Program-made: the position numbers and the translations under genes | Shown: piece by piece, positions 1-45,219 of the stretch | How the letters are laid out: every line of letters begins with the position of its first letter | How positions within the stretch are numbered: the stretch's first letter is position 1 | Notes under the pieces: model-generated | The model's database searches: none | Seen by the model: only the letters and a program-made list of their open reading frames with translations | What the model was told of the DNA's origin: nothing | Origin: a virus | Taxonomy: Duplodnaviria > Heunggongvirae > Uroviricota > Caudoviricetes | DNA length: 45,219 nucleotides | Strand: one strand, 5' to 3' | Virus record (IMG/VR): IMGVR_UViG_646206259_000004

Positions 1-1131
1 TCAAATGACCAGTTTTTTCCATTCCTTACCGCGTGCGTCGTTGTAAATATCGGTCATTTTTTGATTCGAATGGCCCAGCAAAATTTTGGTATCAACCCCC
101 TGCTCTCTGAACAATCGCTCTGATAAAGATCTCTGCTCATGGAAAGAGGGTGGGGTGCCATTAGCACGCCAGTTGTAATCCACAGAATCCCGGGCTTTTT
201 TAAATGCAACGGTTAATGTTGCTGGCTTAACCATCCCGCCGCGCTTAGCTGTCCCTTTCGCGTGATGGTGGTGCAATAGCCACGGACTAAGAACGCAATC
301 GCGGCAGGATGACACCACATCATCTAGGGTGAGATTTAATTTATCGCAACGCAGAGCCAGAGGGATGGCAATCCGGGTTCCTGTTTTTTGCTGTTCGACA
401 TGAAGATAACCATCCCGGATATCCGAAAATTGCATTTTGCAAATATCTGAAAGGCGCTGGCCTGTCATCAGTGCCAGCAGCATACCGCGCTGTAAAAAGT
501 AACCATCCTTTTCCGCTGCGTTATAAATCATCATCCACTCATCAAAAGTCAGTCGCTGTCTTGATATCCGCACCTGCGGTTTTTTTGCCGATTCTGCAGG
601 GTTAAAGCCTGGCGGGACATCGCCCGTTTGCTGAGCTTCCCGGAAAACATCGATCAGTACTTTCCTGAAAATTTGTCCCATTCTGTTATGTCCTCTGGCC
701 TTGTACTCTTCCAGTACTGATACCACATCTTTTACGGTTATGGCATCTAACGGTCTGGTGCCAAAACGTTCATCAAATACCCTGAGAGGGGCCGCTTTCT
801 GTTTCAGCGTGTTGAGTTTGATCTCGCCGTTTTCATATCTTTCCTGTTGAATTTTTCTGTAATTATTCAGAAAAATGGTAACGGTTGATGAACCGCCGGT
901 GTCACTAATAATTTTCTCCTGCAGACTGAGCATTTGTTCCATTTGCTGCCGGGCAAGACGGCTGTTCGCTTCTGCTGCAATAGTTTCTGCCAGTTTCTGG
1001 TCAATACTGCCGAGACCGTGATTTTTGCCTGTTATGGGATGCCTGTAACGCCAGTAAACTTTGTTATTTCTTTTGTCAAAATACGGAGATAATCCCGGAA
1101 CATCGGTTTTATATTTTCGCGGGCGCGCCAT
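1..1131 (-). CDS. int: Tyrosine integrase (lambda Int family)
   Basis: 376 aa ORF at the prophage end; C-terminal LLGHSNQKMTDIY motif typical of the catalytic His/Tyr region of tyrosine recombinases; adjacent overlapping excisionase-like gene. Confidence 0.9.
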   Translation of the reverse strand: MARPRKYKTDVPGLSPYFDKRNNKVYWRYRHPITGKNHGLGSIDQKLAETIAAEANSRLARQQMEQMLSLQEKIISDTGGSSTVTIFLNNYRKIQQERYENGEIKLNTLKQKAAPLRVFDERFGTRPLDAITVKDVVSVLEEYKARGHNRMGQIFRKVLIDVFREAQQTGDVPPGFNPAESAKKPQVRISRQRLTFDEWMMIYNAAEKDGYFLQRGMLLALMTGQRLSDICKMQFSDIRDGYLHVEQQKTGTRIAIPLALRCDKLNLTLDDVVSSCRDCVLSPWLLHHHHAKGTAKRGGMVKPATLTVAFKKARDSVDYNWRANGTPPSFHEQRSLSERLFREQGVDTKILLGHSNQKMTDIYNDARGKEWKKLVI

Positions 1132-1357
1132 CTTCCAGTATCCTCTTCAAAGCAGGGTGATCTGTGGCGATCACCTCCGGCTTGTTTACCATTCCGACAA
1201 AGCGAGCTTGCGGATCCACTCGCCAGCGTCTTCCAACTTTTTTGGGGAGAGGAAATATCATTCCGGCTTTAGCGTATTTACTTAACGTACTCGGAGTAGG
1301 GACCGGTTCACTGAATTCCTCCTTTGCCCACTCAGTGAGCAGAATAAGTCTTGCCAT
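1109..1357 (-). CDS. xis: Excisionase (Xis-like)
   Basis: 82 aa ORF overlapping the int start by 23 nt; pattern LLTEW...IFPLPKKVGRRWRV resembles lambda Xis (EW...IFPPPVKDGREY). Confidence 0.75.
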   Translation of the reverse strand: MARLILLTEWAKEEFSEPVPTPSTLSKYAKAGMIFPLPKKVGRRWRVDPQARFVGMVNKPEVIATDHPALKRILEDGAPAKI

Positions 1358-1421
1358 GAGCGTCGTTCGCTAATCATGGTCGCCGCCACTATAGCTGGTG
1401 GGCAACGACCGGGGTTGAACA

Positions 1422-3893
1422 TTAAAAATCAGCCTGATTTGGGATCAGTTTTTGCCAGATAGCTGAAACGTATTTTGCCTGGTAACGGGCGTCATCAAGT
1501 GCATTATGGCGCTCACCTTCGAATGGAATAGCCGTTCTGGCATCGAAGTCTATGGCTTTCCCCAGCTCAACGATTGTGCGTACATCGCGATCGTTGTAGT
1601 AACGCCACGGGCAGGGGATCCCCTGCCGTTCGTATGAACGGCGCAAAATCGTGTTGTCGAAGTTGGCTCCATTTCCCCAAACCTGAACAAAAAATTCACC
1701 GGAGTTTTCGTCGATAAATTCCCGCAATTGTAACAGTGCATCATCTAACGGGATTTCATCGGTCATAATGGCAGATTGCGCTTCGCGTGATTGCTTAAGC
1801 CACCATTTAATGGTGTCCCGATCAATGACTCCGCCAGCAGTTTCCAGATCGATAGTCTTACTAAATTCCGGTCCCATATCTCCGGTTTGCGGATCGAAAA
1901 ATATTGCACCTATTGAGATGATCGGGGCATCAGGATTTTTTCCCATGGTTTCAAGGTCGATCATTAGATGGTCACACGTCCTGCTGGTGGATGTGATTTC
2001 GTGATGACCGTTCACCTTAATTGGGTGATCTGCCGTCTCGCCAGTTTCATTATCGCTATTGTGATGCTGATTGCCGCCAGTGTTCTCCTTGTGTGGATGT
2101 TCAGCGCCTTCCATTTCCTCCGGATCATCTTCCTGAACTTCAACCTGATACTCTTCATCGAATGTTTCTTGGTATGTTGCGTCGCCCATCACCGCGCCAC
2201 AATCAGGACAGTTGCCGCCGCCGGTCTGACCGCAGGCGGTGCAGGCTTTTTCCACTTCCTGGTGCGCCACTGGTTCAGGCTGTTTCGTTTCTGGCTCGTT
2301 TTGTAACGCATTTGGACTGTTTTGTTCCGCTTTTTGGTAGTTCCGTTCCGATTCATGCTGGTTCTGGCTCACAGAATCGCGGGTCTGGATCCCCTTAATC
2401 CATTTCGGATCATTCGGGTCACTAATCCCTTCAACAAATTCACCACGTGATGCAGCAAGCAACTTATCGGCGTCAGGCTGGCTGATATTGGCTGCCTGCA
2501 TAATTTTGTTTACTTCGTCAGCGGTAACTTTTATCGGCTCTGGTTGTTCTGAATCTTCAGCGGTATCTACATTTTGCGGTAAGCCCGTGTATGTGCCATT
2601 TTTTCGGGCAAAATATTCTTCTTTTGTGATTTCAGTGGCGCCAGCAGCCAGTGCCTTATCCAGACCAGAAAGTTTGTTTGCGCGACCGTATTTTTCTCCG
2701 TCCTTATCTGCGAAGAGGAAATAGAACGGCCCCTCACGCTCTACAGATGGTTCAGCTTCCGGCGCGGTTTCATTTTTTGGGATATCAGATACCTCAGTTT
2801 CCACTGCATCAGTTTGTGTTTCTGATGACTGGAGAACATCAACAGTGCCCAGGTCTGTTTCTTCATTCTCAAACACGCCCTTTGTCGTCAGGTATTCGCA
2901 GATATATTTGTTCAGTGCTACGGGATCTTTGTGAATGTCGATCGGACGCTCACGGACAAGGCCAAAAATAGTTTGGCGGTCGTAGCGAAGGGCATCAGGC
3001 TGTTTGCGCATTGATGCCGAGATACGCTTCCAGTCTTCGCGGTCGTTGTCGATAACTTCTTTTTTTGCCCAGCGATGGATGCTGCCGTCAATGTTTCCGG
3101 CATCCACATCACCAGGCCAGAGAGCGTAGGCCAGTTCGTCATCCAGTGTTTTCCATGTCTGCTTGTATTCGCGATGAATGGCAGCAATGACCGGGCTGAT
3201 TTTTCCTGTTGAATTTTCAGTGTACTGTTGATTGGCTCTGGCGCGGGCGAGATCAACAACAGACGTGTATTTTCCGGTTTCCTTGCGTTCACCTTCGCGA
3301 CGTTTTTTCCAGATGCGCATCTCTGCCTGAATTTCGGGCCATTTAGCACCAGGAATACATTTATGCTTAACCCACCCAATGGCGTGCAACTTAAGCTCCG
3401 GATACATGGCGTTAACTTCTGGCATTTTCATCAACGCTTCAACGATATGTCCGTCGAATGTTGCCATGTCTTCCTGCAACAATTCCTGTGCGCTAATAAC
3501 CATATCAACGGTGATGTTTTCACATGTGTCGAACTTAACCATGACAGCGTTCTGTACTTCAGGGGCCAGCTTGTCAAAAGTGACGTTCATCGGATCGGAT
3601 TCAGTCTCGACCGGAACAAAGGAAGCAGACGCCTCATCCCAGCGGTTTTCCTGCATATATTCAGCATCCCAGGAATCGAGGGCAGGGCGGGGTATACCGG
3701 GTTTATCCTCGCAAACAAGAAATTTATAAGCGCAGTCCTGAGCAGCCGGATAATGTTCCAGGAATTGCCAGTGAAATTTTGCGCGGGCGCGACGTTCATC
3801 ACCGGCTTCAATGGCAGTGGCTACAGCGACGGCACCTTCTTCCTTTATTGCCTGTTCGTCCGGAATGGCGGCGCAAATAAAGACTTTACTCAT
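1422..3893 (-). CDS. Phage exonuclease with C-terminal DEDDh (DnaQ-like) 3'-5' exonuclease domain
   Basis: 823 aa ORF; C-terminal region carries MIDLETMG, GNGANFD and HNALDDA motifs (DEDDh exonuclease signature); central CxxC...CxxC zinc-ribbon-like segment and long acidic linker. Position after xis matches the exo slot of lambdoid prophages. Confidence 0.7.
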   Translation of the reverse strand: MSKVFICAAIPDEQAIKEEGAVAVATAIEAGDERRARAKFHWQFLEHYPAAQDCAYKFLVCEDKPGIPRPALDSWDAEYMQENRWDEASASFVPVETESDPMNVTFDKLAPEVQNAVMVKFDTCENITVDMVISAQELLQEDMATFDGHIVEALMKMPEVNAMYPELKLHAIGWVKHKCIPGAKWPEIQAEMRIWKKRREGERKETGKYTSVVDLARARANQQYTENSTGKISPVIAAIHREYKQTWKTLDDELAYALWPGDVDAGNIDGSIHRWAKKEVIDNDREDWKRISASMRKQPDALRYDRQTIFGLVRERPIDIHKDPVALNKYICEYLTTKGVFENEETDLGTVDVLQSSETQTDAVETEVSDIPKNETAPEAEPSVEREGPFYFLFADKDGEKYGRANKLSGLDKALAAGATEITKEEYFARKNGTYTGLPQNVDTAEDSEQPEPIKVTADEVNKIMQAANISQPDADKLLAASRGEFVEGISDPNDPKWIKGIQTRDSVSQNQHESERNYQKAEQNSPNALQNEPETKQPEPVAHQEVEKACTACGQTGGGNCPDCGAVMGDATYQETFDEEYQVEVQEDDPEEMEGAEHPHKENTGGNQHHNSDNETGETADHPIKVNGHHEITSTSRTCDHLMIDLETMGKNPDAPIISIGAIFFDPQTGDMGPEFSKTIDLETAGGVIDRDTIKWWLKQSREAQSAIMTDEIPLDDALLQLREFIDENSGEFFVQVWGNGANFDNTILRRSYERQGIPCPWRYYNDRDVRTIVELGKAIDFDARTAIPFEGERHNALDDARYQAKYVSAIWQKLIPNQADF

Positions 3894-3985
3894 TTTGTTT
3901 TACCTCATTACAGATTTAAGGGTGAACAAATCCCTGCCATTGCTGGCATATAAGAATGAAATCGGATGTTTATTACGGAACTGTT

Positions 3986-4186
3986 TTAAAGACCTGCCGG
4001 GATTTCGTTATTATCCTGGTGAATAACTTTATCGACCGGGTAACAGTTACCGGGAATTTTCTGTTCGGTTGCTGCAGTCACACACTCCTGCATTGTCCTG
4101 TGAACACTGACTGCAGTATCAACTGGCTCTCCGGAAACAAGAAAAACTGTCAGAACAAGTGCAAATGCTGTATTCATTGCCAGCAT
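3986..4186 (-). CDS. ydfD: YdfD-like small membrane (lysis) protein
   Basis: 66 aa from the internal ATG with AAGGA RBS; hydrophobic N-terminus (AFALVLTVFLVSG) then ...VSVHRTMQEC...GNCYPVDKVIHQDN..., matching my recollection of Qin YdfD; overlaps the dicB stop by 13 nt. Confidence 0.55.
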   Translation of the reverse strand: MLAMNTAFALVLTVFLVSGEPVDTAVSVHRTMQECVTAATEQKIPGNCYPVDKVIHQDNNEIPAGL

Positions 4187-4362
4187 CCTTTTTGTATCGG
4201 ACGTAAACGGGCCAACATTGAAAGAATGCATATTTTATTTAATAGCTCCCGTTCGTGTTTTCTCTTGTTAATGGCATCTTCAGTAAATACAGGGTTACTG
4301 ATAGTGACACCAATTTCAAAACAACCTTCAGACGTATTAACGTTTGGTAATAACGTTTCCAT
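4174..4362 (-). CDS. dicB: Cell-division inhibitor DicB
   Basis: 62 aa ORF METLLPNVNTSEGCFEIGVTISNPVFTEDAINKRK...LNKICI.SMLARLR...KGC.Q, recognised as DicB; lies immediately downstream of DicF as in Qin. The 97 aa ORF in the track is an upstream over-extension. Confidence 0.8.
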   Translation of the reverse strand: METLLPNVNTSEGCFEIGVTISNPVFTEDAINKRKHERELLNKICILSMLARLRPIQKGCWQ

Positions 4363-4531
4363 TATCGCGTCCTCAACAATGAATTTTGTGATGCGGTGCC
4401 TGGTGCTTCCAGGTGACGTTAACCAGTTAACAATTAACGCCGGATACAGAGAATCCACCCATAACACTGTTTTTGGTTTTAACTGTTCCGCGTGCGCTTA
4501 GCCGCATTCACCGCATCACAAAATTCACTTT

Positions 4532-4589
4532 AAAAAGGGCGGCAGAGCAGTCACGGAGTAAAACTGATACCGCCAAACGTCACCAGAAA
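4532..4589 (-). ncRNA. dicF: DicF small RNA
   Basis: Reverse complement reads TTTCTGGTGACGTTTGGCGGTATCAGTTTTACTCCGTGACTGCTCTGCCGCCCTTTTT, recognised as DicF including its GC hairpin and U-run terminator; sits between the ydfC-like gene and dicB. Confidence 0.75.
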
Positions 4590-4927
4590 ATTGATAACAG
4601 AGGGCGTTGCAGCGGGGTTGTCACTTAAGCGTATGGTCAACCTGACAACCCGGTGTCCTCAACGGTGGAAGGAATAACCCCGCCATACTTACCGCCGCGC
4701 CATTTCGCGGATTGCCACAACCGGAAGCGCACGGTCGACGAAAATTTAACGACAGGCTATCTATGAACCAGCTACCTCGCCGTGCGCTTTCGCGTTATGG
4801 TCTGACTTTTCAGGGAAATATCCTTTCAGTAAACTGTCAGTGCCGGATGCTCACCCGTGTCCGGCGCACGCACTCCACCTCACCCGTGGAGAACTCCTTA
4901 ATTACCAACCTTAGCTTCGTTGGTTAG

Positions 4928-5149
4928 CTATTCACGCGGGTATGTAATCATTCTGGCAATGCTTAATGCCGCTGCTTTTTCCAGATTGGTGATATCCTGC
5001 TCCAGAGCGGACAGATTTTCAGCCTGCTTAGCCCTGGCTTCATTGGCCCATTTCAAATCCTGCGCTGCATTAATTTTCTGGCGCATCCACTCATAAAGTT
5101 CATCATTGGTATAGTCTGGCGCGATGATGACGGGTTCTCGTTTCTGCAT
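4928..5149 (-). CDS. ydfC: YdfC-like small protein
   Basis: 73 aa ORF directly upstream of DicF in the same operon orientation; size and position match Qin ydfC. Confidence 0.55.
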   Translation of the reverse strand: MQKREPVIIAPDYTNDELYEWMRQKINAAQDLKWANEARAKQAENLSALEQDITNLEKAAALSIARMITYPRE

Positions 5150-5178
5150 ACTGATTCCTCGCGGTGCTGCTTCGCTTA

Positions 5179-5307
5179 TCAGCCGTTAGATTTTGCCGAG
5201 CTGGAAAGCGCCTGTTTAAACTCACTGAAGCTGAGAGCTTCTTCGCCTTCGGCAAGGCCTTCGAAGTATTCTTCGTAAGCCTTTTCCATGATTGTGTCGA
5301 AATCCAT
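5179..5307 (-). CDS. ydfB: YdfB-like small protein (42 aa)
   Basis: Short ORF found by hand, below the track threshold: MDFDTIMEKAYEEYFEGLAEGEEALSFSEFKQALSSSAKSNG; fills the gap between the ydfA-like and ydfC-like genes. The track ORF 5103..5312 is the wrong frame. Confidence 0.5.
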   Translation of the reverse strand: MDFDTIMEKAYEEYFEGLAEGEEALSFSEFKQALSSSAKSNG

Positions 5308-5308
5308 A

Positions 5309-5464
5309 TCACTCACCTGAGTTTCTTTCCAGCCAGCGACGGGCACCATTTTCGGTTTTAAACGTTTTGCTTTTGGTATACGTCATCGCGGTGAACGTAC
5401 CGTCCTGGTTGGGGAACACGCCACATACCAGAGATTCGCTGTTGCCAAGATCGATAGTATCCAT
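5309..5464 (-). CDS. ydfA: YdfA-like small protein (51 aa)
   Basis: Internal start MDTIDLGNSE... preceded by a GAGG RBS; 51 aa matches the size of Qin YdfA; first gene downstream of the repressor on the minus strand. Confidence 0.5.
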   Translation of the reverse strand: MDTIDLGNSESLVCGVFPNQDGTFTAMTYTKSKTFKTENGARRWLERNSGE

Positions 5465-5756
5465 GCTGACCTCATTTCCCCTTAACGCCGGGGTAGCGGA
5501 ACAAAAACCTGCTGCATAGTTATTAAAGTTGAACCCTGCCGTCATGTTCTTACGCCTCGGGCTGGCTACTTAACCCCTGACCACTGCCTGGTAACTAGAA
5601 GTATTGCCCTGCATTCTGTGGGGTGGGGAGAGGGAATGAATTAAGTTTAGAAAAATGAACTTTTCAGGTCAATGTTTTTTTATCAAAACATTTTAAGCAG
5701 GCAGCTGTTAAGCCATCACCACGATGGCATACAGTTAATCAAATAGATGAGGTCGG

Positions 5757-6395
5757 TTAAATATTTTGTTGAATTTTAAAGCATACGCCCAATATGCAAG
5801 ATAGATCATCCAGCATAATTGAAGGGTAGCGAGGATTCGTGGGGACTAAAAGAATATCCGGCCCTTCTATCTCCAGTTTACGAATGACAGGTGTTGTGGT
5901 CCCTTTGGGTAAGGCAAGGACAATATTTCCTGGTTGTACGGTTCGATCGGGATCAACAAAAACTGTTGAACCATTTGGGATGGAAACTCCCCCACCAGAT
6001 GTTGACATACTGTCACTCTCTAGAACAACTGCAAAGGTATTGGCCGGGATTTCTCCGACAAGCTGCACACAAGAGGTTATTGAGGAATTTTTCATATAAT
6101 CACTCCAGCTTGCTGCCTGCTGAAGTGATAGTAGCGGAACCGTTTTTATCGGCGGTAAAGATAGATCAAGCGAATCACCTGTATTTAACTCTCCTCCATT
6201 AAGAAGCCAATTTTCGTTTACTTTCAATATTTTTGCCAGTGAACTTATGTAACGCGAGGACGGCGCTCCTCCACCGTTCATCCATTGACTTACGGAGCCT
6301 TTTGATGCGCCAGTGGCATTGACAAGGTCTTTGCCTTTCAGGTTTAGCGCATGCATACGTTGGGTTATGCGTTCAGATATTGTTTGCTTGTTCAT
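5757..6395 (-). CDS. CI-like prophage repressor (HTH plus S24 LexA-like peptidase domain)
   Basis: 212 aa; N-terminal HTH (LKGKDLVNATGASKGSVSQWMNG), C-terminal S24 autocleavage module with the SDSMS serine motif and downstream Lys (VIRKLE); divergent from the cro-like gene. Confidence 0.85.
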   Translation of the reverse strand: MNKQTISERITQRMHALNLKGKDLVNATGASKGSVSQWMNGGGAPSSRYISSLAKILKVNENWLLNGGELNTGDSLDLSLPPIKTVPLLSLQQAASWSDYMKNSSITSCVQLVGEIPANTFAVVLESDSMSTSGGGVSIPNGSTVFVDPDRTVQPGNIVLALPKGTTTPVIRKLEIEGPDILLVPTNPRYPSIMLDDLSCILGVCFKIQQNI

Positions 6396-6486
6396 GTTTT
6401 GATTTTAAAACACAGATGGTTTTGTTTCTTGACTTTCTTTGGTTTTGATTATTAAACTTTTGGCGTTCAGTTTTATGGAGCGACTC
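6396..6486. promoter_or_regulatory. Divergent immunity promoter/operator region between the repressor and cro-like gene
   Basis: 91 bp AT-rich spacer with repeated TTTTGATT motifs, a GTTTTAAAAC palindrome and a TTGACT (-35)-like hexamer followed by TATTAA. Confidence 0.45.
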
Positions 6487-6729
6487 ATGAAAAAATCAGA
6501 AGTATTAGGCTATTTTGGCGGAGTTGTTAAAACAGCCGCAGCTCTAGGAACGTCAAAAACCACAGTCAGCATGTGGGGGGAAGAGGTTCCGTGGAAATGG
6601 GCGTTGCTAATTCAGGCAGTCACTGCCGGGGCGCTCAAATATGAGTTACACATACCGACGGTTGTCATTCCCGGTTCTGATCATAATCCGCCTTCTAACC
6701 AAGGGGGGATTCATGAAAATCAAGCATGA
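6487..6729 (+). CDS. Cro-like / YdaS-like small DNA-binding protein
   Basis: Starts MKKSEVLGYFGG... after a GGAG RBS; divergent from the repressor; HTH-like segment (AAALGTSKTTVSMW). C-terminal extent uncertain because it overlaps the next gene. Confidence 0.5.
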   Translation: MKKSEVLGYFGGVVKTAAALGTSKTTVSMWGEEVPWKWALLIQAVTAGALKYELHIPTVVIPGSDHNPPSNQGGIHENQA

Positions 6730-7138
6730 ACACATCCGCATGGCGATGAATGCCTGGGCGCGTCCTGATGGCGAAAAAGTTCCGGCAGCTGGAATAACCC
6801 AGGCTTATTTTGAGTTGGGTATGACGTTTCCTGAACTGTACGACGACAGCCATCCGGAAGCCCTGGCTCGCAATACCCAGAAAATTTTCCGCTGGATAGA
6901 GAAAGACACCCCTGATGCAGTTGAAAAAATTCAGGCGTTGTTACCAGCGATCGAAAAGGCAATGCCACCTTTGCTGGTGGCCAGAATGCGCAGCCACAGT
7001 TCAGCTTATTTTCGGGAGCTGGTGGAGACGCGGGAGCGACTGGTGAGAGACGCTGATGATTTTGTCGCAGTGGCAATCGCCGGTTTCAATCAGATGAACC
7101 GTGGTGGCCCGGCAGGAAATGCTGTGGCAGTACATTGA
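6713..7138 (+). CDS. CII-like / YdaT-like regulator
   Basis: 141 aa from MKIKHEHI... with a strong AAGGGGGG RBS; second gene of the early rightward operon; N-terminus resembles Rac YdaT from memory. Confidence 0.5.
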   Translation: MKIKHEHIRMAMNAWARPDGEKVPAAGITQAYFELGMTFPELYDDSHPEALARNTQKIFRWIEKDTPDAVEKIQALLPAIEKAMPPLLVARMRSHSSAYFRELVETRERLVRDADDFVAVAIAGFNQMNRGGPAGNAVAVH

Positions 7139-7203
7139 CTGACAATAGCCATATCGAATCGCTTCCGGCAACTCGTGAGTAAAAAGATTCGGTATCAGAA
7201 GAG

Positions 7204-8280
7204 GTGAGTATGGCTAACGCCTGGCTCAGATTATGGCATGACATGCCAAATGACCCTAAGTGGCGAACAATTGCCAGGGTGTCAGGGCAGCCAATTGCAA
7301 CAGTGATGGCAGTGTATATCCACCTCCTGGTGAGCGCGTCACGAAATGTCACGCGAGGTCACATTGATGTCACGACAGAAGATTTGGCAAGTGCGCTCGA
7401 CGTGACAGAAGAGGTAATTGATTCAATTTTGCAGACGATGCAGGGGCGGGTACTTGATGGTGATTTAATCACTGGATGGGAAAAACGCCAGGTGCTTAAA
7501 GAGGACAACGGCAATATTTCGCAAACCGCAAAATCTCCTGCAGAGCGCAAGAGGGCGCAGCGAGAGAGGGAAAGAAAGCGGGAACAAAATGGCGATTGTC
7601 ACGGCGCGTCACGAAATGTCACGCACATGTCACGACGAGTCACGACAGATAAAGATACAGATAAAGATACAGATCAAGAAGATCAAAACACTATGGTCCA
7701 TGGCGTAAAAAACGCCACGAACCAGGCAGGGGATGTTCAGACCGTCAATCTTGGTCAGCCAGCAGGCACGACACCGGAAGCCGATTCAGCGTATGCGCTG
7801 AAAGCCGATTCGGGCGCTGTGCAGCAGGTGATGACCGCAAGGCCGGAGCAATCACACCAACTGCAGCAGCCCGAAGCCGATTCCGCCATTCAGCGGGAAG
7901 CCGATCGGGTAGTCCCGGAAAACACCGGGCAGTCTGTGGGACGAGTGGATTATCCGGATGTGTTCGAACAGGTCTGGCGGGAGTACCCGTTGCGTGCTGG
8001 GGCAAACCCGAAGAAATCCGCTTTCAGTGCCTGGAAGGCCAGATTACGCGAGGGGGTGCCACCAGAGGCCATGCTGGATGGCGTGAGGCGTTACGCAAGA
8101 TACTTGGCGGCTACCGGGAAAACGGGAACGGAATTTGTTCAGCGAGCGACGACGTTTTTTGGACCGGACCGGAATTTTGAGAACCCCTGGTTGCTCCCGG
8201 TAAGCGGCACGAACAACCAGCGTTGTGTGAATCATATTTCTGAACCGGATAACGAAATTCCGCCGGGCTTCAGGGGGTAA
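7204..8280 (+). CDS. Replication-initiator-like protein (O-like) containing iteron-like repeats
   Basis: 358 aa ORF in the replication slot; carries internal phased GTCAC(G) repeats and an adjacent A-rich tandem element, as lambda O carries ori. Confidence 0.5.
   Translation: MSMANAWLRLWHDMPNDPKWRTIARVSGQPIATVMAVYIHLLVSASRNVTRGHIDVTTEDLASALDVTEEVIDSILQTMQGRVLDGDLITGWEKRQVLKEDNGNISQTAKSPAERKRAQRERERKREQNGDCHGASRNVTHMSRRVTTDKDTDKDTDQEDQNTMVHGVKNATNQAGDVQTVNLGQPAGTTPEADSAYALKADSGAVQQVMTARPEQSHQLQQPEADSAIQREADRVVPENTGQSVGRVDYPDVFEQVWREYPLRAGANPKKSAFSAWKARLREGVPPEAMLDGVRRYARYLAATGKTGTEFVQRATTFFGPDRNFENPWLLPVSGTNNQRCVNHISEPDNEIPPGFRG
7335..7690. repeat. Iteron-like GTCACG repeats (two clusters, about 10 bp phasing) plus A-rich tandem repeat: putative ori
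   Basis: GTCAC at 7338, 7348, 7358, 7369 and again at 7598, 7608, 7618, 7629, 7639; followed by GATAAAGATACA x2 and an A-rich stretch (7647-7690). Confidence 0.5.
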
Positions 8281-8320
8281 GTGTTAATTTCTGGTCATGA
8301 GGTAATTTTCAGGAGGGCTT

Positions 8321-8743
8321 GTGGCAAAAGTTTTTACACAAGAAGAGCGGGAAAAAATTAAAGGACAGGTTGTTGAACTCGTACGCCAGAGTGGGCGTGA
8401 GACGTTACGGCAACTGGAAGTCAAGACAGGTGCGACAAGATATCTGATGAGCGTTCTCGCAAGAGAGCTGGTTGCCAGCGGCGATGTATGCAACTCTGGT
8501 TACGGGTTATTCCCGTCTGAACAGGCGCGTAAGGACTGGCAAAATGCCCGTAAAAAGCTCTCAAGGGCAAAGCTGAAGAAACCATCTGCGGTTGATCCGG
8601 ACCTTATCTGGTCATTACCTGACGGAGAAATACGTCGCTACGACAGGCGTCAGAACATAATCTGTCGCGAGTGCCGGAAGAGTGAAGTTATGCAGCGCAT
8701 ATTGTCGTTTTATCAGGGTGATGTTCGGTATTTATTGAAGTGA
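8321..8743 (+). CDS. Hypothetical phage protein
   Basis: 140 aa ORF with GTG start 5 nt after an AGGAGG RBS; basic C-terminus with a CRECRK motif; no family recognised. Confidence 0.5.
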   Translation: MAKVFTQEEREKIKGQVVELVRQSGRETLRQLEVKTGATRYLMSVLARELVASGDVCNSGYGLFPSEQARKDWQNARKKLSRAKLKKPSAVDPDLIWSLPDGEIRRYDRRQNIICRECRKSEVMQRILSFYQGDVRYLLK

Positions 8744-8874
8744 CGAGATTAAAGTGCATTAGTTCAGATGCAAATTGACATTTTGTGGCACAGGGTAGAG
8801 CTAGCGTGGTTGTCCGCTTTGTGCCAATAGCGGACATTGCTGGCTCATGGTATGTTAGTTTAAGGAGGCAGGTT

Positions 8875-9897
8875 ATGCCCTGTATTTCGCTGTGGTATAA
8901 TAGTTGCGCAATTGATACAAGGGAGCGTTACATCGTGAAAATTGTTTTCGAGGTTAATGGAAAGAAAGTTCCACTAAAATCTTTAAAATACATAAGCAAA
9001 AAAGATCAACTCGAAGTAATGAAAAACTGGTTCTTTGAAAACTTTGAAGATCCGGCAAATGCTTGTCCGTATGAAAGTAGAGAAGGTGGCTATGCTTACA
9101 TATATGGCGGGCCGTATGATGCGAGCGAAGAACTACAATCCATCTTCGGTCAATATGTTAAATCTGAGTATATTGAGGAATTAGTAGATGAATTACAAAC
9201 ACAATGTTTTGACTGGTCTGGAAACTCAAATAATATAGATGATTGGTACGATGATGATATCTACGACGCTGTAACGTCTTCCGGTAATCCGTATTTAAAA
9301 TTCATTGATAATATCGATAAAATAAAAAAACTTGCAAAAGATAAAACTGAACAACAGCAAAAAAACCACTTGCTTAGTTTGCTCTACACGAATGTTATTA
9401 CAGCTTTGGAAACGCTTTATGTTGAGCTATTCATTAATTCTATAGAGAAAGATGATGTCTACATAGCCAATTGTATAGAAAAAGGTAAGACTGAATTTAA
9501 AGTAAGCAAAGATATTGCTGCGTTGCCTTTCAAGGGTGAACCCATCGAGAAAATTAGGGGAGAGCTAATCAGGTCAATCAAGGAACACTTGATCAGTGCA
9601 AGCTGGCATAGCACTAAAAAGGTAATCGACCGCTATGAAGCTACATTCGATATAAAAGTACAAAAAGACTGTCCGATAGAAGCTATTGAATTGGCAACCC
9701 TCAATCGAAATCACTTAGTGCATCGTGGTGGAAAGGATAAAGAAGGGAACCTCGTAGTGATTACAGACCAGGATCTTGAAACGCTGATTGAAAATGCATC
9801 GAACCTGGCAATTATGCTCTACAACAGTTTAAATGTAGCAACGAATAAAACCACCATTTTGCAACCAGATGACAAACCGTTCATTCATGAATTTTAA
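8875..9897 (+). CDS. Hypothetical protein, gene A of AT-rich cassette (possible HEPN-like C-terminal region)
   Basis: ATG at 8875 six nt after AGGAGG; alternative in-frame GTG at 8935 downstream of an extended -10-like TGGTATAAT (8892-8900). Strongly AT-rich codon usage unlike flanking genes. C-terminal LNRNHLVHRGG fits an Rx4H HEPN-like motif (by eye only). Confidence 0.6.
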   Translation: MPCISLWYNSCAIDTRERYIVKIVFEVNGKKVPLKSLKYISKKDQLEVMKNWFFENFEDPANACPYESREGGYAYIYGGPYDASEELQSIFGQYVKSEYIEELVDELQTQCFDWSGNSNNIDDWYDDDIYDAVTSSGNPYLKFIDNIDKIKKLAKDKTEQQQKNHLLSLLYTNVITALETLYVELFINSIEKDDVYIANCIEKGKTEFKVSKDIAALPFKGEPIEKIRGELIRSIKEHLISASWHSTKKVIDRYEATFDIKVQKDCPIEAIELATLNRNHLVHRGGKDKEGNLVVITDQDLETLIENASNLAIMLYNSLNVATNKTTILQPDDKPFIHEF

Positions 9898-9912
9898 TAG
9901 CGCAGGTCATAC

Positions 9913-10914
9913 ATGGATATTCGCACACGAAAGACAAAATTTTTAGAGTCGTTAGATTCAACTGAAGTGATACGCAAAGCAGTAAGTCTCGCTATAGATT
10001 GCATTATTGATAATCATAATAGTAATGAAGATACCCCCTTAGTTATTACCAGCTATGATGATCTCTGTAGAATCCAGGTGCTAAATTATGTACAGGAGTT
10101 TTGCGAAGCTGCATTCCCTGATATGGATGAATATTACTTTAGTCCTAACATACTTCGCATCAACGGCAAGACTAGTGAAGAAGCTTGTATTAACTTAATT
10201 AAACTCTTAAGAAGTACAAAAGGCATGCTATTCTGGTCCGATGCCCCATCGTGGTTCGCTAGCCTCCCCGACGGATTATTCCATGTTGTTAACATTGATC
10301 AAAAAATCGTTACTCGCGGCCTTAATAAGAAAAACTCTAAGCCGACAATAATCAATAAAGATTACAGTGTAGATACACTACTATCAGAGCTATTTTTGAA
10401 TGGCGCACACATGGAGCAACCCAACGTACACAACGTTTCTGAGGGAAACATGAAGTTCTATGATGAATGCCATGCTGGATTAATCAGACCAATACCCGCT
10501 CCAATAGGCGCGTCATACGATGAAGAGATCACAATTAATTCTCCAGATTGGCAAAAGCTCGCGTGTGTAGCTTTACGCCGCTATCAGTCGAAGGAATGTC
10601 ATGACGGAATGCAATGGGATACAACCGATCATGGTTGGACTGATGTAATCGCGTATCCATTCGTCGAAGAAATACAATCAATGGATAATAGTGGTTATCG
10701 ACAATGTTTAGTTGGGCTGGTCACAATAAACAATTCAAATGCAAATTCTCCGTACCTATCTACCGTTTGGATACATCCATTTTATCGCAGGAGAGGGTTA
10801 TTAAGTAAGTTATGGCCAAAATTACAAGAGTTATATGGAAGTAACTTCGAAATTGAGCGACCTAATGAAAATATGAAAGCATTTCTGAAAAGTGCGAAAC
10901 ACGCAGATTACTAA
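9913..10914 (+). CDS. Hypothetical protein, gene B of AT-rich cassette (possible GNAT-like C-terminal fold)
   Basis: 333 aa ORF 15 nt downstream of gene A, same strand and AT-rich composition; C-terminal VWIHPFYRRRGLLSKLW resembles GNAT motif A (by eye only). Confidence 0.6.
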   Translation: MDIRTRKTKFLESLDSTEVIRKAVSLAIDCIIDNHNSNEDTPLVITSYDDLCRIQVLNYVQEFCEAAFPDMDEYYFSPNILRINGKTSEEACINLIKLLRSTKGMLFWSDAPSWFASLPDGLFHVVNIDQKIVTRGLNKKNSKPTIINKDYSVDTLLSELFLNGAHMEQPNVHNVSEGNMKFYDECHAGLIRPIPAPIGASYDEEITINSPDWQKLACVALRRYQSKECHDGMQWDTTDHGWTDVIAYPFVEEIQSMDNSGYRQCLVGLVTINNSNANSPYLSTVWIHPFYRRRGLLSKLWPKLQELYGSNFEIERPNENMKAFLKSAKHADY

Positions 10915-11230
10915 TTTATGAATCAGTCTGTGGAGTTAGGGTTGGTGTCAACAAGTAGGGTAAGAGCCTCAACGTGATGCTATGCCGACCTGCTCCCTGA
11001 GAATTCACACAGAAGGCTGCTAGCAATGTCTGCAGATCGCTCAAAGCGGACTAGAAGGTTAGCTTGCGTCGGACTTGGCGTATTTAAAGAAGTGCTGGTG
11101 GTGACTGGTTGTTGTGTTCCATTTCTACAGAACAAAATCACAGAAACTATACCCAATAGTTATATTGAATCAATGATGAGACAGCCTCATATTTATCAGA
11201 ACTGGTGTACGTCCAATACAGGAGGTTGTC

Positions 11231-11320
11231 GTGCTGGTTCTCAAATGTGCGCTAGCTATTGCGGCTGTAATGGCAATTTATTGTCTTGCTGTTGTTCTTA
11301 TGGATCGCCTTTCTGATTGA
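11231..11320 (+). CDS. Candidate small hydrophobic peptide (29 aa)
   Basis: GTG start 5 nt after a perfect AGGAGG; VLVLKCALAIAAVMAIYCLAVVLMDRLSD is a single predicted transmembrane helix; overlaps the 3' end of the 96 aa Cys-rich ORF in another frame. Confidence 0.3.
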   Translation: MLVLKCALAIAAVMAIYCLAVVLMDRLSD

Positions 11321-11474
11321 TTTTATATTGGCGAGGTGACGGGAGTTAAGTAGAATTGCTGCGGGTGCTTGAGGCTATCTGCCTCAGGCATGAACACCAA
11401 AGGCAGATAGAGAAAAGCCCCAGTTAATATTACGCGTCCTGCAAGACGCTTAACATTAATCTGAGGCTCAATCT

Positions 11475-11687
11475 ATGAACGGCAAATCTAGGTTAGCCTC
11501 TTACGTGCCGAAAGGCAAGGAGAAGCAGGCTATGAAGCAGCAAAAGGCGATGTTAATCGCCCTGATCGTCATCTGTTTAACCGTCATAGTGACGGCACTG
11601 GTAACGAGGAAAGACCTCTGCGAGGTACGAATCCGAACCGGCCAGACGGAGGTCGCTGTCTTCACAGTTTACGAACCTGAGGAGTAA
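11475..11687 (+). CDS. mok: Mok-like reading frame (N-terminally extended Hok frame)
   Basis: 70 aa ORF containing Hok in frame, as in mokC/hokC loci. Confidence 0.55.
   Translation: MNGKSRLASYVPKGKEKQAMKQQKAMLIALIVICLTVIVTALVTRKDLCEVRIRTGQTEVAVFTVYEPEE
11532..11687 (+). CDS. hok: Hok/Gef family type I toxin
   Basis: 51 aa MKQQKAMLIALIVICLTVIVTALVTRKDLCEVRIRTGQTEVAVFTVYEPEE, a near-match to the Hok/Gef/RelF family; mRNA-like context with upstream inverted repeats and a downstream fold-back/terminator. Confidence 0.85.
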   Translation: MKQQKAMLIALIVICLTVIVTALVTRKDLCEVRIRTGQTEVAVFTVYEPEE

Positions 11688-11755
11688 GAGACCCGGCGAG
11701 GGAGAAATCCCTCGCCACCTCTGATGTGTCAGGCATCCTCAACGCACCCGCACGT

Positions 11756-11782
11756 AACCCGCTTCGGCGGGTTTTGTTTTTT
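11756..11782 (+). terminator. Intrinsic terminator / fbi-like 3' hairpin of the hok mRNA
   Basis: AACCCGCTTCGGCGGGTTTTGTTTTTT: GC stem with short loop followed by a T-run. Confidence 0.6.
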
Positions 11783-11854
11783 CCTGGCATTCTGGTTTAC
11801 AATTCGCACGCCAGCCTGAACAACTGGCACCTGCTGCGCCAGCAGAGACAACCG

Positions 11855-12133
11855 ATGGCGCACGATACCAAATTACACAATTCTGATGATTCTGCCGTCT
11901 TTGCCAGCAGGCACGGGCGGCGTTCCCGCACTTTCAAATCTGACTGGTTCCAGCATCCCCCATGCACTGAAGAACAGGCCGAGTGGCTAATTCAGTGCTA
12001 CCGCAGACACGGATACGAGATTAAGAAAGCCCTCAGCCTCGATTATCGTCACTGGATAATCTCCGTCAGGCTTCCTTACTCCGAACGATCACCGCGTCCG
12101 TCCCGCACATTCCAGCAACGCATCTGGAGGTAA
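11855..12133 (+). CDS. Hypothetical protein (92 aa)
   Basis: ATG downstream of the hok terminator; its stop lies 2 nt before the DUF968 GTG start, suggesting translational coupling; the 135 aa track ORF probably over-extends into the hok 3' UTR. Confidence 0.4.
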   Translation: MAHDTKLHNSDDSAVFASRHGRRSRTFKSDWFQHPPCTEEQAEWLIQCYRRHGYEIKKALSLDYRHWIISVRLPYSERSPRPSRTFQQRIWR

Positions 12134-12134
12134 C

Positions 12135-13181
12135 GTGCGAGTATTACTTCGACCTGTTCTGGTACCGGAACTCGGGCTGGTGATCGTTAAGCCGGGCCGT
12201 GAATCCATGCCGGTATTCCACAATACCCGGGTACTGGTGGAGCCGGAACCGAAAAGCATGCGTAATCTGCCGTCCGGGGTTGTTCCTGCCGTTCGCCAGC
12301 CGCTAGTGGAAGACAAAACATTGCTGCCGTTTTTCAGTAACGCACGGGTGATTCGTGCTGCTGGTGGTGCTGGTGCATTGTCTGACTGGCTGTTGCGCCA
12401 TATTAAATCCTGCCAGTGGCCACACGGCGATTATCATCACAGCGAAACCGTCATTCACCGTTATGGTACCGGCGCAATGGTGTTGTGCTGGCACTGCGAC
12501 AACCAGCTGCGTGACCAGACATCCGAATCACTCGAGCAACTTGCTCATCAAAACCTGTCAGCATGGATGATTGACGTCATACTCCATGCAATGAATGGCT
12601 CGCAGGAACGGGAATTATCGCTGGCTGAATTATCCTGGTGGGCGGTCCGCAATCAGGTGGCGGACGCGCTACCGGAAGCGGTATTACGTCGTTCGCTGGG
12701 GTTGCGTGCGGAAAAAATCCGCTCAATGTACCGTGAAAGCGACATCGTACCGGGAGAGCAGACCGCCACCAGCATACTGAAGCAGCGCACAAAAAATCTT
12801 GCGCCGCTGCCTCACGCCCACCAGCAAAACCCGCCACAGGAAGAGACGGTGGTCAGCATTGCCGTTGATCCTGAGTCTCCGGAATCTTTCATGAAACGAC
12901 CTAAACGTCGCCGCTGGGTTAACGAGAAATACACACGCTGGGTGAAGACACAGCCGTGTGCGTGTTGTGGTAAGCCAGCCGACGATCCCCATCACCTGAT
13001 TGGTCATGGTCAGGGCGGAATGGGGACAAAATCTCACGATATTTTCACGCTACCGCTGTGTCGGGAGCATCACAACGAGCTTCATGCGGATCCTCTGGCG
13101 TTCGAAGAAAAGCATGGTTCTCAGGTTGATTTAATTTTTCGTTTTCTTGATCACGCCTTTGCAACTGGCGTGCTTGGGTAA
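12135..13181 (+). CDS. DUF968-like protein (YdfU-like) with C-terminal HNH-like zinc-binding motif
   Basis: 348 aa; GTG start after GGAGG; C-terminal CACCGKPADDPHHLIGHG...LPLCREHHNELH; size and position upstream of rusA match Qin ydfU. Confidence 0.65.
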   Translation: MRVLLRPVLVPELGLVIVKPGRESMPVFHNTRVLVEPEPKSMRNLPSGVVPAVRQPLVEDKTLLPFFSNARVIRAAGGAGALSDWLLRHIKSCQWPHGDYHHSETVIHRYGTGAMVLCWHCDNQLRDQTSESLEQLAHQNLSAWMIDVILHAMNGSQERELSLAELSWWAVRNQVADALPEAVLRRSLGLRAEKIRSMYRESDIVPGEQTATSILKQRTKNLAPLPHAHQQNPPQEETVVSIAVDPESPESFMKRPKRRRWVNEKYTRWVKTQPCACCGKPADDPHHLIGHGQGGMGTKSHDIFTLPLCREHHNELHADPLAFEEKHGSQVDLIFRFLDHAFATGVLG

Positions 13182-13193
13182 AAGAGGTGACTG

Positions 13194-13568
13194 ATGCTCA
13201 TAGATTTGGTTTTACCTTACCCGCCGACGGTGAACACTTACTGGCGACGCCGTGGCAGCACATATTTTATCTCGGAGGAGGGAAAGCGTTATCGCCGGGC
13301 TGTGGCGCTTATTGTTCGCCAGCAGCGGCTGAAATTAAGCCTGTCCGGAAGGCTGGCGATAAAGGTGATTGCAGAGCCACCGGATAAGCGTCGTCGCGAC
13401 CTGGACAATATCCTGAAAGCACCGCTGGATGCGCTGACGCATGCGGGAGTGTTAATGGACGATGAGCAGTTTGATGAAATCAATATCGTTCGTGGTCAGC
13501 CAGTATCTGGTGGACGTATGGGGGTGAAGATTTACCCCATAATGCATGAAGAGCAGGTCAAAAAATGA
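13194..13568 (+). CDS. rusA: Holliday junction resolvase RusA
   Basis: 124 aa; LPYPPTVNTYWRRRG... and RRRDLDNILKAPLDAL motifs characteristic of RusA. Confidence 0.85.
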   Translation: MLIDLVLPYPPTVNTYWRRRGSTYFISEEGKRYRRAVALIVRQQRLKLSLSGRLAIKVIAEPPDKRRRDLDNILKAPLDALTHAGVLMDDEQFDEINIVRGQPVSGGRMGVKIYPIMHEEQVKK

Positions 13569-14386
13569 AACTGGAAGATTTACCGAAATACTACTCCCCA
13601 AAATCCCCTGGCCTGACCGATGCATCGGCCTCAACGTCAAAAGATGCGCTGAGTATCACTGATGTGATGGCCGCGCAGGGCATGACACAGAATCGGGCTG
13701 AGATGGGGTTTTCTGCGTTCCTGGGGAAAATGGGCATCAGTATGAATGACAGGGCGCGGGCAACAGAATTACTGGCAGATTATGCACTCAGTCGGTGCGA
13801 TCGTGTGGCGGCGTTGAGAAAACTTCCGGCAGAAATAAAACCGGTAGTGATGCGCATTATGGCTTCGTATGCGTTTGAAGATTATGCCCGTAGCGCGGCG
13901 AGCAAAAAACAGTGCCCTTGCTGTCACGGAAAAAAATTTATTGAAAGCGAGGTTTTTACAAACAAGATCCAGTATCCGGATGGTAAGCCACCAGTGTGGG
14001 CAAAGTGCACAAAAGGCGTGTATCCGTCTTACTGGGAAGAATGGAAAAAAGTCAGGGAGGTGGTAAAAGTTGCCTGTCCGGAGTGTGGCGGAAAGGGTGA
14101 GGTTTCCACCGCCTGTAAGGATTGCCGTGGGCGTGGTGTCGCCATTCATCGTGAAGAGTCGGTAAAACGTGGTATGCCTGTTATCAGAGATTGCCAGCGT
14201 TGTGGTGGTCGTGGCTGTGAAAGGCTGCCATCAACGGAGGCATTTAATGCCATATGCAAAGTGACGAGTGCTATCACGCTTGATACGTGGAAAAAATCAG
14301 TGAAACGCTTTTACGATACGTTGGTGGTTCGGTTTGACATTGAAGAGGCATGGGCGGAGCGGCAGTTAAAGAGGGTAACGCGATAG
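13565..14386 (+). CDS. Late gene antiterminator Q
   Basis: 273 aa, multiple CxxC zinc-finger motifs (CPCCHGK, CPECGGKG, CKDCRGRG, CQRCGGRG); overlaps the rusA stop; followed by promoter/terminator-like signals. Confidence 0.8.
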   Translation: MKLEDLPKYYSPKSPGLTDASASTSKDALSITDVMAAQGMTQNRAEMGFSAFLGKMGISMNDRARATELLADYALSRCDRVAALRKLPAEIKPVVMRIMASYAFEDYARSAASKKQCPCCHGKKFIESEVFTNKIQYPDGKPPVWAKCTKGVYPSYWEEWKKVREVVKVACPECGGKGEVSTACKDCRGRGVAIHREESVKRGMPVIRDCQRCGGRGCERLPSTEAFNAICKVTSAITLDTWKKSVKRFYDTLVVRFDIEEAWAERQLKRVTR

Positions 14387-14390
14387 TGTT

Positions 14391-14420
14391 GTTGATTTTT
14401 CCCGAATCTGTGGTAAATTT
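14391..14420 (+). promoter_or_regulatory. Candidate late promoter pR' (Q-dependent)
   Basis: TTGATT (-35-like) and TGgTAAATT (extended -10-like) immediately after Q; exact spacing uncertain. Confidence 0.4.
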
Positions 14421-14468
14421 GCTCTAACGATGGGCGTTTTATGCCTGACGTTAGAAGATTTTTTACAC

Positions 14469-14490
14469 CCCGCCGCCTGGCGGGTTTTTT
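14469..14490 (+). terminator. tR'-like intrinsic terminator
   Basis: CCCGCCGCCTGGCGGGTTTTTT hairpin plus T-run about 80 nt downstream of the Q stop. Confidence 0.55.
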
Positions 14491-14610
14491 ATGACTGAAA
14501 TCGCGTCAGTACAGTAAACGCGCTGGTGGCGGTGAATACCTGTCTTTCAGCTTGCTGGCTTTTTCGACAAGAGTTATTGGTGTGTCACGTTAACCGGAAA
14601 AGGAAAAGAC

Positions 14611-14808
14611 ATGCTAAAACAGCAGGATATGACAGAAACCGCCAGAGTGGTGTTTAATGAATTAAGCGTTACCGACCCGGCGACAGTCGGGGAGATAGCG
14701 CAGAATACTTACCTTTCACGCGAACGCTGCCAGTTAATACTGACTCAGCTGGTTATGGCGGGTCTGGCAGACTATCAGTTCGGTTGTTACAGACGCCTTC
14801 CGCAGTGA
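14611..14808 (+). CDS. Hypothetical small protein (65 aa)
   Basis: ORF with AAAGGAAAAG RBS-like sequence; lies between tR' and the methyltransferase. Confidence 0.45.
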   Translation: MLKQQDMTETARVVFNELSVTDPATVGEIAQNTYLSRERCQLILTQLVMAGLADYQFGCYRRLPQ

Positions 14809-14958
14809 AGGCTTTTTTATTTGTGGTAAATGGGCGGCTGGTGGGTGTTAGGGGCACCCACCAGCCATCTGCTCATGCGTCCGGATCACAAGCAAACCTC
14901 AGGCCCACTGCTTTGCGCAAAAGCAGAATGAGCCTATCAGAGACAGGCTTAATGATCC

Positions 14959-16008
14959 ATGCTTAATACTGTAAAAATATCCAGTTGTGAGTTAATCAAC
15001 GCCGACTGCCTGGAATTTATCCGGTCGTTACCCGAAAATTCTGTTGACCTGATAGTCACGGACCCGCCGTACTTTAAAGTGAAGCCTGAGGGCTGGGATA
15101 ACCAGTGGAAGGGCGACGATGATTACCTGAAGTGGCTGGACCAGTGTCTGGCGCAGTTCTGGCGGGTGCTGAAACCTGCCGGAAGTCTTTACCTGTTCTG
15201 TGGTCATCGCCTGGCATCTGATATCGAAATCATGATGCGTGAACGCTTCAGTGTGCTGAACCATATTATCTGGGCGAAGCCGTCCGGACGCTGGAACGGA
15301 TGCAACAAGGAAAGCCTGCGGGCGTATTTCCCCGCCACAGAGCGCATTCTGTTCGCGGAACATTATCAGGGGCCGTATCGTCCGAAAGATGCCGGGTATG
15401 CGGCGAAGGGCAGTGCACTGAAACAGCATGTGATGGCCCCGCTGATTTCTTACTTTCGTGATGCGCGCGCGGCCCTGGGGATAACGGCAAAACAGATTGC
15501 AGATGCCACAGGAAAGAAAAACATGGTGTCGCACTGGTTCAGTGCCAGTCAGTGGCAGCTACCGAATGAAAGCGATTATCTGAAATTACAGGCGCTGTTT
15601 GCCCGGGTGGCAGAAGAGAAGCATCGGCGTGGTGAACTGGAAAAGCTCCACCACCAGCTGGTGGATACGTATACCTCACTGAACCGGCAGTATGCGGAGC
15701 TGCTGAGTGAATATAAACATCTGCGGCGGTATTTTGGCGTGACGGTGCAGGTGCCGTATACCGATGTGTGGACGCATAAACCGGTGCAGTTCTATCCCGG
15801 GAAACATCCGTGCGAAAAACCGGCAGAAATGCTGCAGCAGATAATCAGCGCAAGTAGCCGTCCTGGTGATCTGGTTGCGGATTTTTTCATGGGGTCGGGT
15901 TCAACGGTAAAAGCGGCGATGGCACTGGGGCGTCGTGCGATTGGTGTTGAGCTGGAGACCGGACGTTTTGAGCAGACAGTCAGGGAAGTTCAGGATTTAA
16001 TCGTTTGA
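14959..16008 (+). CDS. Orphan DNA methyltransferase (DPPY motif; N6-adenine or N4-cytosine class)
   Basis: 349 aa; LIVTDPPYF catalytic motif and C-terminal FFMGSGST SAM-binding motif; no adjacent restriction endonuclease gene. Confidence 0.85.
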   Translation: MLNTVKISSCELINADCLEFIRSLPENSVDLIVTDPPYFKVKPEGWDNQWKGDDDYLKWLDQCLAQFWRVLKPAGSLYLFCGHRLASDIEIMMRERFSVLNHIIWAKPSGRWNGCNKESLRAYFPATERILFAEHYQGPYRPKDAGYAAKGSALKQHVMAPLISYFRDARAALGITAKQIADATGKKNMVSHWFSASQWQLPNESDYLKLQALFARVAEEKHRRGELEKLHHQLVDTYTSLNRQYAELLSEYKHLRRYFGVTVQVPYTDVWTHKPVQFYPGKHPCEKPAEMLQQIISASSRPGDLVADFFMGSGSTVKAAMALGRRAIGVELETGRFEQTVREVQDLIV

Positions 16009-16057
16009 AACGGATGAGATTGCAGAATTAATTACGCACCATTATTATTCTGCTCCC

Positions 16058-16133
16058 GGCCCTTTAGCTCAGTGGTGAGAGCGAGCGACTCATAATCGCC
16101 AGGTCGCTGGTTCAAATCCAGCAAGGGCCACCA
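16058..16133 (+). tRNA. ileZ: tRNA with CAU anticodon (Ile2/lysidine type or Met; ileZ-like)
   Basis: Hand-folded cloverleaf: acceptor GGCCCTT/AAGGGCC, D-arm GCTC/GAGC, anticodon loop CTCATAA, T-loop TTCAAAT, 3' CCA encoded. Confidence 0.75.
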
Positions 16134-16140
16134 TCACATA

Positions 16141-16217
16141 CCGCCATTAGCTCATCAGGAAAGAGCGCCAGCCTTCGAAGCTGGTTGCGCGGAGTTCGGG
16201 TCCCCGAAGGCGGTCCA
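16141..16217 (+). tRNA. argN: tRNA-Arg (UCG anticodon; argN-like), atypical stems
   Basis: Cloverleaf folds with anticodon loop CTTCGAA and T-loop TTCGGGT, but with one mismatch each in the acceptor and T stems; needs tRNAscan confirmation. Confidence 0.5.
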
Positions 16218-16230
16218 TTATCTGTATCCT

Positions 16231-16307
16231 GCGTTGTTAGCTCAGCCGGACAGAGCAATTGCCTTCTAAGCAATCGGTCACTGGTTCGAATCCAGTACAA
16301 CGCGCCA
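16231..16307 (+). tRNA. argO: tRNA-Arg (UCU anticodon; argO-like)
   Basis: Acceptor GCGTTGT/ACAACGC, anticodon loop CTTCTAA, T-loop TTCGAAT, 3' CCA encoded. Confidence 0.75.
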
Positions 16308-16352
16308 CACTTATTTTCCCTGGCTCGCTTTTGCGGGCTTTTTTTTAAATGT

Positions 16353-16566
16353 CTCACAATTCAGGCGGTTGACTGTTGTCTGGTTTGCGGGGAGTTTGTT
16401 AAAAGAAACTGGCATGGTGAATCCCCCTGTGCGGAGGGGCAATCAGCGAGTAGGTATATGGGATAATCGCGGATTCAGGTGCTGGTACTGAATTCACCGG
16501 GAGGCACCCGGCACCATGCAATGGCACATAGCGCCACTCTCCAGCCCCTCTCCGGAGGGGCTTTTC
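16353..16566 (+). repeat. Structured non-coding module, copy 1 (candidate sRNA with own promoter-like motifs and intrinsic terminator)
   Basis: CTCACAATTCAG..GTTGAC...GGTGAATCCCCCTGTGCGGAGGGGC...(T)ATAAT...CACCGGGAGGCACCCGGCACCATG...CCCCTCTCCGGAGGGG+T-run; shares these blocks with copy 2. Confidence 0.4.
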
Positions 16567-16820
16567 TGTGCCGGATACATCACAGTTTCTGGAACCTTAG
16601 GTACTACAGTATCAGTCAGGGTGCTATATTTTCAGATGTGATGAAAGCCTGTCAGCAGGCAGGGCGTATCGGAAATGACCCAGTAGAGAAAACGTTGACT
16701 CAGATACCGGTGCTGAGTTACCGGGAAACCGGCATCACATGACCGCTATCCTTCCAGGCCCATCCGCTCCGGTGGGCCTTTTTACTGCAGAAAACAGGTT
16801 CCCCGTTAAATGCTATGTTG

Positions 16821-17055
16821 CTCACAATTCAGTAAGTTGACAGTTGCCTGTCAGACTGGGCATTTGTTAAAAAAATTTCGCATGGTGAATCCCCCTGAGC
16901 GGAGGGGCGACTGGTGACGGTATAATCTCTGATTATCAAAACGAGAATGACGCGGGTTTAGTGGCACCGGGCTGAACTCACCGGGAGGCACCCGGCACCA
17001 TGTGCATGATGATACAGATACGCGGCTTTAGCCCCTCTCCGGAGGGGTTTTCTTG
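16821..17055 (+). repeat. Structured non-coding module, copy 2
   Basis: Same conserved blocks as copy 1 in the same order, ending in the CCCCTCTCCGGAGGGG hairpin plus T-run; 468 bp downstream of copy 1. Confidence 0.4.
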
Positions 17056-17282
17056 TGGGCAAAAAAAGCCCGCGCTGGGAGACGCGGGCGGCAAGGAATA
17101 AACAATAAAACGTGAAGTAATATTTCAGCTGGCGAATAATACCCCATAGTAATCACTCTGCGCAACTGCGCGGTCTTTTTCGAATTGCGGGCTGTCGTCT
17201 CTCTTCTGCCATTGTCCTGTAACTTCCGGACTTCAGCCCGCTCCTTATTTTACTCACAATATTATCCCGGCCGGGAGGATTC

Positions 17283-17510
17283 ATGGCATTTAAACACTAT
17301 GACGTGGTCAGGGCGGTATCGCCGTCAGACCTTGCGAAACGACTGACACAAAAACTGAAGGAGGGCTGGCAGCCGTTTGGTAGTCCGGTGGCCATAACCC
17401 CTTATACCCTGATGCAGGCGATTGCAGCAGAAGGTGATGTGGTGGTCAGTGGTGCAACTGAGCCGGATTGGTACTACGTCATCGTACTGGCCCGGCATTC
17501 CAGGCCATAA
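17283..17510 (+). CDS. Hypothetical phage protein upstream of the lysis cassette
   Basis: 75 aa ORF with GGAGG RBS 5 nt before the ATG. Confidence 0.5.
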   Translation: MAFKHYDVVRAVSPSDLAKRLTQKLKEGWQPFGSPVAITPYTLMQAIAAEGDVVVSGATEPDWYYVIVLARHSRP

Positions 17511-17778
17511 AAGACAGTCTGGCAGTGGGACTAAATGCACTGACGCTGATGGATATTACCAAAAATGTAACGTATGGCGTTGAGATAGAAAGTCTGGCGC
17601 TGGAGATAAATGCACCGGCATCATCATAAAAAGTGAGCCAGTCAAATGGAAGGTATCGTTAAACTCACCGGTAGTGTCAGTGGGTCGTCTGAGACGCTTG
17701 CATGAGTTATCAGAGCCATCAGTAGTTAACTGGTGGCTTTTTTATTGTTTTCAGCTTCCGGATAACGGGAGACGGGGT

Positions 17779-17994
17779 ATGGACCAGATGGAAAAAATCA
17801 CAACAGGTGTGTCATACACCACGTCAGCGGTGGGAACGGGCTACTGGTTCCTGCAGTTGCTGGACAGGGTTTCCCCGTCTCAGTGGGCGGCAATAGGCGT
17901 GCTGGGGAGTCTGCTGTTTGGGCTGCTGACATATCTGACTAACCTGTATTTCAAAATCAGAGAGGACCGTCGTAAGGCGGCACGGGGAGAGTAA
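17779..17994 (+). CDS. S: S21-type pinholin (class II holin, dual-start)
   Basis: [71 protein letters not shown] closely resembles phage 21 S; Met1/Met4 dual start; the track ORF over-extends upstream. Confidence 0.85.
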
Positions 17995-17998
17995 TTCA

Positions 17999-18343
17999 AT
18001 GACTCAAAACTATGAACTGATTGTGAAAGGGATCCGCAATTTTGAGAATAAAGTTACGGTAACTTTAGCATTACAGGACAAAGAACGCTTTGACGGTGAA
18101 ATTTTTGACCTGGACATCTCGCTGGACCGTGTTGAAGGTGCTGCGCTGGAGTTTTATGAGGCAGCGGCCAGAAGGAGCATCAGACAGGTCTTCCTGGATG
18201 TCGCTGCCGGGTTATGTGAAGGGGATGAGCAGTCGCCGGAAAAGCGCCCCGTAATTTTAGAGGCGCAGAATGTATGGATAACCTACAAAGGAAAGCTACC
18301 GGGAAGGATTACTGGTTCCCTGAAGACTCCGCCGAAATGGTAG
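17999..18343 (+). CDS. Hypothetical protein inserted between holin and endolysin
   Basis: 114 aa ORF starting 5 nt after the holin stop; no family recognised; weak RBS. Confidence 0.45.
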   Translation: MTQNYELIVKGIRNFENKVTVTLALQDKERFDGEIFDLDISLDRVEGAALEFYEAAARRSIRQVFLDVAAGLCEGDEQSPEKRPVILEAQNVWITYKGKLPGRITGSLKTPPKW

Positions 18344-18581
18344 TTTTGCCAGCATAATTTTCTTCCAGCAATGCCGCCAGCCACTTGAAAGAATTTTGTT
18401 GTTCCTGGGACCATTTGGGGTTGCGTGATTCAAAATGAATGGATGCCAGCGTTGGCAGCATTTGCTCCCTGGGAATTGATAAGGCCAGATGTGAAAATGC
18501 AACAGTGAGGGCATTTACATCATCCCGAAGCCTGGAAATGCAGTCGAGCAACTCCTGTAGAGAAATGGTGCTATTGTCCAT
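18309..18581 (-). CDS. Hypothetical protein (minus strand) inside the lysis cassette
   Basis: 90 aa ORF with a good AAGAGGA RBS on the minus strand; convergent with and overlapping the previous ORF by 35 nt. Confidence 0.5.
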   Translation of the reverse strand: MDNSTISLQELLDCISRLRDDVNALTVAFSHLALSIPREQMLPTLASIHFESRNPKWSQEQQNSFKWLAALLEENYAGKTTISAESSGNQ

Positions 18582-18686
18582 AAATAATCCTCTTGATTGT
18601 CTTTACCTTTTCCCCGCCTGATTCAACAGGCCGGGACAGATAAACATATCCAGGGTTCAGAAACCGATAAATCCTGATAAATATCC

Positions 18687-19220
18687 ATGAACGCAAAAAT
18701 CAAATACGGCCTGTCAGCTGCAGTTCTGGCGCTGATTGGAGCAGGCGCATCAGCTCCTCAGATACTTGACCAGTTTCTGGATGAAAAAGAGGGTAACCAC
18801 ACTACGGCATACCGCGATGGTTCCGGCAACTGGACCATCTGTCGGGGGGCCACGATGGTGGATGGAAAACCCGTTTTTCCCGGTATGAAACTGTCGAAGG
18901 AAAAATGCGACCAGGTCAACGCCATTGAGCGTGATAAGGCGCTGGCATGGGTGGAGAAAAACATCAAAGTGCCATTGAGCGAACCCCAGAAAGCGGGGAT
19001 CGCGTCATTCTGTCCGTACAACATTGGTCCCGGTAAGTGTTTCCCGTCGACGTTTTATAAACGAATTAATGCAGGTGATCGCAGGGGAGCGTGTGAGGCG
19101 ATTCGCTGGTGGATTAAGGACGGTGGCAGAGACTGCCGTATTCGTTCAAACAACTGCTACGGTCAGGTATCCCGTCGTGACCAGGAGAGCGCGCTGGCGT
19201 GCTGGGGTATCGACAGATAA
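18687..19220 (+). CDS. R: SAR endolysin (R21-like lysozyme, GH24)
   Basis: 177 aa; N-terminal signal-anchor-release segment (LSAAVLALIGAGASA) and catalytic E...D...T triad (EGNHTTAYRDGSGNWT). Confidence 0.9.
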   Translation: MNAKIKYGLSAAVLALIGAGASAPQILDQFLDEKEGNHTTAYRDGSGNWTICRGATMVDGKPVFPGMKLSKEKCDQVNAIERDKALAWVEKNIKVPLSEPQKAGIASFCPYNIGPGKCFPSTFYKRINAGDRRGACEAIRWWIKDGGRDCRIRSNNCYGQVSRRDQESALACWGIDR

Positions 19221-19418
19221 GCAGAATATTTTGCTGAAAAATAAGGCATGGCCACGCGGGCGGATAACATGAAATCCTGCGAAGTGGCGAAACGTAAGTG
19301 AATAAAAGTAAAAACCCCGTTTGTTGGCACCAAGCGGGGTTTTGTGTTTCCTGACTCCGGAAAAGTCAAAGGAGAAAGTGTGTTTGATTTTAGCAAACTG
19401 ATTCGGGAGATTCGAGTG

Positions 19419-19517
19419 ATGGCTGAAAAATTATCCACCTGGAAGTTCATTCTTATCTGGCTGGTGTTTGTGATTATGGCCTCTGGTTATTTCATCGGTC
19501 AGATACGCTGGTGGTGA
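19419..19517 (+). CDS. Candidate small membrane protein (32 aa; 46 aa from GTG 19380)
   Basis: [32 protein letters not shown], a single hydrophobic helix; ends 1 nt before the Rz start; AGGAGA RBS upstream of the GTG alternative start. Confidence 0.3.
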
Positions 19518-19518
19518 A

Positions 19519-20145
19519 ATGAACCGCGTACTGTGCGTGGTCATCATTGCCCTGCTGGTGGCCTGTGGTGCGCTTAGTCTGGGGCTGAATCATTACCGTG
19601 ATAACGCCATTACCTACAAAGCCCAGCGCGACAAAAATGTCAGAGAACTGAAGCTGGCGAACGCGGCAATTACTGACATGNNNNNNNNNNNNNNNNNNNN
19701 NNNNNNNNNNNNNNNNNNNNNNNNNNNNNNNNNNNNNNNNNNNNNNNNNNNNNNNNNNNNNNNNNNNNNNNNNNNNNNNNNNNNNNNNNNNNNNNNNNNN
19801 NNNNNNNNNNNNNNNNNNNNNNNNNNNNNNNNNNNNNNNNNNNNNNNNNNNNNNNNNNNNNNNNNNNNNNNNNNNNNNNNNNNNNNNNNNNNNNNNNNNN
19901 NNNNNNNNNNNNNNNNNNNNNNNNNNNNNNNNNNNNNNNNNNNNNNNNNNNNNNNNNNNNNNNNNNNNNNNNNNNNNNNNNNNNNNNNNNNNNNNNNNNN
20001 NNNNNNNNNNNNNNNNNNNNNNNNNNNNNNNNNNNNNNNNNNNNNNNNNNNNNNNNNNNNNNNNNNNNNNNNNNCGCGACTGATAATAATGCAAAAACAA
20101 CTTGAAGGGGCACAGCTATACATTCGAGAGCAATGCCTCAGATAA
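19519..20145 (+). CDS. Rz: Rz i-spanin (interior N-masked; embedded Rz1 not visible)
   Basis: N-terminus ...[31 protein letters not shown] and C-terminus [20 protein letters not shown] match lambda Rz; 19681-20074 is N-masked. Confidence 0.8.
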
Positions 20146-20452
20146 AAACCGGCCAAGGATAATCCGCTGAAGATTCGCCGGTGGCTAAAGTGTGCCAAGA
20201 GTTCAATTTACGCAATTACTCCTGTCGATGCTATGTACCGTCTTTGTGAAGTCAATGGATACCTGATTTATTTCTGTGCGCTGTATCGTCGCTGTACTCT
20301 TGCATTAATTATGACTGTAGCCTGACGGGGAACTCCTTCTGCACAAGTGTGGGGGAATAATCAAAAACGATGCACACCGGGGTTACCGGGTACACATATT
20401 TCATCATGCCAGCGAGTCCGGTTCTGGCACGGAAGAAACCGGACGTTATGAT

Positions 20453-20863
20453 TTAGTGCGGAAATATTTGTGTAGTGTTCTGAATGTTCTCAGTAAAGAG
20501 TAATGAATTATCAAAGGTATAGTAATACCTTTTGTTTTCGTGGATATTTGTAATCCATCTGAAAACCCCTGCTGTAGCAAGATTTTTCCTGTATTCGTAA
20601 AATGATAACTCTCCTGATTTGAATCCTTTTAAGGTGGCTTCTATAAGGCATTTATTTTTTGAAAATCTTACATTTACAACCTTACCCTGTCCTTTTATTA
20701 AAACCGTATTATCGTTTTCAAGAACAAGATGAATATTCTCTGTGGCTAAATAGTAAATGTAATGTGAGACATTGTGACGTTTTAGTTCAGAATAAAACCA
20801 GTGATAGTTTAAATTATTTCGCACTTTATCGAATATTTGTTTAAAAATGGCAATCTGAGCCAT
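20453..20863 (-). CDS. DUF1398-like (YbcV/YdfO-like) moron protein
   Basis: 136 aa from MAQIAIF... with GGAAGG RBS; AT-rich; minus strand between Rz and cos, the position ybcV occupies in DLP12. Family assignment is from memory of size and context. Confidence 0.45.
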
Positions 20864-20920
20864 TGTAGTACCTTCCATGTGATATGAGGGGGGGTAGTCT
20901 GCACGATTATCTAAATTGCT

Positions 20921-21154
20921 TCAATCTGGTCTGACCTGTTTTCTGAGCAATTCAGTAATGTCACTCTTTTCTTTGTTTGCTTCAGGCGAAACTCTTTTTT
21001 CTGAGCACAGTCTCCGGCGGCAGGCTTCAATGACCCAGGCTGAGAAATTCCCGGACCCTTTTTGAACAAGAGCGATGTTAATTTGTTCAATCATTTGGTT
21101 AGGAAAGCGGATGTTGCGGGTTGTTGTTCTGCGGGTTCTGTTCTTCGTTGACAT
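20921..21154 (-). CDS. YlcI/YnfO-like (DUF3950) small protein
   Basis: 77 aa MSTKNRTRRTTTRNIRFPNQMIEQINIAL.QKGSGNFSAWVIEACRRRL... recognised as the YlcI/YnfO family. Confidence 0.6.
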   Translation of the reverse strand: MSTKNRTRRTTTRNIRFPNQMIEQINIALVQKGSGNFSAWVIEACRRRLCSEKRVSPEANKEKSDITELLRKQVRPD

Positions 21155-21299
21155 GAGGTTGCCCTGTATTCAGTGTCGCTGATTTGTATTGTCTGAAGTT
21201 GTTTTTACGTTAGGTTGATGCAGATCAATTAATACGATACCTGCGTCATAATTGATTATTTGACGTGGTTTGATGGCCTCCACGCACGTTGTGATATGT

Positions 21300-21540
21300 A
21301 GATGATAATCATTATCGCTTTACGGGTCCTTTCCGGTGATCCGACAGGTTACGGGGCGGCGACCTCGCGGTTTTTCACTATTTATGAAAATTTTTCAGGG
21401 AAAATCGTGTCGGTACTTCTCGAATATAACTTTTTGTTTTTTTTAATATTGCATTCATAAATGTCCGACATGAAAGTGTCCGAAAATGCCTTTTTCTGGC
21501 GTTTTCATGTCGGGCCTTGTATTTGATAATGGGTTGTTCT
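21300..21540 (+). other. cos packaging site (cosQ-cosN-cosB); cosN 12-nt cohesive end at 21354-21365
   Basis: ...CCGGTGATCCGACAGGTTACG GGGCGGCGACCT CGCGGTTTTTCACTATTTATGAAAATTTT... closely matches the lambda genome right end and left end. Confidence 0.85.
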
Positions 21541-21576
21541 ATGAAGGTTAATAAAAAGAGGCTTGCCGAAATTTTT
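21541..21576 (+). CDS. nu1: Terminase small subunit Nu1, first 12 codons only (rest N-masked)
   Basis: MKVNKKRLAEIF vs lambda Nu1 MEVNKKQLADIF; lies at the lambda-like distance from cosN. Confidence 0.7.
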
Positions 21577-23117
21577 NNNNNNNNNNNNNNNNNNNNNNNN
21601 NNNNNNNNNNNNNNNNNNNNNNNNNNNNNNNNNNNNNNNNNNNNNNNNNNNNNNNNNNNNNNNNNNNNNNNNNNNNNNNNNNNNNNNNNNNNNNNNNNNN
21701 NNNNNNNNNNNNNNNNNNNNNNNNNNNNNNNNNNNNNNNNNNNNNNNNNNNNNNNNNNNNNNNNNNNNNNNNNNNNNNNNNNNNNNNNNNNNNNNNNNNN
21801 NNNNNNNNNNNNNNNNNNNNNNNNNNNNNNNNNNNNNNNNNNNNNNNNNNNNNNNNNNNNNNNNNNNNNNNNNNNNNNNNNNNNNNNNNNNNNNNNNNNN
21901 NNNNNNNNNNNNNNNNNNNNNNNNNNNNNNNNNNNNNNNNNNNNNNNNNNNNNNNNNNNNNNNNNNNNNNNNNNNNNNNNNNNNNNNNNNNNNNNNNNNN
22001 NNNNNNNNNNNNNNNNNNNNNNNNNNNNNNNNNNNNNNNNNNNNNNNNNNNNNNNNNNNNNNNNNNNNNNNNNNNNNNNNNNNNNNNNNNNNNNNNNNNN
22101 NNNNNNNNNNNNNNNNNNNNNNNNNNNNNNNNNNNNNNNNNNNNNNNNNNNNNNNNNNNNNNNNNNNNNNNNNNNNNNNNNNNNNNNNNNNNNNNNNNNN
22201 NNNNNNNNNNNNNNNNNNNNNNNNNNNNNNNNNNNNNNNNNNNNNNNNNNNNNNNNNNNNNNNNNNNNNNNNNNNNNNNNNNNNNNNNNNNNNNNNNNNN
22301 NNNNNNNNNNNNNNNNNNNNNNNNNNNNNNNNNNNNNNNNNNNNNNNNNNNNNNNNNNNNNNNNNNNNNNNNNNNNNNNNNNNNNNNNNNNNNNNNNNNN
22401 NNNNNNNNNNNNNNNNNNNNNNNNNNNNNNNNNNNNNNNNNNNNNNNNNNNNNNNNNNNNNNNNNNNNNNNNNNNNNNNNNNNNNNNNNNNNNNNNNNNN
22501 NNNNNNNNNNNNNNNNNNNNNNNNNNNNNNNNNNNNNNNNNNNNNNNNNNNNNNNNNNNNNNNNNNNNNNNNNNNNNNNNNNNNNNNNNNNNNNNNNNNN
22601 NNNNNNNNNNNNNNNNNNNNNNNNNNNNNNNNNNNNNNNNNNNNNNNNNNNNNNNNNNNNNNNNNNNNNNNNNNNNNNNNNNNNNNNNNNNNNNNNNNNN
22701 NNNNNNNNNNNNNNNNNNNNNNNNNNNNNNNNNNNNNNNNNNNNNNNNNNNNNNNNNNNNNNNNNNNNNNNNNNNNNNNNNNNNNNNNNNNNNNNNNNNN
22801 NNNNNNNNNNNNNNNNNNNNNNNNNNNNNNNNNNNNNNNNNNNNNNNNNNNNNNNNNNNNNNNNNNNNNNNNNNNNNNNNNNNNNNNNNNNNNNNNNNNN
22901 NNNNNNNNNNNNNNNNNNNNNNNNNNNNNNNNNNNNNNNNNNNNNNNNNNNNNNNNNNNNNNNNNNNNNNNNNNNNNNNNNNNNNNNNNNNNNNNNNNNN
23001 NNNNNNNNNNNNNNNNNNNNNNNNNNNNNNNNNNNNNNNNNNNNNNNNNNNNNNNNNNNNNNNNNNNNNNNNNNNNNNNNNNNNNNNNNNNNNNNNNNNN
23101 NNNNNNNNNNNNNNNNA

Positions 23118-23213
23118 GCTTCTCTGGATGAGCTTAACCGGGCGATCAATGATGCGGAGTCGGTACTGGGGACAACCCGCCGTCGCCGTCGTCCGCTGGG
23201 AGTGAGGTTATGA
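23118..23213 (+). CDS. W: Head-tail joining protein W, C-terminal fragment visible after the mask
   Basis: ...ASLDELNRAINDAESVLGTTRRRRRPLGVRL with stop overlapping the portal ATG (ATGA), as in lambda W/B. Confidence 0.5.
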   Translation, partial: ASLDELNRAINDAESVLGTTRRRRRPLGVRL

Positions 23214-24766
23214 AACGAACGCCTGTCCTGATTGATGTGAACGGCGTTCCGCTTCGGGAGAGCCTCAGCTACACCGGTGGCGGTGCAGGATTTGGCGGGC
23301 AAATGGCAGAGTGGTTGCCACCCTCGCAGAGTGCCGATGCGGCCCTGCTGCCCGCGTTGCGTCTGGGGAATGCCCGTGCAGATGATCTGGTGCGCAATAA
23401 CGGAATAGCGGCCAATGCGGTGGCCCTGCATAAGGATCACATTGTCGGGCATATGTTTCTGATTAGCTACCGTCCGAACTGGCGCTGGCTGGGGATGCGG
23501 GAGACCGCGGCAAAAAGTTTTGTCGATGAGGTGGAGGCGGCCTGGTCAGAATACGCAGAAGGGATGTTTGGTGAGATCGACGTGGAAGGGAAACGCACGT
23601 TTACGGAATTTATCCGTGAAGGTGTGGGCGTTCATGCGTTTAACGGCGAAATCTTTGTGCAGCCGGTCTGGGATACGGAGAGTACGCAACTGTTTCGTAC
23701 GCGTTTTAAAGCCGTGAGTCCGAAACGGGTGGACACGCCAGGACACGGTATCGGGAACCGTTTTCTGCGGGCCGGTGTGGAGGTTGATCGATATGGCCGT
23801 GCCGTTGCGTACCATATCTGTGAGGATGATTTTCCTCGCTCCGGGAGTGGACGATGGGAACGGATCCCGCGTGAACTACCCACCGGGCGTCCGGCCATGC
23901 TGCATATTTTCGAGCCGGTGGAGGACGGGCAGACCCGTGGAGCCAATCAGTTTTACAGCGTTATGGAACGGCTGAAGATGCTCGATTCCCTGCAGGCAAC
24001 ACAGCTTCAGTCGGCCATAGTGAAGGCGATGTATGCAGCGACGATTGAAAGTGACCTTGATACCGAAAAGGCCTTTGAATATATCGCCGGTGCGCCGCAG
24101 GGGCAGAAGGATAATCCGCTTATTAATATTCTGGATAAGTTCTCCACCTGGTATGACACGAATAGCGTGACGCTGGGCGGTGTCAAAATTCCGCACCTTT
24201 TCCCCGGTGATGATCTGAAACTTCAGACCGCGCAGGATTCAGACAATGGATTTTCGGCGCTTGAACAGGCGCTGCTGCGGTATATCGCCGCCGGTCTTGG
24301 CGTTTCCTACGAACAGTTGTCCCGTGATTACTCGAAGGTCAGTTACTCAAGTGCCCGCGCATCCGCCAATGAGTCGTGGCGCTATTTTATGGGGCGGCGA
24401 AAATTTATTGCGTCCCGGCTGGCCACGCAGATGTTTTCCTGCTGGCTGGAAGAGGCACTTCTTCGGGGGATTATTCGTCCGCCACGGGCACGGTTTGATT
24501 TTTATCAGGCGCGATCAGCCTGGTCACGGGCTGAGTGGATTGGAGCCGGAAGAATGGCCATTGACGGGCTCAAGGAGGTTCAGGAATCAGTGATGCGCAT
24601 TGAGGCCGGACTGAGCACGTATGAGAAAGAGCTGGCGCTGATGGGCGAGGATTATCAGGACATTTTCCGCCAGCAGGTCAGGGAATCTGCAGAGCGGGAA
24701 AAAGCCGGACTCTCACGTCCGGTGTGGATAGCGCAGGCGTATCAGCAGCAGATAGCGGAGAGTCGC
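23210..24766 (+). CDS. B: Portal protein B (3' end N-masked)
   Basis: MKRTPVLIDVNGVPLRESLSYTGGGAGFGGQMAEWLPP... closely resembles lambda gpB; runs into the mask at 24767. Confidence 0.9.
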
Positions 24767-25934
24767 NNNNNNNNNNNNNNNNNNNNNNNNNNNNNNNNNN
24801 NNNNNNNNNNNNNNNNNNNNNNNNNNNNNNNNNNNNNNNNNNNNNNNNNNNNNNNNNNNNNNNNNNNNNNNNNNNNNNNNNNNNNNNNNNNNNNNNNNNN
24901 NNNNNNNNNNNNNNNNNNNNNNNNNNNNNNNNNNNNNNNNNNNNNNNNNNNNNNNNNNNNNNNNNNNNNNNNNNNNNNNNNNNNNNNNNNNNNNNNNNNN
25001 NNNNNNNNNNNNNNNNNNNNNNNNNNNNNNNNNNNNNNNNNNNNNNNNNNNNNNNNNNNNNNNNNNNNNNNNNNNNNNNNNNNNNNNNNNNNNNNNNNNN
25101 NNNNNNNNNNNNNNNNNNNNNNNNNNNNNNNNNNNNNNNNNNNNNNNNNNNNNNNNNNNNNNNNNNNNNNNNNNNNNNNNNNNNNNNNNNNNNNNNNNNN
25201 NNNNNNNNNNNNNNNNNNNNNNNNNNNNNNNNNNNNNNNNNNNNNNNNNNNNNNNNNNNNNNNNNNNNNNNNNNNNNNNNNNNNNNNNNNNNNNNNNNNN
25301 NNNNNNNNNNNNNNNNNNNNNNNNNNNNNNNNNNNNNNNNNNNNNNNNNNNNNNNNNNNNNNNNNNNNNNNNNNNNNNNNNNNNNNNNNNNNNNNNNNNN
25401 NNNNNNNNNNNNNNNNNNNNNNNNNNNNNNNNNNNNNNNNNNNNNNNNNNNNNNNNNNNNNNNNNNNNNNNNNNNNNNNNNNNNNNNNNNNNNNNNNNNN
25501 NNNNNNNNNNNNNNNNNNNNNNNNNNNNNNNNNNNNNNNNNNNNNNNNNNNNNNNNNNNNNNNNNNNNNNNNNNNNNNNNNNNNNNNNNNNNNNNNNNNN
25601 NNNNNNNNNNNNNNNNNNNNNNNNNNNNNNNNNNNNNNNNNNNNNNNNNNNNNNNNNNNNNNNNNNNNNNNNNNNNNNNNNNNNNNNNNNNNNNNNNNNN
25701 NNNNNNNNNNNNNNNNNNNNNNNNNNNNNNNNNNNNNNNNNNNNNNNNNNNNNNNNNNNNNNNNNNNNNNNNNNNNNNNNNNNNNNNNNNNNNNNNNNNN
25801 NNNNNNNNNNNNNNNNNNNNNNNNNNNNNNNNNNNNNNNNNNNNNNNNNNNNNNNNNNNNNNNNNNNNNNNNNNNNNNNNNNNNNNNNNNNNNNNNNNNN
25901 NNNNNNNNNNNNNNNNNNNNNNNNNNNNNNNNNT

Positions 25935-26186
25935 TCTGCAACACCGGCTCTGACGCCCCTGATGCTGGATGAAGCCACCGGGAAACTGGTGGTCTGGGAT
26001 GGACAGAAAGCCGGTAGTGCGGTTGGCATACTGGTACTGCCGCTTGAAGGCACAGAGACGGTGCTGACCTATTACAAGTCGGGGACCTTTGCGACGGAGG
26101 CAATCCGCTGGCCTGACAGTGTGGATGAACACAAAAAGGCAAATGCCTTTGCCGGCACAGCCCTGAGTCACGCGGCTCTGCCGTAA
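25935..26186 (+). CDS. D: Head decoration protein D, C-terminal part visible
   Basis: ...LMLDEATGKLVVWDGQKAGSAVGILVLP...TYYKSGTFATEAIRWPD...ANAFAGTA matches the lambda gpD C-terminal region. Confidence 0.85.
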   Translation, partial: SATPALTPLMLDEATGKLVVWDGQKAGSAVGILVLPLEGTETVLTYYKSGTFATEAIRWPDSVDEHKKANAFAGTALSHAALP

Positions 26187-26243
26187 CACGTTATCAGGCC
26201 ACCATGGTGACCTGACTGATTTCTGAATGAAAGGAACTGATTT

Positions 26244-27272
26244 ATGGGATTGTTTACGACCCGCCAGTTACTCGGTTATACCGAACAAAAAGTGAAATTC
26301 CGTGCGCTGTTTCTGGAGCTGTTTTTCCGCCGTACGGTGAATTTCCACACCGAAGAGGTGATGCTGGACAAAATTACCGGAAAAACGCCGGTGGCGGCCT
26401 ATGTCTCCCCGATCGTTGAAGGAAAAGTGCTTCGCCATCGCGGTGGTGAAACCCGCGTGTTACGTCCGGGCTACGTCAAGCCGAAACACGAATTTAATTA
26501 CCAGCAGGCGGTTGAGCGCCTTCCTGGTGAAGATCCGGCTCAGCTGAACGACCCGGCCTACCGTCGTCTGCGTATCATTACCGATAACCTCAAACAGGAA
26601 GAGCACGCCATTGTCCAGGTGGAAGAAATGCAGGCGGTGAATGCCGTGCTGTATGGCAAATACACCATGGAAGGGGATCAGTTTGATACTGTCGAGGTGG
26701 ATTTCGGGCGCTCTGAAGGAAATAACATTGAGCAGGCTGACGGTAAAAAATGGTCTGAGCAGGACCGTGATACGTTTGATCCGACGCATGATATTGACCT
26801 CTACTGCGATCAGGCCAGCGGCCTTGTGAATATCGCCATTATGGACGGTACGGTCTGGCGTCTGCTGAATGGCTTTAAGCTGTTCCGCGAAAAACTGGAT
26901 ACCCGTCGCGGCTCAAATTCACAACTCGAAACGGCAGTGAAAGATCTGGGCGCAGTGGTGTCCTTCAAGGGGTATTACGGCGATCTGGCCATTGTGGTGG
27001 CGAAAACGTCTTATGTGGCAGAGGACGGTACCGAAAAACGTTATCTGCCGGAGGGCATGCTGGTGTTGGGGAATACGGCGGCAGAGGGGATTCGTTGCTA
27101 TGGTGCCATTAAGGATGCACAGGCGTTGTCTGAAGGAGTGGTGGCTTCTTCCCGTTACCCGAAACACTGGCTGACCGTGGGCGATCCGTCCTGTGAATTC
27201 ACCATGACGCAGTCCGCTCCGCTGATGGTGCTGCCGGATCCGGATGAGTTTGTGGTGGTACAGGTGAAATAA
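26244..27272 (+). CDS. E: Major capsid protein E
   Basis: 342 aa; similar to lambda gpE over the full length (e.g. YVSPIV.G.V.R.RGG, RRGSNS.LETAVKDLG, FTM.QSAPLM.L.DPDEFV.VQ). Confidence 0.95.
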   Translation: MGLFTTRQLLGYTEQKVKFRALFLELFFRRTVNFHTEEVMLDKITGKTPVAAYVSPIVEGKVLRHRGGETRVLRPGYVKPKHEFNYQQAVERLPGEDPAQLNDPAYRRLRIITDNLKQEEHAIVQVEEMQAVNAVLYGKYTMEGDQFDTVEVDFGRSEGNNIEQADGKKWSEQDRDTFDPTHDIDLYCDQASGLVNIAIMDGTVWRLLNGFKLFREKLDTRRGSNSQLETAVKDLGAVVSFKGYYGDLAIVVAKTSYVAEDGTEKRYLPEGMLVLGNTAAEGIRCYGAIKDAQALSEGVVASSRYPKHWLTVGDPSCEFTMTQSAPLMVLPDPDEFVVVQVK

Positions 27273-27323
27273 TCCGTGAGCGGGGGCGAAATGCCCCCGT
27301 GTCTTTTTTCACAGGAGGCTGAG

Positions 27324-27707
27324 ATGGCAACAAAAGAAGAAAATCTGAATCGTCTTCGTCAACTGGCTGACCTGCTGGGGCGCGAGGCGGATATGTCGGG
27401 GAGTGCTGCGGATATTGCTCAACGTGTGTCTGAGTGGGAAGAGGAGCTTGCTGTTTCCCCGGAGGGCATTATGCACTCTGATGAGAGCGGGGCTGATCAA
27501 AATCACACAGACGATGGTGAGCAGTTGAACAACACGGATGCTCCGGATGATGTTAAAGCCGTCCGGGTACGGAAGTGCCTGCAAGTAATGGGGTATTGCC
27601 CGGAGACAGGTCGTCCCGTTGAGCTGGCGTTACGGGGTATGCGTGTTCTGGTGCCATCATCACTGGCAACGGCCATGATACAGCACGGAACGGCTGAATA
27701 TGCGTGA
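27324..27707 (+). CDS. FI: DNA packaging protein FI
   Basis: Start MATKEENLNRLRQ after an AGGAGG RBS; position and acidic middle region as in lambda FI; overlaps the FII start. Confidence 0.75.
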   Translation: MATKEENLNRLRQLADLLGREADMSGSAADIAQRVSEWEEELAVSPEGIMHSDESGADQNHTDDGEQLNNTDAPDDVKAVRVRKCLQVMGYCPETGRPVELALRGMRVLVPSSLATAMIQHGTAEYA

Positions 27708-28053
27708 TTTTCAGAATGCCTTTGATGCTGCCCTCGCCGGGGTAGACAGTACGATCGTTGAAGTGATGGGGCTCTGTGCGCAGTTCACCTCGGGGGCACA
27801 GTGTGGCAGCGAAGTTCAGGGGGTTTTTGATGATCCGGAGTCGCTGGGGTTTGCCGGTGGCGGGGTCCGTATTGAAGGAAGCAGCCCGTCATTATTTGTG
27901 CGGACGGATACGGTTCGTGCCGTGCGGCGTGGTGACACGCTGACCATTAATGGTGAGATATTCTGGGTGGATCGTGTTTCTCCGGATGACGGGGGCAGCT
28001 GTTATCTCTGGCTCAACCGTGGTCAACCACCCGCAGTTAACCGGCGACGATAA
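27700..28053 (+). CDS. FII: Head-tail joining protein FII
   Basis: 117 aa; ...VFDDPE...GVR.EGSSPSLFVRTD.VR..RRGDTLTI....FWVDRVSPDDGGSC.LWL.RG.PPAVNRRR nearly identical in pattern to lambda FII. Confidence 0.95.
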   Translation: MRDFQNAFDAALAGVDSTIVEVMGLCAQFTSGAQCGSEVQGVFDDPESLGFAGGGVRIEGSSPSLFVRTDTVRAVRRGDTLTINGEIFWVDRVSPDDGGSCYLWLNRGQPPAVNRRR

Positions 28054-28068
28054 ACGCAGGGTGAAATT

Positions 28069-28602
28069 ATGGCGATAAAAGGGCTTGATCAGGCGATTGA
28101 CAATCTGAGCCGGGTTCGTAAAAACGCCATTCCGGCGGCTTCAGCAATGGCCATTAACCGCGTGGCCACAACGGCGATTAATCAGTCTTCATCACAGGTT
28201 GCCCGGGAGACAAAGGTTCGCCGGAAACTGGTTAAGGAACGGTCCAGACTGAAACGGGCGACGGTCAGAAATCCGAATGCCAGAATTATCGTTAACCGCG
28301 GTGATCTCCCTGTGATTAAGCTGGGGATCAGGATGCTGGGGCGTCGCCCGAACAGCATACTTAAAGCCGGTCAGCATCGGTATCAGCGGGCATTTATTCA
28401 GAGATTAAAAAATGGTCGCTGGCATGTCATGCAGCGTGTGGCCGGGAAAAACCGTTACCCCATTGATGTGGTGAAAATCCCGATGGCGGCCCCACTGAAA
28501 CAGGCATTTGATGAGAATGTTGACCGTATCCGGCGTGAACGCCTGCCTAAAGAACTGGCATACGCGCTGAAACAACAACTGAGGATTGCAATAAAACGAT
28601 GA
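28069..28602 (+). CDS. Z: Tail protein Z
   Basis: MAIKGL.QA..NLSR....A.P.A.AMAINRVA..AI.QS.SQVARETKVRRKLVKER.RLKRATV.NP.ARI.VNRGDLPVIKLG... matches lambda gpZ. Confidence 0.95.
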   Translation: MAIKGLDQAIDNLSRVRKNAIPAASAMAINRVATTAINQSSSQVARETKVRRKLVKERSRLKRATVRNPNARIIVNRGDLPVIKLGIRMLGRRPNSILKAGQHRYQRAFIQRLKNGRWHVMQRVAGKNRYPIDVVKIPMAAPLKQAFDENVDRIRRERLPKELAYALKQQLRIAIKR

Positions 28603-28994
28603 AACACACTGACATTCGTGCCGCAGTGCTGGATGCACTCGAGCAGCATGAACACGGGGCGACGCTGTTTGATGGTCGCCCCGTTGTTTTTGACGAAGAG
28701 GATTTTCCTGCGATCGCGGTTTATCTGACGGATGCAGAGTATACCGGTGAAGAGCTGGATGCAGATACCTGGCGGGCCACGCTGCATATTGAGGTGTTTT
28801 TACCGGCACAGGTACCGGATTCAGAGCTTGATCAGTGGATGGAAAGCCGGATTTACCCGGCGATGACCGCGATCCCGGCACTGGCAGGACTGATTACCAC
28901 GATGGTTACGCAGGGCTATGAGTATCGTCGTGATGACGATATGGCGTTATGGAGTTCTGCAGATCTGACTTATTCCATTACATACGAGATGTGA
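28599..28994 (+). CDS. U: Tail terminator protein U
   Basis: 131 aa; [47 protein letters not shown]...[25 protein letters not shown] matches lambda gpU. Confidence 0.95.
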
Positions 28995-29001
28995 GGACGA
29001 T

Positions 29002-29754
29002 ATGGCAACACCAAATCCCCTTGAGCCGGTAAAAGGTGCCGGTACCACTCTGTGGGTTTACAACGGCAAGGGTGATGCTTATGCAAACCCGTTGTCAGAC
29101 GATGACTGGCAGCGACTGGCTAAGGTGAAGGATCTGACGCCGGGCGAGATGACGGCAGAATCCTACGATGATAACTACCTGGATGATGAAGACGCGGACT
29201 GGACCGCGACCGGGCAGGGGCAGAAATCTGCAGGTGATACCAGTTTTACGCTGGCCTGGAAACCGGGAGAGGAAGGCCAGAAAGGGCTTATAGGCTGGTT
29301 TGAAAGCGGCGATGTCCGGGCCTATAAAATCCGTTTTCCGAATGGCACGGTGGATGTGTTTCGTGGCTGGGTCAGCAGTATCGGTAAGGCCGTGACGGCG
29401 AAAGAAGTGATCACCCGCACGGTGAAAGTCACTAACGTGGGTAAACCTTCTGTAGCGGAAGAACGCAGCAAAATTACGCCGGTCAGTGCGATTAAGGTGA
29501 CGCCGACATCCGGTACGGTGGCAAAAGGGAAAACAACCACCCTGACGGTTTCTTTTGAGCCGGAAAGTGCAACCGACAAGACGTTCAGAGCGGTTTCCGC
29601 CGATCCGTCGAAAGCCACCATTAGTGTGAAAGATATGACAATTACGGTAAACGGCGTGGCGACAGGTAAGGTGCAGATCCCTGTGGTGAGCGGAAATGGT
29701 CAGTTCGCCGCAGTGGCTGAAGTCACCGTTACTGAAGCGGGCGCTGCAGGGTAA
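29002..29754 (+). CDS. V: Major tail protein V (with C-terminal Ig-like domain)
   Basis: 250 aa; [73 protein letters not shown] matches lambda gpV. Confidence 0.95.
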
Positions 29755-29767
29755 ACGGAGGTAATAC

Positions 29768-30199
29768 ATGTTTCTGAAAACAGAACAATTTGAATATAAC
29801 GGTGTGTCTGTCACGCTTTCCGAATTGTCTGCGCTGCAGCGTATCGAGCATCTTGCCCTCCTGAAACGGCGTGCAGAACAGGCAGAATCCTGCGGCAACC
29901 TGCAGGTAAGCGTGGAAGATCTCGTCAGAACCGGCGCGTTTCTGGTGGCGATGTCCCTGTGGCATAACCATCCACAGAAAACGCAGTCACCGTCAATGAA
30001 TGAGGCCGTGATGAAGATAGAGCAGGAAGTGCTCACCACCTGGCCTGCCGATGCCATTGCCCGGGCGGAAGACGTGGTGTTGTGCCTGTCCGGGATGATC
30101 GAAGCTGTTCGTCCGGATACTGATATTACTGAAGTGGCGAAAAATAACACGCTGACTGATGATGATTTTTCTGCGGGAAAGTCTTCGACGGCGAGCTGA
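29768..30199 (+). CDS. G: Tail assembly chaperone G
   Basis: 143 aa; MFLKTE.FE.NGVTVTLSELSALQRIEHLAL.KR.AEQAES matches lambda gpG; contains the GGGAAAG slippery site near its 3' end. Confidence 0.9.
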   Translation: MFLKTEQFEYNGVSVTLSELSALQRIEHLALLKRRAEQAESCGNLQVSVEDLVRTGAFLVAMSLWHNHPQKTQSPSMNEAVMKIEQEVLTTWPADAIARAEDVVLCLSGMIEAVRPDTDITEVAKNNTLTDDDFSAGKSSTAS

Positions 30200-30639
30200 A
30201 CTTTGCCCTCAGACTGGCGCGTGAGATGGGGAGACCCGACTGGCGCGCCATGCTTGCCGGGATGACATCCACCGAATATGCCGACTGGCACCGTTTTTAC
30301 CGCACGCATTATTTTCAGGATACCCAGCTGGATATGCATTTTTCCGGGCTGACGTACGCTGTACTCAGCCTGTTTTTTTGCGATCCGGATATGCATCCCT
30401 CTGATTTCAGTCTGCTTGTCCCCCGGCATGAGGAAGAGCAGGTGGAGAGGCCGGATGAGGACAAAATGCTGATGCAGAAAGCGGCAGGACTTGCCGGAGG
30501 CGTCCGGTTCGGTGGGGACGGAGGGCGCGATATTTTATCGTCTGCGGATGTGGCGGATGTCATGGTGGATGATGCCGCATTAATGATGGCTTCAGCGGGG
30601 ATTCCGGGAGGTGTGAGATATGTCCCAGCCGGTTGGTGA
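29768..30639 (+). CDS. T: G-T tail assembly chaperone fusion made by programmed -1 ribosomal frameshift at GGGAAAG (30175-30181)
   Basis: Slippery heptamer G GGA AAG at 30175-30181; the -1 frame is open from there to 30639 (T-like ORF 30226..30639); conserved lambda G/GT arrangement. Confidence 0.8.
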
Positions 30640-33324
30640 TCTTGTTATTGACCTGAGTCTGGATGCTGTCCGTTTCGATGAGCAGATGAGCCGGGTAAGG
30701 CGTCATTTTTCAGGTCTGGATACCGACGCCAGAAAAACCGCCAGTGCTGTTGAACAGGGCCTGAGCCGCCAGGCGCTGGCTGCACAAAAAGCCGGGATTT
30801 CCGTCGGGCAGTATAAAGCGGCCATGCGAACCCTGCCCGCACAGTTTACGGATATCGCCACGCAGCTTGCCGGTGGTCAGAATCCCTGGTTGATCCTGCT
30901 GCAACAGGGCGGTCAGGTGAAGGACTCCTTCGGCGGGATGATCCCCATGTTCAGGGGGCTTGCCGGTGCGATCACCCTGCCGATGGTCGGGGTCACCTCG
31001 CTGGCGGTGGCGACAGGTGCGCTGGCGTACGCCTGGTACCAGGGCGACGCCACGCTTTCAGAATTTAATAAAACGCTGGTCCTTTCCGGCAATCAGGCCG
31101 GACTGACTGCCGATCGTATGCTGACGCTCTCAAGAGCCGGGCAGGCAGCAGGGCTGACGTTTAACCAGGCGAGAGAGTCACTGGCAGCCTTGGTGAATGC
31201 CGGTGTGCGTGGTGGTGAACAGTTTGATGCCATCAACCAGAGTGTCGCGCGTTTTGCGTCTGCATCCGGTGTGGAGGTGGATNNNNNNNNNNNNNNNNNN
31301 NNNNNNNNNNNNNNNNNNNNNNNNNNNNNNNNNNNNNNNNNNNNNNNNNNNNNNNNNNNNNNNNNNNNNNNNNNNNNNNNNNNNNNNNNNNNNNNNNNNN
31401 NNNNNNNNNNNNNNNNNNNNNNNNNNNNNNNNNNNNNNNNNNNNNNNNNNNNNNNNNNNNNNNNNNNNNNNNNNNNNNNNNNNNNNNNNNNNNNNNNNNN
31501 NNNNNNNNNNNNNNNNNNNNNNNNNNNNNNNNNNNNNNNNNNNNNNNNNNNNNNNNNNNNNNNNNNNNNNNNNNNNNNNNNNNNNNNNNNNNNNNNNNNN
31601 NNNNNNNNNNNNNNNNNNNNNNNNNNNNNNNNNNNNNNNNNNNNNNNNNNNNNNNNNNNNNNNNNNNNNNNNNNNNNNNNNNNNNNNNNNNNNNNNNNNN
31701 NNNNNNNNNNNNNNNNNNNNNNNNNNNNNNNNNNNNNNNNNNNNNNNNNNNNNNNNNNNNNNNNNNNNNNNNNNNNNNNNNNNNNNNNNNNNNNNNNNNN
31801 NNNNNNNNNNNNNNNNNNNNNNNNNNNNNNNNNNNNNNNNNNNNNNNNNNNNNNNNNNNNNNNNNNNNNNNNNNNNNNNNNNNNNNNNNNNNGTTCCGTA
31901 ACGTGACGGCAGAGCAGATTGCGTATGTTGCACAGCTGCAGCGTTCCGGAGACGAGGCCGGGGCATTGCAGGCGGCGAACGATATCGCCACGAAAGGCTT
32001 TGATGAGCAGACCCGTCGCCTGAAAGAAAACATGGGAACACTGGAGACCTGGGCGGATAAAACAGGGAAGGCATTCAAATCGATGTGGGATGCCATTCTG
32101 GATATCGGTCGTCCGGAATCCTCAGCGGATATGCTCGCCAGTGCGCAGAAGGCATTTGATGAGGCGGATAAAAAATGGCAGTGGTACCAGAGCCGGAGCC
32201 AGCGCCGGGGAAAGACCTCCTCTTTTCGTGCGAACCTTCAGGGGGCATGGGATGACCGGGAAAATGCCCGTCTGGGTCTGGCAGCGGCCACGCTGCAGTC
32301 GGATATGGAAAAAGCCGGTGAACTGGCGGCAAGGGACAGGGCTGAGCGTGAGTCGTCACAGCTGAAGTATACCGGAGAGGCGCAGAAGGCGTATGAGCGC
32401 CTGCAGACGCCGCTGGATAAATATACCGCCCGTCAGAAAGAGCTGAATAAGGCCCTGAAAGACGGAAAAATCCTGCAGGCGGATTACAACACGCTGATGG
32501 CGTCGGCAAAAAAGGATTATGAATCGACGCTGAAAAAGCCGTCAGGTGTGAAGGTGTCTGCCGGTGAGCGCCAGGAAGACCGGGCGCATGCAGCCCTGCT
32601 GGCGCTTGAAACCGAGCTCAGGACGCTGGAAAAACACAGCGGTGTGAATGAGAAAATCAGCCAGCAGCGCCGGGATTTATGGGAAGCGGAAAGTCAGTAT
32701 GTGGTCCTGAAAGAGGCCGCCACGAAACGGCAGTTATCTGAGCAGGAAAAATCCCTGCTGGCTCATGAGAAAGAGACGCTGGAGTACAAACGCCAGCTGG
32801 CTGAGCTGGGAGACAAGATTGAACACCAGAAGCGGCTGAATGAGCTGGCACAGCAGGCGGCGCGGTTTGAACAGCAGCAAAGCGCGAAGCAGGCGGCAAT
32901 CAGCGCAAAAGCCCGCGGCCTCACCGACCGTCAGGCGCAGCGGGAGTCGGAAGAGCAGCGCCTTCGTGAGGTGTACGGTGATAATCCGGCTGCGCTGGCG
33001 AAGGCCACATCGGCACTGAAGAACACCTGGTCTGCGGAGGAGCAGCTTCGTGGAAGCTGGATGGCCGGGATGAAGTCCGGCTGGGGAGAGTGGGCGGAAA
33101 GTGCGACGGACAGTTTTTCGCAGGTTAAAAGTGTGGCCACGCAGACCTTTGACGGTATTGCACAGAATATGGCGGCGATGCTGACCGGCAGCGAACAGAA
33201 CTGGCGGGGATTCACCCGTTCCGTGCTGTCCATGATGACAGAAATTCTGCTTAAGCAGGCAATGGTGGGGATTGTCGGGAGTATCGGCAGCGCCATTGGC
33301 GGGGCTGTTGGTGGCGGCGCATCC
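30620..33324 (+). CDS. H: Tape measure protein H (two internal/3' stretches N-masked; continues beyond 33324)
   Basis: N-terminus MSQPVGDLVIDLSLDAVRFDEQMSRVRRHFSG... and later segments (AEQIAYVAQLQRSGDEAGALQAAN..., ...LLKQAMVGIVGSIGSAIGGAVGGGAS) match lambda gpH. The frame differs on the two sides of the 31283-31892 mask, so mask length is not codon-faithful. Confidence 0.9.
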
Positions 33325-34932
33325 NNNNNNNNNNNNNNNNNNNNNNNNNNNNNNNNNNNNNNNNNNNNNNNNNNNNNNNNNNNNNNNNNNNNNNNNNNNN
33401 NNNNNNNNNNNNNNNNNNNNNNNNNNNNNNNNNNNNNNNNNNNNNNNNNNNNNNNNNNNNNNNNNNNNNNNNNNNNNNNNNNNNNNNNNNNNNNNNNNNN
33501 NNNNNNNNNNNNNNNNNNNNNNNNNNNNNNNNNNNNNNNNNNNNNNNNNNNNNNNNNNNNNNNNNNNNNNNNNNNNNNNNNNNNNNNNNNNNNNNNNNNN
33601 NNNNNNNNNNNNNNNNNNNNNNNNNNNNNNNNNNNNNNNNNNNNNNNNNNNNNNNNNNNNNNNNNNNNNNNNNNNNNNNNNNNNNNNNNNNNNNNNNNNN
33701 NNNNNNNNNNNNNNNNNNNNNNNNNNNNNNNNNNNNNNNNNNNNNNNNNNNNNNNNNNNNNNNNNNNNNNNNNNNNNNNNNNNNNNNNNNNNNNNNNNNN
33801 NNNNNNNNNNNNNNNNNNNNNNNNNNNNNNNNNNNNNNNNNNNNNNNNNNNNNNNNNNNNNNNNNNNNNNNNNNNNNNNNNNNNNNNNNNNNNNNNNNNN
33901 NNNNNNNNNNNNNNNNNNNNNNNNNNNNNNNNNNNNNNNNNNNNNNNNNNNNNNNNNNNNNNNNNNNNNNNNNNNNNNNNNNNNNNNNNNNNNNNNNNNN
34001 NNNNNNNNNNNNNNNNNNNNNNNNNNNNNNNNNNNNNNNNNNNNNNNNNNNNNNNNNNNNNNNNNNNNNNNNNNNNNNNNNNNNNNNNNNNNNNNNNNNN
34101 NNNNNNNNNNNNNNNNNNNNNNNNNNNNNNNNNNNNNNNNNNNNNNNNNNNNNNNNNNNNNNNNNNNNNNNNNNNNNNNNNNNNNNNNNNNNNNNNNNNN
34201 NNNNNNNNNNNNNNNNNNNNNNNNNNNNNNNNNNNNNNNNNNNNNNNNNNNNNNNNNNNNNNNNNNNNNNNNNNNNNNNNNNNNNNNNNNNNNNNNNNNN
34301 NNNNNNNNNNNNNNNNNNNNNNNNNNNNNNNNNNNNNNNNNNNNNNNNNNNNNNNNNNNNNNNNNNNNNNNNNNNNNNNNNNNNNNNNNNNNNNNNNNNN
34401 NNNNNNNNNNNNNNNNNNNNNNNNNNNNNNNNNNNNNNNNNNNNNNNNNNNNNNNNNNNNNNNNNNNNNNNNNNNNNNNNNNNNNNNNNNNNNNNNNNNN
34501 NNNNNNNNNNNNNNNNNNNNNNNNNNNNNNNNNNNNNNNNNNNNNNNNNNNNNNNNNNNNNNNNNNNNNNNNNNNNNNNNNNNNNNNNNNNNNNNNNNNN
34601 NNNNNNNNNNNNNNNNNNNNNNNNNNNNNNNNNNNNNNNNNNNNNNNNNNNNNNNNNNNNNNNNNNNNNNNNNNNNNNNNNNNNNNNNNNNNNNNNNNNN
34701 NNNNNNNNNNNNNNNNNNNNNNNNNNNNNNNNNNNNNNNNNNNNNNNNNNNNNNNNNNNNNNNNNNNNNNNNNNNNNNNNNNNNNNNNNNNNNNNNNNNN
34801 NNNNNNNNNNNNNNNNNNNNNNNNNNNNNNNNNNNNNNNNNNNNNNNNNNNNNNNNNNNNNNNNNNNNNNNNNNNNNNNNNNNNNNNNNNNNNNNNNNNN
34901 NNNNNNNNNNNNNNNNNNNNNNNNNNNNNNNT

Positions 34933-35403
34933 GGCTGGTATCAGGTACGGATTGCCGGGCGGGATGCAGGAGAAACCGAATTATCATCCCGTCTTAATGA
35001 GCCGCTGGCAAATGGTGCCGTGATCCACATCGTGCCGCGTCTTGCGGGAGCAAAAAGTGGCGGTGTGTTTCAGGCGGTGCTGGGTGCGGCGTTGATTGCT
35101 ACGGCAATCTGGATGCCGGGGATCAGTATCGCTTTCAGTGACATTCTCTTTTCAATGGGTGCGGCGATGACGCTTGGTGGTGTGGCGCAGATGCTGGCAC
35201 CGAAAGCCAGAACTCCCCGTACACAGACAACGGATAACGGCAAACAGAACACCTATTTCTCCTCACTGGATAACATGGTTGCCCAGGGCAATGTCCTGCC
35301 TGTTCTGTACGGTGAAATGCGCGTGGGGTCACGTGTGGCATCTCAGGAGATCAGCACGGCAGATGAAGGGGATGGTGGTCAGGTTGTGGTAATTGGGCGG
35401 TAA
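34933..35403 (+). CDS. I: Tail assembly protein I, C-terminal part visible after the mask
   Basis: C-terminal ...VLPVLYGEMRVGSRVASQEISTADEGDGGQVVVIGR, lambda gpI-like; immediately upstream of the J region. Confidence 0.75.
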   Translation, partial: GWYQVRIAGRDAGETELSSRLNEPLANGAVIHIVPRLAGAKSGGVFQAVLGAALIATAIWMPGISIAFSDILFSMGAAMTLGGVAQMLAPKARTPRTQTTDNGKQNTYFSSLDNMVAQGNVLPVLYGEMRVGSRVASQEISTADEGDGGQVVVIGR

Positions 35404-35476
35404 TATTATTTTACTCATGTTCTAACTAATTTAATATTTATATCGAACACTGATAATTATTCTATTGGTTAGCTAT

Positions 35477-35815
35477 ATGAACAAAACGATTTTATTCTGC
35501 ACGATTATTGCCTTAACAGGATGTAAATCTTTGGATTACGTAAAATCCGGAAAACCTGTAATGGAAGGTAATTCATTAAAAAATATTGATGAATTGTCAG
35601 GCTGCATATCCAGACAATGGGCTGGTAATGGAACACCTATAACATCCCTTCCTATTGAGAATGGGGTAAGCCTTTTAGTTCCACAGGCTATGGGGGGATA
35701 TGATGTTGTGCTTGATATCAAAAAAGCAGGAAATGGCAGTAGTTTTACTCTTTATGAACGTGTACCAGCATTAACGCCAAAAATTTTTGCTGATAGTGTT
35801 AATGCATGTAAATAA
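35477..35815 (+). CDS. AT-rich lipoprotein moron between I and J (candidate superinfection-exclusion lipoprotein)
   Basis: 112 aa; signal peptide with lipobox (MNKTILFCTIIALTGC); strongly AT-rich gene and flanks unlike neighbouring tail genes; lambda has no gene here. Confidence 0.6.
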   Translation: MNKTILFCTIIALTGCKSLDYVKSGKPVMEGNSLKNIDELSGCISRQWAGNGTPITSLPIENGVSLLVPQAMGGYDVVLDIKKAGNGSSFTLYERVPALTPKIFADSVNACK

Positions 35816-35881
35816 TAGTTAATCCTGTCGTAACTCATGAGCCGCCTTTTGGGCGGCTTTGTTGTTTATGGAGTGTGAGGA

Positions 35882-38800
35882 ATGGGTAAAGGAAGCAGTA
35901 AGGGGCATACCCCGCGCGAAGCGAGGGACAACCTGAAGTCCACGCAGCTGCTGAGTGTGATCGATGCCATCAGCGAAGGGCCGGTTGAAGGTCCGGTGGA
36001 CGGATTAAAAAGCGTGCTGCTGAACAGTACGCCGGTGCTGGACAGTGAGGGGAATACCAATATATCCGGTGTCACGGTGGTGTTCCGGGCAGGTGAGCAG
36101 GAGCAGACACCGCCGGAGGGATTTGAATCCTCCGGCTCCGAGACGGTGCTGGGTACGGAAGTGAAATATGACACGCCGATCACCCGGACCATCACGTCGG
36201 CAAACATCGACCGTCTGCGCTTTACCTTCGGTGTGCAGGCACTGGTGGAAACCACCTCAAAGGGGGACAGGAATCCGTCGGAAGTCCGCCTGCTGGTTCA
36301 GATCCAGCGTAACGGTGGCTGGGTGACGGAAAAAGACATCACCATTAAGGGCAAAACCACCTCGCAGTATCTGGCCTCGGTGGTGGTGGATAACCTGCCG
36401 CCGCGCCCGTTTAATATCCGGATGCGCAGAATGACGCCGGACAGCACCACAGACCAGCNNNNNNNNNNNNNNNNNNNNNNNNNNNNNNNNNNNNNNNNNN
36501 NNNNNNNNNNNNNNNNNNNNNNNNNNNNNNNNNNNNNNNNNNNNNNNNNNNNNNNNNNNNNNNNNNNNNNNNNNNNNNNNNNNNNNNNNNNNNNNNNNNN
36601 NNNNNNNNNNNNNNNNNNNNNNNNNNNNNNNNNNNNNNNNNNNNNNNNNNNNNNNNNNNNNNNNNNNNNNNNNNNNNNNNNNNNNNNNNNNNNNNNNNNN
36701 NNNNNNNNNNNNNNNNNNNNNNNNNNNNNNNNNNNNNNNNNNNNNNNNNNNNNNNNNNNNNNNNNNNNNNNNNNNNNNNNNNNNNNNNNNNNNNNNNNNN
36801 NNNNNNNNNNNNNNNNNNNNNNNNNNNNNNNNNNNNNNNNNNNNNNNNNNNNNNNNNNNNNNNNNNNNNNNNNNNNNNNNNNNNNNNNNNNNNNNNNNNN
36901 NNNNNNNNNNNNNNNNNNNNNNNNNNNNNNNNNNNNNNNNNNNNNNNNNNNNNNNNNNNNNNNNNNNNNNNNNNNNNNNNNNNNNNNNNNNNNNNNNNNN
37001 NNNNNNNNNNNNNNNNNNNNNNNNNNNNNNNNNNNNNNNNNNNNNNNNNNNNNNNNNNNNNNNNNNNNNNNNNNNNNNNNNNNNNNNNNNNNNNNNNNNN
37101 NNNNNNNNNNNNNNNNNNNNNNNNNNNNNNNNNNNNNNNNNNNNNNNNNNNNNNNNNNNNNNNNNNNNNNNNNNNNNNNNNNNNNNNNNNNNNNNNNNNN
37201 NNNNNNNNNNNNNNNNNNNNNNNNNNNNNNNNNNNNNNNNNNNNNNNNNNNNNNNNNNNNNNNNNNNNNNNNNNNNNNNNNNNNNNNNNNNNNNNNNNNN
37301 NNNNNNNNNNNNNNNNNNNNNNNNNNNNNNNNNNNNNNNNNNNNNNNNNNNNNNNNNNNNNNNNNNNNNNNNNNNNNNNNNNNNNNNNNNNNNNNNNNNN
37401 NNNNNNNNNNNNNNNNNNNNNNNNNNNNNNNNNNNNNNNNNNNNNNNNNNNNNNNNNNNNNNNNNNNNNNNNNNNNNNNNNNNNNNNNNNNNNNNNNNNN
37501 NNNNNNNNNNNNNNNNNNNNNNNNNNNNNNNNNNNNNNNNNNNNNNNNNNNNNNNNNNNNNNNNNNNNNNNNNNNNNNNNNNNNNNNNNNNNNNNNNNNN
37601 NNNNNNNNNNNNNNNNNNNNNNNNNNNNNNNNNNNNNNNNNNNNNNNNNNNNNNNNNNNNNNNNNNNNNNNNNNNNNNNNNNNNNNNNNNNNNNNNNNNN
37701 NNNNNNNNNNNNNNNNNNNNNNNNNNNNNNNNNNNNNNNNNNNNNNNNNNNNNNNNNNNNNNNNNNNNNNNNNNNNNNNNNNNNNNNNNNNNNNNNNNNN
37801 NNNNNNNNNNNNNNNNNNNNNNNNNNNNNNNNNNNNNNNNNNNNNNNNNNNNNNNNNNNNNNNNNNNNNNNNNNNNNNNNNNNNNNNNNNNNNNNNNNNN
37901 NNNNNNNNNNNNNNNNNNNNNNNNNNNNNNNNNNNNNNNNNNNNNNNNNNNNNNNNNNNNNNNNNNNNNNNNNNNNNNNNNNNNNNNNNNNNNNNNGTCG
38001 GTATCGTTCCGGATTGCCGCACCGGCAGCACCGTCGAGGATTGAGCTGACGCCGGGCTATTTTCAGATAACCGCCACGCCGCATCTTGCTGTTTATGACC
38101 CGACGGTACAGTTTGAGTTCTGGTTCTCGGAAAAGCGGATTACCGATATCAGGCAGGTTGAAACCACAGCCCGCTATCTTGGTACGGCGCTGTACTGGAT
38201 AGCCGCCAGTATCAATATCAAACCGGGCCATGATTATTATTTTTACGTTCGCAGTGTGAACACCGTTGGCAAATCGGCATTCGTGGAGGCTGTCGGTCGG
38301 GCGAGCGATGATGCGGAAGGTTACCTGGATTTTTTCAAAGGAGAAATCGGGAAAACACATCTGGCCCAGGAGTTGTGGACGCAGATTGATAACGGTCAGC
38401 TTGCGCCGGACCTGGCTGAAATCAGGACGTCCATTACGAATGTCAGCAATGAAATCACGCAGACCGTCAATAAAAAACTGGAAGACCAGAGTGCGGCAAT
38501 CCAGCAGATACAGAAAGTTCAGGTTGATACAAATAATAACCTGAACAGCATGTGGGCCGTGAAACTGCAGCAGATGAAGGACGGACGCCTTTATATTGCG
38601 GGTATCGGAGCCGGTATTGAGAATACGCCAGCAGGTATGCAGAGTCAGGTGCTTCTGGCTGCTGACCGGATTGCGATGATTAATCCTGCGAATGGCAACA
38701 CAAAGCCGATGTTTGTTGGTCAGGGCGATCAGATATTCATGAACGACGTGTTCCTGAAACGCCTGACGGCTCCGACCATTACCAGCGGCGGTAATCCTCC

Positions 38801-39362
38801 GGCATTTTCCCTGACACCGGACGGGCGGCTGACGGCGAAAAATGCCGATATCAGCGGTAACGTGAATGCGAACTCCGGGACGCTCAACAACGTCACGATT
38901 AACGAGAACTGTCGGGTTCTGGGAAAATTGTCCGCCAACCAGATTGAAGGCGATCTCGTTAAAACAGTGGGCAAAGCTTTCCCCCGGGACTCCCGTGCAC
39001 CGGAACGGTGGCCATCAGGGACCATCACCGTCAGGGTTTATGACGATCAGCCGTTTGACCGGCAGATTGTTATTCCGGCGGTGGCATTCAGCGGCGCTAA
39101 ACATGAGCGGGAGAATAACGATATTTATTCGTCATGCCGCCTGATAGTACGGAAAAACGGTGCTGAAATTTATAACCGTACCGCGCTGGATAATACGCTG
39201 ATTTACAGTGGTGTTATTGATATGCCAGCTGGTCGCGGCCACATGACGCTGGAGTTTTCGGTGTCAGCATGGCTGGTGAATAACTGGTATCCCACAGCAA
39301 GTATCAGCGATTTGCTGGTTGTGGTGATGAAGAAAGCCACCGCAGGCATCAGTATCAGCTGA
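35882..39362 (+). CDS. J: Central tail fibre / host specificity protein J (interior N-masked)
   Basis: First ~190 aa nearly identical to lambda gpJ ([33 protein letters not shown]...); post-mask segment ...[44 protein letters not shown]... and C-terminal receptor-binding region are J-like. Frame differs across the 36459-37996 mask. Confidence 0.9.
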
Positions 39363-39381
39363 ATTTTATAACCCATATACG

Positions 39382-39406
39382 GGCGCCAGAAATGGCGCCT
39401 TTTTTA
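39382..39406 (+). terminator. Intrinsic terminator after J
   Basis: GGCGCCAGAAATGGCGCC hairpin followed by TTTTTTATT. Confidence 0.65.
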
Positions 39407-39429
39407 TTGCAGAAAAGCGAGAGGTAATT

Positions 39430-40029
39430 ATGCGTAAAGTTTGTGCAGTCATTTTGTCCGCAGCCATCTGTCTGTCCGTATCCGGTGCGCCTGCATGGGC
39501 GTCTGAACATCAGTCCACACTGAGCGCGGGGTATCTTCATGCCCGTACGAACGCTCCCGGCAGCGATAATCTGAACGGGATTAACGTGAAATACCGTTAT
39601 GAGTTTACGGACGCGCTGGGGCTGATTACGTCCTTCAGTTATGCCAATGCTGAGGATGAGCAAAAAACGCACTACAGCGATACCCGCTGGCATGAAGATT
39701 CCGTGCGTAACCGCTGGTTCAGCGTGATGGCGGGGCCGTCTGTACGCGTGAATGAATGGTTCAGCGCGTATTCGATGGCGGGTGTGGCTTACAGCCGTGT
39801 GTCGACTTTCTCCGGGGATTATCTCCGCGTAACTGACAACAAGGGGAAAACGCACGATGTGCTGACCGGAAGTGATGACGGTCGCCACAGCAACACGTCT
39901 CTGGCGTGGGGGGCTGGCGTGCAGTTTAACCCGACCGAATCCGTGACCATTGACCTTGCTTATGAAGGTTCCGGTAGTGGCGACTGGCGAACGGATGCAT
40001 TTATTGTTGGTATCGGATACCGTTTCTGA
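39430..40029 (+). CDS. lom: Lom outer-membrane protein (Ail/Lom family)
   Basis: 199 aa with signal peptide; GINVKYRYE.TD, SVMAGP, AYEGSGSGDWRTD.FIVG.GY.F motifs as in lambda Lom. Confidence 0.9.
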   Translation: MRKVCAVILSAAICLSVSGAPAWASEHQSTLSAGYLHARTNAPGSDNLNGINVKYRYEFTDALGLITSFSYANAEDEQKTHYSDTRWHEDSVRNRWFSVMAGPSVRVNEWFSAYSMAGVAYSRVSTFSGDYLRVTDNKGKTHDVLTGSDDGRHSNTSLAWGAGVQFNPTESVTIDLAYEGSGSGDWRTDAFIVGIGYRF

Positions 40030-40180
40030 CAACAGACGCCGATTTATCTTCTGTAAATATTGTTATGATACGCAGGTTCATCCACTTTATGGGGTGAACT
40101 GCGTTTGAGGAAACGTAAAGTTACACTGTCCTGAAGCCCGTGGCGTCACTGCTGCGGGCTTTTTTTATTGGTGGAAAAGT

Positions 40181-43100
40181 ATGACAGTAAAAATTTCTGG
40201 CGTGCTTAAAGATGGCACAGGAAAACCAGTACAGAACTGCACCATTGTGCTGAAGGCCAGACGAACCAGCAGCACGGTGGTGGTGAACACGGTGGCCTCT
40301 GAAAATCCGGATGAAGCCGGACGTTACAGCATGGATGTTGAGCATGGTCAGTACAGCGTCACCCTGCTGGTTGAAGGTTTTCCGCCTTCACATGCCGGGA
40401 CCATTACCGTCTATGAAGGTTCCAGACCAGGTACGCTGAATGATTTTCTCGGTGCCATGACGGAGGATGATGTCCGACCGGAGGCACTGCGCCGCTTTGA
40501 GCAGATGGTGGAAGAGGTGTCACGTAACGCCTCCGCGGTTGCACAGAATACGGCAGCCGCGAAAAAATCAGCCAGCGATGCCAGTGCATCAGCCAGCGAG
40601 GCGGCAACTCATGCAACCGATGCTGCAGCCTCAGCACGTGCCGCCAGCACGTGCCGCCAGCACGTCAGCCGGACAGGCCGCGTCGTCGGCTCAGTCAGCG
40701 TCTTCCAGCGCAGGAACGGCATCGACAAAGGCCCGTGAAGCAGCAAAAAGTGCTGCTGCTGCAGAGTCATCAAAAAGCGCGGCAGCTACCAGCGCCAGTG
40801 CCGCGAAAACGTCAGAAACGAATGCCGCAGCGTCACAACAATCAGCAGCCACTTCTGCATCCACCGCGACCACGAAAGCGTCAGAAGCAGCCACTTCAGC
40901 ACGGGATGCGTCGGCTTCAAAAGAGGCGGCAAAATCATCAGAAACGAACGCAGCCTCGAGCGCCAGCAGCGCAGCTTCCTCGGCAACGGCGGCAGCAAAT
41001 TCTGCGAAGGCGGCAAAAACGTCCGAGACGAACGCCAGGTCTTCTGAAACGGCAGCGGGACAGAGCGCCTCAGCTGCGGCAGACTCAAAAACAGCGGCTG
41101 CATTATCTGCCAGTGCCGCGTCAACAAGTGCCGGGCAGGCCTCAGCCAGTGCCACCGCCGCCGGAAAATCGGCAGAAAGTGCTGCATCGTCTGCTTCAAC
41201 AGCCACAACGAAGGCTGGCGAAGCCGCTGTACAGGCCAGCGCAGCAGCGAGGTCTGCTTCCGCAGCGAAGACATCCAAGACGAACGCGAAAGCGTCGGAA
41301 ACCAGCGCAGAATCCTCAAAAACGGCTGCCGCATCGTCCGCCAGTTCGGCGGCGTCATCGGCATCATCTGCGTCTGCTTCAAAAGATGAGGCGACCAGAC
41401 AGGCGTCAGCAGCAAAGGGCAGCGCCACGACGGCATCCACGAAGGCGACAGAGGCAGCTGGCAGTGCGACGGCGGCAGCTCAGAGCAAAAGTACGGCGGA
41501 ATCCGCGGCAACGCGCGCTGAGACAGCGGCAAAACGGGCAGAGGATATTGCATCCGCCGTGGCGCTTGAGGATGCGAGCACGACGAAAAAGGGGATAGTA
41601 CAGCTCAGCAGTGCGACTAACAGCACTTCCGAGTCACTGGCGGCAACGCCAAAAGCCGTTAAGGCCGCGTATGAGCTGGCTAACGGGAAATACACCGCAC
41701 AGGATGCAACGACAGCACAGAAAGGGATAGTTCAGCTTAGCAACGCGACCAACAGCACATCTGAAATGCTGGCGGCAACGCCAAAGTCGGTAAAGGCAGC
41801 CTATGACCTTGCTAACGGGAAATATACTGCTCAGGACGCTACGACAGCACAAAAAGGAATTGTCCAGCTCAGTAGTGCAACCAACAGCACATCTGAAATG
41901 CTGGCGGCAACGCCAAAGTCGGTAAAGGCAGCCTATGACCTTGCTAACGGGAAATATACTGCTCAGGACGCTACGACAGCACAAAAAGGAATTGTCCAGC
42001 TCAGTAGTGCAACCAACAGCGCATCTGAAACGCTTGCCGCGACACCGAAAGCAGTGAAAGCAGCTAATAATAATGCGAATGGTCGGGTACCTTCTGCCCG
42101 TAAGGTGAATGGTAAGGCGCTTTCAGCGGATATAACACTGACGCCGAAAGATATTGGTACGCTTAACTCAACAACAATGTCATTCAGCGGTGGTGCTGGT
42201 TGGTTCAAATTAGCAACGGTAACCATGCCACAGGCGAGTTCTGTTGTTTCAATTACGTTGATTGGTGGTGCGGGATTTAACGTGGGGTCACCTCAACAGG
42301 CAGGTATATCTGAACTTGTTTTGCGTGCAGGTAATGGTAATCCGAAGGGGATTACTGGTGCTTTATGGCAGCGCACATCGACAGGGTTTACAAATTTTGC
42401 CTGGGTCAATACATCTGGTGATACTTACGATATTTACGTTGCAATCGGAAATTATGCGACTGGTGTAAATATTCAATGGGATTATACCAGTAATGCCAGC
42501 GTGACGATTCATACGTCACCAGCATATTCTGCTAATAAGCCGGAAGGGTTAACGGACGGTACAGTTTATTCACTCTATACGCCATCAGAGCAGTTTTATC
42601 CGCCTGGCGCACCAATCCCGTGGCCATCAGATACCGTTCCGTCTGGCTATGCCCTGATGCAGGGGCAGACTTTTGACAAATCTGCATACCCGAAACTTGC
42701 AGCCGCTTATCCGTCAGGCGTGATCCCTGATATGCGTGGCTGGACGATTAAGGGCAAACCCGCCAGTGGTCGTGCCGTATTGTCTCAGGAACAGGACGGC
42801 ATTAAATCGCACACCCACAGCGCCAGCGCATCCAGTACGGATTTGGGGACGAAAAACACATCGTCGTTTGATTACGGAACCAAATCCACGAATAACACCG
42901 GGGCGCATACGCACAGTCTGAGTGGCTCTACGGGGTCTGCCGGTGATCATACTCATGGTAATGGTATTCGTTGGCCAGGAGGCGGCGGTTCTGCGTTAGC
43001 ATTTTATGATGGCGGTGGGTTCACTTATGTCCAGGATTCACAGTATCAAGTAAGCCCGGGGACTTCTTCCCGTAGATCGTATTATCAACGTATTCAGACA

Positions 43101-43301
43101 CAGTCAGCAGGTGCTCATACCCACTCGCTGTCTGGTACTGCAGCAAGTTCTGGCGCACATGCACATACTGTAGGTATTGGTGCGCATACGCACTCCGTTG
43201 CGATTGGTTCACATGGACACACCATCACCGTTAACGCTGCTGGTAACGCGGAAAACACCGTCAAAAACATCGCATTTAACTATATTGTGAGGCTTGCATA
43301 A
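40181..43301 (+). pseudogene. stf: Side tail fibre stf, split by a +1 frameshift caused by a 13-bp tandem duplication (40633-40658)
   Basis: N-terminus MTVKISGVLKDGTGKPVQNCTI.LKARR... and C-terminus ...[31 protein letters not shown] match lambda Stf; track ORFs 40181..40738 and 40467..43301 are in different frames; CAGCACGTGCCGC occurs twice in tandem and removing one copy restores a single frame. Confidence 0.8.
41577..42065 (+). repeat. In-frame 132-bp (44 aa) tandem repeats within stf, about 3.7 copies
   Basis: Repeated unit [44 protein letters not shown]; copies 2 and 3 nearly identical at the DNA level. Confidence 0.85.
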
Positions 43302-43885
43302 TGGCATTCAGAATGAGTGAACAAGCACGGACCATAAAAATTTATAATCTGCTGGCCGGAACTAATGAATTTATTGGTGAAGGTGACGCATATATTCCGC
43401 CTCATACAGGTCTGCCAGCAAACAGTACCGATATTGCACCACCAGATATTCCTGCTGGCTTTGTGGCTGTTTTCAACAGTGATGAGGCATCGTGGCATCT
43501 CGTTGAAGACCATCGGGGTAAAACGGTTTATGACGTAGCGTCAGGGGACGAGTTATTTATTTCTGAACTCGGTCCGTTACCGGAAAATGTTACCTGGTTA
43601 TCGCCGGAAGGGGAGTTTCAGAAGTGGAACGGCACAGCCTGGGTGAAGGATACGGAAGCAGAAAAAATGTTCCGGATCCGGGAGGCGGAAGAAACAAAAA
43701 ACAACCTGATGCAGGTAGCCAGTGAGCATATTGCGCCGCTTCAGGATGCTGCAGATCTGGAAATTGCAACGGAGGAAGAAACCTCATTGCTGGAAGCCTG
43801 GAAAAAGTATCGGGTGTTGCTGAACCGTGTTGATACATCAACTGCACCTGATATTGAGTGGCCTACGAACCCTGTCAGGGAGTAA
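43301..43885 (+). CDS. tfa: Tail fibre assembly protein Tfa
   Basis: 194 aa, near-identical in pattern to lambda Tfa ([82 protein letters not shown]...). Confidence 0.95.
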
Positions 43886-43939
43886 TCATTGGGATTATGC
43901 CGCAGCACGTCTTAAGCAAGAACGTGCTGCGGTTGGATG

Positions 43940-44608
43940 CTATTTTTTCCCTGAAGCGGAAAACATTACTACAGTACCTTGAACCTTGGTTTTAACATTC
44001 TCGAAATGCTCTGAGAGTATATGTGTTAAGCCTTCTTCGGAATCTTTTGTGTTTGAAAAGATGCCTTTCTGATTGTAAATGCGCATCAGTTTTTGACCGA
44101 AGCTATTGTGCACAACTCCATCGCCAAGAATTGTGGCTCCGTATAGAGTTCCATCGTCAGTTAAGGCCTGCGCCGCATTGCGTATTACACAGCTTTTTGT
44201 AGATATATTTCCAGGCAGGCAGTGAAGAAGGTAAAACATGGAAATGGAATCAAATTGACCATGTAACGCCGCGGGATAAGGTTCAAAAACATCATGGCTA
44301 ATTTTATGTTTAATTTTTGATTCCCCAGCCCTTGTAGATGCCGCGTTCAGGCTAGCTTCGTTCAAATCCATTAAAGATATCAGACTACTCTCAGGTACGT
44401 GAGTAAGGTAAAACCCAGTTCCAACACCAATATCCAGATGGTTGTTACCTACATGTTCCAGAAAGTGTGGAAGAAGGTGTTCCTTTGTAGGACATCCCCA
44501 TGCAAGCCGATTTGATACTCCCAAAACCCACCAGTCATAAAGCTTTAGGGTAAGTGGTGTGTAAATTTTAGCCCCATCATCTGTGTTTTTTTTCATTGAT
44601 TTCACCAT
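43940..44608 (-). CDS. Class I SAM-dependent methyltransferase-like moron protein
   Basis: 222 aa, AT-rich, opposite strand; motif I-like LDIGVGTGFY, acidic post-I (LISLMDL) and motif II-like FDSISMFYLLH. Confidence 0.55.
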   Translation of the reverse strand: MVKSMKKNTDDGAKIYTPLTLKLYDWWVLGVSNRLAWGCPTKEHLLPHFLEHVGNNHLDIGVGTGFYLTHVPESSLISLMDLNEASLNAASTRAGESKIKHKISHDVFEPYPAALHGQFDSISMFYLLHCLPGNISTKSCVIRNAAQALTDDGTLYGATILGDGVVHNSFGQKLMRIYNQKGIFSNTKDSEEGLTHILSEHFENVKTKVQGTVVMFSASGKK

Positions 44609-44664
44609 GTTATAGTTTTATTTGTGAATTAAATCAATTATGGCGATGAATTACAAGGGGTTAA

Positions 44665-44934
44665 ATGCTGCCGCAGCATAGCGATATTGAAATAGCCTGG
44701 TATGCTTCGATACAGCAGGAGCCGAATGGCTGGAAGACCGTCACCACACAGTTCTACATCCAGGAATTCAGTGAGTATATTGCGCCACTGCAGGATGCTG
44801 TAGATCTGGAAATCGCAACGGAGGAAGAAAGATCGTTGCTGGAGGCATGGAATAAATATCGGGTATTGTTGAATCGTGTTGATACATCAACTGCACCTGA
44901 TATTGAGTGGCCTGCAAATCCTGTCAGGGAGTAA
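44665..44934 (+). CDS. Second Tfa-like ORF / tfa C-terminal duplicate with a different N-terminus
   Basis: 89 aa; C-terminal 55 aa (...[52 protein letters not shown]) near-identical to the Tfa C-terminus; N-terminal 35 aa unrelated. Confidence 0.6.
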
Positions 44935-45219
44935 TCATTGGGATTATGCCGCAGACACGTCGTATGCAGGAACGTGCTGCGGTTAGTTTGTGAGCTTTCG
45001 ATAGTGGTTGTTATTTTTGCCCTTATTTGTTCCGGAGGCCATGGTTCAATGGTCCGTCTGCCCCCTGTGGTGATGTCAGCAAAATCAGCCACTGCGCGAA
45101 CCACAATAGCCCGGGAAGATGCTGAAGATCACCAGGTAAAGCTATCAGCGCAGAAACTGGAAGAACTGCTCGCATCAATGGTTAAGGATGAGGTTGATCG
45201 CAATGATGGGATTTATTGA

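What the first reader, a model, noticed from the sequence alone, without database searches (positions are those of the whole stretch)
3986..5545. Intact-looking dicB / DicF / ydfABCD cell-division-inhibition module next to a large exonuclease
DicF sRNA (an ftsZ-targeting sRNA) and DicB (a MinC-dependent division inhibitor), plus a YdfD-like lysis peptide, appear complete with plausible start sites. The 42-aa ydfB-like gene is missed by the ORF track. This module is toxic when derepressed, so it is an accessory function controlled by the adjacent CI-like repressor.
Basis: established knowledge. Interest (0 to 1): 0.45.

Follow-up and report, generated by a model that had tools for sequence, protein, structure and literature searches.

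The report
Intact prophage dicBF cell-division-inhibitor operon
This stretch is a complete copy of the well-known prophage dicBF operon (ydfA, ydfB, ydfC, the small RNA DicF, dicB, ydfD), which blocks E. coli cell division when switched on; it is ordinary, present in most E. coli genomes, and this exact sequence has already been shown to cause filamentation.

Summary
On the minus strand of 3986-5545 lie ydfA (51 aa), ydfB (42 aa), ydfC (73 aa), DicF (53 nt), dicB (62 aa) and ydfD (63 aa), all intact.

- DicF is 53/53 identical to E. coli K-12 dicF and scores 76.7 bits on the Rfam model (gathering score 48).
- The block 5502-3127 is 96.7% identical to K-12 Qin.
- The module is 100% identical to E. 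coli UTI89 and many other strains, and at least part of it is found in 4770 of 5426 complete E. coli genomes.
- The UTI89 segment that contains it was a 70.7-fold hit in a published filamentation screen.

The operon occupies the early-left (PL) position of an apparently complete lambdoid prophage beside ompW. The 823-aa exonuclease downstream is the intact form of the K-12 pseudogene ydfE.

The immunity region differs from K-12. The repressor has 212 aa, with a helix-turn-helix and an S24 peptidase domain, and is related to DicA only in its N-terminal part. A P22-Cro-type gene faces it. A PL-like promoter and palindromic operator-like sites flank the repressor gene, so its control of the operon is a reasoned inference, not a shown fact.

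One oddity: the repressor keeps the Ser/Lys dyad but has Ala-Ala where relatives have the Ala-Gly cleavage site.

Verdict: already known, low interest.

The parts
5644..5672 (-). PL-like sigma-70 promoter candidate for the operon (-35 TTGACC at 5672-5667, 17-nt spacer, -10 TAAACT at 5649-5644)
   Evidence: Consensus scan, (9 of 12 matches). Promoter-like hits in the scanned region are no more frequent than in shuffles, so position is the argument: it lies between the repressor gene and ydfA and has the same hexamers as the PR-like site at 6429-6458. Inferred.
5674..5689 (.). Operator-like palindrome GTTTTTTTATCAAAAC immediately upstream of the -35. A weaker copy, GTTTAGAAAAATGAAC, at 5645-5660 overlaps the spacer and the -10.
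   Evidence: The only three matches in 45 kb with at most 1 mismatch to GTTTTN6AAAAC all lie in the two intergenic regions flanking the repressor gene. The pattern was derived from these same sites, so this is supportive only.
5309..5464 (-). ydfA (51 aa, DUF1391)
   Evidence: PF07151 94.5 bits; 49/51 identical to K-12 YdfA; GAGG 6 nt upstream of the ATG (sequence); annotated ydfA in UTI89.
5179..5307 (-). ydfB (42 aa). It starts 1 nt after the ydfA stop.
   Evidence: 42/42 identical to K-12 YdfB; phrog_2061; annotated ydfB in UTI89.
4928..5149 (-). ydfC (73 aa)
   Evidence: 71/72 identical to K-12 YdfC, plus one extra C-terminal Glu; phrog_1744.
4590..4927 (-). Untranslated ydfC-dicF spacer. 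Its last 137 nt (4726-4590) form the 5' part of the 190-nt DicF precursor made by RNase III in K-12.
   Evidence: 97.6% identical to K-12 (330 of 338 columns); the precursor part is 98.5% identical. Processing is described in PMC10448788. No Rfam family matches here.
4537..4589 (-). DicF sRNA (53 nt)
   Evidence: Rfam RF00039 76.7 bits against 48; 53/53 identical to K-12 b1574.
4530..4536 (-). U-run (UUUUUAA) directly after the DicF 3' hairpin: the intrinsic-terminator tail
   Evidence: Read from the sequence; hairpin in the Rfam structure line and in the fold. The simple terminator scan did not flag it.
4174..4362 (-). dicB (62 aa)
   Evidence: PF05358 127.4 bits; NF049927 132.7 bits against cutoff 100; 55/62 identical to K-12, with 4 of the 7 changes in the last 8 residues.
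3986..4177 (-). ydfD (63 aa, DUF1482). Its ATG overlaps the dicB stop (ATGA).
   Evidence: PF07358 84 bits; 58/63 identical to K-12 YdfD.
1422..3893 (-). 823-aa exonuclease, the sixth gene of the operon: the intact form of the K-12 pseudogene ydfE
   Evidence: Its first 767 nt are 96.7% identical to K-12 ydfE up to the IS2 insertion. PF16473 Rv2179c-like 3'-5' exonuclease domain at residues 642-813, 227 bits; phrog_2082.
5757..6395 (-). CI-type repressor (212 aa: N-terminal HTH, C-terminal S24 peptidase)
   Evidence: PF00717 50.5 bits; lambda CI structure 3bdn E 3.8e-10 over residues 13-204. Ser129 and Lys173 are conserved, but Ala94-Ala95 stands in place of Ala-Gly. The DicA model scores only 41.5 bits against cutoff 101, over the N-terminal 71 residues.
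6396..6458 (.). OR-like region: three operator-like sites at 23-bp spacing (6396-6411, 6419-6434 weak, 6442-6457), overlapping a PR-like promoter (-35 TTGACT at 6429-6434, -10 TAAACT at 6453-6458)
   Evidence: Inferred by analogy with lambdoid OR.
6487..6729 (+). Cro-like gene (P22_Cro family), divergent from the repressor gene
   Evidence: PF14549 57.4 bits; annotated as a Cro/CI family regulator in UTI89. The DicC model scores only 31.2 bits against cutoff 130.

Best explanation
This is the canonical dicBF operon (ydfA-ydfB-ydfC-dicF-dicB-ydfD-exonuclease). It is the leftward early operon of an apparently complete lambdoid prophage integrated next to ompW in a B2-type E. coli.

In the lysogen, the neighbouring CI-type repressor is expected to bind palindromic operators over a PL-like promoter and keep the operon nearly silent. 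This step is inferred.

When repression is lost, one polycistronic transcript is made:

- RNase III and RNase E, with the intrinsic terminator at the DicF hairpin, release the 53-nt DicF. With Hfq, DicF pairs with the ftsZ ribosome-binding region and with xylR, pykA and manX mRNAs.
- Read-through transcripts give DicB, which takes MinC to the septum to break up the FtsZ ring. Through MinC, DicB also blocks ManYZ and so blocks DNA entry by lambda-like phages.
- The same transcripts give YdfD, a small membrane protein that lyses cells by inhibiting IspG.

These molecular steps are established for the K-12 copy. They are carried over here by sequence identity: 100% for DicF and 89-100% for the proteins. 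Filamentation has been shown for this exact DNA. The roles of YdfA, YdfB and YdfC remain unknown.
For: - Rfam DicF 76.7 bits; 53/53 identity to K-12 dicF, and 96.7% identity over 2376 nt with identical gene order.
- DicB, YdfA and YdfD family models are above their curated cutoffs. Protein identities to K-12 are 49/51, 42/42, 71/72, 55/62 and 58/63.
- Gene junctions suggest translational coupling: 1-nt gap between ydfA and ydfB, ATGA overlap between dicB and ydfD.
- 100% identity to UTI89. The UTI89 segment containing these genes was a 70.7-fold filamentation hit (PMC6206680).
- Mechanisms in K-12: PMC5069750, PMC10448788, PMC6832061, PMC8835842.
- A PL-like promoter and operator-like palindromes occur only around the repressor gene.
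- Prophage context: int, xis, exonuclease, cI, cro, Q, lysis, head and tail genes.
Against: - Nothing contradicts the gene identities.
- Weak points: the promoter and operators are consensus-level inferences. Promoter-like hits in the scanned region are no more frequent than in shuffles, and the operator pattern was derived from the sites it then finds.
- DicB differs from K-12 at 7 residues, 4 of them in the last 8. The UTI89 screen did not separate dicB from dicF.
- A naive DicF-ftsZ duplex energy is not distinguishable from shuffled DicF (48 of 500 shuffles as good), so the pairing rests on published genetics, not on my computation.
- The repressor lacks the canonical Ala-Gly cleavage site, so the trigger for derepression is unclear.
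Confidence: 0.93

Rival explanations
1. The module is a decaying, non-functional remnant, as in many cryptic prophages. It looks intact but is not expressed or not active.
For: The best-studied copy sits in a defective prophage, K-12 Qin. DicB carries 7 substitutions relative to K-12.
Against: All five ORFs are full length and DicF is 53/53 identical. The non-coding spacers are 97.6-97.7% conserved. The sequence is identical in many strains. The UTI89 segment caused filamentation when expressed. The downstream exonuclease, a pseudogene in K-12, is intact here.
Confidence: 0.03
2. The function selected in the lysogen is not division inhibition. It is superinfection exclusion and metabolic rewiring from low-level expression (DicB-MinC blocking ManYZ; DicF repressing manX, xylR and pykA). 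Division arrest is then a side effect of over-expression.
For: Published for K-12: transient dicBF induction protects against lambda (PMC6832061), and DicF accumulates in stationary phase without full induction. The module is kept in 4770 of 5426 genomes, often in several copies.
Against: This does not exclude the main explanation, because the same molecules do both jobs. None of the operon proteins matches a PADLOC defence model. Its position as the PL operon of a complete-looking prophage suggests a role in lytic development, like lambda kil.
Confidence: 0.25
3. The operon is not controlled by the adjacent repressor. It is driven by an internal or constitutive promoter (for example upstream of dicF or dicB), or silenced mainly by nucleoid proteins.
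For: The operators are only inferred. An older report of a promoter upstream of dicB is mentioned in PMC10448788, and Fis/Hfq silencing is discussed there.
Against: In K-12, primer extension and Northern blots found no internal promoter, and the immunity repressor DicA represses dicBp. Here the palindromes lie on and next to the PL-like promoter, and three more at 23-bp spacing cover the PR-like promoter, the classic lambdoid layout. No minus-strand promoter-like site was found between 4363 and 5643.
Confidence: 0.08

Closest known systems
dicBF operon of the cryptic prophage Qin, E. coli K-12 (ydfA-ydfB-ydfC-dicF-dicB-ydfD-ydfE; b1571-b1577)
   Same: Same genes in the same order and spacing. 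96.7% nucleotide identity from 38 nt upstream of ydfA into ydfE. DicF is identical, and the spacers that hold the RNase III/E processing sites are 97.6-98.5% identical.
   Different: - The upstream control region and the immunity genes are replaced. K-12 has DicA (135 aa, no peptidase domain, relieved by the antirepressor Rem) and DicC.
- Here there is a 212-aa HTH + S24 repressor, a P22-Cro-type protein, and no Rem homologue.
- ydfE is interrupted by IS2 in K-12 but is an intact 823-aa exonuclease here.
- The prophage here looks complete, whereas Qin is a remnant.
The same prophage in E. coli UTI89 (NC_007946.1, from 1,388,571, beside ompW) and other strains such as S88, APEC O1, IHE3034, NU14 and ATCC 11775
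   Same: 100% identity over the module, and 1 mismatch in the first 19,680 bases against UTI89. RefSeq annotates ydfA, ydfB, ydfC, dicB and ydfD. Filamentation screen hit.
   Different: The window diverges from UTI89 in parts of the late region after 19,680, so it comes from a related strain, not necessarily UTI89. In the UTI89 record, RefSeq does not annotate dicF and calls only the C-terminal 113 aa of the repressor.
dicBF modules in sequenced temperate phage records (Escherichia phage Tritos, mEp460_ev081, PPompW prophages of Stx-producing strains)
   Same: The same module at 96-98% identity, in the same early-left position. [quoted passage not shown]
   Different: The immunity regions differ between these phages. 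Only three phage-collection records carry this repressor (98-99% identical), at least one of them a partial genome and none shown to be an induced virion.
Bacteriophage lambda kil in the PL operon
   Same: Analogous position and effect: a small division inhibitor in the early-left operon, expressed on induction. kil genes were hits in the same UTI89 screen.
   Different: No sequence relationship. Kil acts on FtsZ through ZipA (PMC3961180, title only), whereas DicB acts through MinC and DicF acts on ftsZ mRNA. No N-type antiterminator gene is seen at the head of this operon.

Membership tests
DicF sRNA (Rfam RF00039) | Covariance-model score at or above the gathering score, over the full model | tested here: met
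   76.7 bits against 48; model positions 1-52 of 52; no non-standard pairs.
DicF sRNA (Rfam RF00039) | Intact 5' and 3' pairing regions (3' region for ftsZ and pykA, 5' region for xylR) | tested here: met
   53/53 identical to K-12 DicF. The pairing regions are defined in PMC5069750. My own duplex-energy test against the K-12 ftsZ leader did not discriminate: 48 of 500 shuffles were as good.
DicF sRNA (Rfam RF00039) | 3' hairpin followed by a U-run, located between ydfC and dicB inside a polycistronic operon | tested here: met
   The hairpin is followed by UUUUU at 4536-4532. Flanking genes are ydfC (4928-5149) and dicB (4174-4362).
DicF sRNA (Rfam RF00039) | [quoted passage not shown] | not testable with these tools
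   The precursor segment is 98.5% identical to K-12. The processing itself needs Northern blots in rnc and rne mutants.
DicB (Pfam PF05358; NCBIfam NF049927) | Full-length match above the curated cutoffs | tested here: met
   127.4 bits against 27, and 132.7 bits against 100; residues 1-62 matched to model positions 1-62.
DicB (Pfam PF05358; NCBIfam NF049927) | Binds MinC and inhibits division and ManYZ in a MinC-dependent way | not testable with these tools
   55/62 identical to K-12 DicB, with 4 of the 7 changes in the last 8 residues. The UTI89 screen did not separate dicB from dicF.
YdfD lysis protein (Pfam PF07358, DUF1482) | Family model above cutoff, 63-aa length, start overlapping the dicB stop | tested here: met
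   84 bits against 25; 58/63 identical to K-12; ATGA overlap at 4174-4177.
YdfD lysis protein (Pfam PF07358, DUF1482) | Causes lysis by binding IspG | not testable with these tools
   Known only for the K-12 protein (PMC8835842).
YdfA / YdfB / YdfC | Sequence homology to the K-12 proteins, in the same order upstream of dicF | tested here: met
   49/51, 42/42 and 71/72 identities; PF07151 for YdfA; phrog_751, phrog_2061 and phrog_1744, all of unknown function.
DicA repressor (NCBIfam NF007257) | Full-length match above cutoff; 135 aa without a peptidase domain | tested here: not met
   41.5 bits against cutoff 101, over the N-terminal 71 residues only. 37% identity over 65 residues. The protein has 212 aa and an S24 domain.
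Lambda CI / LexA-type self-cleaving repressor (S24) | N-terminal HTH plus C-terminal Peptidase_S24 domain | tested here: met
   PF00717 50.5 bits against 23.3. The HTH_3 hit, 21.5 bits, is just under its cutoff of 23. Lambda CI 3bdn E 3.8e-10 over residues 13-204; 434 and P22 C2 N-terminal domains E about 1e-4.
Lambda CI / LexA-type self-cleaving repressor (S24) | Catalytic Ser-Lys dyad | tested here: met
   Ser129 and Lys173 are invariant columns in alignment A1.
Lambda CI / LexA-type self-cleaving repressor (S24) | Ala-Gly (or Cys-Gly) scissile bond in the linker | tested here: not met
   Ala94-Ala95-Ser96 aligns with the Ala-Gly of lambda CI, mEp235, mEp390, mEp460_4F5 and a Klebsiella phage CI. 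No AG or CG occurs in the linker. Whether the protein still cleaves itself is untested.

The most novel reading that the evidence does not exclude
The repressor guarding this widespread dicBF copy keeps the S24 Ser/Lys dyad but has Ala-Ala instead of the near-universal Ala-Gly scissile bond, and no Rem-type antirepressor is encoded in the window. So derepression of the toxic operon, and prophage induction, in these strains may be uncoupled from RecA-stimulated cleavage. It could instead depend on an unconventional cleavage site or on a different trigger.
Probability: 0.2. Interest if true: 0.3.

Novelty: already known. Interest (0 to 1): 0.1.

Why it matters
It matters little as a discovery. 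The dicBF operon has been studied since the late 1980s, at least part of it is found in about 88% of complete E. coli genomes, and this exact allele has already been shown to cause filamentation.

Its practical value is for annotation:
- dicF is not annotated in the UTI89 RefSeq record.
- ydfB is easily missed because it is so short.
- The repressor gene is called too short in that record.

It also shows the operon in its presumed ancestral setting: an intact lambdoid prophage, with an S24-type repressor and an uninterrupted ydfE-type exonuclease. That is useful context for work done on the degraded K-12 Qin copy.

Tried and rejected
- **DicF-ftsZ duplex energy** (ViennaRNA duplexfold against the K-12 ftsZ leader). 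It gave -38.5 kcal/mol, but 48 of 500 shuffled DicF sequences did as well. Not discriminating, so I rely on published compensatory-mutation genetics instead.
- **Fold of the 212-nt DicF precursor region.** z = -1.44, not significant.
- **Simple terminator scan.** The hairpin and U-run were read from the sequence and the Rfam structure line.
- **Operator pattern GTTTTN6AAAAC.** The total count in the window is not above chance: 3 found against 1.9 expected at up to 1 mismatch, and 21 against 23.8 at up to 2. Only the placement of the best three sites is informative, and the pattern came from those same sites.
- **Rem antirepressor, DicA and DicC homologues.** There is no Rem. DicA matches only through its HTH. 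DicC gives no BLAST match.
- **Plus-strand ORFs overlapping the module** (3956-4501, 4712-4927, 5292-5519). No Pfam match, and not annotated in RefSeq. Rejected as spurious.
- **PADLOC scan of the operon proteins.** Nothing found.
- **Phage records with the same repressor** (vB_EcoS-813R8, vB_EcoS-640R1, phage 204576). The one record I opened is a partial genome, and two of the names appear in a study of phages located in clinical isolates. They are therefore not evidence of inducibility.
- **Literature search on whether LexA-type proteases tolerate Ala at the position after the cut.** No usable source in the held library. From memory only, LexA G85D and lambda CI G112E are non-inducible.
Full report
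**1. What is in the sequence**

Everything in the finding lies on the minus strand. The elements, in operon order:

| Element | Coordinates | Size | Evidence |
|---|---|---|---|
| ydfA | 5309-5464 | 51 aa | PF07151 (DUF1391) 94.5 bits; 49/51 identical to K-12 |
| ydfB | 5179-5307 | 42 aa | 42/42 identical to K-12 |
| ydfC | 4928-5149 | 73 aa | 71/72 identical, plus one extra C-terminal residue |
| DicF | 4537-4589 | 53 nt | Rfam RF00039 76.7 bits against 48; 53/53 identical to K-12 b1574 |
| dicB | 4174-4362 | 62 aa | PF05358 127.4 bits; NF049927 132.7 bits against cutoff 100; 55/62 identical |
| ydfD | 3986-4177 | 63 aa | PF07358 (DUF1482) 84 bits; 58/63 identical |

- The Rfam match covers the whole DicF model at 4537-4588 (E 2.6e-15), and every stem pair is standard.
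- The DicF hairpin is followed directly by UUUUU at 4536-4532.
- ydfB starts one base after the ydfA stop, and the ydfD ATG overlaps the dicB stop (ATGA). Each start codon has a Shine-Dalgarno-like GAGG or AGGA 6-10 nt upstream.
The conserved start is 5464, because homology to K-12 begins only at 5502.
- ydfB shows up in the mechanical ORF list only as a 56-aa ORF.

**2. Comparison with the reference**

- Window 5502-3127 aligns to K-12 Qin (NC_000913.3 1,648,470-1,650,844) at 96.7% over 2376 columns with one gap.
- By segment: ydfA 94.9%, ydfB 99.2%, ydfC 97.7%, ydfC-dicF spacer 97.6%, DicF 100%, dicF-dicB spacer 97.7%, dicB 93.7%, ydfD 96.9%.
- Within the spacer, the 137 nt that form the 5' part of the 190-nt RNase III precursor are 98.5% identical.
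- The first 767 nt of the large downstream gene are 96.7% identical to the K-12 pseudogene ydfE, up to the point where IS2 interrupts it. In K-12 it is counted as the sixth coding sequence of the same operon (PMC10448788).

**3. Prevalence, and the identity of this copy**

- The 1901-bp query 3900-5800 finds matches in 4770 of 5426 complete E. coli genomes. The median is 2 places per genome, with up to 10. In 2291 genomes a single place covers at least 80% of the query.
- The query is 100% identical in UTI89, S88, APEC O1, IHE3034, NU14, ATCC 11775 and others.
- Window 1-19,680 differs from UTI89 by a single base. After that, the late region is mosaic relative to UTI89.
- In UTI89 the element lies beside ompW. 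It carries int, xis, the exonuclease, the dicBF genes, cI, cro, a YdaT-family gene, replication-region genes, hokD, rusA, a Q-type antiterminator, three tRNAs, and lysis, terminase, head and tail genes. It therefore looks like a complete lambdoid prophage, unlike Qin.
- The module also occurs at 96-98% identity in phage records such as Tritos, mEp460_ev081 and the PPompW prophages.

**4. Direct experimental evidence for this allele**

A flow-sorting screen of a UTI89 expression library found region 1,392,009-1,395,131 among its strongest filamentation hits, with 70.7-fold enrichment. That paper lists the region's genes as exoO, dicB, dicF, ydfC, ydfB, ydfA, 'dicA' and 'dicC' (PMC6206680). The region contains UTI89 1,392,470-1,394,370, which is window 3900-5800 at 100% identity. 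The screen did not separate the contributions of dicF and dicB.

**5. How it works**

These steps are established for K-12 and carried over here by identity:

- DicF is cut from the polycistronic transcript by RNase III (giving the 190-nt form) and RNase E (giving the 53-nt form). It accumulates in stationary phase (PMC10448788).
- The 3' region of DicF pairs with the ftsZ ribosome-binding site, as shown by compensatory mutations. Its 5' region pairs with xylR. It also represses pykA and manX (PMC5069750; PMC10448788).
- DicB takes MinC to the septum. Through MinC it also blocks ManYZ, which protects against phages that inject through ManYZ.
- YdfD lyses cells by inhibiting IspG (PMC8835842).
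- YdfA, YdfB and YdfC have no known function. Their PHROG families are all 'unknown function'.

**6. Control**

This is where the copy differs from K-12.

- Homology stops 38 nt upstream of the ydfA ATG, so the K-12 dicBp promoter/operator region, dicA and dicC are not shared.
- The neighbouring gene 5757-6395 encodes a 212-aa protein with an N-terminal HTH and a C-terminal S24 peptidase domain. PF00717 scores 50.5 bits, and the lambda CI structure 3bdn matches residues 13-204 at E 3.8e-10.
- That protein scores only 41.5 bits on the DicA model (cutoff 101), and only over its first 71 residues.
- The divergent gene 6487-6729 belongs to the P22_Cro family.
- No Rem antirepressor homologue is present in the window.

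Promoter and operator candidates:

- Between the repressor gene and ydfA there is a minus-strand promoter-like site: TTGACC, 17 nt, TAAACT, at 5672-5644. Its hexamers nearly match a plus-strand PR-like site in front of cro: TTGACT, 18 nt, TAAACT, at 6429-6458.
- The only three matches in the 45-kb window to GTTTTN6AAAAC with at most one mismatch are 5674-5689, 6396-6411 and 6442-6457. All three lie in the two intergenic regions that flank the repressor gene.
- With a weaker site at 6419-6434, the right-hand set has 23-bp spacing, like lambdoid OR. A weaker left-hand copy at 5645-5660 covers the -10 of the PL-like site.

This layout makes repressor control of the operon the most likely arrangement, but it remains an inference. 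Promoter-like hits in the scanned region and pattern matches in the whole window are no more frequent than in shuffles, and the pattern was derived from the sites themselves.

**7. An unexpected detail**

Five related CI proteins were aligned with this repressor: lambda, mEp235, mEp390, mEp460_4F5 and a Klebsiella phage. In that alignment the repressor keeps the catalytic Ser129 and Lys173, but has Ala94-Ala95-Ser96 where all five show Ala-Gly. A 98%-identical copy from a phage-collection record was aligned too and has the same Ala-Ala. No other Ala-Gly or Cys-Gly is present in the linker.

Whether the protein still cleaves itself is unknown. From memory only, substitutions of that glycine in LexA (G85D) and in lambda CI (G112E) give non-inducible repressors. 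I could not find a source on an alanine at that position.

The three phage-collection records with this repressor give no evidence of inducibility. The one I opened is a partial genome, and two of the names appear in a study of phages located in clinical isolates.

**8. Checks that gave nothing**

See the tried-and-rejected section. In brief: the duplex-energy test and the precursor fold were not significant. The antisense ORFs have no family matches. PADLOC found nothing.

**9. Verdict**

1. The module is the early-left operon of a lambdoid prophage and includes the exonuclease.
2. The repressor is an S24-type CI, not DicA.
3. Repressor control is inferred, not shown.

The system is already known in detail, and this allele has been tested for filamentation. 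Interest is low. The only mildly open point is how a repressor with an Ala-Ala 'cleavage site' is inactivated.

Noticed in passing
window 5757-6395 (minus strand): The CI-type repressor keeps the S24 Ser129/Lys173 dyad but has Ala94-Ala95 where lambda CI and four other phage CI proteins have the Ala-Gly scissile bond. In the UTI89 RefSeq record only a 113-aa C-terminal piece is annotated ('LexA family protein'), although the full 212-aa ORF with its HTH is intact and identical.
   Followed up: partly
window 1422-3893 (minus strand): The 823-aa 'exonuclease' is a composite. Its middle part resembles the non-catalytic region of RecE: NF007259 model positions 271-600, at 278 bits against a cutoff of 1269. 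Its C-terminus is an Rv2179c-like DEDD 3'-5' exonuclease domain (PF16473, 227 bits). It is the uninterrupted form of the K-12 pseudogene ydfE.
   Followed up: partly
window 8785-9897 and 9913-10914 (plus strand): This is an AT-rich gene pair (GC 0.34-0.41, against about 0.5 in the flanks) between the replication-region genes and hokD. The hits are below threshold: HEPN/RES N-terminal domain at 22.1 bits against 27.4, and GNAT acetyltransferase at 19.9 bits against 20.7. The first protein contains an RNHLVH motif. Neither matches a PADLOC model. The pair could be a moron, toxin-antitoxin or defence pair.
   Followed up: partly
window 11363-11537 (plus strand): A hok/sok type I toxin-antitoxin locus: Rfam sok 113.3 bits, with hokD annotated at the matching UTI89 position. 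It occupies the same relative place as hokD in K-12 Qin.
   Followed up: no
window 16058-16304, 16383-16573 and 16851-17060 (plus strand): Three tRNA genes (Ile, Arg, Arg in the UTI89 annotation) lie downstream of the Q antiterminator and a DNA methyltransferase. Two copies of the sRNA STnc100 follow (136 and 161 bits). This resembles the late-promoter region of Stx phages, but no toxin genes are annotated there.
   Followed up: no
window 43644-43842 (plus strand): A full-length match to the Rfam family IS009 (223.8 bits). By its coordinates it falls inside the tail-fibre gene region of the UTI89 annotation.
   Followed up: no
window 6713-7138 (plus strand): A YdaT-toxin-family gene (PF06254, 39.9 bits) sits directly after cro, overlapping its end, in the place where lambda has cII.
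   Followed up: no
window 19681-38000: The window is essentially identical to UTI89 up to 19,680. After that it matches only in blocks, one of them at 97.9%, with gaps between. The late region is therefore mosaic relative to UTI89, and the window comes from a related strain.
   Followed up: no

Follow-up and report, generated by a model that had tools for sequence, protein, structure and literature searches.

Two phased hexamer arrays and an A-rich tandem element as a probable replication origin inside the initiator gene of an Escherichia coli lambdoid prophage

Does the repeat-rich stretch inside the replication initiator gene of this E. coli lambdoid prophage serve as its origin of replication, or do the repeats have another reason to be there? 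The window, that is the whole stretch of DNA analyzed (45,219 nucleotides), carries in this gene two groups of GTCAC(G) hexamers and an A-rich tandem element, for which a preliminary description had proposed an origin resembling lambda ori. Based on the comparison with related sequences we regard it as quite probable that bases 7338-7690 are the vegetative replication origin of the prophage, located inside the gene of its own initiator. The argument refers to the following features, with positions counted in the window.

7210..8280, + strand: replication initiator gene with its likely start at ATG 7210 (356 aa; the open reading frame begins at GTG 7204)
7338..7374, + strand: array 1, with GTCACG, GTCACG, GTCACA and GTCACG at 7338, 7348, 7358 and 7369
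7401..7406, − strand: lone inverted hexamer copy (CGTGAC on the + strand), 27 bp past array 1
7541..7592, + strand: purine-rich tract encoding the basic helix AERKRAQRERERKREQ, immediately 5' of array 2
7598..7644, + strand: array 2, with five GTCACG at 7598, 7608, 7618, 7629 and 7639, putative core initiator-binding array
7645..7690, + strand: A-rich tandem, putative DNA unwinding element, ACAGATAAAGAT x 2.9 and then GATCAAGAAGATCAAAAC
7667..7685, no strand: mosaic junction, where similarity to alternative C-halves starts or stops, right 3' of the tandem element
7694..7724, no strand: imperfect 13-nt inverted repeat TGGTCCATGGCGT / ACGCCACGAACCA with a 5-nt loop, 3' of the A-rich stretch
8215..8277, + strand: C-terminal tail NQRCVNHISEPDNEIPPGFRG; E. 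coli primosomal protein DnaT ends in 21 near-identical residues

The hexamers form two clusters of four and five copies, as had been described, and are spaced by 10, 10 and 11 bp in array 1 and by 10, 10, 11 and 10 bp in array 2. Seven phased pairs of the form GTCAC-N4-7-GTCAC occur in the 45-kb window and all of them lie within the two arrays, compared to 0.21 expected from shuffled sequences; seven were reached in none of 100 shuffles. This clustering is far beyond chance. Tandem Repeats Finder reports array 2 as a period of 10 with 5.0 copies at 7597-7647.

The tandem element and the A-rich stretch 3' of the second cluster were likewise borne out, with 2.9 instead of two copies of ACAGATAAAGAT (Tandem Repeats Finder: period 12, 95% matches, 7645-7679). 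The GATCAAGAAGATCAAAAC part of the element contains two GATC sites, at 7672 and 7681. Between 7630 and 7719 the GC content goes down to 0.37 and the AT skew reaches about +0.5 to +0.6, and no 40-bp duplex in the gene is less stable than that at 7648-7688 (−44.7 kcal/mol compared to a mean of −58.8, sd 3.8), which ranks in the top 1% for the window as a whole. One must keep in mind that nearby intergenic DNA has equally unstable stretches and that the A-rich element, with its GC content of 0.37, is modest in this respect. A palindrome lies to the right of lambda ori, and the inverted repeat at 7694-7724 may be a weak counterpart of it. A conserved palindrome at this place was considered and dropped: the best hairpins at 38 loci barely beat random windows (median control fraction 0.25; 0.05 or below in 4 of 38), and because of this result near the control level we do not count the repeat as a conserved part. 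Searching 6300-8900 against Rfam gave no match to an RNA element. The gene contains no DnaA box (TTWTNCACA), the nearest one being located at 8332 and the motif not being enriched. No significant sigma-70-like promoter was found in the region, with a weak antisense match over array 2 at chance level.

The gene itself was rightly described as initiator-like, as its product matches PHROG 3729, “replication initiation protein”, with an E-value of 5e-258 over positions 1-356 of 356. This length agrees with the annotation of phage Tritos, and we therefore favor the start at ATG 7210 over GTG 7204, from which a protein of 358 aa had been counted. E. coli ATCC 11775 possesses an identical gene. A Pfam search with the protein gave no match, including Phage_rep_O, the replisome-organizer domain and PF17948. 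The NCBI names for the gene are mostly “hypothetical protein” or “phage replisome organizer”, the latter being the PGAP name of the E. coli protein. The AlphaFold model predicts the following layout.

aa 1-98: winged-helix-like N-domain
aa 110-130: basic helix
about aa 130-245: disordered linker
about aa 250-320: small helical C-domain, followed by the DnaT-like tail

A fold search with the N-domain returned just weak, generic winged-helix matches (FixK2, CRP, MarR; all E > 0.1), and its profile found nothing among the PDB sequences. The C-domain is modeled confidently and has no meaningful structural neighbor, the best one being HIV matrix with an E-value of about 1. In the predicted structure array 1 codes for aa 43-55 (ASRNVTRGHIDVT), which close helix 3 of the N-domain and form the loop after it, and array 2 codes for aa 130-145 in the disordered linker, so that according to the model both arrays sit in weakly constrained segments of the protein. 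The purine-rich tract ahead of array 2 is strongly asymmetric (7540-7599: AT skew 0.69, GC skew 0.47), and a basic helix ahead of the array is also present in divergent families.

The comparison with homologues speaks for conservation of the iterons. In the 22 GTCAC-type relatives, whose hosts have GC contents of 0.34-0.69, the hexamers are kept at the same sites; the offsets (+128, 138, 148, 159 and +388 onward) are identical in about 20 of the 22, and one copy of array 1 is missing in three relatives (L009, L011, L019). Array 2 has three to five copies at the same place in these relatives, with invariant hexamers and freely varying spacers. When 168 sites were compared, information was found in GTCAC(G) alone, the spacing being 10 bp in 94 cases and 11 bp in 30. 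Some E. coli variants possess an array 1 of six copies due to a 21-bp in-frame insertion. The inverted copy is present as GTGAC at +192/193 in most GTCAC-type relatives, and in L029, which belongs to the GTAACG type, GACGTTACAG at this position is an inverted GTAAC. At both places, and with the phasing unchanged, distant subfamilies have GTAACG, CGAACG(C) or GTGACG instead, leading to four hexamer classes in all, and in 36 out of 36 two-array loci (our own count) the class is identical in both arrays. Whatever the hexamer class, array 2 has tandem repeats of the (A/C)AGATA type on its 3' side. The 40 bp past the last repeat are 60-85% AT in all 22 relatives, even if the host has a GC content of 0.6-0.69, and GAT and AAA codons make up this stretch even at a GC content of 0.69. 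Among 80 IMG/VR contigs with the triple-hexamer pattern, the N-domain motif occurs exactly 116 nt upstream in 48, and two arrays, most often 260 bp apart, are present in 54 of the 80. The relatives range over Gamma- and Betaproteobacteria and some Alphaproteobacteria.

Since such repeats lie in a coding sequence, selection could act on the protein, with the SRNVT and VT motifs being what matters and the periodicity of the DNA being a by-product. Several residues are in agreement with this: S44, N46, V47, T48, R49, G50, H51, V54 and T55 as well as S134, R135, V137 and T138 are invariant in an alignment of 16 proteins, although in an alignment of 69 sequences several of them fall to 90% or more, with R135 and V144 at 90% or more. 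The codons lead to the opposite view. Within array 1 they are frozen (GTC 22 of 22, ACG 22 of 22, GGT 22 of 22, CAC 21 of 21), and the fraction of the commonest codon is 0.977 where the third base lies in a hexamer compared to 0.536 in 49 other columns of conserved residues, a value that 0 out of 100,000 permutations reached. Neighboring synonymous sites vary, and adjacent conserved residues use three to five codons; the codons TCA, CGA, GAT and AAA are retained even in hosts with a GC content of 0.6-0.69. The period of 10 or 11 bp is not a multiple of three, and the hexamer is read as (S)R, VT, GH or CH. Being read in different frames, it is a repeat of the DNA and not of the peptide. Furthermore, the segments concerned fall into a loop and a disordered linker in the model, and other subfamilies exchange the peptides completely while keeping the phasing of the DNA. 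The peptides of the SRNVT/VTT type reported earlier are indeed encoded (ASRNVTRGHIDVTT and ASRNVTHMSRRVTT), as a side effect of the repeats in the DNA. The synonymous-site test thus already contradicts selection at the protein level, which we consider very improbable; the sequences argue that the repeats are constrained as DNA, not as peptide.

If the DNA is what counts, the hexamers might still be sites at which the initiator or another phage protein exerts control, for example by autoregulation of the rightward operon, by a transcription roadblock or by copy-number control through pairing of the arrays, with the true origin elsewhere; in a weaker form this would apply to array 1 only. That there are two arrays, separated by about 260 bp, would suit such a function, as would the position of array 1, which is distant from any AT-rich stretch and dispensable in some lineages (it is absent from L031, L033 and L040). 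Because of this absence array 1 may serve a purpose that is not initiation. Stx phages offer examples of additional iterons with an accessory function (PMC7466680). Cross-talk of co-resident prophages is also conceivable, because the 371-bp origin segment, which we find in 2036 of 5426 complete E. coli genomes, reaches up to six copies per genome. Array 2, on the other hand, always adjoins the conserved A-rich tandem and does so at the boundary between N- and C-domain, as in lambda, and the 45-kb window contains neither a further phased hexamer cluster nor, near the replication genes, an alternative candidate combining iterons and an AT-rich region. Control sites with an origin elsewhere therefore appear unlikely to us, while being the most serious of the alternatives.

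Less likely still, the hexamers would be recognized not by the initiator but by a host protein, for example one of the nucleoid, or would serve a different phage function, be it packaging or, as recombination hotspots, the generation of mosaicism. A mosaic junction directly 3' of the arrays could point to recombination of this kind. The initiator gene is mosaic, with N-half and C-half recombining separately in E. coli: BLAST matches span either 1-464 or 482-1075 of the query, identity in the alignment collapses past GATAAAGATACAGATAAAGA, and the C-domain is found fused to other N-domains elsewhere. One module comprises the N-half with the arrays and the DNA-binding domain, the other one the C-half, and they meet immediately past the A-rich element, an arrangement that also favors the origin. 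Arrays of GTCACG were found, too, in initiator-like genes of greater divergence, an observation with two sides, as in these contigs they are again situated inside initiator-like open reading frames. Against a partner other than the initiator stands that the hexamer type follows the initiator lineage within the same host classes, with both arrays changing together, and that the initiator is the sole constant linked gene, whereas the downstream genes differ (as judged from the downstream neighbors in distant relatives).

The preferred reading, an origin inside the initiator gene, is best measured against lambda ori. Common to both is the location in the middle of the initiator gene, between a DNA-binding N-half and a partner-specific C-half, and the order of a repeat array and a promoter-distal, A-rich stretch with purine asymmetry; in gene O the annotated iterons (L050) extend from +348 to +432 and are followed by the A-rich stretch. 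In both cases this stretch encodes a linker rich in D, T and K (lambda GDTKDTITKEKRKD, here TTDKDTDKDTDQED), and the genomic slot is 3' of cI, cro and cII-like genes. The number of repeats varies by in-frame insertions, as in lambda and the Stx phages 933W and P27 (PMC7466680). The details differ. The iterons of lambda have 18 bp and are about 20-24 bp apart, compared to direct repeats of a 6-bp core every 10-11 bp here, and lambda has one array, compared to two at a distance of 260 bp and an inverted copy here. Lambda iterons are dyad-symmetric. Directly downstream of the initiator there is no helicase loader gene of the P type in this prophage, unlike in lambda. Homology to lambda O was rejected (BLASTP E 0.085; hhalign probability 0.04; no match to Pfam Phage_rep_O). 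From the proposed likeness to lambda ori the iterons and the A-rich element inside an initiator gene hence remain, while homology to O and the 18-bp repeat type do not. As the comparative evidence supports an origin, we arrive at a lambda-type layout, yet with an initiator family that is unrelated to lambda O.

Other systems share parts of this organization. In phage SPP1, oriL lies inside gene 38 of the non-AAA+ “replisome organizer” G38P and consists of short repeated boxes, to which G38P binds, and an adjacent AT-rich unwinding element (PMC5737612). The origin proposed here is similarly embedded in the initiator gene, with repeats adjoining an A-rich element, and the “replisome organizer” families PHROG 4880 and PHROG 5968 give weak matches to our initiator (E 4e-6 and 2e-4). 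A profile comparison (hhalign) with G38P was negative. Downstream, SPP1 encodes a loader (G39P) and a helicase (G40P) of its own, neither of which is found in this prophage; some relatives do have own loader or helicase genes at this place. The lactococcal temperate phages TP901-1 and Tuc2009 have an origin of direct repeats in the rep gene that are bound by the N-terminal part of the protein, in different hosts and with different sequences. In iteron plasmids (RepA of pPS10, pi of R6K) a winged-helix initiator acts on direct repeats next to an AT-rich region. These iterons are 17-22 bp long and separated by roughly two turns of the helix; in most cases they lie outside the rep gene, and DnaA boxes often accompany them, in contrast to the 6-bp core every 10-11 bp inside the gene and without a DnaA box. 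The bipartite ori/crr of phage P4 also has two separated clusters, of a short octamer, its initiator being a primase-helicase unlike the protein considered here.

A further question is how the helicase would be brought to the origin. In the relatives the gene next downstream of the initiator is P-like, a DnaC/IstB-like loader, a DnaB-like helicase or G39P-like, and the sister variants L001, L002 and L006 have a P-like gene. In this prophage the initiator is followed by DUF977, two accessory open reading frames, DUF968, RusA and Q, and no P, DnaC or DnaB gene was found in the window. The tail of the protein matches the PDB chains 6aep, 2ru8 and 9zbt_D (phmmer, E 1.4e-4 to 2.8e-3) and NCBIfam NF002770 (E 7e-4); the whole protein scores 19 bits with NF002770, compared to a cut-off of 201. 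Its near-identity with DnaT concerns the last 21 residues (VN.(I/V)SEPD..IPPGFRG), and sister gene variants contain the Pfam DnaT-like ssDNA-binding domain PF17948. The initiator of our prophage, in contrast, matches over the last 21-24 residues only, has no PF17948 match, and the model of its C-domain shows no match to a DnaT-like fold. The place of action of DnaT, through PriA and PriB, is the abandoned fork and not an origin defined by its sequence (PMC13377028). The DnaT-like tail is a candidate recruitment peptide for the host primosome or helicase. Because the prophage has this tail and no own P, DnaC or DnaB, recruitment would probably proceed by the host primosome or by DnaB-DnaC, a route suggested by the match of 21 residues.

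Taken as an origin, the locus could work as follows. After derepression the initiator would be made by rightward transcription, and its winged-helix-like N-domain, possibly together with the adjoining basic helix, would occupy neighboring hexamers along the same face of the helix. The protein might then oligomerize over array 2 and possibly bridge to array 1 about 260 bp away. The resulting strain would melt the adjoining A-rich (A/C)AGATA tandem at 7645-7690, the C-terminal part of the initiator would recruit the host helicase DnaB, and theta replication would begin at the melted site.

How the hexamer classes are told apart leads to a more speculative aspect. No obvious difference between the classes was observed in the recognition helix; the helix-turn-helix region is nearly identical between subfamilies with different hexamers, and the basic helix varies between classes without a clean code. 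The only clearly class-specific segment of the N-domain is the one encoded by array 1 (SRNVTRGHxDVT for GTCACG compared to SNATERGRTQ for CGAACG), the DNA-binding domain being otherwise near-invariant between classes. The loop could help to read the hexamer, in which case array 1 would not just be carried along at a tolerant site, and binding sites and specificity determinant would be the same DNA. We consider this unlikely. If true, a change of the iteron type would alter the reader at the same time, which would constitute a self-referential specificity cassette and explain the easy rise of new, mutually compatible pairs of origin and initiator.

The initiator family is very widespread, and its origin appears to be undescribed, while its kind is textbook; in the literature on the origin of this family, GTCACG iterons, Rac oriJ and the Stx “Eru” replication types we found nothing on the protein. 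The origin model provides an annotation rule for thousands of prophages, consisting of the hexamer class, the two arrays and the GATA-type unwinding element. The match to the tail of DnaT suggests a route to initiation without a phage-encoded loader, and the four natural specificity classes represent a test set for how a small winged-helix initiator reads a 6-bp site. The model also predicts that co-resident prophages sharing the initiator specificity would be able to cross-activate each other or to compete.

The window is a lambdoid prophage of Escherichia coli or Shigella. E. coli ATCC 11775 and one Shigella flexneri genome carry an identical initiator gene. Along its whole length the initiator aligns with PHROG 3729 ("replication initiation protein", E 5e-258), no Pfam domain was found in it, and phage records name the gene "DNA replication protein O", "replisome organiser" or "primosomal protein I". 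The gene, its neighbours and its hexamers are arranged as follows:

5757-6395, minus strand, cI-like repressor
6439-6729, DicC/Cro-like gene
6713-7138, YdaT/cII-like gene
7210-8280, initiator gene, with its ATG at 7210
7338, 7348, 7358 and 7369 (starts), plus strand, GTCACG or GTCACA, array 1
7401-7406, single inverted hexamer copy
7598, 7608, 7618, 7629 and 7639 (starts), plus strand, GTCACG, array 2
8321-8743, DUF977 / Ren-like gene
then, in order, two accessory ORFs, DUF968, RusA and antiterminator Q

The accessory ORFs (8785-9897 and 9913-10914) are inserted 3' of the replication genes and resemble accessory or defence cargo. One gives a weak match to a HEPN/RES N-terminal domain (E 2e-4; PHROG 17908, function unknown), the other a weak GNAT acetyltransferase match (PHROG 16994), and in phage Tritos a different gene takes their position. 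The late-gene part contains six masked N runs (19681-20074, 21577-23116, 24767-25933, 31283-31892, 33325-34931, 36459-37996), and ORFs called across them are meaningless.

In both arrays the hexamers are spaced by 10 or 11 bp. Phased pairs of the form GTCAC-N4-7-GTCAC occur seven times in the 45-kb window, all within the two arrays, compared to 0.21 in shuffled sequences. TRF reported a period-10 repeat with five copies at 7597-7647 and a tandem of ACAGATAAAGAT (2.9 copies) at 7645-7679. In the A-rich stretch GC falls to 0.37 with a strong excess of A on the coding strand, and the least stable 40-bp duplex of the initiator gene (7648-7688) lies 3.7 sd off the gene mean and within the top 1% of the window. 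The preliminary description of hexamer clusters, a tandem and an A-rich stretch is thus accurate. Directly past the A-rich element a 13-pair hairpin and the weak T-run after it (7694-7724, minus strand) resemble a terminator on the antisense strand.

The N-terminal 160 residues of the initiator have 882 homologues with 60-70% identity, in hosts such as Pseudomonas, Bordetella, Achromobacter, Chromobacterium and Klebsiella, among others. Scanning one genome per species gave 46 loci, 22 of them of the GTCAC type with GC from 0.34 to 0.69. Most of these 22 carry GTCAC at +128, 138, 148 and 159 from the start codon (one copy is missing in three), and this type has an inverted copy at +192 and 3-5 further copies from near +388. 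The sites are 10 bp apart in 94 cases and 11 bp in 30, and a logo of 168 sites carries information at GTCAC(G) only. We aligned the 22 loci by codon and considered the columns whose third base falls inside a hexamer. V47 (GTC), T48 (ACG), G50 (GGT), V54 (GTC), S141 (TCA) and V144 (GTC) keep one codon in 22/22 loci, H51 (CAC) in 21/21 and S44 (TCA) in 21/22, while invariant residues beside them use 3-5 codons each (R49: CGA 8, CGT 7, CGC 6, CGG 1). The commonest codon accounts for a fraction of 0.977 in the hexamers compared to 0.536 in 49 other conserved columns, a value reached by none of 100,000 permutations. Neither 10 nor 11 is divisible by 3, so the frame in which the hexamer is translated varies, and the DNA repeat gives rise to the peptide repeats rather than the other way round. 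The comparison of homologues proposed earlier for the iteron-like repeats thus found the hexamers conserved at the same offsets and in frozen codons across the GTCAC-type loci.

Divergent subfamilies possess another hexamer in the same two places and with the same phasing, namely GTAACG (L025, L029, L036, L039), CGAACG(C) (nine loci) or GTGACG (L045), and a 3' ACG is common to all four types. By our own count from the outputs, both arrays are of the same type in all 36 loci having both, and the inverted copy changes with the class (GACGTTAC in L029). A-rich tandem repeats follow the second array in every class, mostly as 2-9 copies of (A/C)AGATA, and in a few loci such as L029 as degenerate GATAAGA/GAAGAG variants. 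Even at a GC of 0.69 the tandem codons are GAT, AAA and ACA, and AT makes up 60-85% of the following 40 bp. Three loci without array 1 still possess degenerate repeats and the tandem where array 2 normally lies, which argues that array 2 plus the tandem is the core of the putative origin.

When IMG/VR was scanned for three phased hexamers, at least 120 viral contigs matched, and 80 of these were analysed. The N-domain motif lies exactly 116 nt upstream of the hexamers in 48 of the 80, and two arrays are present in 54 (modal distance 260 bp). Many of the remaining 32 contigs carry initiator-like ORFs of other types, a part of them clearly related. More divergent replisome-organizer-like ORFs (for example L092 2398-2450, L096 5755-5800, L110 2561-2620, L113, L128) thus have phased GTCACG arrays as well, again 3' of a basic helix and 5' of another purine-rich tandem (GAATCC, AGAGAAG or ACAGAT, each in n copies). 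In L113 and L128 the first array has a different place in the N-domain, and the second follows about 306-318 bp downstream.

An AlphaFold model of residues 1-169, based on an alignment of 69 sequences, predicts a confident helical winged-helix-like domain (aa 1-98), a basic helix (aa 110-130) and a disordered stretch beyond it. In this model array 1 corresponds to the last part of helix 3 and the loop after it (aa 43-55), and array 2 with the tandem to the disordered linker. The model of the C-terminal fragment is disordered to about aa 245 and then shows a small helical domain, predicted with confidence, before a flexible tail. Homologues of the C-domain are joined to other N-domains (HTH_36, PF14297, PF07120), and the gene after the initiator in relatives is P-like, DnaC/IstB-like, a DnaB helicase, weakly G39P-like or unknown. 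This matches the modular build of lambdoid replication modules, in which an origin-specific N-half is joined to a partner-specific C-half.

The gene itself is mosaic, as matches span either 1-464 or 482-1075 of the query, placing the junction at 7667-7685, directly past the tandem element. This corresponds in relative position to two misc_recomb junctions annotated within the A-rich stretch of ori-lambda (L050 1158-1167, lambda 39157-39166). Two variant loci, L001 and L002, have an N-half of 84-88% identity, a different C-half and then a "replication protein P" gene. All hexamers are kept in them, the spacers between hexamers differ, and array 1 has gained two further hexamers through a 21-bp in-frame insertion. 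Two GATC (Dam) sites within the A-rich element (7672-7675, 7681-7684) are missing in both variants and are therefore probably not essential.

The initiator ends in 21 residues (8215-8277, NQRCVNHISEPDNEIPPGFRG) that are almost identical to the very C-terminal end of the E. coli primosomal protein DnaT (residues 159-179; PDB 9zbt_D, 2ru8, 6aep). The same tail ends the homologues P0032, P0049, P0106 and L029, which otherwise differ in the C-domain. DnaT is part of the PriA-PriB-DnaT preprimosome leading to DnaB loading (PMC13377028). The stretch from the initiator to antiterminator Q (8321-14386) contains neither a helicase gene nor a gene for a helicase loader. The tail may represent mimicry for the recruitment of the host primosome or helicase. 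Given this gene content and the role of DnaT, and judged from the 21-residue match only, the host helicase would be recruited through the tail.

The suggested likeness to the lambda origin holds for the layout, with repeats and then an A-rich stretch inside the initiator gene as annotated in NC_001416: lambda ori has iterons at +348 to +432 of gene O, then GACACAAAAGACAC...AAAAGAAAAAAGAAAAG (PMC7466680). SPP1 oriL shares this layout with AB boxes and an AT-rich unwinding element inside gene 38 (PMC5737612). The prophage iterons are of another kind, with a 6-bp core, direct orientation, a spacing of one turn and two arrays. No homology of the initiator to lambda O was found, and its membership in the SPP1 G38P family was not established. 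The evidence for an origin is comparative and computational throughout. We found no publication on the origin of this initiator family, so that the putative origin, apparently unpublished, represents a new case within a well-known kind. Its practical value lies in annotation and in the study of initiator specificity.

Among 5426 complete E. coli genomes, 2699 contain the initiator gene, whole or half, and 2036 contain the 371-bp origin segment (7330-7700), which reaches six copies in one genome. Several co-resident prophages may thus have a single initiator and iteron specificity in common, and cross-activation or competition could follow.

What the first reader, a model, noticed from the sequence alone, without database searches (positions are those of the whole stretch)
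8760..10925. AT-rich two-gene cassette between the replication module and hok: candidate undescribed accessory or defence system
Two co-directional genes (about 340 aa and 333 aa, 15 nt apart) have strongly AT-biased codon usage that contrasts with the flanking genes, which marks a horizontally acquired moron. They sit between replication genes and the hok/nin/Q region, a slot where lambdoid phages commonly carry defence or exclusion cargo. Neither protein matches a family I recognise with certainty. By eye, gene A ends with LNRNHLVHRGG, which fits an Rx4H HEPN-like motif, and gene B ends with VWIHPFYRRRGLLSKLW, which resembles GNAT motif A. A HEPN-like plus GNAT-like pairing is not a textbook toxin-antitoxin or defence architecture that I know. 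An extended -10-like TGGTATAAT at 8892-8900 suggests the cassette has its own promoter. The helicase-loader gene expected in this replication module is missing, possibly displaced by the insertion.
Basis: partly seen in the sequence, partly recalled or inferred. Interest (0 to 1): 0.85.

Follow-up and report, generated by a model that had tools for sequence, protein, structure and literature searches.

The report
Hairpin-bounded HEPN plus GNAT defence-type cassette
A 2.2-kb AT-rich insert in an E. coli prophage carries a predicted RNA-cutting protein related to a newly proven anti-phage protein and an unusual acetyltransferase-like protein. The whole unit is bracketed by small DNA hairpins at which such cargo units are swapped between prophages, plasmids and chromosomes.

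Summary
Gene A (8935-9897, 320 aa, GTG start) has a HEPN/RES-NTD1 N-terminal domain and a RiboL-PSP-type HEPN domain with an invariant Rx4H motif. Gene B (9913-10914, 333 aa) has a novel N-terminal domain and a GNAT fold. Both are AT-rich, under purifying selection, and absent from PADLOC.

A has the architecture of aRES, a stand-alone anti-phage protein reported in 2026, with HEPN in place of RES. A and B co-diverge as one unit in Enterobacterales. Each family also occurs widely without the other, so an obligate pair is not shown.

The unit (8812-11051) is bounded by inverted GTCCGC-N12-GCGGAC hairpins. It occurs in at least 10 unrelated contexts. The same hairpins bracket Gabija, 3HP and AbiGi elsewhere. 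In one plasmid, exchange breakpoints lie inside both hairpins.

The idea that the insertion displaced a helicase loader is not supported.

Most likely this is a mobile defence-type cassette: an infection-activated HEPN RNase plus a separable GNAT accessory gene. It is a new variant of a known kind. No phenotype has been tested.

The parts
8812..8849 (+). Left end of the cassette. It holds the hairpin GTCCGCTTTGTGCCAATAGCGGAC (8812-8835) followed by ATTGCTGGC, and it is the inverted repeat of the right end.
   Evidence: Homology to cassette copies in unrelated contexts starts at 8812. The motif search gave 3 matches against 0.06 expected. An inverted repeat has arms 8799-8844 and 11019-11064. 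nhmmer E 1.9e-12. The DNA fold is -9.3 kcal/mol, z -3.2.
8848..8900 (+). Leader with two extended -10-like elements, TGGTATGTT (8848-8856) and TGGTATAAT (8892-8900). This is the putative promoter of the cassette itself.
   Evidence: Sequence. TGGTAYAAT is kept in 10 of 11 other copies, including the two A-deleted copies. The consensus scanner does not list it because there is no -35 element. Overall leader identity is no higher than expected from dS.
8935..9897 (+). Gene A, 320 aa (WP_014639476.1), starting at GTG with the Shine-Dalgarno sequence AGGGAG at 8920-8925. It is an NTD1-HEPN protein.
   Evidence: phrog_17908. dN/dS 0.12-0.21.
8935..9225 (+). HEPN/RES-NTD1 domain of A (PF18870), about residues 1-97.
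   Evidence: The window protein scores 22.2 bits, E 1.9e-4, below the Pfam cut-off of 27.4. 48 of 51 homologues match. Conserved block WFxxNFEDP...YIYGGPY.
9289..9858 (+). HEPN domain of A, about residues 119-308. The Rx4H motif RNHLVHR is at 9706-9726 (R258-R264).
9913..10914 (+). Gene B, 333 aa (WP_000354966.1), 15 nt after A, with a weak Shine-Dalgarno sequence.
   Evidence: phrog_16994. dN/dS 0.19-0.42, including A-less copies.
9913..10467 (+). N-terminal alpha/beta domain of B, about residues 1-185, with no assignable family.
   Evidence: No Pfam hit. No PDB sequence or profile hit. It is not found in any other architecture among 1.84 billion representatives. Model pLDDT is about 90.
10480..10902 (+). 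GNAT-fold domain of B, about residues 190-330. The motif-A-like stretch WIHPFYRRRGLLSKLW is at 10768-10815.
10915..11051 (+). 3' non-coding part and right end of the cassette. It holds AGCAAT plus the hairpin GTCTGCAGATCGCTCAAAGCGGAC (11028-11051).
   Evidence: The last 63 nt occur alone on 24 other plasmids. No Rfam family matches.

Best explanation
The region is a discrete mobile cargo cassette (8812-11051) of the defence type. It has its own promoter-like leader, and palindromic hairpins at its ends mark where such cassettes are exchanged.

Gene A is the main effector. It is a stand-alone NTD1-HEPN protein, the HEPN-effector counterpart of aRES (NTD1-RES). I infer that its N-terminal domain holds the HEPN RNase inactive until phage infection. 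RNA cleavage through the Rx4H site then arrests growth and aborts infection.

Gene B is a two-domain GNAT-type acyltransferase. It is linked to A in this lineage but can be separated from it. I infer that it acts as an independent accessory conflict gene, with acyl transfer to a phage or host target chosen by its N-terminal domain, rather than as an obligate partner of A.

Shown here: domain folds, conserved motifs, purifying selection, cassette boundaries and mobility, defence-rich company, and the occurrence of each gene without the other.

Inferred: RNase activity, activation by infection, any anti-phage phenotype, the substrate of B, and the recombination mechanism at the hairpins.
For: A's identity:
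- PF18870 matches 48 of 51 homologues and PF18735 matches 28 of 51.
- R258 and H263 are invariant.

Link to a proven defence protein:
- aRES proteins are defined by RES plus PF18870. They protect E. coli as single genes, with growth arrest.
- PF18870 is also fused to PIN and to RNase E/G elsewhere, which shows effector swapping.
- The NTD1-HEPN fusion was catalogued in PMC3710099.

A works alone:
- 78 genome loci across many phyla have A homologues without B and without any conserved neighbour.

B's identity:
- GNAT fold.

B works alone and keeps defence company:
- The solo-B copies L098 and L147 keep the cassette leader fused to B after a clean deletion of A (8912-9833).
- dN/dS in those copies is about 0.25.
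- B homologues sit beside PD-Lambda-4, HerA and PDC-S06.

Defence-type cargo class:
- Identical hairpins bracket Gabija (directly adjacent in L101), Rst_3HP and AbiGi.
- The same slot holds 3HP in strain TUM18781.

Mobility:
- The unit has the same boundaries in at least 10 contexts and on 6 plasmids.
- Breakpoints lie inside both hairpins in the K. variicola plasmid compared with K-12 Qin.

A is tolerated without intact B:
- Strain SF-173 has IS1 in B and an intact A.
Against: - No phenotype was tested.
- Neither protein, nor any of 51 A homologues, matches a PADLOC model.
- The window's own A scores below Pfam cut-offs: PF18870 at 22 bits against 27.4, and no PF18735 hit.
- Several facts would also fit a true two-gene system. 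A and B share one hairpin-bounded unit, have a fixed 15-nt spacer, and co-diverge (A 100 to 84% identity, B 100 to 78%).
- In SF-173 the N-terminal 187 residues of B survive, so a neutralising role for that domain is not excluded.
- Stand-alone relatives of B's GNAT domain lie next to primase genes in phage and satellite contigs. This could point to a phage-side function rather than a defence function.
- The glycine of B's motif A is not conserved.
Confidence: 0.5

Rival explanations
1. A and B form one two-component system. The GNAT protein B controls the HEPN RNase A, for example by acetylating A or its target. That would resemble type VII toxin-antitoxin pairs, where an enzyme antitoxin modifies the HEPN toxin. 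Alternatively B is the sensor that licenses A during infection.
For: - There is one hairpin-bounded unit with no hairpin between the genes.
- The 15-nt spacer is constant, and no terminator-like site was found by the scan.
- The two genes co-diverge across at least 10 contexts.
- Other hairpin-bounded units usually hold one system, such as 3HP or Gabija.
- Decay is more often seen as loss of A with B kept (L098, L147, L148, L135), as expected if A were a toxin.
- In SF-173 the N-terminal domain of B is retained.
Against: - Most A homologues have no B, and there is no conserved partner at all.
- All B homologues below about 60% identity lack A. Some pair instead with an AAA_13/PDC-S06 protein or sit after HerA.
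- aRES, which has the same N-terminal domain, works as a single gene.
- A is intact when B is disrupted by IS1 in SF-173 or by a frameshift in L106.
Confidence: 0.25
2. The cassette is cargo but not anti-phage defence. A is an addiction or stress RNase, and B is a phage-side or satellite-side factor, for example an early gene that modifies a host or rival-element protein, or a counter-defence enzyme.
For: - Stand-alone relatives of B's GNAT domain lie directly after primase or replication genes in phage and satellite contigs.
- Solo B sits after a P4-like alpha primase in L148.
- Hairpin-bounded units are not all defence. K-12 Qin has flxA (with part of the annotated ydfV) in one, and phage Evi has a regulator plus a small GNAT.
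- There are no PADLOC hits.
Against: - A's closest characterised architecture is a proven defence protein.
- Neighbours of both families are rich in defence genes: Gabija, PD-Lambda-4, HerA and PDC-S06.
- The cassette also sits in chromosomal and plasmid contexts without phage genes.
Confidence: 0.2
3. The two ORFs are decaying remnants without current function.
For: They are annotated only as hypothetical proteins. A few copies are truncated or hit by an IS.
Against: - dN/dS is 0.12-0.42 over dS up to 0.65.
- Full-length copies are at least 99% identical in 205-209 of 5426 E. coli genomes.
- Catalytic motifs are invariant.
- Structure models are confident.
Confidence: 0.03

Closest known systems
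aRES (antiphage RES-domain proteins; Osterman et al., bioRxiv 10.64898/2026.01.28.702374)
   Same: Both have the PF18870 HEPN/RES-NTD1 N-terminal domain followed by a toxic effector domain. Both are single genes found in defence islands of Enterobacteria. The aRES phenotype is growth arrest on infection.
   Different: The effector here is a HEPN RNase domain, not the RES NAD+ phosphorylase. No phenotype is known. This copy is linked to a GNAT gene.
RiboL-PSP-HEPN and the AbiD/AbiF-like HEPN abortive-infection proteins (Anantharaman et al. 2013, PMC3710099)
   Same: Both have the all-helical HEPN fold with an Rx4H motif. The 2013 survey already lists HEPN/RES-NTD1 fused to HEPN and calls RiboL-PSP-HEPN a distant relative of AbiD/AbiF.
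   Different: The window protein itself does not reach the PF18735 threshold. The 2013 survey lists no GNAT neighbour for this family in the passages retrieved.
HEPN-MNT (HepT/MntA) type VII toxin-antitoxin systems
   Same: A HEPN RNase is encoded next to a transferase-type enzyme. In HepT/MntA the enzyme chemically modifies the HEPN toxin.
   Different: The partner here is a GNAT fold with a novel N-terminal domain, not a minimal nucleotidyltransferase. A carries a sensor-like N-terminal domain. The pairing is not conserved across either family.
GNAT toxins of type II TA systems (TacT, AtaT, ItaT, KacT), cited from my own knowledge
   Same: Both are GNAT-fold proteins on mobile elements in conflict contexts.
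   Different: Those toxins are about 160-180 aa and are paired with a small RHH antitoxin. B is 333 aa with an extra domain, no RHH gene is adjacent, and B persists alone.
Cassette systems bounded by recombination sites: integron attC cassettes, Acinetobacter pdif modules, and the P2 'TO region' inserts of Nilsson et al. 2004 (Mol Biol Evol 21:1). The paper is not held, so its content is cited from memory only.
   Same: Discrete cargo units with sharp ends at short palindromic sites are found in many backbones. The same GTCCGC-N12-GCGGAC hairpins bracket cargo in the P2 tail-fibre-assembly-to-tail-sheath hotspot here.
   Different: Two inverted ends flank each unit, rather than one attC. No integrase or Xer-site similarity was seen. 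No recombinase has been identified.

Membership tests
HEPN superfamily (RiboL-PSP-HEPN, PF18735) | All-alpha HEPN fold | tested here: met
HEPN superfamily (RiboL-PSP-HEPN, PF18735) | Conserved Rx4-6H catalytic motif | tested here: met
   RNHLVHR. R258, H263 and R264 are invariant in 51 sequences down to 26% identity.
HEPN superfamily (RiboL-PSP-HEPN, PF18735) | Match to the family HMM | tested here: inconclusive
   The window protein has no PF18735 hit at E up to 1. 28 of 51 full-length homologues match, best E 7e-11.
HEPN superfamily (RiboL-PSP-HEPN, PF18735) | RNase activity | not testable with these tools
   Needs biochemistry.
aRES-like NTD1-effector stand-alone defence proteins | PF18870 N-terminal domain | tested here: inconclusive
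   The window protein scores 22.2 bits, E 1.9e-4, below the cut-off of 27.4. 48 of 51 homologues match.
aRES-like NTD1-effector stand-alone defence proteins | RES domain as effector | tested here: not met
   The C-terminal domain is HEPN. A is therefore not an aRES, only built like one.
aRES-like NTD1-effector stand-alone defence proteins | Functions as a single gene in defence islands | tested here: inconclusive
   Homologues are mostly without a conserved neighbour. Some lie beside Gabija. No systematic defence-island statistic was computed.
aRES-like NTD1-effector stand-alone defence proteins | Protection against phage | not testable with these tools
   Needs plaque assays.
GNAT acyltransferase superfamily | GNAT fold | tested here: met
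GNAT acyltransferase superfamily | Pfam Acetyltransf_1 at gathering score | tested here: inconclusive
   19.9 bits against a cut-off of 20.7. NCBI names some homologues and the C-terminal fragment as GNAT.
GNAT acyltransferase superfamily | Motif A (Q/R-x-x-G-x-G/A) for acyl-CoA binding | tested here: inconclusive
   The sequence is YRRRGLL. R292 is invariant, but the glycine varies (G, R, Q, E) across homologues.
Type II GNAT-RHH toxin-antitoxin (TacT/AtaT type) | Small GNAT toxin with an adjacent RHH antitoxin gene | tested here: not met
   B is 333 aa with an extra domain. Its neighbours are A and non-coding DNA.
HEPN-MNT type VII toxin-antitoxin | Adjacent minimal nucleotidyltransferase (MNT) partner | tested here: not met
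   The partner has a GNAT fold and no NTase match.
Known or candidate defence systems in PADLOC-DB v2 | HMM match to any component | tested here: not met
   There is no significant hit for A or B. Of 51 A homologues, none hit except one weak PDC-S26 match.
Integron gene cassette | Single 3' attC (R''-L''...L'-R') with the boundary in GTTRRRY, no 5' repeat | tested here: not met
   The unit has two inverted ends, 8812-8849 and 11015-11051. Homology starts before the left hairpin. The presence of an integrase was not examined.

The most novel reading that the evidence does not exclude
The A-B unit is one member of a large, largely unrecognised family of promoter-carrying defence cassettes. In this reading the GTCCGC-N12-GCGGAC hairpin ends are sites for a dedicated, still unidentified recombination mechanism. 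That mechanism would shuffle whole defence systems (Gabija, 3HP, AbiGi, this HEPN/GNAT unit) between P2-like and lambdoid prophages, satellites, plasmids and chromosomes. It would be an integron-like exchange system for immunity genes, and it would answer the open question of how defence hotspots are refilled.
Probability: 0.3. Interest if true: 0.85.

Novelty: new variant of a known kind. Interest (0 to 1): 0.6.

Why it matters
- If A protects against phage, it extends the newly described aRES principle (one N-terminal module driving interchangeable toxic effectors) from NAD+ depletion to RNA cleavage. It would also add a system that current annotation tools miss, present in about 4% of complete E. 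coli genomes, including ExPEC/APEC lineages.
- B would be a GNAT-based conflict protein with a domain not seen elsewhere.
- Separately, the hairpin-delimited boundaries give a concrete, testable handle on how defence systems move between unrelated mobile elements. A 2026 survey of P2/P4 hotspots explicitly left that mechanism open.

Tried and rejected
- **PDB sequence and profile searches** for A and B gave nothing meaningful.
- **NCBIfam** gave nothing.
- **Foldseek against AFDB** was unavailable. Foldseek against PDB returned only the GNAT half of B, so B's N-terminal domain stays unassigned.
- **Conserved neighbours of A:** blastp clustering of genes within 3.5 kb of A in 80 loci found none.
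- **Rfam** found no RNA family in the cassette.
- **The 3' UTR** does not fold better than shuffles (z -0.4).
- **The leader** is not more conserved than synonymous sites predict, so only the -10 motifs, not the whole leader, argue for a promoter.
- **A true empty site** with a single hairpin was sought with a composite query. Only a near-empty slot with two hairpins and a 224-nt remnant turned up.
- **Literature searches** for the protein accessions and PHROG ids found nothing. No HEPN plus GNAT defence pair was found.
- **Nilsson et al. 2004** could not be read.
- **Rejected: integron attC.** The ends have the wrong topology (two inverted ends).
- **Rejected: IS or transposon.** No transposase lies in the unit and no target duplication was seen.
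- **Rejected: HEPN-MNT and GNAT-RHH TA families.** The partner types do not match.
- **The low-GC dip at 19.5-20 kb** in the composition profile is an artefact of masked N runs.
Full report
**What is there.** The window is a Qin/Rac-type lambdoid prophage of E. coli. It is 100% identical over this region to strains ATCC 11775, S88, IHE3034 and APEC O1.

Downstream of the immunity and replication genes (cro-like, YdaT-like, a 358-aa replication protein, a DUF977/'Ren-like' protein) lie two co-directional ORFs. They sit upstream of sok/hokD, DUF968, rusA and Q. GC falls to 0.34-0.41 across them, against about 0.5 or more on both sides.

Gene A is best read as 8935-9897 (GTG start, 320 aa), for three reasons:
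- PGAP calls it this way.
- All homologues begin at this point.

Gene B is 9913-10914 (333 aa), 15 nt downstream.

Both genes occur in 209 of 5426 complete E. coli genomes, at 99% identity or more in 208 of them.

**Gene A.**
- Among 51 homologues spanning 26-87% identity, 48 match Pfam PF18870 (HEPN/RES N-terminal domain 1) and 28 match PF18735 (RiboL-PSP-HEPN).
- The window protein itself reaches only 22 bits on PF18870, below the cut-off, and gives no PF18735 hit.
- R258, H263 and R264 of RNHLVHR are invariant, as are E159, W224 and H225.

The architecture was listed in the 2013 HEPN survey, which describes HEPN/RES-NTD1 fused to HEPN or RES and places RiboL-PSP-HEPN near AbiD/AbiF.

A 2026 preprint is more telling. 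It shows that proteins with PF18870 plus a RES domain ('aRES') are stand-alone anti-phage proteins. They deplete NAD+ and arrest growth on infection.

Among the loci fetched here, the same N-terminal domain is also fused to PIN and to RNase E/G plus S1 domains. This is the pattern of a shared regulatory module with swapped toxic effectors. A is not an aRES, because its effector differs, but it is built like one.

**Gene B.**
- Pfam Acetyltransf_1 is just below its cut-off.
- R292 in the motif-A-like stretch and Y308 are invariant, but the motif-A glycine is not.
- The N-terminal 185 residues are confidently modelled. They match nothing in Pfam or PDB.
- In a profile search of 1.84 billion representatives, the N-terminal domain occurs in no other architecture. 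The full two-domain family is small.
- The GNAT half also exists as free-standing proteins of about 160 aa. Two of these were looked up and lie just after primase or replication genes in phage and satellite contigs.

**Are A and B one system?**

Evidence for one system:
- In copies where B is at least 73% identical, A lies upstream; the 15-nt spacer is constant in all copies where both genes are intact.
- The two proteins diverge in step (A 100 to 84% identity, B 100 to 78%).
- The terminator scan found no terminator-like site between them, and no hairpin lies between them.

Evidence against an obligate pair:
- Of 80 genome loci with A homologues, only E. coli and Serratia grimesii have B. This includes A at 63-76% identity in Aeromonas, Yersinia and Pantoea and an unclassified enterobacterium, and many distant phyla. 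No other neighbour is conserved.
- All B homologues at 39-56% identity lack A.
- Three B copies at 86% identity (L098, L147, L148) lack A. In L098 and L147 the cassette leader, including TGGTACAAT, is fused directly to the last 64 nt of A plus B. This is a clean internal deletion.
- B elsewhere shares a unit with an AAA_13/PDC-S06 protein, follows HerA, or sits near PD-Lambda-4.
- In strain SF-173, IS1 splits B after residue 187 while A is intact.

Both genes are under purifying selection: A at dN/dS 0.12-0.21 and B at 0.19-0.42, including solo-B copies.

I conclude that the genes are linked cargo in this lineage and that each can function without the other. A regulatory interaction is possible but not shown.

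**The cassette and its ends.** Comparison with copies elsewhere shows sharp homology boundaries at 8812 and at 10988 or about 11052. Flanks are unrelated in at least 10 contexts (Serratia grimesii, several metagenomic Enterobacterales contigs, next to umuDC, and others). Six plasmids from E. coli, K. variicola, Citrobacter and Providencia carry the unit with the same boundaries.

The ends are imperfect inverted repeats. The arms are 8799-8844 and 11019-11064, 74% complementary. Each holds a hairpin GTCCGC-N12-GCGGAC. The motif gives 3 matches in the window against 0.06 expected.

The same hairpins bracket other cargo:
- In phage Evi, with identical outer flanks, they bracket a regulator plus a small GNAT.
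- In phage Tritos they bracket a 444-aa protein.
- In strain TUM18781 they bracket the 3HP system.
- In strain A20 they bracket only a 224-nt remnant.
- In P2-like prophages they sit in every intergenic gap of the tail-fibre-assembly-to-tail-sheath hotspot, bracketing each cargo gene, including AbiGi.
- In L101 a Gabija unit lies directly beside the A-B unit.
- In L154 they bracket 3HP.

As a control, 779 kb around solo-A homologues holds hairpins at only about twice the chance rate (10 observed against about 5 expected), and none brackets A.

The most direct evidence comes from a K. variicola IncF plasmid. There the A-B unit sits between the two hairpins that in K-12 Qin bracket flxA (with part of the annotated ydfV). 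Sequence identity switches from backbone to cassette inside both hairpins.

These hairpins are therefore the places where cargo units are exchanged. The company they keep makes a defence role for A-B more likely.

How the exchange happens is unknown. It could be site-specific recombination, template switching at hairpins, or short-homology recombination. Two recent surveys of P2/P4 hotspots do not mention these elements, and one explicitly leaves the exchange mechanism open. From memory, Nilsson et al. 2004 described repeats flanking inserts in the P2 TO region. I could not read that paper.

**Promoter and loader claims.** TGGTATAAT (8892-8900) lies 35 nt upstream of the GTG start. It is kept as TGGTAYAAT in 10 of 11 other copies, including the A-deleted ones. 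A second TGGTATGTT lies at 8848-8856.

The consensus scanner does not list either element, for lack of a -35. The leader as a whole is no more conserved than synonymous sites. An own promoter is plausible but not proven.

The 'missing, displaced helicase loader' idea fails. Phages Evi and Tritos share the same replication module with different cargo, and the replication protein's C-terminal half matches a DnaD-like loader family.

**Verdict.** The best reading is a mobile, hairpin-bounded, defence-type cassette with two genes:
- A is a stand-alone NTD1-HEPN abortive-infection candidate, the RNase counterpart of aRES.
- B is a separable two-domain GNAT accessory gene of unknown target.

It is a new variant of a known kind, untested experimentally, and missed by PADLOC. 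The hairpin-delimited exchange of defence cargo is the most interesting lead to come out of the analysis.

Noticed in passing
window 8812-8835 and 11028-11051; L002 4114-4137 and 5532-5555; L172 996, 3099, 3142, 4162; L171 3526, 4867, 5964; L168 2630-5044: A family of GTCCGC-N12-GCGGAC hairpins brackets cargo units in lambdoid and P2-like prophage hotspots. There are two loop classes: 'TTGTGCCAA' at left ends and 'TCGCTCA' at right ends. Polarity is fixed relative to the backbone, not to the cargo genes. Cargo includes Gabija, Rst_3HP and AbiGi.
   Followed up: yes
L222 5001-5024 and 7217-7240 compared with L216 (K-12 Qin) 5982-6005 and 6973-6996: On a K. variicola IncF plasmid the A-B unit occupies the position that flxA (with part of the annotated ydfV) holds in K-12 Qin, next to relB. 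The switch from backbone to cassette sequence falls inside both hairpins, and the right hairpin is a chimera of the two parental hairpins.
   Followed up: yes
L225 (E. coli TUM18781) 669-4025; L224 (strain A20) 1753-2024: The same DUF977-to-hokD slot holds a three-gene unit like Rst_3HP in one strain. In another strain it holds only a 224-nt non-coding remnant between two hairpins.
   Followed up: partly
L223 (plasmid pEQ2) 5958-6065, and 23 similar large plasmids: The last 63 nt of the cassette (the right-end element) occurs alone at 92% identity on IncHI-type and other large conjugative plasmids. In pEQ2 it lies a few kb from TniQ-family and ATP-binding genes. The cargo it flanks there was not examined.
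   Followed up: no
L116 5881-9411; L115: In marine gammaproteobacterial contigs, a B homologue (46% identity) shares one hairpin-like-bounded unit with a 754-aa AAA_13 protein. That protein matches the PADLOC candidate PDC-S06 and, weakly, PrrC.
   Followed up: partly
L218 4929-5411; L219 4141-4614: Free-standing proteins of about 160 aa, related to B's GNAT half (profile E 1e-37 to 1e-20), lie directly after DUF3987 or DUF3631 primase-type genes in phage and satellite contigs. This suggests a family of early-region acetyltransferase-like genes in mobile elements.
   Followed up: partly
L076 403-1623; L071 5965-8043; L059-L082: The HEPN/RES-NTD1 domain is also fused to PIN_8, to S1 plus RNase E/G, and to unassigned C-terminal domains of about 150 aa in many alphaproteobacteria. 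This widens the effector repertoire of the module.
   Followed up: partly
L201 7376-8071; L179 653-1960; L168 3030-3686: Three other hairpin-bounded cargo proteins have no Pfam match (two were also scanned against PADLOC, with no hit) but carry RNxxxH motifs (LRNSIIHRG, LRNAIVHAN, LRNYAAHES). They may be further unclassified HEPN proteins.
   Followed up: no
window about 19680-20070 and about 21580-23100: These stretches are runs of N (masked sequence) inside the lysis/spanin and terminase regions. The GC value of 0.19 at 19501-20000 in the composition profile is an artefact of this.
   Followed up: yes
window 8321-8743: The DUF977 gene just upstream of the cassette matches a PHROG annotated as 'Ren-like exclusion protein' (E 9.5e-45). 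The gene next to the slot may itself be an exclusion function.
   Followed up: no

Follow-up and report, generated by a model that had tools for sequence, protein, structure and literature searches.

A 29-codon frame upstream of hok as a probable gene for a small inner-membrane peptide in Escherichia and Shigella prophages

Introduction

Two overlapping reading frames lie directly upstream of a hok locus in the viral DNA analyzed here, a stretch of 45,219 nucleotides (record IMGVR_UViG_646206259_000004; hereafter, the window), and the question raised by this locus is which of them is a gene and what kind of product it would specify. One frame comprises 29 codons and encodes a hydrophobic peptide, while the other encodes 96 residues with a Cys-rich tail. 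The original prediction, made from the nucleotide sequence, held that just one of the two was likely to be real, and proposed for the shorter product the size and character of a type I toxin or of a small membrane peptide.

Small inner-membrane proteins are typically 20–50 residues long and consist of one helix; their genes have their own Shine-Dalgarno (SD) sequence and a short leader and are often missed by annotation. Conserved polar or charged flanks of the helix and packing faces of small residues (Ala) are further characteristics of this class. Among the type I toxins, TisB and ZorO also comprise 29 residues, and most E. coli toxins of this type have basic or polar tails.

The features relevant to the locus are listed below, with coordinates referring to the window.

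11025..11160, no strand assigned: conserved non-coding block, accompanying the cassette in most copies
11026..11316, plus strand: 96-aa Cys-rich ORF (UTI89_C1473), apparently a frame open by chance that spans non-coding DNA and the small ORF
11029-11052: hairpin inside the conserved non-coding block
11094-11101: Chi site inside the same block
11165..11193, plus strand: putative sigma-70 promoter of the small ORF; -35 TTGAAT (11165-11170), 17-nt spacer, -10 CATATT (11188-11193)
11220..11225, plus strand: Shine-Dalgarno sequence AGGAGG, then the 5-nt spacer TTGTC and the GTG at 11231
11231..11320, plus strand: 29-codon ORF with GTG start and TGA stop (11318-11320), predicted gene for the single-helix membrane peptide MLVLKCALAIAAVMAIYCLAVVLMDRLSD
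11320..11349, minus strand: candidate antisense promoter TTAACT-18-TAAAAT, a 9/12 match facing into the small ORF
11328..11356, plus strand: hok promoter TTGGCG-17-TAGAAT, starting 8 nt after the small-ORF stop
11363..11537, plus strand: hok mRNA leader/sok antisense region (Rfam RF01794, 113.3 bits, E=8.8e-27)
11532..11687, plus strand: hokD-type toxin coding sequence, 51 aa (Pfam PF01848 HOK_GEF, E=2.6e-22; RefSeq hokD)
11756..11783, plus strand: intrinsic terminator of the hok transcript, the nearest one downstream of the small ORF

Results

Expression signals of the 29-codon ORF

The AGGAGG located 5 nt before the GTG of a hydrophobic 29-codon frame was found exactly where the original prediction had placed it, and the frame translates as (M/V)LVLKCALAIAAVMAIYCLAVVLMDRLSD. 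Taken alone, an SD sequence in front of a small ORF is within chance: AGGAGG followed by a start codon was observed six times in the window against an expectation of 3.4, and the surrounding 3-kb stretch is overlapped by 51 ORFs that have 20 codons or more. The significance of this arrangement comes from the comparative evidence. Seven copies from different contexts were aligned for a first comparison, in which AGGAG was retained in every divergent copy, the TGA stop was likewise invariant, and most differences affected the third base of codons in the 29-codon frame. In L256, the genomic copy that diverges most, the SD reads TGGAGA, and the GTG start, the frame and the tail are retained despite a one-codon insertion.

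Upstream of the SD, the putative sigma-70 promoter matches the consensus at 8/12 positions, which is under the threshold of the promoter scan. Homology among the unrelated contexts of E. coli B, EcPF15 and pCP301 nevertheless starts exactly at its -35 TTGAAT, this element reads TTGAAT or TTGAAG in 172 of 197 copies, and the CATATTTATCAG box, which contains CATATT, is invariant across the aligned copies. This conservation suggests that the small ORF has its own sigma-70-like promoter in most copies, with a transcription start site (TSS) at approximately 11200 and a leader some 30 nt long. The promoter is missing in L256, where the ORF sits 49 nt after an ORF6N-domain gene.

Published dRNA-seq data for the pWR100 plasmid of Shigella M90T (PMC7132871, supplementary file 4) list no TSS at the predicted small-ORF position (~91027), nor at the hok-promoter relic present on that plasmid (~90864). 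This negative result is weak, because the copy lies in H-NS-silenced plasmid DNA. The TSSs of the neighboring icsP gene were mapped in the same data to 90709 and 90726 (PMC7132871); they are located downstream of the end of the hok-leader homology, and the idea that the icsP promoter derives from the hok promoter relic was accordingly rejected.

No terminator was predicted between 11320 and 11756, and the terminator search gave just a weak chance match inside the small ORF itself. Since a terminator is absent between the small ORF and the hok terminator, transcription of the small ORF probably continues past the hok promoter and stops at the hok terminator.

Genomic setting and distribution

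This part of the window is identical to positions 1399470-1400370 of E. coli UTI89 and to many other B2 strains, and the prophage around the small ORF is of the Rac/Qin-like lambdoid type. From left to right, a YdaT-family gene, replication genes, a DUF977 gene and two cargo genes (8935-9897 and 9913-10914) are followed by a 618-bp gap that is blank in RefSeq, then by hokD, a small hypothetical gene, a DUF968 gene, rusA and Q. The 29-codon ORF is located in that gap, between the cargo genes and hokD. The ORF and hok/sok make up one cassette, which occupies the left end of the nin region directly to the right of a variable cargo slot whose occupants, the upstream neighbors of the small ORF, vary from copy to copy. 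In a PADLOC search, neither the 29-aa peptide nor the adjacent 333-aa cargo protein (9913-10914) matched a defence model, and weak matches only were obtained for the 320-aa protein (8935-9897; best E=0.009).

The conserved non-coding block was found in 148 of 199 copies, and its left boundary is identical behind four different upstream genes. It has no Rfam match, and covariation was absent on both of its strands.

Of 5426 complete E. coli genomes, 1895 (~35%) carry the ORF together with its SD, in up to three copies each, and the block that precedes hok occurs in thousands of E. coli genomes. Carriers include UPEC and APEC strains, the type strain and E. coli B/BL21 (for E. coli B, NZ_CP117044.1 complement(1619979..1620068), peptide MLVLKCTLAIVAVMAIYCLVIVLMDHLSD), as well as the viable temperate phages Tritos, Evi, mEp460_ev081 and HannyBb. 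A relic that is 79.5% identical lies upstream of icsP on the Shigella virulence plasmid.

At the protein level, a profile search of 1.84 billion representative proteins returned 16 relatives only, for example MLIIKGVLAIVIVVAIYCLVVTLWERLSD, in which the motif is kept; those of the 16 that carry an organism name belong to Escherichia. When homologous proteins were searched with the peptide padded by in-frame upstream codons, all 33 named matches belonged to Escherichia, and all named database relatives come from Escherichia or Shigella. A scan of one genome per species, with a pattern requiring the conserved C-terminal codons, detected the ORF only in E. albertii, E. ruysiae and Shigella flexneri, together with contigs from metagenome-assembled genomes labelled as other genera. 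We took the latter for contamination, with the exception of a Rickettsiales match which, having no upstream anchor, looks like a chance match. The family is thus confined to lambdoid phages and prophages of Escherichia and Shigella. Its annotation is sparse: RefSeq annotates the gene in few genomes (WP_000960667.1, strain D6) and leaves it blank in most, and further calls of the ORF are the 'membrane protein' entries of REL606/BL21 and the Prokka call CP037924_00134.

Selection on the two overlapping frames

In order to compare the two frames, copies were collected from viral and metagenome contigs by means of an anchor outside the ORF (the CATATTTATCAG box plus the SD), because a pattern inside the ORF would constrain the last eight codons. 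This yielded 199 usable copies, 190 of which have exactly 29 codons. A neighbor-joining tree was built from the 34 distinct ORF sequences, and 86 substitutions in codons 2–29 were assigned by parsimony. In the 29-codon frame, 42 of these were synonymous and 44 non-synonymous, corresponding to an omega of ~0.37 (P=5.8e-6, binomial test against the synonymous-site fraction). The other two frames over the same nucleotides gave an omega of ~0.87 (P=0.33), and 10 changes would create stops in one of them. As the sequences are kin and recombine, these binomial P-values are approximate, and the contrast between frames is nonetheless clear in its direction. As a positive control, hok in its own frame showed an omega of 0.53 (P=0.018), a weaker signal than that of the 29-codon frame.

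The divergent copies point the same way. In the Shigella virulence plasmid copy (pINV; pCP301), the start is changed from GTG to ATG, the SD is kept and many third positions differ, while L256, whose peptide is MLAALKGFVAILAVVAIYCLVVVLMDRLSD, carries many synonymous changes. Where non-synonymous changes do occur, they are conservative (A/V/I/T, D/E, R/H and L/F). The conservation of each frame across homologous prophages, which the original prediction had suggested as a check, therefore shows a synonymous excess and a stable length in the 29-codon frame only, and the expectation that just one of the two overlapping frames is real is borne out in favor of the 29-codon frame by frame-specific selection, constant length, SD and start codon. 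On these patterns of sequence conservation, we regard the 29-codon ORF as a genuine protein-coding gene.

It remained to weigh the converse reading, in which the 96-aa Cys-rich ORF is the true gene and the small ORF overlaps it by accident. The longer ORF starts with ATG one base out of register with the small ORF (its codons start at 11230), and it was annotated in the original records of UTI89, APEC O1 and S88; its protein-database cluster has 101 members, with lengths ranging from 47 to 104 aa. The Cys-rich tail reads as described in the original prediction, and the ribosome binding site is as poor as had been noted there, with a weak, far-spaced GAAGG only before the ATG. The statement that this ORF is annotated holds for the original GenBank record (UTI89_C1473) and no longer for the current RefSeq version of UTI89, from which it was removed and which annotates neither the 96-aa nor the 29-codon ORF. 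Against its being a gene, the 96-aa frame evolves neutrally, with an omega of ~0.87-1.0 across the overlap with the small ORF and of 0.69 (P=0.19) in its 5' half. Its length is also unstable: at least 93 codons are open in about 17 of 76 distinct upstream variants, and most variants have 23–47 codons. The 5' half, coding for the N-terminal part, is missing from the E. coli B, EcPF15 and pINV copies, where homology stops inside the ORF, a 1-nt deletion breaks the frame in pCP301, and no family was matched in Pfam, NCBIfam or PHROGs. To judge from these data, the 96-aa ORF as a real gene is already effectively refuted, and the converse reading is extremely improbable.

The predicted peptide

The 27 distinct peptides conform to the motif M-L-[VA]-L-K-C-x-L-A-I-x-A-V-[MV]-A-I-Y-C-L-[AV]-[VI]-V-L-[MT]-[DE]-[RH]-[LF]-S-D. 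Residues L8-A9-I10, I16-Y17, L19 and D29 are strictly conserved, A12, V13 and C18 nearly so, and K5, the Y17-C18 pair and the acidic [DE]-[RH]-[LF]-S-D tail are further conserved features. With a GRAVY of 1.81, one hydrophobic segment (best 19-residue window from residue 6, mean hydropathy 2.7) and flanking charges, K5 N-terminally and D25/R26/D29 C-terminally, the composition fits the small membrane peptide of the original prediction. One transmembrane helix is predicted at residues ~2-24, and the positive-inside rule suggests an N-in/C-out orientation in the inner membrane.

The peptide matched no family in Pfam, NCBIfam, PHROG or PADLOC (for Pfam and NCBIfam, none at E<=10). We also considered that it might be a Hok-derived paralogue or a member of the Hok/Gef family (PF01848), whose profile includes a conserved Cys-containing periplasmic domain; this was rejected on an hhalign probability of 0.7% and the lack of a Pfam match, and that it might be identical with YnfS of the K-12 Qin prophage, which has 29 aa as well and is unrelated. 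No paper containing the peptide or the UTI89 locus tags was found in the literature.

Relationship of the small ORF to hok/sok

The original prediction was correct in that a bona fide hok adjoins downstream, as supported by Pfam, by Rfam (113 bits) and by the RefSeq assignment as hokD. The Rfam sok/hok-leader model starts 7 nt after the hok -10 (11363), and an in-frame ATG at 11475 would give hokD a 70-aa form.

The hok leader follows the small ORF in ~90% of copies. In the EcPF15-type context (L006, 10 copies), hok is replaced by other sequence before a convergent gene, and on the Shigella virulence plasmid pINV it is deleted; in each case the small ORF, its promoter and its SD are intact, and the small ORF is therefore independent of hok. 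Conversely, just the last eight codons of the ORF are left at many hok loci, for example in O157 phages, where they are fused to the hok promoter, and in the K-12 Qin prophage hokD directly follows relE without the small ORF. That the last eight codons alone are kept at so many loci indicates a frequent recombination junction in the 3' end of the ORF, and the existence of many hok loci without the full ORF (O157 phages, K-12 Qin) shows that the small gene is dispensable. Because these last codons coincide with the stretch that precedes the hok -35, the nucleotides conserved there may in part be maintained for hok.

Alternative explanations for the conservation of the small ORF

A type I toxin was one of the identities initially proposed for the peptide, and the corresponding explanation is that it is the toxin of a new type I pair whose antitoxin is a cis-antisense RNA transcribed from the minus-strand promoter (11349 to 11320); by spanning the ORF, this RNA would prevent its translation or bring about decay of the mRNA, and the locus would be a two-toxin cassette with hok/sok. 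Size, hydrophobicity and a strong SD are indeed shared with TisB, ZorO, Ibs and Ldr-type toxins, another type I system is physically linked, and the minus-strand promoter matches the consensus at 9/12 positions, its -10 being a good TAAAAT in 93 of the 197 copies, among them that in the window. In an equal number of copies (93/197), however, the -10 reads TGAAAT, TGTAAT or TGCAAT, in which G replaces the essential A at position 2, so that the antisense promoter is probably nonfunctional as a conserved element. The antisense strand over the small ORF has neither a stable structure (z=+0.70) nor a terminator. Downstream sequence is replaced altogether in the hok-less L006 context, where we read the new sequence as carrying a terminator of the convergent gene, and no partner promoter is evident on pINV, even though ORF, SD and promoter are intact in both. 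A divergent, trans-pairing sRNA in the upstream block was rejected as well, as no direct repeat or complementarity, covariation or Rfam match was found, and the Rfam scan detected no family over 11100-11360. On the sense strand, the leader is short (~30 nt) and the RNA folds no better than shuffled sequences (MFE z=-0.78). A pairing between the SD and CCUUUCUG at the 3' end of the ORF was predicted by RNAalifold, which would be in keeping with a toxin mRNA, but all of those columns are invariant, a compensatory change was seen in 1 of 36 pairs of this fold, and two of the seven SD pairs break in L256. Moreover, no toxin-family HMM is matched by the peptide, and one would not expect stand-alone copies of a strongly toxic peptide to persist in the absence of an antidote. 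The type I toxin reading is thus not supported by the sequence comparisons, and we consider a toxin with cis-antisense control quite unlikely.

A different explanation for the conservation is that the ORF is not a gene of its own, being instead a regulatory element upstream of hok, either a leader that modulates the hok promoter or conserved promoter-upstream DNA. The position of the stop 8 nt before the hok -35, the lack of a terminator in between and the presence of the hok leader behind ~90% of the copies would agree with this, and the retention of the last 23 nt (11298-11320) at the promoter of hok loci that lack the ORF suggests a role for hok. Yet constraint on DNA or RNA gives neither a synonymous excess in one frame nor conservative amino-acid replacements, and the peptide sequence is conserved in the copies that have no hok (L006 type and pINV). 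In addition, most hok loci work without the ORF, as in K-12 Qin and the O157 phages, and a 20-residue hydrophobic helix with a charged tail is unexpected for a pure leader peptide. A cis-acting element in place of a gene is accordingly a doubtful explanation, to which we give little credence. The reading that we favor, with reasonable though not full confidence, is that the 29-codon ORF is the gene for a small accessory peptide of the inner membrane carried by prophages, and that the overlapping 96-aa ORF is spurious.

Discussion

On this reading, the product of the 29-codon gene would be a small accessory protein that lambdoid prophages place in the inner membrane, with its own promoter and read-through of the early operon both driving expression. 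Its conserved helix may bind or modulate a larger membrane protein, or may self-associate in the membrane. Action through a helix partner appears the most likely mode because of the strictly conserved residues and of the intact copies that have no RNA or protein partner beside them, and an RNA-controlled killer toxin is less likely than a membrane-modulating helix. The conserved helix positions (L8-A9-I10, A12-V13 and I16-Y17-C18-L19) and the tail would likewise fit specific packing better than generic membrane damage.

In size class, single helix and own SD, the gene resembles KdpF, CydX, AcrZ, MgtS/MgtR, PmrR, YohP and the prophage-borne YnfS; in contrast to these, it has no sequence similarity with any of them and occurs in Escherichia/Shigella lambdoid prophages only. 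With the type I toxins Hok/Gef, TisB, ZorO, ShoB, Ibs, Ldr and DinQ, it shares a small hydrophobic product, a strong SD and, through its location, the proximity to hok/sok. It lacks a conserved antisense or divergent sRNA, a long structured 5' UTR and processing signals, and differs from these toxins further in its acidic tail, the absence of an HMM match (E>10) and the intact stand-alone copies. Prophage morons such as lambda bor and lom offer another parallel, namely a short gene with a putative promoter of its own, located between phage modules beside a cargo slot, and present or absent among otherwise similar prophages; compared with typical morons, however, the small gene is much smaller, is without its own terminator and is tied to hok/sok. 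Finally, mok, the overlapping frame that controls hok translation, is also a short frame associated with hok loci, whereas the small ORF ends before both the hok promoter and the start of the hok mRNA (11363), has no nucleotides in common with hok and is retained where hok is gone.

A bolder proposal is that the peptide is the first of a new family of membrane effectors encoded by prophages and functionally coupled to hok/sok, the cassette being a two-component, membrane-targeting module for maintenance or abortive infection. The peptide could then be a second killer, controlled by a cis-antisense RNA in the TAAAAT allele or expressed by read-through from the early promoter only, or it could be a membrane partner that tunes the action of Hok. 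We hold this proposal to be unlikely. On present evidence, the small gene adds a new, uncharacterized member to the small membrane proteins and does not represent a novel type of system.

Annotation systematically under-represents small membrane proteins, and at this locus older records place an apparently spurious 96-aa protein over the small gene, so that the correction of the annotation is a concrete gain. The hokD locus of the K-12 Qin prophage does not have the small ORF, which may explain why the gene is absent from small-protein surveys based on K-12. If the peptide does have a membrane target or cooperates with Hok, it would join the list of prophage-encoded modulators of the host membrane, and a textbook toxin-antitoxin locus would gain a further component.

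The non-coding block upstream of the small ORF

Upstream of the small ORF, a conserved non-coding block of ~135 bp accompanies the small-ORF/hok cassette, with which it was found in 148 of the 199 copies, and its left boundary was identical behind four different upstream genes. The elements of this region are as follows:

11025-11160: conserved non-coding block, ~135 bp
11029-11052: conserved hairpin within the block
11094-11101: Chi site nearest to the small ORF
11162-11174 (ATATTGAATCAAT) and 11316-11328 (ATTGATTTTATAT): arms of an imperfect 13-nt inverted repeat, 85% complementary

Within 11025-11160, covariation was absent on both strands, no match in Rfam was obtained and a coding signal was not found. 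It is the presence of this non-coding block that makes the spurious 96-aa frame so long. The AT-rich inverted repeat flanks the small-ORF unit from the -35 element through the stop codon, an arrangement that may be due to chance.

The Chi site at 11094-11101, which lies inside the block, was invariant. Overall, the Chi sequence GCTGGTGG occurred 16 times in the window (12 on the + strand), versus 1.24 occurrences expected from shuffled sequences. All of these sites, which span 1394-19561, fall within the first 20 kb, with a density of approximately one per 1.2 kb, that is, several-fold the E. coli average.

The hok transcript and an extended form of Hok

With regard to the hok mRNA, its 3′ end and terminator were covered by a sub-threshold Rfam match to IsrK, an sRNA of Salmonella prophages (11696-11777, + strand; 27.8 bits versus a gathering score of 50). 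A longer version of the protein can also be read in the window:

11475-11687, + strand: extended Hok form, 70 aa, with its ATG at 11475 sharing the reading frame of the hok start codon (ATG, 11532)

Gene callers sometimes output this form, as with the 70-aa HOK_GEF in L256, the most divergent genomic copy. The mok gene of the plasmid R1 type is out-of-frame relative to hok; by contrast, the ATG at 11475 is in frame and therefore does not represent a mok of that type.

Genomic settings of the cassette

A relic of the cassette is present upstream of icsP/sopA on Shigella pINV plasmids, and 291 nt separate its end from the start codon of that gene:

2558-2790 of L004 (pCP301): pINV cassette relic
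~90830-91040 of pWR100 (CP037924): pINV cassette relic

In this relic the small ORF is intact and starts with ATG, and the hok promoter is kept together with the initial ~60-100 nt of the hok leader; hok itself is missing. The mapped icsP transcription start sites (90709, 90726) are downstream of the relic, which consequently lies within the long icsP regulatory region. That region is the one studied for VirB/H-NS control.

In the prophages, the DUF977 gene and the cassette flank a slot with variable cargo (8935-10914 in the window, with equivalents in the compared copies L002, L003, L005, L006 (hok-less), L007 and L258). In the window it holds two unknown proteins, and elsewhere an nSTAND1 NTPase, a DUF4145 protein, QueH, an acetyltransferase or a reverse-strand 444-aa protein. 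This slot looks like a moron/defence hotspot, with the cassette as its right border.

What the first reader, a model, noticed from the sequence alone, without database searches (positions are those of the whole stretch)
11400..11790. hok/mok type I toxin locus embedded in the prophage
A 51-aa Hok/Gef-family toxin with an in-frame Mok extension, upstream inverted repeats (GAGGCTATCTGCCTC ... GGCAGATAGAG) and a 3' fold-back/terminator hairpin. The antisense Sok RNA should be encoded on the minus strand across the mok start, but I cannot delimit it by eye. The locus may act as an addiction or abortive-infection module next to the AT-rich cassette.
Basis: partly seen in the sequence, partly recalled or inferred. 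Interest (0 to 1): 0.45.

Follow-up and report, generated by a model that had tools for sequence, protein, structure and literature searches.

The report
Intact hok/mok/sok toxin-antitoxin in prophage
This is an ordinary, apparently intact copy of the long-known hok/sok "host-killing" toxin–antisense RNA module, carried by a lambda-like prophage that is found in identical form in many sequenced E. coli strains.

Summary
Window 11328–11783 holds a complete hok/mok/sok type I toxin-antitoxin locus. It has a 51-aa Hok (Pfam HOK_GEF, 78.6 bits), an in-frame 70-aa mok ORF, and a hok-leader match to Rfam RF01794 (113 bits, cut-off 59).

The 5' tac and 3' fbi elements pair, and the pairing covaries across 22 loci. 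The ucb / mok-SD / dcb alternative pairings appear in folds of the full-length and 3'-trimmed mRNA. A terminator closes the locus.

I could delimit the antisense Sok gene: about 71 nt on the minus strand, 11483→~11413. Its promoter is -35 TTGCCT (11518–11513) and -10 TAACCT (11495–11490).

That promoter is identical to the promoter of sokW from Sakai prophage Sp5, which has been validated experimentally. The locus shows no sign of decay. It departs from family-conserved columns at 2 of 199 positions, and those two form a compensatory G-C→A-U pair.

The 501-bp stretch is 100% identical in S88, UM146, IHE3034 and other genomes, where it is annotated hokD. K-12 hokD is the same gene with its leader replaced by relBE.

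Nothing here is new. The physiological role (lysis aid, prophage stabilisation or abortive infection) was not tested.

A side observation may deserve a look: a conserved, essentially unannotated 29-aa membrane-peptide ORF lies just upstream of the hok promoter.

The parts
11328..11356 (+). hok mRNA promoter: -35 TTGGCG (11328–11333), 17-nt spacer, -10 TAGAAT (11351–11356)
   Evidence: Promoter scan and coordinates. The same -10 and spacing occur in Sp5 hokW (A2). The Rfam leader match begins 7 nt downstream, at 11363.
11363..11783 (+). Full-length hok mRNA, about 420 nt (5' end inferred, 3' end at the terminator T-run)
   Evidence: RF01794 match 11363–11537, 113.3 bits. MFE -175.4 kcal/mol, z = -8.1. 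It aligns end to end with the R1-type and Sp5 loci.
11363..11374 (+). tac (translational activator element), GGGTGCTTGAGG. It pairs with fbi in the full-length mRNA and with ucb after 3' trimming.
   Evidence: Folds. 12 tac/fbi pairs are 88% paired across 22 loci; pair 4 is UA:13 / CG:7 / UG:2 with none unpaired; 0 of 500 shuffles reach the covariation score. The duplex is -21.5 kcal/mol and is the best partner of the 5' end within the mRNA; 13 of 2000 shuffles do as well.
11375..11410 (+).
   Evidence: MFE structures. It is the first helix of the RF01794 consensus.
11416..11421 (+). ucb / anti-SD, AGCCCC. It sequesters the mok SD in the full-length mRNA and is captured by tac in the trimmed mRNA.
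   Evidence: Pairs 11416–11419 with 11465–11468 in the full-length fold, and 11415–11421 with 11363–11370 in the trimmed fold. The sequence is invariant; the tac/ucb helix is 98.7% paired and the ucb/mok-SD helix 75% across 22 loci.
11413..11483 (-). Sok antisense RNA gene, about 71 nt: a short single-stranded 5' tail (9 unpaired nt in the predicted fold), a long hairpin (about 11469–11415) and a UUUU tail (11416–11413). The ends are inferred, not mapped.
   Evidence: Fold -32.5 kcal/mol, z = -6.9. The length equals the 71-nt sokW/hokW complementarity reported for Sp5 (PMC8621323). It covers the mok SD and start codon.
11490..11518 (-). Sok promoter: -35 TTGCCT (11518–11513), 17-nt spacer, -10 TAACCT (11495–11490)
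   Evidence: Coordinates. It aligns with R1 TTGCGC / TATCCT. It is identical to Sp5 sokW over this stretch. Primer YO-421 of PMC8621323 mutates exactly TAGGTTA (the -10 hexamer TAACCT plus one base) to make the 'pro-less' construct, and probe YO-597 is identical to the window. The consensus scan missed it because the -10 matches only 3 of 6 positions.
11463..11466 (+). mok Shine-Dalgarno, GAGG
   Evidence: Invariant in 22 loci. It lies 8 nt before ATG 11475. It pairs with ucb (full-length) or dcb (trimmed).
11475..11687 (+). mok ORF, 70 aa, in frame with hok and sharing its stop codon
   Evidence: ORF list. The exact 70-aa sequence occurs on more than 1000 contigs. PHROG 251 'MokW-like host killing', 110 bits. 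The R1-type mok is in frame with hok as well.
11495..11500 (+). dcb, AGCCTC. It pairs with the mok SD region in the trimmed mRNA, forming the Sok-target hairpin.
   Evidence: Trimmed fold: 11463–11468 with 11495–11500. 84% paired across 22 loci; the sequence is invariant.
11517..11522 (+). hok Shine-Dalgarno, AAGGAG, buried in a local hairpin with CCTCTTAC (11497–11504)
   Evidence: Fold. The helix is 85% paired across 22 loci.
11532..11687 (+). hok toxin ORF, 51 aa: MKQQKAMLIALIVICLTVIVTALVTRKDLCEVRIRTGQTEVAVFTVYEPEE
   Evidence: Pfam PF01848, 78.6 bits, covering profile positions 1–42 of 42. 50 of 51 residues match K-12 HokD (A46V). 47 of 51 match Sp5 HokW. PGAP annotates it hokD.
11695..11716 (+). 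3'-UTR hairpin, expected to be the protective 3' end of the trimmed mRNA
   Evidence: Fold. On A3, 5 of 10 pairs have compensatory changes and 0 of 500 shuffles reach the score. The window's only two departures from conserved columns (11699 G→A, 11712 C→T) are the two sides of one pair.
11737..11749 (+). fbi (fold-back inhibitory element), CCTCAACGCACCC, complementary to tac with one bulged C
11756..11783 (+). Intrinsic terminator of hok mRNA: AACCCGC-TTCG-GCGGGTT followed by TTGTTTTTT
   Evidence: Terminator scan. Present in K-12 hokD too. Sp5 hokW has a different 3' end.

Best explanation
Window 11328–11783 is an intact hok/mok/sok type I toxin-antitoxin locus of the hokD/hokW type, carried in the early-right region of a lambdoid prophage integrated at ompW.

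**Likely mechanism (the R1 paradigm)**
1. A weak promoter makes a stable hok mRNA of about 420 nt.
2. The 3' fbi element pairs with the 5' tac element. This locks a fold in which ucb (AGCCCC) hides the mok Shine-Dalgarno. The full-length RNA is then neither translated nor bound by Sok.
3. Slow 3' trimming removes fbi. tac then captures ucb, and the mok SD/start region refolds with dcb into the target hairpin.
4. Sok is a short-lived antisense RNA of about 71 nt, made from its own promoter inside mok. It pairs across the mok SD and AUG and blocks mok translation. Because hok translation is coupled to mok, hok is blocked too. The duplex is expected to be cut by RNase III.
5. When Sok synthesis stops or Sok is depleted, Mok and Hok are translated. 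Possible triggers are loss of the DNA, transcription shut-off by an infecting phage or, as shown for sokW, SOS/prophage induction. The 51-aa Hok then inserts in the inner membrane and depolarises and kills the cell.

**Shown here:** all sequence elements, their conservation and covariation, and the predicted two-state folding.

**Inferred from homologues:** transcription of both RNAs, processing, toxicity and the physiological trigger.

**Likely role in this prophage** (my rough weights):
- accelerating lysis and release after induction, 0.4
- prophage stabilisation, 0.25
- abortive infection, 0.2
- no benefit to the host (selfish element), 0.15
For: - **Toxin and mok:** Hok ORF with PF01848 at 78.6 bits. 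In-frame mok with a GAGG SD.
- **Leader:** RF01794 hit of 113.3 bits against a gathering score of 59. It lies on the hok-sense strand and ends at the hok ATG, as in 19 other hok loci.
- **Two-state folding:** the full-length MFE closes tac with fbi and pairs ucb with the mok SD. Truncation at 11736 switches to tac/ucb plus mok-SD/dcb. These are the two conformations described for R1 hok (PMC9841398).
- **Covariation:** tac/fbi covaries (UA:13, CG:7, UG:2 at pair 4; 0 of 500 shuffles). The 3' hairpin covaries. The switch helices are invariant: tac/ucb is 98.7% paired, mok-SD/dcb 83.7% and ucb/mok-SD 75%.
- **Sok candidate:** folds as a short single-stranded 5' tail, a long hairpin and UUUU, z = -6.9.
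- **Sok promoter:** aligns with R1's and is identical to that of Sp5 sokW. For sokW, a northern blot, promoter mutation and trans-complementation show antitoxin function (PMC8621323).
- **No decay:** only 2 of 199 conserved columns differ in the window, and they form a compensatory pair.
- **Toxicity of relatives:** HokW (47 of 51 identical) is toxic (PMC8621323). HokD is listed among previously characterised Hok toxins used as controls (bioRxiv 10.1101/2025.08.07.668861).
- **Distribution:** 100% identical in many ExPEC genomes. Related copies occur in 4741 of 5426 complete E. coli genomes.
Against: - No expression data exist for this copy. The Sok ends, hok processing, toxicity and Sok control are all inferred.
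- The Sok -10 (TAACCT) matches the consensus at only 3 of 6 positions and was not picked up by the generic promoter scan.
- Several chromosomal hok loci tested in the literature did not give post-segregational killing (summarised in bioRxiv 10.1101/2025.08.07.668861). An addiction phenotype therefore cannot be assumed.
- The tac/fbi duplex energy is only slightly better than two alternative partners (-21.5 against -20.4 and -20.3 kcal/mol).
- The switch helices are invariant, so they provide no covariation evidence.
Confidence: 0.9

Rival explanations
1. The locus is a decayed, silent relic, like the K-12 chromosomal hok loci. The ORF persists but the regulatory RNA elements or promoters no longer work, so it has no activity.
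For: K-12 hokD, 50 of 51 identical at protein level, has lost its whole leader to relBE. Chromosomal hok loci tested earlier did not mediate post-segregational killing. The Sok -10 is a weak consensus match.
Against: All elements are present and at family consensus. Only 2 of 199 conserved columns differ, and those two are compensatory. The promoters and leader are near-identical to the functional Sp5 hokW-sokW (PMC8621323). Among 125 related prophage copies, the Hok ORFs recovered are almost all full length.
Confidence: 0.05
2. hok is used mainly as a phage lysis accessory. It is transcribed by read-through from the early-right operon after induction. Sok plays only a minor part, so the module is not a true toxin-antitoxin pair in this context.
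For: hok has the same orientation as cro, the replication genes and Q. No convincing terminator lies between the upstream cargo genes and hok. In Sp5, HokW appears after mitomycin C and advances lysis.
Against: The locus has its own promoter, the complete Sok gene and the fold-back lock, all under conservation. In Sp5, hokW mRNA is already present before induction, and what changes is the disappearance of sokW. That is, control runs through Sok.
Confidence: 0.04
3. The match is a chance small ORF plus chance hairpins, with no hok/sok biology.
For: None beyond the general frequency of small ORFs and hairpins.
Against: Pfam E = 2.6e-22, Rfam E = 4e-25, covariation and thousands of conserved copies.
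Confidence: 0.01

Closest known systems
hokW-sokW of Sakai prophage Sp5 (E. coli O157:H7; Takada et al. 2021, PMC8621323)
   Same: About 95% nucleotide identity from the hok -10 through fbi. tac, ucb, the mok SD, dcb, the hok SD and the Sok promoter are identical. Both have a 70-aa in-frame mok and a 51-aa Hok (47 of 51 identical). Both are carried by a lambdoid prophage.
   Different: mok codons 2–6, which correspond to the Sok 5' tail and its target, differ at about 8 positions. Cross-inhibition between the two Sok RNAs is therefore doubtful. The Hok C-terminus differs (…FTVYEPEE against …FVDYESEK). The 3' end and terminator differ. Sp5 carries the locus at the right end of the prophage on the opposite strand to the late genes, whereas here it lies between the replication genes and Q.
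hokD (relF) of the Qin cryptic prophage, E. coli K-12
   Same: Identical DNA from about 11518 (just upstream of the hok SD) through the terminator. Hok is 50 of 51 identical (A46V). The synteny is the same: hok – DUF968 (ydfU) – Q.
   Different: In K-12 everything upstream (hok promoter, tac, ucb, the mok start, the Sok gene and Sok -10) is replaced by relBE, and rem follows hokD. The window has the complete leader and no rem. The window copy is the full version of what K-12 keeps as a fragment.
hok/sok (parB) of plasmid R1 and IncF plasmids
   Same: The same architecture element for element: promoter, tac, 5' hairpin, ucb, Sok hairpin, GAGG mok SD, in-frame mok, Sok -10/-35 inside mok, hok SD hairpin, fbi and terminator. 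The same two-state folding is predicted (PMC9841398).
   Different: Nucleotide similarity is low outside the conserved boxes. R1 departs from 55 of 199 family-conserved columns. The Sok hairpin is longer here. The tac/fbi sequences differ with compensation (GGGUGC/GCACCC against GGCGC/GCGCC). The R1 locus is plasmid-borne, with a proven post-segregational killing role.
Chromosomal hokA/B/C/E loci of Escherichia and hok loci of Kluyvera, Photorhabdus, Pantoea, Erwinia
   Same: The same Rfam leader family (86–133 bits) and the same conserved boxes.
   Different: They have different genomic contexts. Several are interrupted or truncated: L021 loses fbi and L043 lacks it.

Membership tests
[quoted passage not shown] | Small (about 50 aa) Hok/Gef toxin ORF matching Pfam PF01848, with an N-terminal hydrophobic helix | tested here: met
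   78.6 bits against a cut-off of 22, covering profile positions 1–42 of 42. The 51-aa ORF is intact.
[quoted passage not shown] | Overlapping mok reading frame starting upstream of hok, with its own SD (GAGG) | tested here: met
   ATG 11475 with GAGG 8 nt upstream; 70 aa, in frame. GAGG is invariant in 22 loci.
[quoted passage not shown] | hok mRNA leader with the conserved sequence and structure of Rfam RF01794 | tested here: met
   113.3 bits against a gathering score of 59, covering the full model 1–157.
[quoted passage not shown] | cis-encoded antisense Sok RNA across the mok SD/start: own promoter, single-stranded 5' tail, hairpin and U-tail | tested here: met
   Met at the sequence level only. 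The promoter is TTGCCT-17-TAACCT, identical to the validated sokW promoter. The 71-nt RNA folds as tail, hairpin and UUUU, z = -6.9.
[quoted passage not shown] | Long-range tac (5') – fbi (3') pairing that locks the full-length mRNA | tested here: met
   12 bp with one bulge in the MFE. 88% paired with compensatory changes across 22 loci. 13 of 2000 shuffles give as good a duplex.
[quoted passage not shown] | Alternative pairings: ucb/mok-SD (closed) against tac/ucb plus mok-SD/dcb (open) | tested here: met
   Predicted by folds of the full-length and truncated RNA. The helices are conserved: tac/ucb 98.7% paired, mok-SD/dcb 83.7% and ucb/mok-SD 75%. They are invariant, so there is no covariation evidence.
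[quoted passage not shown] | Sok RNA is actually expressed and is less stable than hok mRNA; the hok mRNA is 3'-processed | not testable with these tools
   Shown only for the homologues R1 hok/sok and Sp5 hokW-sokW (PMC9841398, PMC8621323).
[quoted passage not shown] | Hok kills or arrests cells, and Sok neutralises it | not testable with these tools
   HokW (47 of 51 identical) is shown to be toxic and is neutralised by sokW. K-12 HokD (50 of 51 identical) is listed among previously characterised Hok toxins used as controls.
hokD orthologue group (Qin-type lambdoid prophage hok) | Near-identical Hok protein and synteny with DUF968 (ydfU) and Q | tested here: met
   50 of 51 identical. DNA identical from 11518 to the terminator. 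The order hok – (279-nt ORF) – DUF968 – RusA – Q. PGAP name hokD.

The most novel reading that the evidence does not exclude
The hok/sok unit itself is not novel. The most novel reading left open concerns the sequence immediately upstream, a conserved and essentially unannotated 29-aa ORF at 11231–11320.

- **Sequence:** GTG start, AGGAGG SD, MLVLKCALAIAAVMAIYCLAVVLMDRLSD.
- **Proposal:** it is a genuine small inner-membrane protein gene of lambdoid phages. It marks the right-hand boundary of a hypervariable cargo (moron/defence) insertion site, and it could be a further small membrane-active toxin or a modulator of lysis.
- **Conservation:** intact in 124 of 125 copies.
- **Substitution pattern:** third-position-biased variation, with conservative amino-acid replacements.
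- **Independence from hok:** in about 15 phages it occurs without hok, with the sequence break right after its stop codon.
Probability: 0.3. Interest if true: 0.35.

Novelty: already known. Interest (0 to 1): 0.1.

Why it matters
It matters little beyond correct annotation.

- It shows that this prophage carries the complete, regulated form of the gene that K-12 keeps only as the leaderless hokD (relF) fragment.
- It gives exact coordinates for the unannotated Sok RNA and mok, which genome pipelines omit.
- For anyone studying this ExPEC prophage, the locus is a candidate modifier of lysis timing, prophage stability or phage exclusion.
- The hypervariable Sok-tail/target region explains how several hok/sok copies can coexist in one genome without cross-talk.

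Tried and rejected
1. **Rfam strand.** I first read the Rfam 'sok' hit as the Sok gene. It lies on the hok-sense strand and ends at the hok ATG in all 20 loci checked. The model therefore describes the hok leader, and Sok is its partial complement.
2. **Sub-threshold minus-strand hit.** An RF01794 hit at 11299–11421 (19.9 bits) was dismissed. I read it as an effect of the near-palindromic 5' hairpin.
3. **Promoter scan.** The generic scan does not list the Sok promoter because its -10 matches 3 of 6 positions. I assigned it instead by alignment to R1 and Sp5 and from the published promoter-mutant primers.
4. **Locating Sp5 hokW.** I looked for it in the gap between the methylase and the antirepressor and it is not there. 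It lies at the right end of Sp5, where RefSeq calls it 'regulatory protein MokC for HokC'.
5. **Decayed-locus hypothesis.** Rejected, because only 2 of 199 conserved columns differ and the two changes are compensatory.
6. **Link to the AT-rich cassette.** Not supported. The sequence upstream of the hok block falls into 42 different contexts among 111 phage loci. [quoted passage not shown]
7. **The 29-aa ORF.**
   - There are no Pfam, PHROG or PADLOC matches.
   - No paper contains the peptide.
   - It is not K-12 YnfS.
   - The promoter-like sites around it are poorly conserved.
8. **IsrK similarity.** The similarity of the hok 3' UTR to IsrK is below threshold (27.8 against 50 bits), and the IsrK paper does not mention hok.
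Full report
**1. What is there**

The stretch contains a 51-aa ORF at 11532–11687 and an in-frame 70-aa ORF starting at ATG 11475. The short ORF matches Pfam HOK_GEF over the whole profile, at 78.6 bits against a cut-off of 22.

A whole-window Rfam scan gives one RF01794 ('sok') match at 11363–11537, scoring 113.3 bits against a gathering score of 59. This hit is on the plus strand, the hok-sense strand, and ends at the hok ATG. The same holds for 19 other hok loci from Escherichia, Kluyvera, Photorhabdus, Pantoea, Citrobacter and Erwinia. The Rfam model therefore describes the hok mRNA leader. The real Sok RNA is the complement of part of it.

They form the first hairpin of that leader.

**2. 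Anatomy**

- **hok promoter and start.** TTGGCG-17-TAGAAT lies at 11328–11356. This places the hok mRNA start at about 11363, which is also where the Rfam model begins.
- **tac and fbi.** The first 12 nt (GGGTGCTTGAGG, tac) are complementary, with one bulge, to CCTCAACGCACCC at 11737–11749 (fbi).
- **Terminator.** It follows at 11756–11773 with a T-run.
- **mok and hok ribosome sites.** mok has the SD GAGG at 11463–11466. hok has AAGGAG at 11517–11522.
- **Sok promoter (minus strand).** The -35 is TTGCCT (11518–11513) and the -10 is TAACCT (11495–11490), with a 17-nt spacer. They align with TTGCGC and TATCCT of an R1-type plasmid locus.
- **Sok transcript.** Transcription from about 11483 to the UUUU at 11416–11413 gives an RNA of about 71 nt. 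It has a short single-stranded 5' tail (9 unpaired nt in the predicted fold) and a long hairpin. The fold energy is -32.5 kcal/mol with z = -6.9. The RNA covers the mok SD and start codon.

**3. Does the RNA switch exist here?**

The full-length mRNA (11363–11783) folds with z = -8.1. Its minimum-energy structure closes tac with fbi and pairs AGCC of ucb (AGCCCC, 11416–11421) with the mok SD region.

Removing the 3' end (fold of 11363–11736) changes the prediction. tac now pairs with ucb, and GAGGCT (11463–11468) pairs with AGCCTC (dcb, 11495–11500). This forms a hairpin whose loop holds the sequence complementary to the Sok 5' tail.

These are the closed (full-length) and open (truncated) conformations described for R1 hok (PMC9841398).

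I tested the helices on an alignment of 22 loci (A3).

| Helix | Result |
|---|---|
| tac/fbi (12 pairs) | 88% paired. Pair 4 is U-A in 13 loci, C-G in 7 and U-G in 2, never unpaired. No shuffle of 500 reaches the covariation score, and slid controls drop to 44–65% paired |
| 3'-UTR hairpin (11695–11716) | 5 of 10 pairs have compensatory changes |
| Switch helices | Sequence-invariant. tac/ucb 98.7% paired, mok-SD/dcb 83.7%, ucb/mok-SD 75%. Consistent with the model but no covariation evidence |

The tac/fbi duplex (-21.5 kcal/mol) is the best partner for the 5' end anywhere in the mRNA, but only narrowly. 13 of 2000 shuffles do as well.

**4. Is it decayed?**

No. Among 199 alignment columns that are at least 85% conserved, the window differs at two (11699 G→A and 11712 C→T). 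These are the two sides of one base pair in the 3' hairpin.

The leader identity profile shows invariant tac, ucb, GAGG, dcb/AGCCTCTTAC and GGCAAGGAG. The most variable stretch is 11469–11492, that is the spacer before the mok start plus mok codons 1–6. This is the Sok 5' tail and its target. That pattern fits a recognition region that diversifies so that paralogous Sok RNAs do not cross-react.

**5. Where it comes from and what is known**

The 501-bp query is 100% identical in S88, UM146, IHE3034, NU14, ATCC 11775 and others. Related copies occur in 4741 of 5426 complete E. coli genomes, with a median of 2 per genome. PGAP calls the ORF hokD.

In S88 the surrounding 45 kb is a lambdoid prophage next to ompW. 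It runs from int/xis through dicB and ydfABC, repressor/cro/YdaT, two AT-rich hypothetical genes, hok, DUF968, RusA, Q, three tRNAs, the lysis genes, and the head and tail genes.

The same position (replication genes – variable cargo – hok – rem/DUF968 – Q) is seen in the phages mEp460 and HannyBb. The same stretch also matches phages Tritos and Evi at 96–98% identity.

K-12 hokD in Qin is identical from about 11518 onward. Upstream of that point it is replaced by relBE, so K-12 holds a leaderless fragment of this locus.

The experimentally studied hokW-sokW of Sakai prophage Sp5 lies at the right end of that prophage (ECs_1245). It is about 95% identical from the -10 of the hok promoter to fbi, with an identical Sok promoter.

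Takada et al. (PMC8621323) reported the following:
- HokW is toxic.
- sokW RNA is detectable and neutralises HokW.
- Mutating the sokW -10 removes protection. Primer YO-421 changes exactly TAGGTTA, the -10 hexamer TAACCT plus one base.
- RNase III and Hfq contribute.
- After mitomycin C, sokW disappears and HokW accumulates in the inner membrane in a RecA-dependent way.
- Lysis is advanced and twice as many phages are released.
- sokW has 71 nt of complementarity to the hokW leader, matching the length I infer here.

A recent survey finds hok enriched in prophages (bioRxiv 10.1101/2025.08.07.668861). [quoted passage not shown]

**6. Mechanism and rivals**

The best explanation is an intact, Sok-controlled hok/mok/sok module working as in R1 and Sp5 (confidence 0.9).

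The sequence elements, their conservation and the two-state folding are shown here. Transcription, processing, toxicity and the trigger are inferred from homologues.

The physiological role is open:
- Help with lysis after induction has direct support in the closest homologue.
- Prophage stabilisation and abortive infection are plausible by analogy with plasmid hok/sok.

A decayed relic, a Sok-independent lysis accessory and a chance match are each unlikely, for the reasons given under rival explanations.

**7. Novelty**

The locus is already known. It belongs to a family characterised since the 1980s, it is annotated in hundreds of genomes, and it has a near-identical homologue that has been characterised experimentally. 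The only additions here are exact coordinates for mok, Sok and the RNA elements, which standard annotation omits.

**8. Seen in passing**

*The upstream block and the 29-aa ORF*
- A block of about 300 bp directly upstream of the hok promoter (about 11037–11340) is conserved in about 1700 E. coli genomes and has no annotated feature.
- It contains a 29-aa hydrophobic ORF (11231–11320, GTG start, AGGAGG SD).
- In 125 copies, mostly from IMG/VR, the ORF is intact in 124.
- Variable sites are biased to third codon positions (6, 5 and 11 at positions 1, 2 and 3).
- There are 11 synonymous and 12 mostly conservative non-synonymous codon changes.
- The ORF region is the best-conserved part of the block. 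Part of it was fixed by the search pattern, which inflates this.
- In about 15 phages the ORF is present without hok, with the sequence break right after its stop codon.
- One GenBank record calls it a hypothetical protein.

*The cargo site*
- Sequence further upstream falls into 42 contexts in 111 loci. Sequence downstream falls into 14 contexts in 100 loci. This marks a cargo hotspot.
- Here the cargo is an AT-rich pair of genes with weak HEPN-like and GNAT-like signals.

*Other items*
- A sub-threshold IsrK-like match in the hok 3' UTR.
- A UACG motif at the Tyr47 codon, of the kind reported to be edited by TadA in hok mRNAs.
- CRISPR repeats next to hok in Erwinia and Kalamiella.

Noticed in passing
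window 11231–11320 (+), SD AGGAGG 11221–11226: A conserved 29-aa hydrophobic ORF (MLVLKCALAIAAVMAIYCLAVVLMDRLSD, GTG start) ends 8 nt before the hok -35. It has no feature in RefSeq S88. It is intact in 124 of 125 copies, with variable sites at codon positions 1/2/3 of 6/5/11 and 11 synonymous against 12 mostly conservative changes. There are no Pfam, PHROG or PADLOC hits and no paper mentions it. One GenBank record (GCZ25347.1) calls it a hypothetical protein. About 15 phage contigs have it without hok, with the sequence break right after its stop codon.
   Followed up: partly
window ~11037–11340, and the sequence upstream of it: A block of about 300 bp with no annotated feature is conserved in about 1700 E. 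coli genomes directly upstream of hok. What lies further upstream is hypervariable: 42 contexts in 111 loci, including a 'deaminase' and other hypothetical genes. Downstream is far less varied (14 contexts, three of them dominant). This looks like the right boundary of a cargo/moron insertion hotspot in lambdoid phages.
   Followed up: partly
window 8935–9897 and 9913–10914 (+): An AT-rich two-gene cassette (GC 0.31–0.43, against about 0.55 in the flanks). The first protein has a sub-threshold HEPN/RES N-terminal domain hit and an RNHLVH (Rx4H-like) motif. The second has a sub-threshold GNAT hit and belongs to phrog_16994 (unknown function). Neither gives a significant PADLOC match (one marginal PglX hit for the first protein, E = 0.009). 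It is a possible defence or toxin cargo.
   Followed up: partly
window 11696–11777 (+): The hok 3' UTR (hairpin plus terminator) gives a sub-threshold match to Rfam IsrK, the Gifsy-1 prophage sRNA of Salmonella (27.8 bits against a gathering score of 50; E = 1.6e-4 in a 191-nt search). This could mean IsrK-type sRNAs and hok 3' ends share ancestry, or it could be only a shared hairpin-plus-terminator layout. The IsrK paper does not mention hok.
   Followed up: partly
window 11670–11673 (Tyr47 codon TAC followed by G; motif UUUACGAAC): The TACGAA motif at the penultimate Tyr codon is invariant in all 22 hok loci aligned, and it resembles the tRNA-Arg(ACG) anticodon loop. The literature reports TadA A-to-I editing (Tyr→Cys) at this kind of site in hokB, C, D and E mRNAs. 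Editing here would turn Y47 into Cys.
   Followed up: partly
window 11469–11492: The spacer before the mok start plus mok codons 1–6 (the Sok 5' tail and its target) form the most variable stretch of the otherwise highly conserved leader. It differs at about 8 positions from Sp5 hokW-sokW. This suggests diversification of Sok specificity between paralogous loci.
   Followed up: partly
window 4537–4588 (-); 16058–16304 (+); 16383–16573 and 16851–17060 (+); 43644–43842 (+): Other Rfam hits above the gathering score in the window: DicF sRNA; three tRNAs downstream of Q and a DNA methyltransferase gene (annotated Ile, Arg and Arg in S88); two copies of STnc100; and IS009.
   Followed up: no
L048 250–397 and L050 362–389 (Erwinia sp. 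CGal63, Kalamiella sp.): In these genomes the hok leader (RF01794, 131–133 bits) starts about 100 nt after CRISPR-DR4 repeats. The hok/sok locus therefore abuts a CRISPR array.
   Followed up: no
L006 35420–35632 (-) (Sakai Sp5): RefSeq for Sakai labels the experimentally studied mokW/hokW ORF as 'regulatory protein MokC for HokC'. PGAP labels the window-type gene 'hokD'. Names in this family follow protein similarity, not locus identity.
   Followed up: yes
L054 (S88 prophage) 21278–21812 and 24491–26418: In S88 the prophage that matches the window has a frameshifted lysozyme gene and a frameshifted large terminase gene, so that copy may be defective. I did not check whether the window copy carries the same frameshifts.
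   Followed up: no

Follow-up and report, generated by a model that had tools for sequence, protein, structure and literature searches.

The interval at about 16340-17290 of the window, a viral sequence of 45,219 nucleotides (IMGVR_UViG_646206259_000004), most probably holds four independently transcribed small RNA (sRNA) genes in the moron slot of a prophage of UTI89, and we put the probability of this reading, including an Hfq-type, trans-acting mode of action, at roughly 0.8. Two of the genes, copies 1 and 2, are STnc100, a small regulatory RNA family of lambda-like prophages that is already catalogued. A diverged paralogue lies between them, and a fourth gene converges on these three from the minus strand. 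Family membership, fold, covariation, promoter and terminator motifs, synteny and the reassortment of 5' and 3' parts were each determined directly. The family has been partly studied and the additions made here are incremental: the diverged middle paralogue, the recurrence of the trio, the convergent partner, a corrected relation to the stx slot, and a pattern of conservation that is the reverse of the usual one.

A lambdoid prophage of the uropathogenic E. coli strain UTI89 matches the window with 100% identity, from the integrase gene to the tail-fibre genes, and is also present in the type strain ATCC 11775 and in S88, IHE3034 and NU14. The first-pass annotation had described a slot between Q/tRNAs and lysis genes with no toxin gene, occupied instead by two tandem modules; indeed, no toxin gene was found between the tRNAs and the holin gene, and repeat search and pairwise alignment recovered two modules of ~235 bp each, spaced by 468 bp and 80% identical overall (Table 1). 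The conserved blocks named at that stage were all located, namely CTCACAATTCAG..GTTGAC, GGTGAATCCCCCTG(T/A)GCGGAGGGGC, CACCGGGAGGCACCCGGCACCATG, and CCCCTCTCCGGAGGGG followed by a T-run as the intrinsic terminator. The (T)ATAAT element listed with them did not hold up as a conserved promoter element, because its two occurrences (GATAAT at 16462 and TATAAT at 16921) are out of register between the copies and fall inside the variable hairpin P3; an internal promoter at this site was rejected for the same reason. A terminator scan of positions 14300-17800 gave 15 terminator-like sites, compared with 3.1 +/- 1.9 in shuffled sequences, and these sites include one terminator for each canonical copy. 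RefSeq annotates no ncRNA in the region and places a minus-strand, incomplete pseudo-CDS ('hypothetical protein', 16402-16527) inside copy 1.

Table 1 Features of the late-operon segment from the Q gene to the holin gene, in window positions.
Feature	Position	Strand	Sequence or remark
Q gene	13565-14386		PF03589, E=2e-49
Late promoter PR'	14391-14430	+	TTGATT-16-TAAATT, lambda-like AACGAT pause element
tR'	14469-14484, then T6 (to 14490)	+	terminator scan; PR'/tR' immediately downstream of Q gene
Phage tRNA cluster	16058-16307	+	CAT (Ile in RefSeq), Arg-TCG, Arg-TCT
tRNA-cluster terminator	stem 16322-16339, then T8 (cluster with terminator 16058-16346)	+	terminator scan
Repeat block, 88 nt	16353-16440 and 16821-16908		80% identity, spacing 468; repeat search
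Repeat block, 31 nt	16488-16518 and 16972-17002		97%; repeat search
Terminator repeat block, 28 nt	16543-16570 and 17030-17057		89%; repeat search
Copy 1 promoter region	16341-16411	+	TTTAAAT, box CTCACAATTCAG (16353-16364), tandem heptamers
Copy 1 heptamers	16369-16382	+	TTGACTG/TTGTCTG; TTGTCT is -35-like hexamer
Copy 1 predicted extended -10	16397-16405	+	TGtTAAAAG
Copy 1 RNA	16412-16568	+	~157 nt; extent by PasD1 homology
Copy 1 P1			GCAUGGUG/CACCAUGC; closes hairpins P2-P5
Copy 1 linker			AAUGGCACAUAGCGCCACUCUCCAG; between P1 and terminator
Copy 1 terminator stem	16543-16562	+	followed by U-run
Middle extended -10	16622-16630	+	TGcTATATT; read from sequence, position homologous to canonical copies
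Middle paralogue RNA	16636-16785	+	~150 nt; STnc100-like, diverged
Middle P1			AUGUGAUG/CAUCACAU
Middle P2, P4, P5			GCCUG-UCAG-CAGGC; ACUCAG/CUGAGU; CCGG-GAAA-CCGG
Middle linker			GACCGCUAUCCUUCCA
Middle terminator	16756-16779, then T5	+	
Copy 2 promoter region	16809-16879	+	box CTCACAATTCAG (16821-16832)
Copy 2 heptamers	16837-16850	+	TTGACAG/TTGCCTG
Copy 2 predicted extended -10	16865-16873	+	TGtTAAAAA
Copy 2 RNA	16880-17056	+	~175 nt; extent by PasD1 homology
Copy 2 linker			UGCAUGAUGAUACAGAUACGCGGCUUUAG; between P1 and terminator
Copy 2 terminator stem	17030-17049	+	
Convergent sRNA gene	17061-17254	-	long form ~190 nt; terminator and homology
Convergent sRNA terminator	17089-17061	-	GCCCGCGTCUCCCAGCGCGGGC then U7; terminator scan
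Predicted long-form promoter	17261-17289	-	sigma-70-like ATGCCA-17-GATAAT; consensus scan
Holin gene	17779-17994		PF04971

An Rfam scan, suggested in the first-pass annotation as a check on its proposal of small non-coding RNAs, supports that proposal. Copy 1 (16383-16573) matched RF02076, 'Gammaproteobacterial sRNA STnc100', with 136.3 bits (E=5e-30) and copy 2 (16851-17060) with 161 bits (E=2e-36), in both cases over the full model (positions 1-206) and well above the curated gathering threshold of 47 bits. The copies also have the organization of STnc100, a closing helix round internal hairpins followed by a terminator hairpin, and, as STnc100 does, they lie between the Q antiterminator gene and the lysis genes of a lambdoid prophage, with synteny as in Sakai Sp5. 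The first ~29 positions of the RF02076 model correspond to promoter DNA and not to RNA, since the mapped 5' end of PasD, a related sRNA of EPEC, lies further downstream. By analogy with their homologues, the copies in UTI89 would function as small regulatory RNAs.

A common promoter layout precedes the majority of the 123 family members that were gathered from viral contigs (54 distinct upstream sequences). Its elements are TTTAAAT, the box CTCACAATTCAG, a tandem of the heptamers TTGAC(T/A)G and TTG(T/C)CTG, and an extended -10 element, TGtTAAAA(G/A). With the RNA start aligned to the G of GCATGG, where PasD1 begins according to RNA-seq, the predicted extended -10 ends 7 nt before the inferred transcript start, and on this pattern each module is inferred to have a plus-strand promoter. 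The strict sigma-70 consensus scan called no plus-strand promoter in this stretch; the -35 hexamers are weak, which is why it missed them. TTGAC(T/A) was passed over as the -35 hexamer of the main promoter, as a 17-nt spacer then meets GAGTTT or GCATTT, a poor and non-conserved -10; TTG(T/C)CT combined with TGnTAAAA was preferred because it is conserved and better fits the PasD 5' end. For a sigma-54 promoter, an idea taken from a Salmonella ChIP-exo paper, inspection by eye gave no GG-N10-GC in register.

The family fold comprises a closing helix P1 enclosing hairpins P2-P5, a single-stranded linker and the terminator, which in the window copies reads CCCCUCUCCGGAGGGG or GGCCCAUCCGCUCCGGUGGGCC. 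The minimum-free-energy fold of copy 1 is the family fold (z=-2.4). Helices P1, P2, P4 and P5 of copy 2 are the same as those of copy 1 and its variable P3 is longer; folded alone, this copy was ambiguous, with a z of only -1.3, and the consensus structure was not obtained. The covariance analysis on homologous loci that had been proposed at the outset was carried out on 46 distinct 5' domains from viral contigs and supports the fold. Standard pairs occupied 96.8% of cells, compared with at most 46.5% when the partners were slid against each other, and both-sided changes were present in seven pairs, mainly in P4, with compensatory changes in P3 and P4. Alignment columns 84-107 of P4, for example, hold GC in 22 sequences and AU in 19, and columns 88-103 hold AU, GC or UA, while variation in P1 is exclusively from G-C to G-U. 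RNAalifold recovered P1, P2, P4 and P5. P2, P5 and most loops are invariant among the homologues and therefore uninformative on structure. An alternative pairing of the box CAAUUCAG with the 3' strand of P4 was dropped because P4 variants such as that of Sp5 are not accompanied by matching changes in the box.

The stretch between the two canonical copies, previously described as non-conserved spacer, was found to hold a third, diverged copy of the module with a promoter-like element and a terminator of its own (16622-16785). It aligns to the canonical copies across the whole module and keeps P1, P2, P4, P5 and the terminator with different sequences; all of its helices are retained through compensatory changes, and the minimum-free-energy fold of 16636-16785 has the same five-helix architecture (z=-2.6). 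In a permissive Rfam search it gave a sub-threshold STnc100 match (16612-16785, 30.1 bits, E=6e-4), and because this score is below 47 bits it is not a member of RF02076 by score. The middle element was detected in 673 of 5426 complete E. coli genomes (~12%), in two variants, and in five phage records. In ECONIH6 and phage PhiR5_2, which carry a 91%-identical variant with an identical TGcTATATT, it is likewise flanked by two canonical STnc100 genes, with unchanged spacing. Among 114 loci the complete trio (STnc100, middle element, STnc100) was present in ten and a truncated form (middle element, STnc100) in three, and the middle element never occurred without an adjacent STnc100 gene. These architecture counts are BLAST-based, because MAFFT placed P2 of the middle copy out of register.

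The convergent gene on the minus strand was recognized by its terminator and by homology. It is ~96% identical over ~200 nt to the EPEC sRNA E2348C_1409.E2348C_1408.IGR, and the position of the predicted long-form promoter fits the 182-nt extent reported for that homologue. A short form of ~70 nt, starting from an internal TTGCGC-18-TATTAT promoter, is possible. The RNA folds with z=-3.1. Its sequence identity, which includes the seed-like stretch CCUUGCC and the terminator GCCCGCGUCUCCC(A/U)GCGCGGGC, places it in the group formed by the EPEC sRNA and its EHEC homologues EcOnc08/21/42. The EPEC homologue is a hub in Hfq RIL-seq with targets including cfa and dppA, and CCUUGCC is the complement of its target motif, GGCA(A/G)GG. 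Apart from a weak OmrA-B match, no Rfam family was found for the minus-strand RNA at E<=1.

The comparison with Stx phages corrects the proposal that the modules stand at the position where such phages carry stx. Sakai Sp5 carries, one after another, Q, tRNAs (ileZ, argN, argO), stx2AB, STnc100, AsxR on the minus strand and a DUF1737/nanS ORF. The Sp5 STnc100 (208 bits) aligns with copy 2 including the flanks, and the window at ~16810-17300 is homologous to the Sp5 stretch that starts just after stx2B; given this order and homology, copy 2 and the convergent gene represent a resident pair that is also present in Stx phages. As stx2AB of Sp5 lies upstream of the copy-2 homologue, only copy 1 and the middle paralogue occupy the stx slot. 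The proposal thus holds for these two and not for copy 2, which corresponds to a gene downstream of stx.

Convergent sRNA pairs were described in the lambdoid 'moron' slot 3' of PR' in EHEC by Tree et al. 2014, one example being EcOnc27 with the anti-sRNA AsxR, 3' of stx2B (PMC4104026). In a 2025 study, the STnc100 prediction downstream of stx2B was equated with the Hfq-binding EcOnc27 and with sRNA103 of EDL933, and overexpression of this RNA raised the transcript levels of fimZ and espA (PMC12711010). Transcriptome reads were obtained for each of the 11 STnc100 copies of EDL933, and a northern blot confirmed one of them (PMC5331693); the STnc100 located 75 nt downstream of stx2 was detected in outer-membrane vesicles (PMC12370729). 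EcOnc27/sRNA103 and copies 1 and 2 are alike in the five-helix 5' domain, the terminator, the promoter region and the slot. The Sp5 linker, AGUAUACAGAGAUUAGGCAUAUACCAAGG, differs from the linkers of the window copies, and the window, unlike Sp5, carries three family members in tandem without stx.

A second related system is formed by PasD1 and PasD2 of EPEC E2348/69 (EHEC homologue EcOnc13), which were seen by Hfq RIL-seq (PMC8550237). The Storz laboratory concluded in a 2026 preprint that these RNAs and STnc100 have a structure and an ancestry in common. PasD1 is 173 nt long: its 5' end, taken from RNA-seq, is the G of GCATGGTGAATCC, and its 3' end is at the terminator. The PasD seed inferred from RIL-seq lies directly 5' of the terminator, the same position as the linker in the window copies. 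PasD levels changed little in the RNA-seq table for an hfq mutant, and the authors report Hfq-dependent stability on northern blots (PMC8550237). The PasD RNAs share the 5' start GCAUGGUGAAUCC, P1 and P2 with the window copies and resemble them in length (172-173 nt) and in their location near Q and a holin gene. However, they lack P5, and their promoter (TTGACT-17-TTAAAA), terminator (GGCUGCGCAUGGCGCGGCC) and seed (UUGUGAG) are all absent from the window copies; TTGTGAG does not occur on the plus strand in 16000-17400. Moreover, the PasD genes score just 38-41 bits on RF02076 and were reported far apart (2026 preprint), while the window copies are in tandem. Membership of the window copies in PasD was therefore rejected, since seed, terminator and P5 differ.

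The following sequence of events would account for these observations; expression in UTI89, binding by Hfq, the seed role of the linker, the targets and Q read-through are all extrapolated from the homologues and from lambda biology. Three tandem plus-strand STnc100/PasD genes would each be transcribed from their own extended -10, starting at the base of P1, with the fourth gene converging on them from the minus strand. In the lysogen the RNAs would be produced and, by way of their terminator and U-tail, bound by Hfq; the variable linker would base-pair in trans with host and accessory mRNAs, so that each copy would have its own target set, and the 5' domain may provide a scaffold for stabilisation or recognition. 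Incidentally, the module terminators would insulate the lysis genes in the lysogen, and in lytic growth Q-modified RNA polymerase from PR' would read through them.

That incidental effect could also be the main one. The modules might be chiefly cis-acting elements of the late operon, either stacked terminators or insulators, duplicated PR'/qut/tR'-like elements or an antitermination RNA, which prevent expression of the lysis genes in the lysogen and let Q-modified polymerase pass, any short RNAs being by-products. The modules do lie inside the Q-dependent late transcription unit, where plus-strand terminators are found at 16322, 16543, 16756, 17030 and 17158 and again at 17712, just before the holin gene, the 15 sites of the scan exceed the 3.1 expected, and conservation is higher in the 5' domain than in the putative seed. 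Against this, each module has a conserved promoter region of its own, a covarying five-helix domain would be superfluous for a simple terminator, and the homologues accumulate as discrete Hfq-associated RNAs with targets in trans. The canonical PR' (TAAATT with the AACGAT pause) and tR' are already present at 14391-14490, directly after Q, which rules out the modules as the late promoter. A lambdoid PR'-tR' leader of the lambda 6S RNA/StxS type was likewise rejected, as the modules lie 2 kb downstream, past a methylase gene and the tRNAs. Taken together, we regard a mainly cis-acting role as unlikely.

Still less probable is that the modules are sponges for core-genome sRNAs, in the manner of AgvB for GcvB and AsxR for FnrS, although the anti-sRNA genes raised in the first-pass annotation would belong here. 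AgvB and AsxR of EHEC are encoded in the same moron slot 3' of PR', also in convergent sRNA pairs; AsxR of Sp5 adjoins STnc100 and converges on it, much as the window has a convergent partner gene, and sRNA-sRNA pairs can occur in RIL-seq hubs. However, no match to RF02702 or RF02703 (AgvB/AsxR) was obtained at E<=1 in 14300-17800, whereas the Sp5 control gave AsxR with 88 bits. AgvB and AsxR are 51-60 nt long and encoded on the opposite strand, and the minus-strand RNA of the window differs from them in its 3' part, which in AgvB/AsxR is a conserved stretch of 42 nt, and in its terminator. The reported targets of PasD and of the EPEC convergent homologue are, furthermore, mostly mRNAs (aceE, uspA, tir, cfa, dppA).

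We give hardly any weight to the repeats being non-functional, decaying traces of recombination or the remains of a mobile element or coding gene, despite the strong divergence of the middle copy and the 'hypothetical protein' features placed here by RefSeq and one phage record, for helices are kept by compensatory changes even in that copy, many lineages retain the promoter and terminator motifs, and the repeat search found no inverted terminal repeats. The only ORF, of 87 aa (16479-16742), has no Pfam match; it starts in P4 of copy 1, crosses the terminator of copy 1 and ends in the middle RNA, in keeping with the earlier view that this is not coding sequence. It is frameshifted in a close relative (L156), and its conservation is uninformative, being intact solely in near-identical loci. 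The minus-strand feature at 16402-16527 is flagged as an incomplete pseudogene by RefSeq itself.

Within the STnc100-type RNAs the structured 5' domain (105-125 nt) is kept, and the presumed seed, a single-stranded linker of 16-30 nt just 5' of the terminator, is variable and differs among all three window copies. At least 16 linker classes occur across the family, and they are reassorted among the classes into which the variable part of the 5' domain falls. Seven of them accompany the 5' class seen in copy 1, for instance, and five 5' classes share the linker class seen in copy 2. The two STnc100 copies in the window carry linker classes S0 and S3. An analogy, drawn in part from the discussion in the 2026 preprint, is offered by OmrA/OmrB, PrrF1/PrrF2 and Qrr1-5, multicopy or tandem sibling sRNAs with a conserved seed. 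Like the window genes they are neighbouring paralogues with a common scaffold and partly differing sequence, but there the seed is conserved, whereas in the window family it is the 5' domain that is conserved and the presumed seed that varies. A conserved scaffold with a variable presumed seed is the reverse of what most Hfq sRNAs display.

The invariance of P2, P5 and the loops (AAU, GUGCGG and AGGCA in the 5' domain) hints at a sequence-specific role of this domain that the seed-pairing model leaves unexplained. One tentative and rather doubtful extension is that STnc100/PasD constitutes a modular platform driven by recombination, in which the 5' domain has its own sequence-specific role, linkers are swappable and tandem arrays widen the range of targets. 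If so, the 5' domain could bind a protein other than Hfq or act in cis on polymerase or the late transcript, linker cassettes would set target specificity, and the trio would extend the target repertoire of the prophage. A pattern search with GCATGGTGAATCCNCC (15 specified bases) in 596 Gb of contigs gave a chance-level result, the listed matches coming from unrelated phyla.

The findings amount chiefly to a correction of annotation, as the two modules are textbook STnc100 genes and RefSeq gives the region no RNA gene, only the pseudo-CDS that falls within copy 1; they open no long-standing question. Of specialist interest is the conserved trio with a middle paralogue below the Rfam threshold. 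An extra-intestinal pathogen (UTI89 and ST95-type strains) moreover carries sRNA cargo of the EHEC/EPEC type in the stx slot. Finally, the candidate pairing stretches of the three linkers are CUCUCCAG, UCCUUCC and the linker of copy 2; C/U-rich stretches are present in two of the three window linkers and, judged by their sequence, could pair with Shine-Dalgarno regions.

The interval between the two canonical copies of the prophage sRNA STnc100 (Rfam family RF02076), which the first-pass annotation described as non-conserved spacer, instead houses a third, diverged STnc100-like gene, the middle paralogue (16622-16785). Its RF02076 score in the Rfam search was 30 bits, against a threshold of 47; every helix is preserved through compensatory changes, and the gene possesses an extended -10 element and a terminator of its own. 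The middle paralogue is carried by 673 of 5426 E. coli genomes, adjoined by canonical STnc100 copies in all cases seen. In PhiR5_2, a phage with a similar trio, a 'hypothetical protein' CDS overlies it (1460-1627 of that locus, L245). At STnc100 copy 1, the RefSeq annotation contains no ncRNA and places a minus-strand incomplete pseudo 'hypothetical protein', UTI89_RS29460 (16402-16527), inside the copy, probably a mis-annotation.

Features of the prophage around the STnc100 genes and elsewhere in the window.
Feature	Coordinates	Strand	Basis
dicF sRNA gene	4537-4588	-	RF00039, 76.7 bits
sok antitoxin RNA gene	11363-11687	+	RF01794, 113 bits
Late promoter PR' and terminator tR'	14391-14490	+	TTGATT-16-TAAATT; CCCGCCGCCTGGCGGG, then T6
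CAT-anticodon tRNA	16058-16133	+	ARAGORN, RefSeq
Conserved box CTCACAATTCAG	16353-16364, 16821-16832		upstream of each canonical module
Diverged STnc100-like gene	16622-16785	+	RF02076, helices, extended -10, terminator
Convergent sRNA gene	17061-17289	-	EPEC homolog
DUF1737 ORF	17283-17510	+	truncated remnant
IS009 match	43644-43842	+	Rfam, 224 bits

Positions 1-29 of the RF02076 model correspond to 16383-16411 (copy 1) and 16851-16879 (copy 2). Judged by the mapped 5' end of PasD1, an STnc100-related EPEC sRNA, the 5' end of the model represents the promoter -10 region (UUAAAA) and spacer rather than transcribed RNA, and its outer three-pair helix is probably spurious. The box CTCACAATTCAG contains CUCACA, the motif that RIL-seq gave for targets of PasD, whose seed is UUGUGAG. 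CTCACAA occurs a third time at 17253-17259, and thus the long form (~190 nt) of the convergent minus-strand sRNA would start with about UUGUGAG; the recurrence of CTCACA at these three sites may be a chance coincidence.

The convergent gene shares ~96% identity with E2348C_1409-1408 IGR, an sRNA seen by Hfq RIL-seq in EPEC, which has the homologs EcOnc08/21/42 and the seed CCUUGCC. Apart from a weak OmrA-B match, no Rfam family matched it at E<=1. The adjacent DUF1737 ORF is an incomplete pseudogene in RefSeq. In the Stx2 phage Sp5 the homologous start opens the 1.9-kb gene ECs_1207, in contrast to the short ORF in the window, so this prophage no longer has the esterase portion.

Upstream, PR' shares the promoter-proximal pause element AACGAT with lambda, and PR'-tR' would yield a predicted leader RNA of ~75 nt, similar to lambda 6S RNA or StxS. 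The CAT-anticodon tRNA was assigned to Met by ARAGORN but to Ile (ileZ-like) by RefSeq; for the latter reading the anticodon would have to carry lysidine.

Elsewhere in the prophage, dicF adjoins dicB, ydfD and ydfABC (region 3986-5464), and thus a Qin-like dic operon is present. The sok gene lies immediately 5' of hokD, the two forming a type I toxin-antitoxin module. Six N runs mask parts of the window (19681-20074, 21577-23116, 24767-25933, 31283-31892, 33325-34931 and 36459-37996), where UTI89 encodes a lysis protein, terminase, portal and protease, tail chaperones, tape measure and a tail-tip protein. The IS009 match falls within the tail-fibre coding sequence (41580-44687) and may reflect conserved coding sequence, not an RNA gene.
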